25,738 nucleotides of DNA, taken from a virus. Lineage: Duplodnaviria > Heunggongvirae > Uroviricota > Caudoviricetes. Position 1 is the stretch's first letter. Every line of letters begins with the position of its first letter. The notes beneath the pieces were generated by a model. That model was not told the origin of the DNA. It did not search any database and was given only the letters and a program-made list of their open reading frames with translations. The position numbers were made by a program, and so were the translations under genes. The stretch lies in the IMG/VR virus record IMGVR_UViG_2795385890_000001. One strand, given 5' to 3'. Positions 1-25,738 of the stretch are shown here, in pieces.

Positions 1-339
1 ACCACCGACGTCACCCTCGACGACCTGGGCACGGCCCGCATCGAAATCACCACCACCGGCCTCTACCGCATCAACACCACCTACCGATCGGTCACCGCCA
101 AGGGCACGTCCGTGCCCTACTGGGTGGTGTACAAAAACGGCAACCGCATCACCGGCGCCATCCCGTCGGGTTGCCCGTTTGAAATCCCGCTGGTGGCCGG
201 AGATGTCGTGCAGCCAGGATTCATCGCGGTCGACTACGACATCCGGTCCAACGGCTCAACCGGCTCGGAAACCGTTGTCTCACGAAGCATCACAGCGCTA
301 TCCGGCATAGCCACATTCGACGGCCGCCGCATCGCATAA
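1..339 (+). CDS. Minor tail protein, C-terminal part (5' truncated by window edge)
   Basis: Frame 1 is open from base 1 (TTDVTLDDLGTARIEITTTGLYRIN...) to TAA at 337-339; beta-rich; sits in the tail gene block. Confidence 0.7.
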   Translation, partial: TTDVTLDDLGTARIEITTTGLYRINTTYRSVTAKGTSVPYWVVYKNGNRITGAIPSGCPFEIPLVAGDVVQPGFIAVDYDIRSNGSTGSETVVSRSITALSGIATFDGRRIA

Positions 340-361
340 CCACCAGAGAGAGGCATCAGCG

Positions 362-526
362 ATGACCACATTCATCATGCCTGAACTGCCCGGCATCACC
401 TTCACCGCCGTGCGCGGCGGCCTGGACGCCGACGGGAAAACCAACCCACCCAACTGGATACAAATCACCGGCACCAACGACGCAGACGGTCAGATGGTCT
501 CCTGCATAGGATTCGCCGGTCCGTAG
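362..526 (+). CDS. Small hypothetical phage protein (54 aa, MTTFIMPELPGITF...)
   Basis: ATG 362 after an AGAGAGG RBS-like motif; TAG 524-526 abuts the next ATG at 527; not in the ORF track (<60 aa). Confidence 0.65.
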   Translation: MTTFIMPELPGITFTAVRGGLDADGKTNPPNWIQITGTNDADGQMVSCIGFAGP

Positions 527-1660
527 ATGAGTTGGACCACCAACCCGCAACCGGAATCATCAGAGCCGCAACTGGGTTGGTGGAAAGAACCACCACAAAC
601 GCAGCAGCAAGAGCCAGTCACCGGCTGGTTCTGGATACCCGATAGAACAGCCTCCCTCAGCGCCGAGGGCACCATGGCCGTCGACGTTGCACAGGTGTAC
701 ACCGTCGGTGCCGACATGGCGGGAGCGGGCACCCTCACCGCCCAGGTCTCCCAGATATACGGCATTACAGCGGGATACAACGGGGCAGGCGCACTGGCGG
801 CCGACGTCCGACAGCTGTACCAACGTACGGCCGCCTTGGCTGGCACCGGCAGCATGTCAGTAGATGCACGGGTTCGCCTAGACCGTCTGGCGCAACTCGC
901 TGGTGCAGGCACGCTGTCGGCGCAACTACTCCAACAGTTCACCCGAAGCGCCACATTCGGCGGCGGGGGTACCTTGGCCGCACAGGTAGCGCAGGCGTAC
1001 GCCCTGGGCGCGGCCCTCGCCGGTGCAGGCACACTGGCTGTCCAAGTAGCCCAGAAGTACCAACTAGGTGCGGCATTCGCCGCAACCGGCACCCTCCAGT
1101 GCGGGGCGACGTTCCCGGCGATGGACCCGGTACGCACCGACATCACAGCGACCGGGTCCTACACCTACAACATCCCGTACTGGTGCCGGTACATCGACTA
1201 TGCCTACCTGCCCGGTGGGGGCGGCGGTGGCGGCGCCCAATTCTCCTTCACCCCCGCACAGGGCGGCGACGGCGGCCAATGGGTGTACGGAACCTGGGAA
1301 CGCGGCGTCCATTTCCCATGGACGGCCACACAAATCACCGGCTCCATCGGTGTCGGCGGCACAGCGGGCACCGGGGGAGGTAACGGCGGCAACGGCGGCC
1401 CCACAACCGGCATCGTCAACGGCTCCACCCTCGTCACCGCGCCTGGCGCAACGGGACGCGGCGGCGTCGGCACACAGTCCGGCGACCCCGTCGGCGGCGG
1501 AAACGCCAACTCCAACCGCGACGTCTCCCTCAACGGCCAGACCTACACCGGCGGCACAGGCGACGGCGCCGCCCCCGGCTCGGGTGGCAAGGGCGGCGGC
1601 GCATTCAGCAACGGCAACGCGGGCGCCCGCGGCGAAGCCCACTTCTACGCAAGGCAATAG
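527..1660 (+). CDS. Minor tail protein with 20-aa repeats and a glycine-rich C-terminal domain
   Basis: 377 aa; eight ~20-aa repeats (AGAGTLxAQVxQ), then the GGGGGGG/GGDGG glycine-rich domain typical of mycobacteriophage minor tail proteins. Confidence 0.85.
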   Translation: MSWTTNPQPESSEPQLGWWKEPPQTQQQEPVTGWFWIPDRTASLSAEGTMAVDVAQVYTVGADMAGAGTLTAQVSQIYGITAGYNGAGALAADVRQLYQRTAALAGTGSMSVDARVRLDRLAQLAGAGTLSAQLLQQFTRSATFGGGGTLAAQVAQAYALGAALAGAGTLAVQVAQKYQLGAAFAATGTLQCGATFPAMDPVRTDITATGSYTYNIPYWCRYIDYAYLPGGGGGGGAQFSFTPAQGGDGGQWVYGTWERGVHFPWTATQITGSIGVGGTAGTGGGNGGNGGPTTGIVNGSTLVTAPGATGRGGVGTQSGDPVGGGNANSNRDVSLNGQTYTGGTGDGAAPGSGGKGGGAFSNGNAGARGEAHFYARQ

Positions 1661-1668
1661 GAGACCAC

Positions 1669-2019
1669 ATGGCAATTCAAGTACCCCAGACGCGACAATC
1701 CCTCGCCGACGCGTGGAAGGCTCTAGGCAACTGGTTTGGGTGCGCGACCGGCGCCCCCGGCACCTCACAGACACCCTCCAACGAGTCGACCGGCGGCGGC
1801 TACGCCCGCGCCCAAACCGTCTGGACCTCCGGTTCAGGTGGGAACGTAACCGGCTCCGCGGTCAGTATCGCAGTCCCGGCATCCACCATCACCCATGCCA
1901 TCATGGCTTCCGCCGCAGCAGTCGGCGCAGCCAACATGATCGACAACTGCGCCGTCACCCAAGCCATCTTTTCCACCCCGGGCAACGTGGTTCTCACCCC
2001 TTCGCTGGGTATCGCGTGA
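1669..2019 (+). CDS. Minor tail / tail-fibre-associated protein
   Basis: 116 aa; GGAG RBS; 'NESTGGGYARAQTVW' motif typical of small actinophage tail proteins. Confidence 0.75.
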   Translation: MAIQVPQTRQSLADAWKALGNWFGCATGAPGTSQTPSNESTGGGYARAQTVWTSGSGGNVTGSAVSIAVPASTITHAIMASAAAVGAANMIDNCAVTQAIFSTPGNVVLTPSLGIA

Positions 2020-2366
2020 CCGCCCCGGCCAAGGCCGACGGGATACTCCAAGTCATTGTGTGGCCCGTCTACATCGGGCTGGCGGGTGAAGACGGCCGCG
2101 AACCCCTACACCCGGAGTATCGCCGCGGCCAGATCGATTGGCAGCCAACCCCTAACGGCACTATCGAGGGCTCGGCAGTCGTCCACGCCCCCGCAGGCCG
2201 GTACCCGTTCTTCACGTACTGGATGGAGCCGATAGGCGGCGCCCCGGTGGGAATGTCCCAACCCGAGCACCCTCTGGTATTCGACATCCGAACAGTAGTC
2301 GACATTCGGCCCATCAAAAACGGCGACCTATTCGTCACCAACGAAATACGGCGCGCTGGACTGTGA
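2016..2366 (+). CDS. Hypothetical phage protein (116 aa, VTAPAKADGILQVIVWP...)
   Basis: GTGA overlap with the previous stop; real C-terminal part of the 1068..2366 ORF. Confidence 0.7.
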   Translation: MTAPAKADGILQVIVWPVYIGLAGEDGREPLHPEYRRGQIDWQPTPNGTIEGSAVVHAPAGRYPFFTYWMEPIGGAPVGMSQPEHPLVFDIRTVVDIRPIKNGDLFVTNEIRRAGL

Positions 2367-2560
2367 TACGGGAAGTGCTCGCCCTCTGCGACGAGTACGG
2401 AACGGACCTCCCCGCCTTCAACGAAGGCCACCCCGAGGACCGGTGTCCGATCTGCGGACGCCCCGTCGTCGACCACACCATCCACGGCGGCATCACAGCC
2501 AAGTGGCCCCACCGCCGGGCCGTCCTATTCAGCGCCCTCGTTCTCTGGCGCCTCCCTTAA
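2363..2560 (+). CDS. Hypothetical phage protein with a CxxC motif
   Basis: GTGA overlap; 65 aa; CPIC motif. Confidence 0.55.
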   Translation: MIREVLALCDEYGTDLPAFNEGHPEDRCPICGRPVVDHTIHGGITAKWPHRRAVLFSALVLWRLP

Positions 2561-2576
2561 AACATTGGAGCACAAC

Positions 2577-2711
2577 ATGTTAAGCCTGTGCACCCATTCT
2601 CCCACCTTCGTCATATTGGCCGGGATAGCCACCGGCGCTCTCGTCGGCATCGGACTCGGCGTCGCCCTGTTCGTATACGAGGCCAAGCACGACATGGAAG
2701 CGAGCTACTGA
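2577..2711 (+). CDS. Small membrane protein (44 aa)
   Basis: GGAG RBS, ATG 2577, one hydrophobic helix (VILAGIATGALVGIGLGVALFVY), TGA 2709-2711 just before lysA. Confidence 0.6.
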   Translation: MLSLCTHSPTFVILAGIATGALVGIGLGVALFVYEAKHDMEASY

Positions 2712-2712
2712 C

Positions 2713-4005
2713 ATGTCCTTCACCTGGCTCGCAGACCACCCACTGCGCACCCGAGAACAAGTAGCACGTGAAATACATGCCGTCGCAATGGAACGCGGCT
2801 TAGACGAGCTAGCCACCGTCATCGCCTGCATGACCGTAGCCGTCGAAGTCGGAGCTGACGACGACGACGGAAACCGCCAATGGTGGTGCCCCGCAAACCA
2901 ATCAGACTCAGAAACGCTCAACTTCCCGCACGACTCAGAATCCGATGACGCGGACTCATCCGGCTACTTTCAACAGCGTCCCCCATGGTGGGGCACACCC
3001 GCACAACGCATGACACTGGCCCAATCCGCCGACCTGTTCCTGAGTCGACTATCCGGCGACTACCACACGGCAGCCGGAAACCCGGCACTGGCAGGGCAAT
3101 TCGCCCAGCGCGTCCAGGGATCGGCATACCCCGACCGCTACGCGCAGCACTGGGACGAGGCGTGGGACGTCGTGCGCCGCGCCCTCGCAACCACACCACC
3201 CGAAGGAGGCAACGTGGGCTACACAGGAGACCCCGTCTGGCTGGAAGACGTACTACGCGCAGCACTCGGCGACCGACTGGTCGTAGAGGCAGGCTGGAAA
3301 GACCGCGGCACCGGCGGCCAGATGGGCGACATCTGGGGCGTGATGATCCACCACACCGGCAACGACCGGGAGACCGTCGCAGGCATCCGCGACGGACGCT
3401 CCGACCTCGCCGGGCCACTGTCGCAGTGCCTCATCACCCCAGACGGCAAGTGCCATCTCATCGCGGTCGGCCCCTGCAACCACGCCGGGATCGGCAAGTA
3501 TCCAGGCATCGCCGCCAACACCGGCAACCAGCGGCTCATCGGCCTCGAATGCGCGTGGCCGACCATCCAGCCGGACGGCAGCTTCGACAAAGGACAGCGG
3601 TGGCCGGACGCACAGATCATCACCATGCGCGACGCCACAGCCGCCGTCCTCACCAAGCTCGGCTACGGCGCCGACCGCGTCATCGGCCACAAGGAGTATG
3701 CGACCGCGGCACCCAACGTGAAGTGGGACCCGGGCAACATCGACATGGGCTGGTTCCGCGGCGAGGTCGCCAAGGACATTGCCGGATACCAGTTCCCAGG
3801 CGAGGCACCCGTGGTCCAGCCACCCGACCCGTCACCAACCGCGATACCCGCGGACTTCGACAAGCAGACCTTCCAGCAGATCAACGGACGCTGGGAGATG
3901 CTGGGATGGCAGACGCTCATCGAGGCAGTCGCTGAGATTCGCGACCACCTCACCGGGTCGACAGACGCAGGTAAGACCGGATTCAAGCTCGGGGCAAAGC
4001 CGTGA
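2713..4005 (+). CDS. lysA: Lysin A (endolysin): N-terminal catalytic domain plus Amidase_2 domain
   Basis: Amidase_2 zinc motifs HHT, NHAG and IGHKE...KWDPG; first gene of the lysis cassette. Confidence 0.92.
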   Translation: MSFTWLADHPLRTREQVAREIHAVAMERGLDELATVIACMTVAVEVGADDDDGNRQWWCPANQSDSETLNFPHDSESDDADSSGYFQQRPPWWGTPAQRMTLAQSADLFLSRLSGDYHTAAGNPALAGQFAQRVQGSAYPDRYAQHWDEAWDVVRRALATTPPEGGNVGYTGDPVWLEDVLRAALGDRLVVEAGWKDRGTGGQMGDIWGVMIHHTGNDRETVAGIRDGRSDLAGPLSQCLITPDGKCHLIAVGPCNHAGIGKYPGIAANTGNQRLIGLECAWPTIQPDGSFDKGQRWPDAQIITMRDATAAVLTKLGYGADRVIGHKEYATAAPNVKWDPGNIDMGWFRGEVAKDIAGYQFPGEAPVVQPPDPSPTAIPADFDKQTFQQINGRWEMLGWQTLIEAVAEIRDHLTGSTDAGKTGFKLGAKP

Positions 4006-5168
4006 ACGGCCCCGACGGCAAATGGATCGGGTACGGCCCCGGCGACGTCAGCCCAGAGGTAACCAACATCGAGCGACGGCTCCTGCGCGCCTACCCGAAG
4101 AACAGCCACGCAGCGGAGCACGGCGTGGTGCTCGACGACCGCTACACGGACGTCACCGCGGCGGCCGTGCGGGACATCACCCGCTTCATGAACAACGACC
4201 CTGTCGAAGTGGAGCGGTTGCGCCGCCTGGGTATCACCACGCCCCTCCGCGACGACGGCGTCGCCAACCTGGCGGTACGAAAGGCCATCGGCGCCTACGT
4301 CGCGCCGGTCTACCAGTCCAAGTACCCGATTCAGGGAGTCTGGGCAGACTCGCGGGCCTTCCTCAACCCACCCGACGCGCACAGCTTCAACAAGGCAACG
4401 GACCAGTTCCGTGACGAGTTCATGCGCCTCTACCGGCCCATGGCGGGCACCAACATCTGGCTCCTCGGCTACTCCATGGGCGGCGTCTCCGTGCAGAAGT
4501 GCCTCACTGCGCTGCCGCCCGAGTGGCGCCAGTTCGTGCTCGGCGTCACAACCTTCGGTGACCCATCCATGCCCGCCGAGGGAAGCCTGCTCGGAAACGA
4601 CCCGGGCGAGGGCATCTCGAAACTGCCGCAACCACAATGGGTACGGGACCGCTACTGGTCGTACTCCATCGACGGCGACTGGTACCCGCGCGCCCGCGGC
4701 CTGCTGTTCCTGCTGTACCAGGTCCTCACCCGCGCCGAGCTGACCCTGGACTTCGCCATATACCTGTTCACAAAGTTCCCGCAACAGGCATTCCAGGAAC
4801 TACTCGGCCTCGCGCCAAGTGATGACCCCCTGCACGGCGCGCTGTCCGGCCTAGCCGGACTCATGACGACCGGCCCGGCAGGGACCATCGGCCAGCTGCT
4901 CAACCCCGTGCAGCTGCTGTCCCTGCTACCGGACCTGGTGTACCTACTGTTCGACGCCATCAAGTTCATCGCCACCAACGCACACGGAAAGTACGGGGAC
5001 CCGGCATATGCGCTGTGGGACGGCATGACTGCCGTCGACCACGCCGCCGCCAACATCCGCCGCGTGGCCCCGAAAGGCTGCACCCTCGTCCTGCTCCCGG
5101 GCACATGGTCCAACTGGGACCAGCTATTCCAATTCGACGTCGCTGCCCAGCTCCAAACTCCCGCCTAA
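4002..5168 (+). CDS. lysB: Lysin B (mycolylarabinogalactan esterase, cutinase-like)
   Basis: GYSMG nucleophile elbow, FGDP and DWY motifs, N-terminal PG-binding-like region; GTGA overlap with lysA. Confidence 0.92.
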   Translation: MNGPDGKWIGYGPGDVSPEVTNIERRLLRAYPKNSHAAEHGVVLDDRYTDVTAAAVRDITRFMNNDPVEVERLRRLGITTPLRDDGVANLAVRKAIGAYVAPVYQSKYPIQGVWADSRAFLNPPDAHSFNKATDQFRDEFMRLYRPMAGTNIWLLGYSMGGVSVQKCLTALPPEWRQFVLGVTTFGDPSMPAEGSLLGNDPGEGISKLPQPQWVRDRYWSYSIDGDWYPRARGLLFLLYQVLTRAELTLDFAIYLFTKFPQQAFQELLGLAPSDDPLHGALSGLAGLMTTGPAGTIGQLLNPVQLLSLLPDLVYLLFDAIKFIATNAHGKYGDPAYALWDGMTAVDHAAANIRRVAPKGCTLVLLPGTWSNWDQLFQFDVAAQLQTPA

Positions 5169-5221
5169 TCGGCGGGCCTGTCCAGCAACTGTGTAAATGC
5201 AACTGTTGAAAGGGATTTGAC

Positions 5222-5599
5222 ATGAAGGACACCTCACTGTTGGGCATCAAGACGTGGAGTGATCTCCGCGCCTTCATACACACCGCAATACCCGGGCTGG
5301 CCGTCTTCCTGGTCACCATGGGGATTCTGACGGCCACCAAAGCGAATCTGGTTGCGGCACTGCTGCTTGCGGTGTTCGACTCGACCCTGTCGCACATCAA
5401 CACCGCCGATGGCTTCCGGCGCTGGGTGTACCCCGTCCTCGGTACCGGTGCCACCCTCCTCATCGGGTGGGGCATCTTCACTCAGGACCAGATCGCGCCA
5501 TGGCTTGCGCTCATCCCAATTCTGTTGGGGGGCGGGCTCGCAGCGGCCAACACCAACACCACGCCTAGCATCGTTCCGACGAGCGGCCCGGCTGAGTGA
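5222..5599 (+). CDS. Holin
   Basis: 125 aa with several TM helices and an internal duplication; 'LAAANT' C-terminal motif of mycobacteriophage holins; follows lysB. Confidence 0.85.
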   Translation: MKDTSLLGIKTWSDLRAFIHTAIPGLAVFLVTMGILTATKANLVAALLLAVFDSTLSHINTADGFRRWVYPVLGTGATLLIGWGIFTQDQIAPWLALIPILLGGGLAAANTNTTPSIVPTSGPAE

Positions 5600-6006
5600 G
5601 CGGGGGAGTGGGCGCTGATTCCTGGATGGACCTGGCCGCCCTGACCATCGCGGCCGTCGGCGGCTGGGGCACCGCGTACATCACCTCGCACTTCTCCAGC
5701 CGCAAGCACGTGACCGCCGTCAACAAAAGCGTCGACGCGGTCGAGGCGAAGTTGGCAGGAGTGGAGGAGCAGGTAGTGAACTCACACGAGACCAACCTGC
5801 GCGACGACGTGGACCGCGCAGTCCGCGGCGTCGAGTATCTGGTCGACAGATTCGCCGATGCCATGCGCGACCTGCGCGGTATCCGCGAGGAGATGTCCGA
5901 CCTGCGCAAGGAAGTTGGCGGCCTGCACGGCGACGTTCGCGAGCAGAACCGCAGGCACGCCGCCCTGTACGACCGGGTGACTGATCTGGAGGACCGCCGC
6001 CCCTAG
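5596..6006 (+). CDS. Membrane-anchored coiled-coil protein of the lysis cassette (DUF2746-like)
   Basis: N-terminal TM helix, 'VVNSHETNLRDDVD' motif, coiled-coil C-terminus; GTGA overlap with holin. Confidence 0.75.
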   Translation: MSGGVGADSWMDLAALTIAAVGGWGTAYITSHFSSRKHVTAVNKSVDAVEAKLAGVEEQVVNSHETNLRDDVDRAVRGVEYLVDRFADAMRDLRGIREEMSDLRKEVGGLHGDVREQNRRHAALYDRVTDLEDRRP

Positions 6007-6026
6007 GCCCACGCGATAGCTGGAGG

Positions 6027-6055
6027 ACGCCCCGGCCTTCGGGCCGGGGCGTTTT
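6027..6055 (+). terminator. Intrinsic terminator after the lysis cassette
   Basis: ACGCCCCGGCC-TTCG-GGCCGGGGCGT perfect 11-bp stem followed by a T run. Confidence 0.85.
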
Positions 6056-6083
6056 CCCGTACCAGCCGGTTGCCTCCGCATAT

Positions 6084-6099
6084 GTATAGCGCGGTATAC
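6084..6099. promoter_or_regulatory. Palindromic operator copy 1 (GTATAGCGCGGTATAC), overlapping a TATACT -10 of a probably leaderless gene
   Basis: One mismatch to the 16-bp palindrome at 10885-10900; TATACT at 6095-6100 lies 6 nt before ATG 6107. Confidence 0.7.
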
Positions 6100-6106
6100 T
6101 GCGCGC

Positions 6107-6328
6107 ATGGATACCCCGTCGGATGAGCAGGAGGCGGCCCGGGCTTCTGTCCGTCGGCTAGCCCGCCGCCGCCGACGTCAGGCTGTGTTGCGCAAGCAGA
6201 CCGACACCGAGTTCTACGAGGCCGTCAAACAGGCCAAGGCGTTGGGTGTCGGCGCCACCGTGCTGGCACGTGATGCCGAGGTAAAGCGCGACAGTATCTA
6301 CAAAATCGTGGACGGCTCTATCTCCTGA
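6107..6328 (+). CDS. Small HTH DNA-binding protein (candidate repressor)
   Basis: 73 aa; C-terminal HTH-like 'GVGATVLARDAEVKRDSIYKIV'. Confidence 0.8.
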   Translation: MDTPSDEQEAARASVRRLARRRRRQAVLRKQTDTEFYEAVKQAKALGVGATVLARDAEVKRDSIYKIVDGSIS

Positions 6329-6335
6329 GCGAGCG

Positions 6336-6992
6336 TTAGCCCGCGACGTACCAGTCGTCTCCGATTGCCGTACGCAGGAACGCCATGTGCACGTGAATCT
6401 GGAACAAGTGCGTGCTCTCCACAATGGCAGCACCGCCAATTCGTAGACCCGGCGCGAACCCGTATACCTCGTCGAACTGCAACGGCCCCAGGTGCTCATA
6501 CACGCGATCGAACATGGGTTCCTCATCGCGGCCGCGGAAGTCGAACTGGTCTTTCCTTGCAGCCGTGAAGAAAGCCTGCATTGCGCGTTCAAGGCTATGT
6601 GGTGACGAGTCTTTCGGGGGTGCCCAGAAAAACGCCGATCCTCGGGCGGGCTCAACGGTTATCGACATTCCGTACCCCGGGGTCCAGAAGAACGTCTTTC
6701 CGAAGGCGCTACGTAGGAACGGGATATACAGCGCGTTTTCGTCTAGGCGAGGGTGTCGGAGGGTGTCGAGGAGGACCTCGTCGGCGGTGACCTTCCACTC
6801 GATCGGATCAACAAGCCAGGCGATTCCGTTGCCAACGCCGGAGAACCCGTACTCCTGCCAATACGAGATAAGGCAATCGGGAACCAGCCCGGTGTAGTCG
6901 CGCACGTGTTCATCGGTGCACGCAGGCCCGCTGGTTGAGAGAGGGAACTTCGTTAGGAAGTACTCAAAGTATTCGTCGGCCACGCGCGGCAC
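6336..6992 (-). CDS. GAD-like/DUF1851 (Tdi-type) immunity protein, paralog 2
   Basis: 'Y.GLVPDCLISYWQEYG...W.VDP' GAD-like N-terminus and 'LGPLQFDEVYGFAPGL..GG' DUF1851 C-terminus; ~70% identical to the neighbour by manual alignment. Confidence 0.88.
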   Translation of the reverse strand: MPRVADEYFEYFLTKFPLSTSGPACTDEHVRDYTGLVPDCLISYWQEYGFSGVGNGIAWLVDPIEWKVTADEVLLDTLRHPRLDENALYIPFLRSAFGKTFFWTPGYGMSITVEPARGSAFFWAPPKDSSPHSLERAMQAFFTAARKDQFDFRGRDEEPMFDRVYEHLGPLQFDEVYGFAPGLRIGGAAIVESTHLFQIHVHMAFLRTAIGDDWYVAG

Positions 6993-7034
6993 CTTCTACT
7001 AGCGCAAAAGGTGCGGTGCACCCTGCTGGTTGTG

Positions 7035-7691
7035 TCAGCCCGTGACCACGTACCAGTCGTCCCCTATGGCCGTGCGCAGGAACGCCATGTGGACGTGGAC
7101 CTGGAATAAGTGGGTGGCCTCCACGATTGCAGCACCACCCATGAGCAGTCCTGGCGCGAACCCGTACACCTCATCAAACCGTAGCGCTCCGAGATGTTCG
7201 TAAACTCGATCAAACATGGGTTCTTCGTTGCGATCACGGAATTCGAAGCGATCCTTGTCGGACATGGTGATGAATGCTTCTAGCGAACGCTGGAGGCCAC
7301 TCGTGGATTGCTTTCGTGCGGGGGGCTTAACAAACAACACTCCGCGCGCTGGGTCTGTGACCAGCGATATGCCGTAGCCCGGTGTCCAGAACCACACCTT
7401 CCCGAAAGCGCTTCGGATGAACGGAATGTATTGTGCGTCCTCGCTTAGTTGCGGGTGCCGCACTCTGTCGAGGAGGATTTCCTCGGTGGTTGACTTCCAT
7501 TCGATGGGATCGACTAACCAGGCAGTTCCGTTGCCGAACCCGGAGAATCCGAACTCTTGCCAGTACGAGATAAGGCAGTCAGGGACAAGGCCGGTGTAGG
7601 CCCGTACGTGCTCCTCCGTGCATGCAGGGCCAGGGATGGAGAGGGGTAGCTCTTCGAGGAAGCACGCGAAGTACTCGTCCGGCACCTTCAC
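7035..7691 (-). CDS. GAD-like/DUF1851 (Tdi-type) immunity protein, cognate paralog 1
   Basis: Same motifs; start overlaps the toxin stop codon (GTGA). Confidence 0.9.
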   Translation of the reverse strand: MKVPDEYFACFLEELPLSIPGPACTEEHVRAYTGLVPDCLISYWQEFGFSGFGNGTAWLVDPIEWKSTTEEILLDRVRHPQLSEDAQYIPFIRSAFGKVWFWTPGYGISLVTDPARGVLFVKPPARKQSTSGLQRSLEAFITMSDKDRFEFRDRNEEPMFDRVYEHLGALRFDEVYGFAPGLLMGGAAIVEATHLFQVHVHMAFLRTAIGDDWYVVTG

Positions 7692-9874
7692 TCCCTACCG
7701 AGTCTGATGTTGACGATGGCATTCGGATCTTGGGTTTCCAGCCAATTCCGAAGCGCGTCCTTCTCCTGTTTGGTCAAGTTACCAAGCGCGTTGTTGACCT
7801 GCCAATCGCCATAGGTGAATGCCTGCCGGTATCCGCCGCCCGCGCCGTCCGGATTGTGGATCACTGGCTGGGGAATTAGGCCCGAACCGGATGGGAACTG
7901 TGTGTCTGCGTACTCGCGCGCAAGGCGTTTCGCCTCGGACGGGCTGTACCCCGCGTCCATCAAGTCTTCGGCACCATAATCCGCAAGGCCTCTTCGTAGC
8001 TCATCTCTAAGGTCTGTGGTGGGTAGCCGTGGCGCGTCCATGTTGTCGAGAACTTGCTGGACGCTTTGCGTGTTGTAGCCGTGCTCCCACATTTGGGTAT
8101 GGCGGTCGATCTCTGCGCCGTGATCGGCAGCAATTTTGTCGGTGTATGTCGGGTGGTGAATGTCGTATTGCGGGGTTCGTGGCAACTCGTCTACGGGTAC
8201 CCCGTGGTGGGCTGCGAGGTCGGCAAGGTTCTGTTCACCTCTGGCCCAATCGAGTTGGTCGCGTTCGAGGCGGTGTGCGGCGCGGGAGTCGTTGAGGATG
8301 TCGTCGGCTGAACGTGGGAGTCCGGCAGCGTGTTCGATGTTGGCGGGAATGCCATGGTCTCCGCCTGGGTGGTCCGCCGCAGGTGTCGGGTGGTCCACTG
8401 TTGGTGCGGGATGTGTTGTGCCGCTTGGCGGTTCGGTGGGTGCGTGTCCTGATGTATGGGGTTCAGCGGTGTGCGGGCTGGGCGCGTGCCCTGGCGCAGC
8501 GTCTTCGAGTCCGTGGGTGAGGGCGCGGCCTTCGGTGCCGAGTAGTGCGCCTTCGCCGCCGACGGGTGCTGTTGCGATGCCTGCGGCGATTTCTATGCCG
8601 TGTTTGCCGATGAAGGCTTTGGGGTTGTCGATGCCGGATTTGACCTCATCGATAGCGCCCTTAGCCTGGTCGATGCCGCGTTCCACCTGGTGGACGGGAT
8701 CGGGGTTGACTACATCCCACAGCCCTTTAGCGACGCCCTTCCATGCCTCTTTCGCGTGGTCGCCACCGTTGATACCCAGCAGGTCATCCTTGGCGCGGCC
8801 AGCTTGATCCCAAGACTCGGCGAATGCCCCGCCACCGGATTGCCGGACACGCTCAGGTGTACCGGGTTCGGGTGTTGCGACCATGGGCCGGTCCTGCTGG
8901 GCGCCCTTGATGGCCTCGGATAGCTTGGCCTCCACCTGATCAGGCGGATACTGCGTGGCCAGGATGCTGCGGAACTTGTCGATGGCCGCTTTGCCCTGCG
9001 GAGTGTTGGGGTCCAGCTTGGGCGCTGGCACCGTACGGGCATCCGGTGGCGATGGTGGTTTGTCCAACGGGCTCTTGGGCTCGGTAATACCCATTACGCC
9101 CAGTTTGTCGGTGAGGCCACCTGCGCGTGGATCGGGTTGGAAGGGCTTGTCGCCGGGTGAGGGCGGCCCAAGCACGGGCGCGTTCGGATCGACAGCGGTA
9201 GCGGCTGCTGCTTGTGTGCTGGCCGGGCTTGACTCCTTCGGGTACCACTGCTTGTAGAAGTTGGCATCCTGCGCGGTGTCAGGCTTCCGGGGTGCCGTGT
9301 CTTTGACGGCCTTGCCGATGTCGAAAGTGCCTGCCGCGCCGTTGACTTCGTTCTCAATGTCGCGGACCGCACCCTCGGCTAAACGCTTAACCTCTTGTTC
9401 GGCCTCCCACCACTTACGCGCCGACTCTCTAAGCTCCTCACCCCTGGCTTTGGCTACCTTGGCATTCTCGGCCGCCAGCTCCTCACTGATTCCCGGTGGC
9501 GGGTTGTAACCCACTTCCAGATCCTCCGAAAGGGTCAGACCCTTATCGCGTTGTCGCTCAATGTTTTCGATCATGTGCTGGCAGTTGGTCAACTCAGGCA
9601 CAATCGTGTGATCCACTGCCAGGCCAGCAGTCGTTTGAAACTTAGTATCTATGTCCTGAATCCGGGCCGTGACTTTCCAACCATCAGCGGCATTGCGTTG
9701 GCCTGCCTCGGCGGTCTGCCCCTCCCACGCCGTGCCACCGGGTTTATCGACATAACCCTTAAACGTCGAGATGTGCTGCTCATACTTGGTGGCCATCGCG
9801 TGCACAGCATCGAGCTGAGGCCGATATGAGTTCGCATCAATCCCGAGAATCACCGACTTCGTTGGCCCCGACAT
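7688..9874 (-). CDS. ESX-secreted polymorphic toxin: WXG100-like N-terminus, Pro-rich linker, Ntox15 (Tde-like) DNase C-terminus
   Basis: WEG at ~aa 50; C-terminal 'VIHNPDGAGGG...GDWQVNNALG...VNIRL' matches the Ntox15 HxxD signature (HNPD at 7847-7858); followed by Tdi-type immunity genes. Confidence 0.88.
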   Translation of the reverse strand: MSGPTKSVILGIDANSYRPQLDAVHAMATKYEQHISTFKGYVDKPGGTAWEGQTAEAGQRNAADGWKVTARIQDIDTKFQTTAGLAVDHTIVPELTNCQHMIENIERQRDKGLTLSEDLEVGYNPPPGISEELAAENAKVAKARGEELRESARKWWEAEQEVKRLAEGAVRDIENEVNGAAGTFDIGKAVKDTAPRKPDTAQDANFYKQWYPKESSPASTQAAAATAVDPNAPVLGPPSPGDKPFQPDPRAGGLTDKLGVMGITEPKSPLDKPPSPPDARTVPAPKLDPNTPQGKAAIDKFRSILATQYPPDQVEAKLSEAIKGAQQDRPMVATPEPGTPERVRQSGGGAFAESWDQAGRAKDDLLGINGGDHAKEAWKGVAKGLWDVVNPDPVHQVERGIDQAKGAIDEVKSGIDNPKAFIGKHGIEIAAGIATAPVGGEGALLGTEGRALTHGLEDAAPGHAPSPHTAEPHTSGHAPTEPPSGTTHPAPTVDHPTPAADHPGGDHGIPANIEHAAGLPRSADDILNDSRAAHRLERDQLDWARGEQNLADLAAHHGVPVDELPRTPQYDIHHPTYTDKIAADHGAEIDRHTQMWEHGYNTQSVQQVLDNMDAPRLPTTDLRDELRRGLADYGAEDLMDAGYSPSEAKRLAREYADTQFPSGSGLIPQPVIHNPDGAGGGYRQAFTYGDWQVNNALGNLTKQEKDALRNWLETQDPNAIVNIRLGRE

Positions 9875-9884
9875 CCCAGAACCC

Positions 9885-10202
9885 CTACGCGTGCGGGGTT
9901 GGATGCTGGGACATATTGCCGATCGAACGCATCACGGCCACCCCGTGCTCCTCGTTTTCGATCACGCCCGACAGGAACGCGCCCCGCACATCATTGAACG
10001 CACCCGTCCACCCCACCAAGGCATTCCCCACATTCGGCAGAGTCTCGGTAGCCAACCGTTGCAACGCCGCCAGCGCTGGGCTAGCACCGGGAGACGACGC
10101 ACCGCCTGCGTGTATGTCGCTACGCAACTCTCCCCGAAGGGTATCGATCTGTTTGCCCAACCTGTCGAGCGCATCCAGATCAGCCCGCAAAACGCCGCCC
10201 AT
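9885..10202 (-). CDS. WXG100-like / type VII secretion partner protein
   Basis: 105 aa helical; 'VLRADLDALDRLG' start and WTG motif; directly upstream of the toxin. Confidence 0.8.
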   Translation of the reverse strand: MGGVLRADLDALDRLGKQIDTLRGELRSDIHAGGASSPGASPALAALQRLATETLPNVGNALVGWTGAFNDVRGAFLSGVIENEEHGVAVMRSIGNMSQHPTPHA

Positions 10203-10366
10203 GCACCGCCCCTTGTGCTTTGGAAATCTAGAACCGGGCTACAGTTCGGCCCGGTCGGTCACTGTGAGCGTAGTAGCAGGAATTGGCTGCCGTCTAGCCA
10301 AACGACGATATTCGCGCAGTAAGCGGGGCATTGCAGTGCCGTCAAAGGCGGAAGGTAAGGGTTGCG

Positions 10367-10819
10367 CTAACAACCGGCGGCGGCGGCTAAATCCTGCTCC
10401 CGCGGTGTCCGGTTGGCGGGCGAGGTGGCGCATGCCCGGTCCACATCTCGGCCGCCCTGGTTGTTGTTCGACTGGGCCTGGTTAACCCGTTCCAGGCGAG
10501 TGGGGCACACGTAACGCATGCCCCGCCGGACAATAGCCATGGTGCCATCGGTGTCCGCGGCGACCATCGACTCGAACTCGTCGACGGTCTTGTCGCAGTC
10601 CTGCGCCGCCAGCTCGTAGAGGCGTGCCATGTCCGGTGAAGCCCCGGGGCTCGCGGCAAGTATCTCGGCCTTCCAGCCGCTCATGTCGACCGACGTCTGG
10701 GGCAGTATCGCCGGTTTTTGTGCCGCGGAAGTCGTCGGCGTCTTCTCCGCCGGTGCACCGCCGCACCCTGCCATCGCAGCCGCTGCCACCACGATGCATA
10801 GCCCCCACCTAATTCTCAT
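10367..10819 (-). CDS. Putative lipoprotein
   Basis: Signal peptide with lipobox 'AMAG-C', Pro/Thr-rich linker, paired Cys. Confidence 0.8.
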   Translation of the reverse strand: MRIRWGLCIVVAAAAMAGCGGAPAEKTPTTSAAQKPAILPQTSVDMSGWKAEILAASPGASPDMARLYELAAQDCDKTVDEFESMVAADTDGTMAIVRRGMRYVCPTRLERVNQAQSNNNQGGRDVDRACATSPANRTPREQDLAAAAGC

Positions 10820-10881
10820 GGCCGAACTCTAAACCGGGGTAGCCGCGAAAGGGGGACCGTTGACGACAAACCGCTCGACAC

Positions 10882-10903
10882 AACGTATAGCGCGCTATAC
10901 GTT
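10882..10903. promoter_or_regulatory. Palindromic operator copy 2 (perfect 22-bp AACGTATAGCGCGCTATACGTT) inside a SigA-like promoter
   Basis: Perfect inverted repeat; TCGACA (10875-80), 17 bp, TACGTT (10898-903). Confidence 0.8.
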
Positions 10904-10942
10904 CAAGTGGAATTTCCAGCGAACACCAGGGAAGGTCTCACC

Positions 10943-11260
10943 ATGTCAATTGCAAGCACTGCAATCACGCTGACCGCGGACGAGTTGGATGTGGTCAGCC
11001 GCTCCATGCTTGTCCACGAACCGCACCCGGACGTACGTCCGGCCTTCGACTGGGTAGGTCGGGGTCACCGGCCGCCGTGTCTCGCCTACCGCGGTGACCG
11101 GGTCGTCGAGTTCGGATACGAGGTCGCGGTGGTGGTGGCGGCCCGGCAGGGAGATGACGACGTCTACGCGATCCGCAGGGCCATCGAATCCCTCGGGCCT
11201 TGTCATCGCCAGGGCCGTATCCACTTCTGGCCAGGTGTGATTCCCGCGGTTGCCGCCTGA
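10943..11260 (+). CDS. Hypothetical protein (105 aa)
   Basis: ATG 10943 after GGGAAGG; downstream of the operator/promoter; followed by a terminator. Confidence 0.7.
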   Translation: MSIASTAITLTADELDVVSRSMLVHEPHPDVRPAFDWVGRGHRPPCLAYRGDRVVEFGYEVAVVVAARQGDDDVYAIRRAIESLGPCHRQGRIHFWPGVIPAVAA

Positions 11261-11277
11261 ATCTTCCTAGTTACTTC

Positions 11278-11314
11278 TCACCCCCGCCCCATGTGGGCGG
11301 GGGTGATTTCTTTT
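11278..11314 (+). terminator. Intrinsic terminator
   Basis: TCACCCCCGCCC-CATGT-GGGCGGGGGTGA 12-bp stem followed by TTTCTTTT. Confidence 0.85.
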
Positions 11315-11335
11315 CTTCATGCTCATGCTTGCCTA

Positions 11336-11357
11336 AACGTATAGTGCGCTATACATT
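11336..11357. promoter_or_regulatory. Palindromic operator copy 3 (AACGTATAGTGCGCTATACATT) inside a SigA-like promoter
   Basis: Core has one mismatch to copy 2; TTGCCT (11329-34), 17 bp, TACATT (11352-57). Confidence 0.78.
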
Positions 11358-11394
11358 CGAGCTATCGGTTAAGCAAACATCAACAGGAGGAACC

Positions 11395-12579
11395 ATGACC
11401 GCGCCAACACTCCCCGCAGTACCCGCCCGCACCCTGCGCAACGCCAACATCGGAAACCTCATAACGCTGCTGGAGCAGCAGCACCGGCAGAAGGTGGACA
11501 TCGTCATGCCCGTCTCTGACGTGCGGTTCACCGGCGGCGACCTGGTCATCTCGGACCAGGCGCCCGACATCAACGACGAAGGCGTCACCGACTTCAACGG
11601 GACCTACCGGATGACCGACCGCTCCGACAGCCAGCTCGGCGACGTCCTCGACATCCCCACCCGCTATGTCCGCAAGCTGCGCGCACAGCACCTGGAACTG
11701 ATGGACACCAACGTCAACGAACTGGCCCGGGTGCACGACCCCGCCAAGAAGGTCCTCGTCCGCATGCTGTCGGGCAGCGACCCCATGTACCCCGGCACCC
11801 ACGGCATCGTCCGCGCTGTGCTGTCCGACCGGTACGGCATCCGCGACAACCTCGACACCGTGCTCGCACTGCTCGATGGGATGCGCGCGGCCGGTCTCGG
11901 CGCCCAGCACATCCGCGGCGCAGACTTGTCCGACGAGAGGCTGTACCTGCGGGTGACCGCACCGGAGCTGGAGGTCGTTGCCCCCAAGCTGCTGGAGGGC
12001 TACCGCTCACCCTGGGCAGGCACAGCACACGGCGGCGAAGCCGCCAACACCCTGCCGGTCGTCTACGCCGGAATGCTGGTCACCAATAGCGAGACCGGCG
12101 GCGGCGCACTCACCATCACCCCAGAGCTGCGTATCAGGATCTGCGACAACGGCCTCACCATCAACGCCGACGCCATGCGCAAGATCCACCTCGGCAAGAA
12201 GCTGGACGACGGCAAGGTGAACTGGTCGGCCGACACCATCGACGCCGCCAACGACCTGATCAAGAAGCAGGTCCGCGACGCCGTCGCGTCCTTCATGAAC
12301 GTCGACTACGTGAAGACCGCTATCGAGAAGCTGGAGGAGACCAGCGGCACCCCGCTCACCGCCCCTGCCGACGTGATCGAGGTCGTGGCCAAGAAGCTGT
12401 CCTACAGCCAGGACGAACAGCGCGGCATCCTGGACCACTTCATCAAGGGCGGCCAGATGACCGCGGGCGGCGTCATGCAGGCCGTCACGTCGTACGCCCA
12501 GCTGATCGCTGACGTCGACCGCTCCAACGAATTCGCGGCCACCGGTGTGGACGCCATGCTCGTGGCCGCCGGTCGCTGA
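11395..12579 (+). CDS. DUF932-like family protein (394 aa)
   Basis: GGAGG RBS and ATG 11395; 'NSETGGGALTITPELRIRICDNGL' resembles the DUF932 NSxDG...RxxCxNGL motif. Confidence 0.75.
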   Translation: MTAPTLPAVPARTLRNANIGNLITLLEQQHRQKVDIVMPVSDVRFTGGDLVISDQAPDINDEGVTDFNGTYRMTDRSDSQLGDVLDIPTRYVRKLRAQHLELMDTNVNELARVHDPAKKVLVRMLSGSDPMYPGTHGIVRAVLSDRYGIRDNLDTVLALLDGMRAAGLGAQHIRGADLSDERLYLRVTAPELEVVAPKLLEGYRSPWAGTAHGGEAANTLPVVYAGMLVTNSETGGGALTITPELRIRICDNGLTINADAMRKIHLGKKLDDGKVNWSADTIDAANDLIKKQVRDAVASFMNVDYVKTAIEKLEETSGTPLTAPADVIEVVAKKLSYSQDEQRGILDHFIKGGQMTAGGVMQAVTSYAQLIADVDRSNEFAATGVDAMLVAAGR

Positions 12580-12587
12580 CTGCTGTA

Positions 12588-12650
12588 GGGGAAGGAGGGC
12601 CACCCGAGGGGAAGGAGGGCCACCCGAGGGGATGGGTGGCCCTCCTTCTA
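12588..12650. terminator. Terminator-like hairpin with a tandemly duplicated 20-bp left arm, between convergent genes
   Basis: GAAGGAGGGCCACCCGAGGG x2 (12591-12630), then the inverted GGGTGGCCCTCCTTC (12634-12648). Confidence 0.7.
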
Positions 12651-12944
12651 TTCAGGGTCGACGACCCGGAGTCTCGGCGGTTCCGCTGCATCCTCCGGTG
12701 CAGCGTCGAGCGCTTCCCTGACGCATTTCGCGATGTGCTCCGCTAACCCGTGGATAACGTCCTCGGTGACGTACGCCTTCGCCGCGCGCCGCTGAATCCG
12801 CATGCGCTCGGCAACGAAATCCACATGCGCGGAGACGTCCTCGCGGGCAGTGCTCTCGCTGATGGTCAGCCCGTATTGCTCGGCTAGCGTCTGGATGAGC
12901 AGGTTTGCTCGTGCGTTTAGCCACGGTGACTTGCGGGCAGGCAT
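12648..12944 (-). CDS. Hypothetical protein (98 aa, MPARKSPW...)
   Basis: Helical ORF just downstream of the integrase on the same strand; start chosen to avoid overlap with the integrase. Confidence 0.65.
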   Translation of the reverse strand: MPARKSPWLNARANLLIQTLAEQYGLTISESTAREDVSAHVDFVAERMRIQRRAAKAYVTEDVIHGLAEHIAKCVREALDAAPEDAAEPPRLRVVDPE

Positions 12945-12969
12945 GCGGCGTAACCCTACCGGCGCCTGC

Positions 12970-13974
12970 TTAACTTCCGGGGTATAACGGGGGCAATTGA
13001 TCAGATAGTAATGCCGTTGATGCAATAACAGCGACGGCAGCGGCGCCGCCTGCGACTGCGCTGCCAGCCCACCTTGCCGCCTTCGCTAGAGGGGGCGGTC
13101 CAGAGGAGGCAGCCATCATGGCTGCCCGCTTTTCGTCGTCATCCACAGCGGTGTATAGCTGCGTAGTAGCAACCGATGAGTGGCCTAACAACTCCTGCAC
13201 GGCGCGTATGTCCCGTGTGCCCCGGTATGCACGTGTAGCGAAACGGTGGCGCAGCTTGTGCATCGTCCACACACCCGGCATCGCCTTCGCACACAACTTG
13301 CCGACCCATCGCGGGGACAGGTGCCCGTTGTCGTCGCCAGGGAATAGATAACCGCCCGACCCTAGGCCCGGGGTGTGACCACCTGGCCCGGCCGCGACCA
13401 TGTCCGCGAGGTCATCGGAAATGGGTATGGTCCGCTCCTTGCCGCCCTTGCCATGTACGACCAGAAGGTATCCCCCGATGCCCTCCAGTAGGTCGTCTGT
13501 GTGCACGGCGGCGACTTCACCGCGTCGTAACCCGCCATCGCAGGCCAGGTACAGCATGACCATGGTGCGGGGGTCGGCCGCCAGAAGCGACTCTTTCCAC
13601 ACGCGATCTGGTGCCGGTTTAGGTGCCGGTGGCTCTGGCGAGACGGCCTCCAGCCCGGCGGCTGGGTTAGACAAAAGGTGTCCCTTGGCATGCGCCCAGC
13701 CGAAAAACCCCCGAGTTGTCGTCCGGTATCCGCGACGAGTTTCGCGTTGCCAGTGTTTTTGCTTAGCAAACCACTCGATGAGCGTTTCCTCGGTCACCTC
13801 ATAGGGCGCCGCATCCAGTCCGCGGGCTAATCGGTGAAGGTGCGACATGCGTGTCGCGATGGTCGTCCGCGGGCTACCGTCCGCCTCCAAAGCGGTGCGG
13901 TACTTCGCGATTATCCCCTGCCATTCTGGTGGCGCCGGTAGCGGCGCCGGTCCAGTCCCCCTTGTAGTTGTCAT
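12970..13974 (-). CDS. int: Prophage tyrosine integrase, XerC/D-like, lacking an N-terminal arm-binding domain
   Basis: R (GLRRGE), K (HGKGGKER), HKLRH, LGH and QLY catalytic motifs; start ~230 bp from the att core. Confidence 0.9.
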   Translation of the reverse strand: MTTTRGTGPAPLPAPPEWQGIIAKYRTALEADGSPRTTIATRMSHLHRLARGLDAAPYEVTEETLIEWFAKQKHWQRETRRGYRTTTRGFFGWAHAKGHLLSNPAAGLEAVSPEPPAPKPAPDRVWKESLLAADPRTMVMLYLACDGGLRRGEVAAVHTDDLLEGIGGYLLVVHGKGGKERTIPISDDLADMVAAGPGGHTPGLGSGGYLFPGDDNGHLSPRWVGKLCAKAMPGVWTMHKLRHRFATRAYRGTRDIRAVQELLGHSSVATTQLYTAVDDDEKRAAMMAASSGPPPLAKAARWAGSAVAGGAAAVAVIASTALLSDQLPPLYPGS

Positions 13975-14098
13975 TAGAGCGGAACCGTAAATCGAAGTCG
14001 GAAATTCACAGATATTTCCAAGGGGTTTGTTATCAAACTGCAAGATCCGATCATCTGACAGTCGAATTCAGCAAACATGCGTAACCAGACCCGTAGTG

Positions 14099-14239
14099 TC
14101 ATGCGGCATCGGCTTCGAGTTCTGCTGCGCGCCGCCTGCTGCGGTGCGCTACTAGGTCTGTAGGCTCGGTGTCGATGCAGGTCAACGGGTTTCGAACTAC
14201 TGACCAGAAGGTTAGGGGTTCGAATCCCTTCGGGCGCAC
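14099..14239 (-). pseudogene. Severed C-terminal tail of an integration-dependent phage repressor (VRPKGFEPLTFWSVVRNPLTCIDTEPTDLVAHRSRRRAAELEADAA*) ending in an ssrA-like tag
   Basis: 46-codon open frame running antisense through the att core to TGA at 14101-14099, ending ADAA; lies directly upstream of an arm-less integrase. Confidence 0.72.
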
Positions 14240-14241
14240 CA
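14205..14241 (+). repeat. att core copy 1 (prophage attR / satellite attL): 3' end of tRNA-Arg including CCA
   Basis: CAGAAGGTTAGGGGTTCGAATCCCTTCGGGCGCAC(CA): T-arm GGTTCGAATCC, acceptor strand and ACCA; 35 bp identical to 23839-23873; no 5' tRNA half upstream. Confidence 0.92.
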
Positions 14242-14308
14242 TCTATCAGTGCAAATACGCGTTACGGAGTGCGTGACACGCCCGGAATCTGATACTTTCC
14301 CTCCACTT

Positions 14309-15472
14309 TTAGCCGCCACTTTCAGCGAACTGCTCCAAAGCCGCTCGGACATCGGGGCCTCGGGTCTGGCGCTCTAAGTAATGCGCCTCGGTGGTGGCCA
14401 ACTTGGAATGGGAGAGCTGCTGCTGCGCCTTATCAGGGCCGTGAGCATCACGGACAACGGTGGCGACCGTGCGTCTGAACGAGTGCGGCGTGACCCAGCT
14501 CAGTTCATCCGGCAGAGCTGCACGCAGAGCCCGACGCATGTTGGCTAGGGACATCCAGCCGCCCTGACGATTGGCGAACACTGGGCCTTCCATACCGGAC
14601 TCTCCGACAAGCTCCGTGAGGGTCTCAACACCAAACTTGGGTAGAACAACGGTGTGCGGGGGAGCATGGTGCTTGCGGTGGTCCTGCCGGTGCAGTGGCT
14701 TACCCACGATGCGCCCGTGGTCGATCAACGTCCCGGTAATCGTCAGGGTAGGTGGGTCCGCCAACAGGTCAACATCAGACCACCTCGTAGCTAGTACTTC
14801 GCTGGGTCGGCAACCTGTCGCCACCAACACGTCAATGAATGCGGCGAGAAGTCGGCCAGGACGCGGCCCGGAACCTTTCCGAGTCGAGTACGCCTGGACG
14901 GCAGCCCGGATCTGCCGGAACTCAGCTGCTGTAGCCGCGCGAGCTGGCTTACGCGTCGTTTTGACCGGCTTCGCCTCGCGGATCGGGTTCACCGGTAGGA
15001 CATCGAATCTAACGGCCATCGAGAACATTCCCGACAGCACCGTGCGCAGCCGCTTGGCCTGAGTCGTTGCCCCCATCCCCTGTAGATAGTTGTGCGCCGA
15101 TTGGGTGCGTAACTCCGTGACCCTTAGGGAGCCCAACTGGGCGGCGCCATGGGTTTTCCATACCGCCCGATACTGGTCTACCGTCTGCTGTAGAACGCCG
15201 TCCTCGGCTGCCTTTGCTTCGATCCACAGATCGAACAAGTCAGTGAGGGCGGTTTTTTCTGTCACCAGTTGCCCGGAGAGCGGCGCGCGTCGGGCGTTCA
15301 AGTGCCGCTGGAGCGCGCGCCGCGCATCCTCGGCAGATTTCTCGCTGGACCGCTCTACTCGTCGCCGCTTGCCATCAGAGTCACGCACGTAGGTAGAAGC
15401 GAAAAACATTCGACCACTTACCCGTTCGGTGATCTTGCCGTGCTCCCCCGGAGCGAGCCGCTGCCTAGGCAT
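14309..15472 (-). CDS. int: Satellite tyrosine integrase with an N-terminal arm-binding region
   Basis: GCRPSE, HSFRR, LSH and HY motifs; basic N-terminal beta domain 'YVRDSDGKRRRVERS'; adjacent to the att core. Confidence 0.93.
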   Translation of the reverse strand: MPRQRLAPGEHGKITERVSGRMFFASTYVRDSDGKRRRVERSSEKSAEDARRALQRHLNARRAPLSGQLVTEKTALTDLFDLWIEAKAAEDGVLQQTVDQYRAVWKTHGAAQLGSLRVTELRTQSAHNYLQGMGATTQAKRLRTVLSGMFSMAVRFDVLPVNPIREAKPVKTTRKPARAATAAEFRQIRAAVQAYSTRKGSGPRPGRLLAAFIDVLVATGCRPSEVLATRWSDVDLLADPPTLTITGTLIDHGRIVGKPLHRQDHRKHHAPPHTVVLPKFGVETLTELVGESGMEGPVFANRQGGWMSLANMRRALRAALPDELSWVTPHSFRRTVATVVRDAHGPDKAQQQLSHSKLATTEAHYLERQTRGPDVRAALEQFAESGG

Positions 15473-16040
15473 CCTCGTTACCCTCGATTTGTTGCCACAA
15501 TTCGCGAATCATTCTGTCGTACATTTCGATTTGATCGCGGTCACGGTCAAGTTCGGCTCGCGCCGTCACGCGGGCGCGGGCATCTTCCAATTCCGCCAGG
15601 CGTCGCCATTGGCGAAGCTGATCTGTGCGCCAAGCAAATCCGAAATCGCCGTCGAACGCACTCGCTAGCTCTTGCGACCACCCGTTTGCCGAAAACCACT
15701 GCGCTGCATCGAATTCCGGAACTTCTCGTTCAGGTAGAAATTCCACCGAATCGGAATACGGGCCGGGGTACATCAGCGTTACTGGGGACGTATCGAGTGC
15801 GGCAGCGAGTATTACTAGCTCAGCGGTCGTGACATACCTACGTCGCCCATTCTCCAAATCGGAAATCACCGAACGGGATACTTCGTGGCCGAGTTCCTTG
15901 GTCCGAGCCGCAAGCCACTGCGCTGACCTCTTTCCGCGAAGCCGGTAAACCTCGCGCGCCAATCTATGCGCTTCACGTTCCGCCCAGCTGTCGGGCGGCC
16001 GTTCCGTCCAACTCGGCCTTTTCGGCCCTGATTGCGTCAT
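15465..16040 (-). CDS. XRE-family HTH repressor of the satellite
   Basis: 'SAQWLAARTKELGHEVSRSVISDLENGRRRYVTTAELVILAAALD' XRE HTH; overlaps the int start by 8 bp; divergent from xis. Confidence 0.87.
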   Translation of the reverse strand: MTQSGPKRPSWTERPPDSWAEREAHRLAREVYRLRGKRSAQWLAARTKELGHEVSRSVISDLENGRRRYVTTAELVILAAALDTSPVTLMYPGPYSDSVEFLPEREVPEFDAAQWFSANGWSQELASAFDGDFGFAWRTDQLRQWRRLAELEDARARVTARAELDRDRDQIEMYDRMIRELWQQIEGNEDA

Positions 16041-16167
16041 GACACGCAGGATATGCACTGCTTGCGTTCATTGCCATCCGCCTGGTATCTATTGAGTCGC
16101 AGAAACGCAACTTATCGGATGTCTGCGTGTTTGAACGCACAAGCAGCCATGAACGGAGGAGGACGCA

Positions 16168-16335
16168 ATGCACGACCACAAGGCAGTGGGGGCAAAGCTC
16201 GGAGGTATCAGCAGAACGCTGGTGTTCCAGCTCTGGCACTCTGGTGCCCTCGCCAGCGTGAGGATTGGTAAGCGCCGATTCAGCACTGACAGGCAGATCA
16301 ACGAGTACATCGCCAAGCTTGAAGGCGCGGCGTGA
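16168..16335 (+). CDS. Excisionase/AlpA-like HTH_17 protein (55 aa)
   Basis: GGAGGAGG RBS; MHDHKAVGAKLGGISRTLVFQLWHSGALASVRIGKRRFSTDRQINEYIAKLEGAA; absent from the ORF track. Confidence 0.82.
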   Translation: MHDHKAVGAKLGGISRTLVFQLWHSGALASVRIGKRRFSTDRQINEYIAKLEGAA

Positions 16336-16625
16336 GTATCGAGGCGTACAGGATCGCGGCGCGGCTAGCGCAAGAGCCGTGGGTTCCCTTGTCGCCATGC
16401 ATTATTCGGGATGGCAAGGTGGTTCCGAATTCCACGGCCAGCGTGGAGGCCGAGGGCGATGTGATCACGGTGACCGTGACCGACGCTGACGGGGCCAAGC
16501 GCGAATATCGCGCACAAGTTCAGCTCGTCGGCACAAGTTCGGCTATGCCAACGGCCCCCGTAGTCCCCGACGCGGCAACGTCGGGCGGGAGCCGCTGCAA
16601 CCAACCATCAACAGAAAGTAGGTAA
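16332..16625 (+). CDS. Hypothetical protein (97 aa)
   Basis: GTGA overlap with xis; operon context. Confidence 0.6.
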   Translation: MSIEAYRIAARLAQEPWVPLSPCIIRDGKVVPNSTASVEAEGDVITVTVTDADGAKREYRAQVQLVGTSSAMPTAPVVPDAATSGGSRCNQPSTESR

Positions 16626-16630
16626 ATCTC

Positions 16631-17128
16631 ATGGTACAGATCGAATTTGGCGACGACACCCGGACATGGCGTGACTTGGTTGATCGACTACCGGCTGACT
16701 GGGTAGCGCAGTTGGAGCGCGCCGAGGAGTTGGCGGCGGCTGGGGTCACGCCATGGCGGGCCACGAGTCAGGCCGACAACGCAGCGTTGAGTCTCCTTTT
16801 CAAGATCACCCTCGATATCGAGACGCATCAAGCTGGTATCCGGTTCGCGCATGTGCCGATCCCAGCTCAAGCCTCACATGCTGACCAGTGGATGAACATG
16901 GGCTCTAAGGAATCGCCGGACTGGGGGCGCAGGCTAGAGGGCGCCCGGTTCGAGGTGGGCGAGGGCTTGGGGCATGTGCTCATAGAGGGCACCCAGCAGG
17001 CCGCAGATGGTTCGGTTGAGTGGGGCGTGCGTTGGGTCAATGGTGTCGAGGACTGGATGGAAGCGAGCGCGGCGCGACGCCTGACTGATGCGCTGCGCGC
17101 CGCCGCTGAGGTCGTGGAGTCCTTGTGA
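16631..17128 (+). CDS. Hypothetical protein (165 aa)
   Basis: Operon context; C-terminal 'AARRLTDALRAAAEVVESL' helix common in actinophage small proteins. Confidence 0.7.
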   Translation: MVQIEFGDDTRTWRDLVDRLPADWVAQLERAEELAAAGVTPWRATSQADNAALSLLFKITLDIETHQAGIRFAHVPIPAQASHADQWMNMGSKESPDWGRRLEGARFEVGEGLGHVLIEGTQQAADGSVEWGVRWVNGVEDWMEASAARRLTDALRAAAEVVESL

Positions 17129-17164
17129 TCGGAACAGATTGCACTCATCACGCGGTGGAGCGCG

Positions 17165-17383
17165 ATGCCTCTGCGTGAGTGCGCACGGGCACCATTGGGC
17201 GGCGGGCTTGTTGGTCGGCTGCCCGATGGGCCTGGGGGAGTGCACGAGTTGTGCGTCACGGTGCGTGATGGTGTGCGCCCTGTTGTGCGCTGCGACGTGC
17301 ATCGCGCGGCCCAGTTGCACGCCAGCGTGCGCGCTAGCCGAAGCCGTGCATTGCCTGCTGACGCACAGGGCGGCTTACCGTGA
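17165..17383 (+). CDS. Possible hypothetical protein (72 aa)
   Basis: Fills the gap and has a GTGA overlap with rep; an alternative frame (17088..17402) cannot be excluded. Confidence 0.35.
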   Translation: MPLRECARAPLGGGLVGRLPDGPGGVHELCVTVRDGVRPVVRCDVHRAAQLHASVRASRSRALPADAQGGLP

Positions 17384-18174
17384 CGCCAGAGCAGCGCCGT
17401 GACTGGCGCGATTATGTTCTCGGGGCCAAGGCCCTGACGTTGGCCCAGCGGATAGTTCTCCTGGCGCTTGAGACGTTCGCCGACTACGCGGACGGCACCA
17501 ACGCGCGGCCTGGAATAGAAGGGCTCATGCGGAAATGCGGGCTCACCGAACGGGCTGTGGAAACGGCGCTCAAGCGAGGCCGCGAGCTGGGGCTCATCCA
17601 GCGCACAGCAAACGGATTCAAGCGTCATGCCGCCGTGTATCGGCTGGTTCCGATCGCAAATACCCCGCATGGCGGTGCGGGTCAAAACGGTGATACCCCG
17701 CATGGCCGTGCGGGTCAAAATAGCCAAAGCCCGCACAGCGGTGCGGGTCAACGGTCCGATAGCCCGTACGGCGGTGCCTCTTTGACCCGCACGGCGGTGC
17801 CCCCCACCACATCAGGACCACATCAAAAGAGGGGGTTGCGTTATGGGGGTACGGAACTTGACGACCCGGACGCCTACGCGATCACCCCCGCCAGCCGAGG
17901 GCGGCAATCAGCTAACGGCAATGAGACGGGGACGCGTTGCGCCAAGCACGCGCACATCGCACCTGATGCCTGGGTGGGTGAGAGCTGCCGCGACTGCGCA
18001 GCGCTGCGCAAGGCTGCCACGGCGTCGGAGGCCGAACGCAAACGCGCAGCCGTGCAGGTGATTCGGGACTGCCCGGATTGCGACGACTTGGGCCGGATCG
18101 AAGTCGATGACGGACTCAAGCCCTGCCCGCGTCACGTCAGCTGGGCGCAAGCCCAGGGAGGGAGAACCGCCTGA
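17380..18174 (+). CDS. Phage-type replication initiator: N-terminal winged-HTH, internal iterons, C-terminal Cys-rich domain
   Basis: 'ARPGIEGLMRKCGLTERAVETALKRGRELGLI' wHTH; 33-bp repeats inside the gene, as in lambda O-type initiators. Confidence 0.8.
   Translation: MTPEQRRDWRDYVLGAKALTLAQRIVLLALETFADYADGTNARPGIEGLMRKCGLTERAVETALKRGRELGLIQRTANGFKRHAAVYRLVPIANTPHGGAGQNGDTPHGRAGQNSQSPHSGAGQRSDSPYGGASLTRTAVPPTTSGPHQKRGLRYGGTELDDPDAYAITPASRGRQSANGNETGTRCAKHAHIAPDAWVGESCRDCAALRKAATASEAERKRAAVQVIRDCPDCDDLGRIEVDDGLKPCPRHVSWAQAQGGRTA
17664..17804. repeat. Iteron array (putative replication origin)
   Basis: CCCGCA-N6-TGCGGG-TCAA at 17664, 17697 and 17730 (33-bp period), a degenerate copy at 17763, and inverted TTGACCCGCAC at 17782-17792. 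Confidence 0.8.
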
Positions 18175-18380
18175 TGTCCTGCCGCTACTGCGCACACTGC
18201 CGCAAGACACGCGAGCGCGCCAACACCCGCCGCGAAGCGATCCGGCAGATACGCAACTGCCCACACTGTGACGACTACGGGCGCCTGGACAACCTCACCG
18301 ACTGCCCACGACACGGCAATTGGGCTGCCGCACAAGCACTCAACGAAACAGATGCTCAGGACCAGGAGGGGGCGCGGTGA
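18174..18380 (+). CDS. Small Cys-rich protein homologous to the initiator C-terminus
   Basis: CRYC...IRNCPHCDDYGRL...CPRH..WAAAQ versus initiator CRDC...IRDCPDCDDLGRI...CPRH..WAQAQ. Confidence 0.75.
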   Translation: MSCRYCAHCRKTRERANTRREAIRQIRNCPHCDDYGRLDNLTDCPRHGNWAAAQALNETDAQDQEGAR

Positions 18381-18700
18381 ACTGGGACACGCTGCTGGCC
18401 GAACTAGCCACGCCTGTACTGCCTGGGGCGCGCTGCCGGGGACGGCACGAGTTGTTCGACGCCGCTATCGGCGATGGCCGAGGCGCCCTGGACGAGCGCG
18501 ACTACGCCCGCCAGGCAGCGACGCGGATATGCCGCCAATGCCCTGCGCTGGCCTCGTGCCGGGAGTGGTTCGATTCCCTGCCGCACGAGCAGCGGCCGCT
18601 CGGGGTTACCGCCGCCGTGGTGGTCAACTCGTACCCGCCGCGAAAGAAGCAGGAAATCACCACCAAAGACGGCCAGGACGAGGCGACGGGGGCGGCATGA
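18377..18700 (+). CDS. WhiB-like Fe-S transcription regulator
   Basis: Four Cys in WhiB spacing (ARC...ICRQCPALASC); 'GVTAA' in place of GVWGG; GGAGG RBS. Confidence 0.8.
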   Translation: MNWDTLLAELATPVLPGARCRGRHELFDAAIGDGRGALDERDYARQAATRICRQCPALASCREWFDSLPHEQRPLGVTAAVVVNSYPPRKKQEITTKDGQDEATGAA

Positions 18701-19059
18701 GCACGACAGCGCAGCCTTGCACCCAATGCGCCACGGGAGAGCACCGCGTGGTCAGCGTGCGGGATCTTCGCACCGCCGCATGGGTGCTCGGGGAGGAACT
18801 AGCGCGCCGTCGCCGCCAAGGCACCCCGATCCCACCGGCCTTGCATCGAACATGGGAAGCGTTGCAGCGCAGTGTGTCCGATAGCGGACAGGTTTCTGGA
18901 CACCCCGAAACGGCGGGAGCAGAATTGGAGACAGTGCAACAAAGGGCTGAGCGCCTTGGAGTTTCGCCCCGCACCATCCGCCGCCACGCACTCAAATCCG
19001 GGCAACGCAAAGTCGGCGGGCGCTGGATCTTCGACGAAAGGCAAGAACCACATGGATAA
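18697..19059 (+). CDS. Protein with N-terminal CxxC and C-terminal HTH (120 aa)
   Basis: ATGA overlap; 'AERLGVSPRTIRRHA...KVGGRWIF' HTH_17/MerR-like motif. Confidence 0.75.
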   Translation: MSTTAQPCTQCATGEHRVVSVRDLRTAAWVLGEELARRRRQGTPIPPALHRTWEALQRSVSDSGQVSGHPETAGAELETVQQRAERLGVSPRTIRRHALKSGQRKVGGRWIFDERQEPHG

Positions 19060-19351
19060 ACCCGACTGGAAGCAGGTGCTACAGCAGCTCAACAGTGACA
19101 CCGAAGCCCCTGCCACCGATCTGCTACGGCGACTGCGTGGCGACGAGACCGCAACGGACAGTGCCGATTCCGAGGACCTTAAGCGTCTTTACGAACGCCT
19201 CGGCACTCCTCCCGCACCGCAGCCTGAATCGTCCAACTACGTACCGGGCGAGGGCAACAATCACCGGCCCCGGAAACACCCGCGTCAAGTCGAAATCAAC
19301 TTCCTGCGCGAAGCCCTAACCGGCGAAATCGCTTTCAACGAAAACTACTAG
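19052..19351 (+). CDS. Hypothetical acidic, low-complexity protein (99 aa)
   Basis: ATG 19052 overlapping the upstream gene; C-terminal part of the 18872..19351 ORF. Confidence 0.7.
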   Translation: MDKPDWKQVLQQLNSDTEAPATDLLRRLRGDETATDSADSEDLKRLYERLGTPPAPQPESSNYVPGEGNNHRPRKHPRQVEINFLREALTGEIAFNENY

Positions 19352-19362
19352 GAGACAAACAC

Positions 19363-20109
19363 ATGTCCGTCTACACCGCCACAACCCGTTCCTACCTCGT
19401 CCAGGTGCAACGCGCCGCCGAACGCCTTGAAATTCCGCTGCCCGATCCATTCGTAGAGGCTGTGGCCTCGGCCCGAGCGTTGGTCGAGAAGGCGCAGATC
19501 GGTGCTGGCAGCGCGGACGCCCTCAGGTACTCCGTGCTCAGCTGCATGAAGAAGGACCAGGATTACCACGCTGACCCTGTGGTAACCGGCCACCTTCTTG
19601 ACCACATGCTTGCGCAGCTCGGCCTAGACCGCGCCGCCAAGGACGAGGAGGGGCGCACGATCGGTGAGGCGCTCAACGCTCACGCCGACACCATATTGGC
19701 CCAGTGGTCTAAATCCCTTGAACCATACGCTAATTCGCTTGAAGCTGCCGCTGAAGTGATCCCGACCGATGACCTCAACGACGGGCCGACGATCACCAAG
19801 GCCGGACCGAAAGCCGTCATCGCATGGTCCGAAGCCCTCGTGGCGCGCGAACGATTCGGCTACGCCGTCGAAGGACTCGGCGCGCTGCTGCAATCTGCCG
19901 GGATCGGTGGCGACCGCGCCCACACGTTGATCCCTAACGGCGATGCCTCCGCTGCACGCATCGTCGCCGCCCGCGCCAAGAACAAGTCTGATCTGCGCGA
20001 CGCCTGGCACGTGGCCCGCTGCGGATTTCGGCCAGTGCTGCCCACCGTCAGCGGCTACGTCGAGCGCCTCGGACAAGCCGCACTCCACGACGACCCCCCG
20101 GGGGAGTGA
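19363..20109 (+). CDS. Hypothetical alpha-helical protein (248 aa)
   Basis: GGAG RBS; last gene of the rightward operon. Confidence 0.8.
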   Translation: MSVYTATTRSYLVQVQRAAERLEIPLPDPFVEAVASARALVEKAQIGAGSADALRYSVLSCMKKDQDYHADPVVTGHLLDHMLAQLGLDRAAKDEEGRTIGEALNAHADTILAQWSKSLEPYANSLEAAAEVIPTDDLNDGPTITKAGPKAVIAWSEALVARERFGYAVEGLGALLQSAGIGGDRAHTLIPNGDASAARIVAARAKNKSDLRDAWHVARCGFRPVLPTVSGYVERLGQAALHDDPPGE

Positions 20110-20331
20110 ACCCGAGGGGTCCGGCGCCCGCCCCTCATGGCTTAGGCAAACGCCCCCCCTGCCCCAATTTGTTTTCAACACCCAACCGTCACTGAAATCC
20201 CGTTTTTTATTCGCCACCAACACGATCCACGGAAGGTGAAACCGGCTGCTGGTGCGATGTGGCCCTCTCCCGGCGGCCTCAGCGGCTCTTGGCGCTCACG
20301 CGTCCCAAGTTCGGGACCACGTGAAAGCTAG

Positions 20332-20901
20332 CTAGTCCTCTTTTACTGCAGGCTTCTTTAGATCGCCAGGCTCGTGGACCCATGTCCTGTACAGCTTGTG
20401 GACGCCACCGCTGGCGGCTAGCCGCTCTTTCCAGTCCTCGCAGGCAGGTGTCGCGCCTAGTGCGATACAGCCCTCTATTACGTCTTCCAGCACCACCCGG
20501 GGACCGGGGAGATGCGCATCCCGGTTGATTGCAGGGTGGATGTGGGGGCGCCGCTCGTCGCTGTTCCCTACCGGGTGCCAGTGCCATTCGATGACATGAC
20601 TCTCATTAGCAATTTCGAGTCGGTAGATATATTCGCGCGTCGAAACCCGAAAGGGCTCCTTTTCAGGAGCATCGTGCAGATCCGCTGTCGTAGGAACTAA
20701 CTCAAACCGCTGGGTGGCGTAGAACTTACCGAATCCTCGGAGCACCATTCCGTTGCCCCCGTTGAGGATCCATGCTCCGAATTCGCCGTACCTCTTGGGC
20801 GTTTGTGAAAGTTGGATCTTGGCGCACCCTAAACATGAAACCGCCTGTTGAAGCGGATCTATGTAATTACGGATCGCGTCGTGAGGGGTGCGACCAGGCA
20901 C
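20332..20901 (-). CDS. His-motif protein (WHWHP...PHIH...HLP), candidate toxin or defence effector
   Basis: 189 aa with non-shadow amino acid composition; second gene of a two-gene leftward operon. Confidence 0.75.
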   Translation of the reverse strand: MPGRTPHDAIRNYIDPLQQAVSCLGCAKIQLSQTPKRYGEFGAWILNGGNGMVLRGFGKFYATQRFELVPTTADLHDAPEKEPFRVSTREYIYRLEIANESHVIEWHWHPVGNSDERRPHIHPAINRDAHLPGPRVVLEDVIEGCIALGATPACEDWKERLAASGGVHKLYRTWVHEPGDLKKPAVKED

Positions 20902-20918
20902 TTTGGCAAACGTGTCTC

Positions 20919-21128
20919 TCAGATGCCTGCGAAAGGCAGCGCCGTCGCGACCGACGTCAGCCCTGGAACGTCGTCCCAGTTGATCCCTTCAAATTCCCCT
21001 GCGTTCCAACGTCGCACAAACTCCGCCCCTGTGATGCCCATGTTGTTCTGAGCGATGCTGTCGAACAACTCGGCACCTTCATCTGAGGTCAACTCCACTA
21101 CTTCACACGCAGTCTCTGTGACGGTCAC
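20919..21128 (-). CDS. Small acidic protein, candidate antitoxin
   Basis: 69 aa; GAAAGGAG RBS; 'ELFD...MGITGAEFVRRWNAGEF'; 17 bp upstream of the His-motif gene. Confidence 0.75.
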   Translation of the reverse strand: MTVTETACEVVELTSDEGAELFDSIAQNNMGITGAEFVRRWNAGEFEGINWDDVPGLTSVATALPFAGI

Positions 21129-21516
21129 GGCGGAACTCCTTTCTCAGATCCTCGATTGCACCATCGTATCTGCGTCCACTATGACGGCTATGACCGACAC
21201 CCACCAACCGATTGATCATTATCGCAGGTCAAATGATGCCCGGTTCTTGAGAGAGGCCCCCAGAGCGGCCTTATGGGAAGCCTCCAGCAGCCGGCGCTTG
21301 CAAGCCGCCGCCTAAACGTTCGTCCTCCCGCACGGCGGCATTCTCCTACCTTTTTGGTTCTGGGCCATCAGCGCACGCAGGTTCTGAGCGGTGCCACCCG
21401 CGCCGCCTTGGCAGTAACGGCACGGGTGACCTGTCTCATCGCGCCACTATGGGCGCAGTGTTAGGCTCGCTGGCAAACAGGGTGATGGCCGTCACCAAGT
21501 CGGGCGGGAGGCCGAT

Positions 21517-21825
21517 ATGTCCGAGCCGTTGAGATTCGACCCGGAGTTGCTGCACAGGCAGGCCAACAAGCTGTTGGACCATGTGGAGACGCACCGCCAG
21601 GACCACATCGGCCACGATGCGGACCTGACCGAATTAGCTTCTCGCTGGCCAGGGGTGGTCGGCTCAGCAATGGAAAACTTACGTGCCGGGTGGGACCAGC
21701 AGCACGAGGCGATACGCAAACAGGTGGGCGATCATGCGACTTGGATTCTTGATGCCACCGCCAAGGTGGTTGGCGCCGATGACGGTAACGCTGGCCGTTT
21801 CGGCGGGCCGGGAAGCGGGAGCTGA
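21517..21825 (+). CDS. WXG100 (ESAT-6-like) protein
   Basis: 102 aa helix-turn-helix hairpin with central WPG; 'LRFDPELL' start; GGGAGG RBS. Confidence 0.88.
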   Translation: MSEPLRFDPELLHRQANKLLDHVETHRQDHIGHDADLTELASRWPGVVGSAMENLRAGWDQQHEAIRKQVGDHATWILDATAKVVGADDGNAGRFGGPGSGS

Positions 21826-21827
21826 TT

Positions 21828-23102
21828 GTGGCCAAGGTTGGTGATATCCGGCATTGGAAAGCCGAGACGTTGGAGAAGCTGTTCGATACCGCCGCAGCAC
21901 GAGCGGCCAGCCTGCATCGCCTCGGGGAGGGTATGGAACAGGTCGCTAATGATCTGTCCACGTGGGGCGGTGTCACCGCGGGGGCGTGGAAAGACAGCGC
22001 GGGCAAGACGCGTGTAGATCTGGGCGATAAGGCTGATGCCGCCGAGAAGGTCGCTAAAGCCGTCAAACCCGCTATCGATGACGTACGGGAGGTCACCAAC
22101 AAACTGGGCATGCTCGATCAAGACGCTCAAGCAATCGGCGCCACGATCACCGACGACGGCAAAGTCGTCGCCACGACCAAGGTCAAAGACACTGACAAGC
22201 ACCTGCAAGACGACCAAATCGCCCGCCTGCAACAACAAGTCACCACCCTCGAACAACGCGCCACCCAAGTTGAGCAGGAAATCGCAGCCGCTCTGCGCGC
22301 CGATGTCACCGACGCACCAGCACCTACACCACAAGCCCCGCCTGTCGCGCTCAATGCCTCCGAGCCCGTAGGCGGCGCAGACGGTAATCCGCCATATCCC
22401 AACGGTGCCAAGCCCACGATGATCGATGGCGCGAAAACCATTCCCATGGCGGACAATCCGCCAGGCTACGACCAGAACACCGGCCCGGGACCAGCACGTG
22501 ATCAAGCCTGGAAAGACTACCTATCCGGCAAGAATGCCGACGGCACACAGCGCGCGGCAGGTCAACCGCCGCTGGCGCTCCCGAAGCCAGAAGCTGTTAG
22601 CGACAAGGCTTTACGATCGATCGGCGCCGCTGGCCGCTCACAGGGAGTTTCCTACGCTTGGGGCGGCAACACCGACCCCAACGGGCCATCACGTGGACAT
22701 GGGGAAAAGGGCACCTCAGCGGATACCTACGAGGATTGGAACCGGATCGGGTTCGACTGCGGCGGGCTTGTGCGGTACTCAGTGCAACAAGGGGCCGGTT
22801 TCGATCCGTTCGTGCCACGCGGAGACATCCCAGGGACCGACCGCCTCGATATAAACCCCATCTTCGACCACGGTCAGCCTCAAGCTGTGCCGTCCAAGCA
22901 GATCGACAACTTTGCACAGCCCGGCGATATCCTCGTATTCCGCGAAGGCGGAACGCCGTTCACTGGTGGAGGTACCCCACACACCGGGCTCTACGTCGGT
23001 AACGGCTTCATGCTTAACGCACCCGGCTCAGGCATGGCGGTAAGGCTTGATGACGTAACGGAACGCCGGGACAGCGCCGATGTTCTCAGGCTCAAGCCAT
23101 GA
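21828..23102 (+). CDS. ESX effector: WXG100-like N-terminus fused to an NlpC/P60 (RipA-like) peptidoglycan endopeptidase
   Basis: N-terminal 'STWGGVTAGAW'; C-terminal 'YAWGG...GFDCGGL...PGDILVF...HTGLYVGNGFMLNAP' (Cys 22758, His 22980); no Sec signal peptide. Confidence 0.88.
   Translation: MAKVGDIRHWKAETLEKLFDTAAARAASLHRLGEGMEQVANDLSTWGGVTAGAWKDSAGKTRVDLGDKADAAEKVAKAVKPAIDDVREVTNKLGMLDQDAQAIGATITDDGKVVATTKVKDTDKHLQDDQIARLQQQVTTLEQRATQVEQEIAAALRADVTDAPAPTPQAPPVALNASEPVGGADGNPPYPNGAKPTMIDGAKTIPMADNPPGYDQNTGPGPARDQAWKDYLSGKNADGTQRAAGQPPLALPKPEAVSDKALRSIGAAGRSQGVSYAWGGNTDPNGPSRGHGEKGTSADTYEDWNRIGFDCGGLVRYSVQQGAGFDPFVPRGDIPGTDRLDINPIFDHGQPQAVPSKQIDNFAQPGDILVFREGGTPFTGGGTPHTGLYVGNGFMLNAPGSGMAVRLDDVTERRDSADVLRLKP

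Positions 23103-25738: not shown

What the first reader, a model, noticed from the sequence alone, without database searches (positions are those of the whole stretch)
6084..11357. Three-copy palindromic operator defines a mini-regulon that straddles the toxin cassette
Seen: core GTATAGCGCGCTATAC occurs at 6084 (1 mismatch), 10885 (perfect, extending to 22 bp) and 11339 (1 mismatch). Each copy overlaps a SigA-like promoter: TATACT before a leaderless HTH gene, TCGACA-17-TACGTT and TTGCCT-17-TACATT. The genes controlled would be the HTH gene, the 105-aa gene and the DUF932-like gene. Inference: the 73-aa HTH protein represses itself and the other two genes, giving a burst of expression on entry into a naive cell. 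This would parallel the CUP/ArdK control of anti-restriction genes on IncN plasmids. It also suggests the toxin cassette was inserted into a once-contiguous unit. Copy 2 lies between divergent genes and may also gate the lipoprotein/ESX operon.
Basis: partly seen in the sequence, partly recalled or inferred. Interest (0 to 1): 0.75.

Follow-up and report, generated by a model that had tools for sequence, protein, structure and literature searches.

The report
Shared operator in prophage cargo promoters
A 16-base palindrome sits inside three promoters in this window (six in the whole Mycobacterium abscessus MabK-type prophage) and is most likely the docking site of a small phage-encoded repressor. 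This is an ordinary kind of genetic switch, but I found no published description of it for this phage group.

Summary
GTATAG-N4-CTATAC occurs at 6084, 10885 and 11339, against 0.04 matches expected by chance. Each copy covers the spacer and -10 of a mycobacterial-type promoter.

The window is the right arm of a cluster MabK M. abscessus prophage, 88% identical to prophiGD43A-5. The three copies are half of the set. Every complete MabK genome searched has six sites. The other three lie in front of a BrnT-like toxin-antitoxin pair, a secreted-protein/tRNA/Ro module, and gene 55.

In 42 instances from 9 genomes, GTATA and TATAC never vary, while the centre does. The motif occurs only at chance level in 301 Mycobacteriaceae genomes, so the binder is probably phage-encoded.

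The 73-aa gene behind copy 1 is real (dN/dS about 0.14) and basic (pI 10.1). It folds with high confidence as a long helix plus a C-terminal helix-turn-helix. It is the best candidate repressor, but binding is not shown, and every other phage DNA-binding protein co-occurs with the motif.

The ArdK/CUP parallel is an analogy only. This scan has found the same motif before in other genomes. The switch is ordinary in kind and I found no description of it.

The parts
6019..6060 (+). Strong hairpin after the last lysis-block gene (5596-6006). It is a likely terminator that isolates promoter P1.
   Evidence: -37.2 kcal/mol, z -7.1, followed by UUUU. Conserved in all relatives.
6070..6100 (+). Promoter P1: TTGCCT (6070-6075), 19-nt spacer, TATACT (6095-6100).
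   Evidence: The -10 lies inside the right arm of the palindrome, and ATG follows 6 nt later.
6084..6099 (.). Operator copy 1 (GTATAGCGCGGTATAC).
   Evidence: Position 11 varies (G, T or C) among relatives; the arms GTATA and TATAC are invariant.
6107..6328 (+). 73-aa basic HTH protein (prophiGD43A-5 gp109 homologue), the candidate autorepressor.
   Evidence: PHROG HTH/repressor hits at E 2e-4 and 2e-3. AF2 pLDDT 93, helix 6-45 plus HTH at 50-57 and 61-69. pI 10.1 and dN/dS 0.11-0.19. HTH codons: 13 synonymous versus 5 non-synonymous changes between the two deep alleles.
6336..10202 (-). Variable polymorphic toxin cassette: two Tdi1-like immunity genes, a 728-aa toxin and a WXG-like gene. It carries no copy of the motif.
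   Evidence: Homology to relatives breaks at 6306/6983 and resumes at 10224-10425.
10367..10819 (-). 150-aa lipoprotein gene (lipobox MAGC) with its own TAGAGT-N6-ATG start signal at 10826-10831.
10875..10903 (+). Promoter P2: TCGACA, 17-nt spacer, TACGTT.
10885..10900 (.). Operator copy 2, a perfect match (22-bp palindrome at 10882-10903).
10943..11260 (+). 105-aa conserved protein of unknown function, downstream of P2.
   Evidence: 90-96% identical in relatives. No family hit. Fold model failed, pLDDT 40.
11278..11306 (+). Intrinsic terminator after the 105-aa gene.
   Evidence: 12-bp stem plus T-run; -27.7 kcal/mol, z -6.9.
11329..11357 (+). Promoter P3: TTGCCT, 17-nt spacer, TACATT.
11339..11354 (.). 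Operator copy 3 (GTATAGTGCGCTATAC).
   Evidence: It lies in the longest invariant run of this intergenic region.
11395..12579 (+). 394-aa protein, phrog_1362, DUF932-like, downstream of P3.
   Evidence: E 2e-96 to phrog_1362. (Atlas score 0.97 to clusters in which 16-30% of members carry PF06067). Homologues in 244 phage records, mostly cluster C-type myophages.

Best explanation
The palindrome GTATA-N6-TATAC (16 bp, GTATAG-N4-CTATAC) is a transcriptional operator. It covers the spacer and the first bases of the -10 hexamer, about -26 to -11, of six SigA-type promoters in every MabK-type prophage. Three of the six are in this window. A dimeric, sequence-specific, phage-encoded protein bound there would block RNA polymerase and so co-repress six separate accessory-gene units.

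The most likely binder is the 73-aa basic helix-turn-helix protein at 6107-6328. Its own leaderless promoter carries copy 1, which would make it an autorepressor that also shuts the other five promoters.

What is shown and what is inferred:
- Shown: the sites, their conservation, their fixed register with promoter hexamers, their absence from host genomes, and the HTH fold of the 73-aa protein.
- Inferred: that the sites are bound, that binding represses, and that the 73-aa protein is the binder.

My odds: operator for a specific protein about 0.85; phage-encoded binder about 0.8; binder is the 73-aa protein about 0.5.
For: Sites
- Three sites in the window against 0.04 expected.
- Six sites in each of six MabK records searched whole (prophiGD43A-5, prophiT37-1 and four complete IMG/VR proviruses), with none in the reversed-pattern control.
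- Across 42 instances, positions 1-5 and 12-16 are invariant and the centre varies.
- The site is the conserved island of the P2 and P3 intergenic regions.

Promoter register
- Five of six sites have a -35-like hexamer exactly 4 nt upstream. The last TAC of the palindrome starts a TACNNT -10.
- Four sites have an ATG 6-7 nt after the -10.
- P1 and P3 are each preceded by strong terminator hairpins.

Not a host motif
- 0 matches in five Mycobacteroides genomes.
- Chance-level single hits in 12 of 301 Mycobacteriaceae genomes.
- No close homologue in Mycobacteroides (best 36% identity) of the XRE regulator that sits next to a similar site in other mycobacteria.

The 73-aa protein
- AF2 pLDDT 93, long helix plus HTH.
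- Best structural and profile matches, all weak, are to resolvase-type and other HTH DNA-binding domains and to small actinophage HTH proteins.
- pI 10.1.
- Two alleles with saturated synonymous divergence (dS about 1.6) keep the HTH: 13 synonymous versus 5 non-synonymous codon changes, with R61, I64, Y65, K66 and I67 invariant. The operator arms stay unchanged.

Rivals next to other operators look poor
- The antitoxin next to P4 is acidic (charge -8) and shows no similarity to the RHH antitoxin of the homologous Gordonia phage Eyre module.
- The Eyre promoter lacks the motif.
Against: - No binding or expression data exist.
- Every annotated DNA-binding protein of prophiGD43A-5 (gp3, gp11, gp36, gp46, gp80, the TetR-like gp116 and the immunity repressor) is present in all MabK genomes compared. 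Co-occurrence therefore cannot single out the 73-aa protein.
- The 73-aa family is confined to MabK prophages, so protein and operator covariation could not be tested.
- Conservation of copy 1 partly reflects recent shared ancestry of the left flank (114 of 120 nt identical upstream).
- HTH family hits are weak (E 2e-4 at best). All structural matches are below significance.
- The promoters fall below an E. coli-type consensus scan.
Confidence: 0.5

Rival explanations
1. The palindrome is an operator, but the binder is another phage-encoded DNA-binding protein, such as gp46, gp36, gp11, gp3, gp80 or the TetR-like protein next to the integrase. On this reading the 73-aa gene is just one of the regulated genes.
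For: All of these proteins are conserved (59-99% identity) in every MabK genome compared, so none is excluded. gp46 (HTH, 99% conserved) lies about 1.5 kb from sites 4 and 5.
Against: None of these genes has the operator in its own promoter. The TetR-like protein is only 59% identical in two genomes whose operators are unchanged. The 73-aa gene is the only DNA-binding-type gene placed directly behind a site.
Confidence: 0.25
2. The sites are extra operators of the prophage immunity repressor, the XRE-type gene split by attP. The six promoters would then be silenced by the same switch as the lytic genes.
For: Integration-dependent-immunity phages such as BPs use short palindromic operators at several genome positions (my own knowledge). 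The repressor is present in all genomes.
Against: The repressor-excise intergenic region, where its operators must lie, has no match with up to 3 mismatches. It carries different dyads of the GCGCAT-N3-ATGCGC type. Repressors differ by 16-17% between genomes that have identical operator arms.
Confidence: 0.1
3. A host transcription factor binds the palindrome.
For: In several other mycobacteria a near-identical dyad, in tandem with GTATGG-N4-CCTATAC, precedes a membrane-protein plus XRE-regulator operon.
Against: No GTATAG-N4-CTATAC occurs in five Mycobacteroides genomes. They hold only 34-36% identical XRE paralogues of that regulator. Frequency in 301 Mycobacteriaceae genomes is near the chance level I estimated, apart from that locus and one repeat family.
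Confidence: 0.05
4. No dedicated protein binds the palindrome. The six sites are copies of one promoter module, and the dyad is a by-product of a symmetric -10-like sequence or a weak RNA or DNA hairpin.
For: The right arm doubles as part of the -10. In reverse orientation three sites also read TACGTT.
Against: The left arm lies in the spacer, where promoters need no specific sequence, yet it is invariant in 42 of 42 instances while the centre and flanks vary. The hairpin is weak (-9.1 kcal/mol for the longest version) and lies upstream of the predicted start sites.
Confidence: 0.08

Closest known systems
Classical phage operators that overlap core promoters (lambda/434 CI-Cro type; BPs gp33 12-bp palindromes in integration-dependent-immunity mycobacteriophages). 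Named from my own knowledge.
   Same: A short dyad with invariant 5-6 bp arms about one helical turn apart. It overlaps the -10/spacer and occurs at several promoters of one phage.
   Different: The motif is not at the immunity switch; the repressor-excise region lacks it. It marks six dispersed accessory-gene promoters. The candidate binder is a 73-aa protein unrelated to CI/Cro by sequence.
ArdK / CUP regulon of IncN and IncW plasmids
   Same: The idea is shared: a small HTH autorepressor acting on repeated promoter-operator units in front of accessory genes of a mobile element.
   Different: There is no significant sequence or fold relation. Only a 36-column generic HTH overlap was found (E 1.7). 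The repeated unit here is about 35 bp of promoter, not a long CUP repeat (CUP length is from my own knowledge). No anti-restriction function is shown for any controlled gene.
Aca-type autorepressors of anti-CRISPR operons (named from my own knowledge).
   Same: A small HTH protein whose gene sits behind a strong promoter that carries its own palindromic operator.
   Different: Aca proteins act on one operon, whereas here there are six promoters. No anti-defence gene is identified, and there is no homology evidence.
Cluster A / MabJ repressor with stoperators (PMC9934374).
   Same: One small repressor with many sites across a mycobacteriophage genome.
   Different: Stoperators are asymmetric 13-14 bp sites, oriented with transcription, numbering 14 or more, and mostly outside promoters. 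Here there are six symmetric sites, each inside a promoter.
C-terminal HTH of Tn3 / gamma-delta resolvase and small actinophage 'HTH DNA binding domain' proteins.
   Same: They are the best structural and profile matches of the 73-aa protein: a long helix followed by G-x-G-A-T...R-x-x-(I/V)-Y-K-I.
   Different: All matches are below significance (E 0.01-0.8). There is no catalytic domain, and the function of the phage look-alikes is unknown.

Membership tests
Promoter-overlapping repressor operator (CI/Cro-like logic) | Dyad-symmetric site with conserved arms about 10-11 bp apart | tested here: met
   GTATA and TATAC are invariant in 42 of 42 instances, 11 bp from arm start to arm start.
Promoter-overlapping repressor operator (CI/Cro-like logic) | Site overlaps the -35/-10 core of a functional promoter | tested here: inconclusive
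   Register with TANNNT -10 and -35-like hexamers is fixed, and ATG lies 6-7 nt downstream in 4 of 6 sites. No TSS data exist, and the E. coli-type consensus scan found none.
Promoter-overlapping repressor operator (CI/Cro-like logic) | Cognate DNA-binding protein binds the site and represses | not testable with these tools
   Needs EMSA, footprinting or reporter assays.
ArdK/CUP regulon | Regulator homologous to ArdK | tested here: inconclusive
   No sequence hit to ArdK. The Foldseek match to 7bcb covers only 36 columns at E 1.7. This is generic HTH similarity.
ArdK/CUP regulon | Controlled genes are anti-restriction or establishment genes | tested here: inconclusive
   The 394-aa gene is DUF932-like only by the Atlas. 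DUF932 has no known function in the papers searched. The 105-aa gene has no hits.
Cluster A-type stoperators | Asymmetric sites oriented with transcription, many per genome, mostly outside promoters | tested here: not met
   The sites are palindromic, six per genome, and all lie in promoter-like contexts.
Immunity-repressor operators of the MabK switch | Motif present in the repressor-excise (cro-like) intergenic region | tested here: not met
   No match with up to 3 mismatches in records W01 and W02 outside the six sites. The region has other dyads.
Toxin-antitoxin autoregulation by the antitoxin | Antitoxin has a DNA-binding domain (RHH in BrnA) | tested here: inconclusive
   gp49 is 64 aa with charge -8.4. 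It has no Pfam or NCBIfam hit and only one weak PHROG hit to a family of unknown function (E 0.005). It shows no similarity to the Eyre RHH antitoxin. Its structure was not modelled.
DUF932 (PF06067), for the 394-aa gene | Pfam model match above the gathering score | tested here: not met
   No Pfam hit even at E 5. There is only a feature-space neighbourhood to clusters that partly carry DUF932.

The most novel reading that the evidence does not exclude
The 73-aa protein is the master autorepressor of a prophage 'cargo regulon' that runs independently of the immunity switch. It would hold six strong promoters in check: a toxin-antitoxin pair whose antitoxin has no DNA-binding part, a secreted protein with the tRNA/Ro module, the gene-55 block, the 105-aa gene and the DUF932-like gene. 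That would give a burst of expression on entry into a naive cell and low, buffered expression in the lysogen. Its HTH half appears to have been exchanged together with the neighbouring toxin cassette.
Probability: 0.3. Interest if true: 0.55.

Novelty: new member of a known kind. Interest (0 to 1): 0.35.

Why it matters
M. abscessus prophages carry accessory genes (polymorphic toxins, toxin-antitoxin pairs, Ro/Y-RNA modules) that are thought to shape host fitness and phage resistance. How they are regulated is largely unknown.

A shared operator defines which MabK genes are switched together and names a testable regulator. It also corrects some annotation in relatives: start codons, a gene called on the wrong strand, and an unannotated secreted protein.

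The mechanism itself, a dimeric repressor on promoter-overlapping dyads, is textbook. The value is therefore local to this phage group.

Tried and rejected
The contexts of the three most distant homologues of the 73-aa protein (P0004, P0005, P0007) could not be fetched by that route.
- Scans for relatives of the 73-aa protein found nothing new. Genome contigs gave none. Metagenome contigs gave one further MabK copy. Plasmids gave two weak Streptomyces hits limited to the HTH. Operator and protein covariation was therefore impossible.
- I tried to exclude rival regulators by absence. All are conserved in every MabK genome.
- Pfam and NCBIfam gave nothing for the 73-, 105-, 150- and 394-aa proteins.
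- The AF2 model of the 105-aa protein failed, pLDDT 40.
- The Atlas gave nothing for the 105-aa protein.
- PDB fold searches with the 73-aa model gave only sub-threshold generic HTH matches.
- The E. coli-type promoter scan found no sites.
- A literature search for the motif strings gave 0 papers. The two MabK papers do not mention a palindrome, or an operator for this cluster.
- Hairpin or terminator role of the palindrome rejected: weak fold, upstream of the start sites.
- Host-regulon reading rejected.
Full report
**What the window is.** Bases 1 to about 14,240 are the right arm of a cluster MabK Mycobacterium abscessus prophage. Positions 5500-12600 are 87.9% identical to prophiGD43A-5 (MW584167) and partly to prophiT37-1 (OQ417969). 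The gene order is lysin A, lysin B, holin, a 136-aa gene, the 73-aa gene, a leftward polymorphic toxin-immunity cassette, a lipoprotein gene, a 105-aa gene, a 394-aa gene, a small TetR-like gene and a tyrosine integrase. Both records are assigned to cluster MabK, attB-1, with integration-dependent immunity, in PMC8092301 and PMC9934374.

**Observation.** The pattern GTATAGCGCGCTATAC with up to 3 mismatches occurs exactly three times in the window, at 6084, 10885 and 11339. The expected number is 0.04. Copy 2 is a perfect 22-bp palindrome.
- P1: TATACT at 6095-6100, with ATG at 6107.
- P2: TCGACA-17-TACGTT at 10875-10903.
- P3: TTGCCT-17-TACATT at 11329-11357.

They satisfy the mycobacterial TANNNT -10 rule (my own knowledge) but not the tool's E. 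coli-type cut-off. P1 and P3 are each preceded by a strong hairpin (-37.2 and -27.7 kcal/mol). The three promoters therefore head separate transcription units.

**The set is six, not three.** Whole-record scans of prophiGD43A-5, prophiT37-1 and four complete IMG/VR proviruses each give six sites. The reversed-pattern control gives none. A fifth provirus, 89% complete, shows four. In prophiGD43A-5 the extra sites are at 25342, 25390 and 28849.

Oriented by the downstream gene, five of the six sites share one plan. A -35-like hexamer is followed by 4 nt and then the 16-bp palindrome, whose last TAC starts a TACNNT -10. P1 is shifted by 2 bp. An ATG follows the -10 by 6-7 nt at P1, P4, P5 and P6, which is leaderless-type geometry. 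The units are:
- P4: a BrnT-like toxin (phrog_36779, E 1e-35) and its antitoxin.
- P5: a 111-aa signal-peptide protein not annotated in prophiGD43A-5, then tRNA-Thr and a Ro-like gene.
- P6: gene 55 and the block after it.

**Conservation.** In 42 instances from 9 genomes, positions 1-5 (GTATA) and 12-16 (TATAC) never vary. Positions 6 and 11 are mostly G and C, and the central four vary. In the P2 and P3 intergenic regions, the palindrome plus its -10 forms a conserved island among more variable flanks.

The sites persist on both sides of the toxin cassette even where the cassette is replaced and inverted, as in prophiT37-1 and three IMG/VR contigs. Homology to relatives ends at 6306 or 6983 and resumes at 10224-10425. 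This matches the cassette exchange described in PMC9934374.

**Who could bind.** The motif is not a host motif:
- It is absent from five Mycobacteroides genomes.
- It occurs in 12 of 301 Mycobacteriaceae genomes, mostly once. My estimate of the chance number is about 14 in 1.4 Gb.

Two exceptions were noted. One genome has 32 copies embedded in a longer palindromic repeat. Several mycobacteria have a locus where a near-identical dyad precedes a membrane-protein plus XRE-regulator operon. Mycobacteroides genomes hold only 34-36% identical paralogues of that regulator. A phage-encoded binder is therefore most likely.

The immunity repressor is unlikely. Its own control region has no copy of the motif and carries other dyads.

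**The 73-aa protein.**
- It has weak PHROG hits to an HTH DNA-binding family and a repressor family (E 2e-4 and 2e-3), and no Pfam hit.
- AlphaFold2 gives pLDDT 93: one long helix (6-45) and a C-terminal helix-turn-helix (50-57, 61-69).
- The best fold and profile matches are to the E-helix plus HTH of gamma-delta and Tn3 resolvases, to other HTH domains, and to many 65-90-aa actinophage proteins (TM up to 0.89). All of these matches are below significance.
- It is basic, pI 10.1.
- Its family is confined to MabK prophages of M. abscessus.
- Two deep alleles exist (70 of 219 nt differ, dS about 1.6, dN/dS about 0.14).
- The HTH codons show 13 synonymous against 5 non-synonymous changes. Residues 22-44 show 6 against 12.
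- R61, I64, Y65, K66 and I67 are invariant. This fits a protein that must keep reading an unchanged DNA site.

**Limits on that identification.** All other annotated DNA-binding proteins of the phage are also present in every MabK genome, so co-occurrence cannot discriminate. Among genes that sit directly behind a site, the antitoxin is acidic (charge -8.4). It is unrelated by BLAST to the RHH antitoxin of the homologous Gordonia phage Eyre module, whose promoter lacks the motif. The products of gene 55 and the 105-aa gene show no DNA-binding signal.

**Mechanism proposed.** A dimer of the 73-aa protein binds GTATA-N6-TATAC across roughly -26 to -11. It occludes the -10/spacer and represses all six promoters, including its own. 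The spacers are 17 nt at five promoters, so MerR-type activation is not indicated. Binding, repression and the identity of the binder are inferences. Whether the circuit gives a burst on infection or steady low expression in the lysogen cannot be told from sequence. PMC8092301 reports only that the toxin-immunity locus of prophiGD43A-5 is expressed in the lysogen and most other genes are silent.

- The ArdK/CUP comparison is an analogy.
- The DUF932 label rests on the Atlas only. DUF932 has no known function in the papers searched.
- Copy 2 is 55-70 bp from the lipoprotein gene's own conserved TAGAGT-N6-ATG signal. The toxin operon has its own 164-bp upstream region without the motif.

**Novelty.** No paper in the searchable library contains the motif. 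The two MabK papers do not mention a palindrome, and discuss operators only for cluster MabJ. This scan has met the same palindrome several times on other M. abscessus genomes and reached similar readings. My work adds the allele analysis of the 73-aa gene, its fold, and the host-genome controls. The kind of switch is ordinary.

Noticed in passing
window 14240-23880: A second, roughly 9.6-kb integrated element lies in tandem with the prophage. It has its own tyrosine integrase (14309-15472), an HTH_3 repressor-like gene (15465-16058), an HTH_36 protein (17380-18174) and an NlpC/P60 protein (21828-23102). DNA at 21560-22813 is 80% identical to a polymorphic toxin/WXG region of prophi91-3. The att core/repressor tail of prophiGD43A-5 matches twice, at about 14050-14243 and ending about 23877. 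Other notes of this scan treat it as a satellite.
   Followed up: partly
window 6336-6992 and 7035-7691: There are two tandem Tdi1-like (GAD-like plus T6SS_Tdi1_C) immunity genes, 71% identical. prophiGD43A-5 has one.
   Followed up: no
window 6107-6328 versus L002:6608-6826 and L026:10001-10219: The 73-aa gene has two deep alleles. Divergence starts at about codon 10-16, while the 120 nt upstream are 95% identical. A recombination junction therefore lies inside the gene. The divergent allele goes with the rightward PE-PPE-type toxin cassette.
   Followed up: partly
L011 (prophiGD43A-5) 25331, 25419-25754; L001:10742-11056: Three annotation points in the reference record. The BrnT-like gene probably starts at the ATG three codons upstream of the annotated start. 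A 111-aa signal-peptide ORF behind P5 is not annotated. Gene 114 is called on the minus strand, where all relatives conserve the plus-strand 105-aa ORF.
   Followed up: partly
L092-L097 and L099 (several Mycobacteriaceae genomes), position about 1480-1520 of each locus: A conserved host locus has two abutting 16-bp dyads, GTATGGTTTCCTATAC and GTATAG-N4-CTATAC. In L093, the one locus whose ORFs I listed, they lie in front of a 135-aa membrane protein and a 65-aa XRE-family regulator. This is probably that regulator's operator.
   Followed up: partly
G048 (one Mycobacteriaceae genome), e.g. L091:1480-1540: There are 32 copies of GTATAG-N4-CTATAC. In the one copy read (L091), it lies inside a longer palindrome (gcgcgcgaat...attcgcgcgc). 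This looks like a REP- or MITE-like repeat family.
   Followed up: no
G001 = IMGVR_UViG_2799113165_000002 (102.6 kb): Sites 2 and 3 lie at 1990 and 2446, and site 1 at 72214. About 26 kb of other genes follow the toxin cassette, including a 1003-aa ORF. The contig is either permuted or carries a large insertion between the cassette and the lipoprotein gene.
   Followed up: no
L142 (Streptomyces sp. WZ-12 plasmid) 1441-1641: A 66-aa protein has the same helix-plus-HTH layout, about 50% identical over residues 31-70. Its upstream region carries repeated TTCGCGA(A) palindromic motifs.
   Followed up: no
L011:25811-25824: A different palindrome, TATACCGCGGTATA, lies between P5 and the tRNA-Thr gene of prophiGD43A-5.
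   Followed up: no

What the first reader, a model, noticed from the sequence alone, without database searches (positions are those of the whole stretch)
14099..14239. Hidden genetic switch: repressor tail with an ssrA-like tag stranded at attR, controlled by one base
Seen: antisense through the att core reads VRPKGFEPLTF-W-SVVRNPLTCIDTEPTDLVAHRSRRRAAELEADAA-stop. The Trp codon depends on C at 14204. The other core copy has T at the equivalent base (23838), which makes that codon TGA. Established: in BPs/Brujita-type integration-dependent immunity, attP lies inside the repressor gene; integration removes a C-terminal ssrA-like tag and yields stable repressor. Inference: the repressor body sits at attL (outside the window) and stops at the tRNA-derived TGA in the lysogen; after excision it regains this ADAA degron. 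The ORF track misses this fragment.
Basis: partly seen in the sequence, partly recalled or inferred. Interest (0 to 1): 0.8.

Follow-up and report, generated by a model that had tools for sequence, protein, structure and literature searches.

The report
Prophage repressor tail left at attR

Summary
Observation confirmed. Window 14099-14242 (-) is a 47-codon frame that runs through a 35-bp tRNA-Arg-derived att core (14205-14239). The core is repeated exactly at 23839-23873. Base 14204 is C (antisense TGG) and base 23838 is T (antisense TGA).

Interpretation supported. Window 1-14242 is the right end of a cluster MabK M. abscessus prophage; the integrase protein and the tail are identical to those of prophiGD43A-5. 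Five M. abscessus assemblies and one IMG/VR contig carry the matching attL. There a 102-aa HTH repressor ends ...VRPKGFEPLTF-TGA inside the antisense of tRNA-Arg(ACG), and the A of the stop comes from tRNA base T39.

Contigs of runs that hold the window's DNA completely carry the same repressor body (synonymous differences only). It lies at the far end of a 78,226-nt prophage contig. Joining attL body to the window's tail gives a 137-aa viral form ending -ADAA.

Integrase and repressor are 61% and 58% identical to BPs gp32 and gp33, with the core at the same tRNA-Arg position and in the same frame.

This exact system (MabK, attB-1, stop made by the first bacterial base, -AA tag) is described in Dedrick et al. 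2021 and annotated in GenBank MW584167. One correction: 23838 lies in the attR of a neighbouring 9.6-kb island, not in the tRNA. Degron activity is inferred, not tested.

The parts
14099..14242 (-). 3' remnant of the prophage immunity repressor gene at attR. It codes 12 core-encoded residues (M-VRPKGFEPLTF), then Trp, then a 34-residue tail ending -ADAA, then the stop at 14099-14101.
   Evidence: The sequence is identical in GD43A CP065279 (L014), in MW584167 (L001 and L017, the same record), and in L015 and L016. MW584167 annotates it as an immunity repressor misc_feature.
14204..14204 (.). The phage-derived C just outside the common core. It makes the antisense codon TGG (Trp). At attL the tRNA's T39 occupies this position and gives TGA.
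   Evidence: The equivalent codon is TGT in BPs and Cracklewink.
14205..14239 (+). 35-bp common core, equal to linear positions 40-74 of tRNA-Arg(ACG). Identity between this prophage's attL and attR extends 3 bases further, to 14242 (CAT). The site is both the prophage attR and the island's attL.
12970..13974 (-). Tyrosine integrase of the prophage, 334 aa (an upstream TTG at 14043 would give 357 aa). It lies downstream of the repressor tail on the same strand and ends -LYPGS, with no -AA tag.
   Evidence: Pfam PF00589, E=2.7e-22. The exact protein is found in MW584167 and CP065279. It is 61% identical to BPs gp32.
1..14204 (.). Right end of a cluster MabK-type prophage. It carries lysin A, lysin B, holin, a WXG/polymorphic toxin with two Tdi-like immunity genes, a small TetR-like gene, the integrase and the repressor tail.
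   Evidence: 93% identity over 93% of the query to prophiGD43A-5.
14240..23838 (.). Resident integrative island of about 9.6 kb that uses the same tRNA-Arg core. It carries int2 (14309-15472, -), an XRE regulator, a replication initiator, a WhiB-like gene and a WXG/NlpC-P60 cassette. It forms the right flank of the prophage attR.
   Evidence: In L008 and L010-L013 it sits directly at tRNA-Arg with no prophage.
23839..23873 (+). Second copy of the 35-bp core. It is the attR of the island, preceded by T at 23838.

Best explanation
Window 14099-14242 (-) is the 3' remnant of the immunity repressor gene of an integrated cluster MabK Mycobacterium abscessus prophage (prophiGD43A-5 type). It was left at attR when the phage integrated into the 3' end of tRNA-Arg(ACG). 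In the free phage genome, attP lies inside the repressor gene. Repressor and integrase read in the same direction, and the full product is about 137 aa (134 from the second Met), ending -ADAA. Integration splits the gene within the 35-bp core. At attL the HTH body (102 or 99 aa) now meets tRNA base T39, which turns the phage's TGG (Trp) into TGA. The lysogen therefore makes a truncated repressor without the tail. By analogy with BPs/Brujita-type integration-dependent immunity, the tailed viral form is unstable or inactive (C-terminal -AA, ssrA-like, Clp-type proteolysis), and the truncated form is stable and confers immunity. Excision would rejoin body and tail. Shown here: the anatomy, reading frames, tRNA identity, the stop codon at attL, orthology to BPs Int and Rep, and enrichment of -AA ends across the family. 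Inferred: proteolysis of the tailed form and its consequence for lysogeny.
For: The tail ORF and core repeat are in the sequence. The prophage is identified by a 99.3% match over int plus tail and 93% over 93% of window 1-14242 to prophiGD43A-5. GenBank annotates split immunity repressor misc_features at both ends of MW584167. At attL in L003-L007 and L029, repressor P0002 (102 aa; Pfam HTH_3, HTH_31, HTH_19) ends ...LTF-TGA within antisense tRNA-Arg(acg). GD43A CP065279 holds both attL (L004) and attR (L014), and its tail is identical to the window's. Reconstruction gives an uninterrupted 137-aa frame. In runs X1, X4 and X5, which hold 98-100% of the window's sampled words, the repressor body is present with only synonymous differences. 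In X1 it lies on the same 78,226-nt contig whose other end is the tail. BPs gp32 is 61% and gp33 58% identical, and the BPs 35-bp core lies at the same tRNA-Arg position with 2 mismatches and a TGT codon in place of TGG. Of 88 family homologues, 37 end -AA against about 1.1 expected from composition. A diverged tail in L009 remains open and ends -TAAA. Literature: MabK/attB-1 uses integration-dependent immunity, the stop is formed by the first bacterial base, and the repressor has -AA while the MabK integrase does not (PMC8092301). The mechanism is summarised for BPs in PMC9262239.
Against: The window does not contain attL and no whole genome is held. The link of body to tRNA in the window's own strain is therefore deduced, not read. 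Contigs break inside the 35-38-bp core. No experiment on MabK tail stability exists in what I could read. BPs itself uses a tail without -AA, so -AA is not necessary for the mechanism, and ADAA differs from the canonical ...YALAA end. The integrase lacks the -AA tag that the founding systems carry. The relative prophiT37-1 has its tail 1 nt out of frame, so the tail can be lost in some lineages.
Confidence: 0.87

Rival explanations
1. The tail is the repressor's 3' remnant, but it inactivates the viral form by something other than ssrA-like Clp recognition of -AA. Candidates are another protease signal within the 35 residues, or interference with dimerisation or DNA binding.
For: The BPs gp33 tail ends -DKAS yet BPs uses the same switch (PMC8092301 notes that BPs and several Mab clusters lack ssrA-like tags). 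Only 37 of 88 homologues end -AA. The proximal tail (SVVRNPLTCIDTEPTDL) is more conserved than the distal end among MabK variants.
Against: Terminal -AA is strongly enriched in the family. It is kept in two divergent MabK tails, -ADAA and -TAAA. The authors of the MabK description class the -AA ends as ssrA-like.
Confidence: 0.08
2. The prophage is a fixed, defective remnant, so the tail is a fossil with no present role. The switch can no longer operate in this strain.
For: Only 14 kb of the roughly 78-kb prophage is visible in the window. No induction data exist. The relative prophiT37-1 shows that tails can decay through a 1-nt frame shift.
Against: The integrase, lysin A, lysin B and holin frames are intact. 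The tail and integrase are identical across several fetched assemblies: 18 contigs carry the exact integrase, and the identical tail is seen in L014-L017. The repressor body in the likely source runs is intact.
Confidence: 0.04
3. The ORF is a chance antisense reading of a tRNA fragment plus flanking DNA and has no relation to any gene.
For: A 35-codon open stretch at about 60% G+C is not rare. The ORF's ATG is created by the CAT that follows the core, and no ribosome-binding site or promoter is predicted upstream.
Against: The frame is continuous with the repressor body at attL of relatives. Homologous repressors of sequenced virions (BPs gp33, Cracklewink gp50) read through the same core in the same frame. 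The GenBank annotation agrees.
Confidence: 0.01

Closest known systems
prophiGD43A-5 (MW584167), cluster MabK, attB-1, integration-dependent immunity (Dedrick et al. 2021, mBio, PMC8092301)
   Same: The integrase protein (334 aa), the repressor tail and the 35-bp core are identical. The attB is the same tRNA-Arg(ACG). The stop is made by the first bacterial base. The repressor ends -AA and the integrase has no tag. A 387-aa-integrase island also lies to the right of attR in GD43A.
   Different: The rest of the prophage is mosaic: 93% identity over 93% of the visible 14 kb. The window has a 728-aa toxin with two Tdi-like immunity genes. The island flank differs in sequence just after the core.
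Mycobacteriophage BPs gp33 repressor and gp32 integrase (cluster G), the founding integration-dependent immunity system (Broussard et al. 2013, as summarised in PMC9262239)
   Same: The order rep then int on one strand is shared. The 35-bp core lies at the same positions of tRNA-Arg and is read in the same frame (...RP-K/E-GFEP-L/P-TF). TGA is created by the base next to the core. Int is 61% and Rep 58% identical.
   Different: BPs has a Cys codon (TGT) where this phage has Trp (TGG). The BPs tail ends -DKAS, not -AA. BPs int overlaps rep by 4 nt and is 398 aa. Here there is a gap of 55-124 nt and the integrase is 334 aa, not ending in -AA. The core differs at 2 bases, matching the host tRNAs.
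Mycobacteriophage Cracklewink gp50 immunity repressor (Bippervirus), a sequenced virion genome with intact attP
   Same: It is 70% identical to the MabK repressor body. It reads through the same tRNA-Arg-like core, continues for 30 residues and ends -DCDAA. A tyrosine integrase lies immediately downstream.
   Different: The codon after the core is Cys. The tail sequence is unrelated. The host is M. smegmatis.
Tandem prophages prophiT36-2a/b at one tRNA att site (PMC9934374)
   Same: Two integrative elements share one tRNA core, so one junction is attR of one element and attL of the other. A repressor remnant with -AA is stranded at such a junction.
   Different: Here the second element is a 9.6-kb island whose regulator gene does not contain the core. 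Only one of the two elements uses integration-dependent immunity.

Membership tests
Integration-dependent immunity system (BPs/Brujita type) | The attP common core lies inside the repressor open reading frame. | tested here: met
   Joining attL (L004) to attR (window) gives one 137-aa frame through the 35-bp core. The same holds in the virion genomes of BPs and Cracklewink.
Integration-dependent immunity system (BPs/Brujita type) | [quoted passage not shown] | tested here: met
   TGA directly follows ...LTF in L003-L007 and L029, and its A is the complement of tRNA-Arg T39. The window's own attL was not readable. In the likely source runs the body and the tRNA flank are both present, but the contigs break in the core.
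Integration-dependent immunity system (BPs/Brujita type) | A tyrosine integrase is encoded downstream of the repressor on the same strand (rep-int operon). | tested here: met
   The tail stop is at 14099. int starts at 13974 (or 14043) on the same strand, and no terminator is predicted between them. Co-transcription itself was not tested.
Integration-dependent immunity system (BPs/Brujita type) | [quoted passage not shown] | tested here: met
   ARAGORN calls an intact tRNA-Arg(acg) at attL in six loci. The core equals tRNA positions 40-74.
Integration-dependent immunity system (BPs/Brujita type) | The viral-form repressor carries a C-terminal degradation signal (typically ssrA-like -AA) that makes it unstable or inactive. 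| tested here: inconclusive
   The sequence ends -ADAA. -AA ends are enriched in the family, 37 of 88 against about 1.1 expected. Instability cannot be tested with these tools.
Integration-dependent immunity system (BPs/Brujita type) | [quoted passage not shown] | tested here: not met
   The integrase ends -LYPGS. The same exception is reported for MabK. This is a frequent feature of the family rather than a universal one.
Integration-dependent immunity system (BPs/Brujita type) | The repressor is an HTH DNA-binding protein transcribed divergently from a cro-like or early lytic gene. | tested here: met
   P0002 carries HTH_3, HTH_31 and HTH_19. A divergent 77-aa HTH_17 gene lies beside it, annotated as excise in MW584167. 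This lies outside the window.
Cluster MabK prophages of M. abscessus | Nucleotide similarity across the genome to prophiGD43A-5 and prophiT37-1, and use of attB-1. | tested here: met
   The visible 14 kb matches prophiGD43A-5 at 93% identity over 93% of the query, and prophiT37-1 at 92% over 66%. A 78,226-nt contig carries the whole prophage in run X1. Only the right end was compared.

The most novel reading that the evidence does not exclude
The tandem arrangement may couple the two elements. The island's XRE-int2 operon (16058 to 14309, minus strand) points straight into the stranded repressor tail and the prophage integrase, with no predicted terminator. Island transcription could therefore supply prophage Int in the lysogen and influence excision. 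Separately, recombination of the prophage attL with the island's distal core (T at 23838) would give a phage-plus-island circle whose repressor still stops at TGA and so stays tag-less. Neither idea has any direct support here.
Probability: 0.07. Interest if true: 0.45.

Novelty: already known. Interest (0 to 1): 0.14.

Why it matters
The finding shows that raw-sequence reading can recover an integration-dependent immunity switch from one prophage end alone. The biology itself is established. The mechanism was worked out for BPs, Brujita and Charlie. Cluster MabK at tRNA-Arg (attB-1) was explicitly described, with the same stop-codon juxtaposition and -AA tag. The practical value is for annotation: the 47-codon ORF should be labelled as a repressor 3' remnant rather than a gene. 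Anyone cloning this repressor as an immunity marker must use the truncated 102-aa form, as PMC8092301 already advises.

Tried and rejected

Broussard et al. 2013 could not be opened by PMC id or PubMed id. Its content is cited only through PMC9262239 and PMC8092301.

Read laying used Logan contigs only, and these break inside the 35-38-bp core. They therefore cannot show which left flank joins which right flank, nor reveal attP or attB junctions from spontaneous excision.

The literature search for the mycobacterial ssrA tag sequence returned papers that quote the E. coli-type AANDENYALAA. I did not retrieve the M. abscessus tmRNA tag, so "ssrA-like" rests on the terminal -AA only.

Pfam gives no hit for the 47-aa ORF itself, as expected for a fragment. 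The promoter and terminator scan of 13700-14600 found nothing on the minus strand. This is a consensus scan and is weak evidence.

I considered that 23785-23873 might be a degenerate whole tRNA. I rejected this because ARAGORN finds none and the left flank is island DNA in all strains.

Full report
**1. What is in the sequence**

On the minus strand, window 14099-14242 is a 47-codon frame, M-VRPKGFEPLTF-W-SVV...ELEADAA-stop. Its first 12 codons are the antisense of a tRNA 3' fragment.

The 35 nt at 14205-14239 recur exactly at 23839-23873. The base before the two copies is C at 14204 and T at 23838. In the repressor frame this gives TGG and TGA respectively.

ARAGORN finds no complete tRNA in the window.

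**2. What lies around it**

Left of the core the window encodes:
- lysin A (Amidase_2), lysin B (cutinase-like) and a phage holin;
- a large toxin gene followed by two GAD-like/Tdi1 immunity genes;
- a tyrosine integrase at 12970-13974 (-), immediately downstream of the tail on the same strand.

BLAST against phage records identifies this as the right end of a cluster MabK Mycobacterium abscessus prophage. The int-tail stretch is 99.3% identical to prophiGD43A-5 (MW584167). The whole of window 1-14242 matches at 93% identity over 93% coverage. An exact-sequence look-up finds the 334-aa integrase in MW584167 and in the GD43A chromosome CP065279.

Right of the core (14240-23838) lies a different element with a second integrase (14309-15472, -). 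It also carries an XRE regulator, a replication-initiator homologue, a WhiB-like gene and a WXG/NlpC-P60 cassette.

That island's integrase is indexed in 490 blocks of the collection. In five of the six places shown (L008, L010-L013) the island sits directly against an intact tRNA-Arg with no prophage.

The site at 14205-14239 is therefore both the prophage's attR and the island's attL. The copy at 23839-23873 is the island's attR. The prophage-free state, tRNA joined directly to the island, exists in other strains.

**3.

The window does not reach attL and no genome is held, so I used three proxies.

(a) MW584167 already carries two misc_features named immunity repressor, one at each end of the record. 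[quoted passage not shown]

(b) The left-end frame of that record (99 codons from the second Met) retrieved an identical 102-aa M. abscessus protein, P0002. Five assemblies encoding it were fetched. In all five the gene ends ...CCT ATG GTG CGC CCG AAG GGA TTC GAA CCC CTA ACC TTC TGA. ARAGORN calls tRNA-Arg(acg) on the opposite strand overlapping its last 38 nt. The A of TGA is the complement of T at linear position 39 of the tRNA. The core is positions 40-74. An IMG/VR contig shows the same arrangement. GD43A CP065279 holds both attL (L004) and attR (L014), about 76.5 kb apart, and its tail is identical to the window's.

(c) Runs X1-X6 hold 98-100% of the sampled words of window 6000-14400 and may include the source of the window. 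I laid X1, X4, X5 and the partial holder X7 (73% of words) on attL.
- In all four the repressor body is present. X1, X4 and X5 differ from the IMG/VR copy inside the coding part at two positions, both synonymous; X7 shows one further change that I did not assess.
- In X1 the body sits at one end of a 78,226-nt contig whose other end is the tail.
- A separate contig runs from the core into tRNA-Arg, tRNA-Ser and the chromosome with no differences.
- A 9,655-nt contig is the island, with the core at both ends.
- The contigs break in the 35-38-bp core, so the joining is deduced. The window shows tail joined to island and island joined to chromosome, which leaves tRNA joined to body.

**4. Reconstruction**

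Joining the attL body to the window's tail gives one uninterrupted frame of 137 aa, or 134 aa from the second Met. The prophage form is 102 aa (or 99 aa). Thirty-five residues are removed by integration.

**5. Relation to the founding system**

BPs gene 33 (136 aa) reads ...VRPEGFEPPTF-C-LGAT...DKAS. The BPs attP core lies at the same 35 positions of tRNA-Arg, with two base differences. BPs gp32 is 61% identical to the window's integrase and gp33 is 58% identical to P0002.

The review PMC9262239 describes the BPs case. [quoted passage not shown] The viral form carries a proteolytic tag that integration removes.

The window's system is thus an orthologue with Trp (TGG) in place of Cys (TGT). 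Cracklewink gp50, from a virion genome, is 70% identical to the body, also reads through the core and ends -DCDAA.

**6. The tag**

The tail ends -ADAA. Among 88 homologues (clusters at 90% identity), 37 end -AA where about 1.1 would be expected from alanine content. Relatedness inflates this figure, but the bias is large.

A MabK variant (L009) has a diverged distal tail that is still open and ends -TAAA. The integrase ends -LYPGS, without a tag.

This matches what Dedrick et al. 2021 report:
- MabK uses attB-1.
[quoted passage not shown] - The repressor has -AA and the MabK integrase has not (PMC8092301).

Whether ADAA is recognised by Clp proteases was not tested, here or in anything I could read. 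BPs shows that the switch can work with a non-AA tail.

**7. Verdict**

The thing is real, and its mechanism is well supported by orthology. However, the system is already published and annotated for this very prophage cluster, so it rates as already known and of low interest.

The only loose thread with some novelty is possible cross-talk in the tandem array. The island's int2 operon reads toward the stranded tail and the prophage integrase with no predicted terminator. The distal core keeps the T that would preserve the stop. I found no evidence for either having a role.

Noticed in passing
window 14240-23873: An integrative island of about 9.6 kb uses the same tRNA-Arg core. It carries int2 (387 aa), an XRE regulator, a small Xis-like ORF, a replication-initiator homologue with 33-bp internal repeats (17664-17777), a WhiB-like gene and a WXG/NlpC-P60 (424 aa) plus 193-aa cassette. 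Its integrase is indexed in 490 blocks of the collection, and in five of the six places shown the island abuts tRNA-Arg directly.
   Followed up: partly
window 13974-16058, minus strand: The island's XRE-int2 operon is co-directional with the stranded repressor tail and the prophage integrase. Only 66 bp separate the int2 stop from the tail's ATG, and no terminator-like site is found. Read-through into the prophage int is conceivable but untested.
   Followed up: partly
L025 (OQ417969.1, right end) and L027 (left end): In prophiT37-1 (MabK) the tail is homologous (…GVRNPLTCIDTEPTDL…HTAAA) but lies 1 nt out of frame with the repressor body. The reconstructed viral form would end ...TFC-stop, without the tag. 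This is either a natural tag-less variant or a draft-assembly error. The two annotated misc_features sum to a multiple of 3 only if the core is counted twice.
   Followed up: partly
L009 11234-11380 (GCA_012845855.1): A MabK variant has a proximal tail identical to the window's. Its distal 18 codons are replaced (…DLAERRSRRRAPLPDTAAA), yet the tail still ends in -AA.
   Followed up: yes
L015 and L016 (attR flanks in other assemblies): The same prophage attR is followed by different DNA in other strains: in L015 a 412-aa integrase element, in L016 yet another flank. tRNA-Arg(ACG) thus looks like a hotspot that collects tandem elements.
   Followed up: no
run X1, contigs laid on L029: The 78,226-nt prophage contig has about twice the mean word depth of the flanking chromosomal and island contigs in X1 (98.6 against about 50), and about 1.4 times in X4. 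The tool warns that contig depth is not copy number, so this is at most a weak hint of spontaneous induction.
   Followed up: no
window 6336-9874: The 728-aa toxin gene (7688-9874, -) has no Pfam hit at E<=0.01. It is followed by two paralogous GAD-like/Tdi1 immunity genes (7035-7691 and 6336-6992; 702-bp repeat spacing, 74-78% nucleotide identity). prophiGD43A-5 and L009 have a related toxin, and L009 shows a single immunity gene.
   Followed up: partly
window 12587-12626: A perfect 20-bp tandem duplication lies in the gap between the 394-aa hypothetical gene and the TetR-like gene.
   Followed up: no
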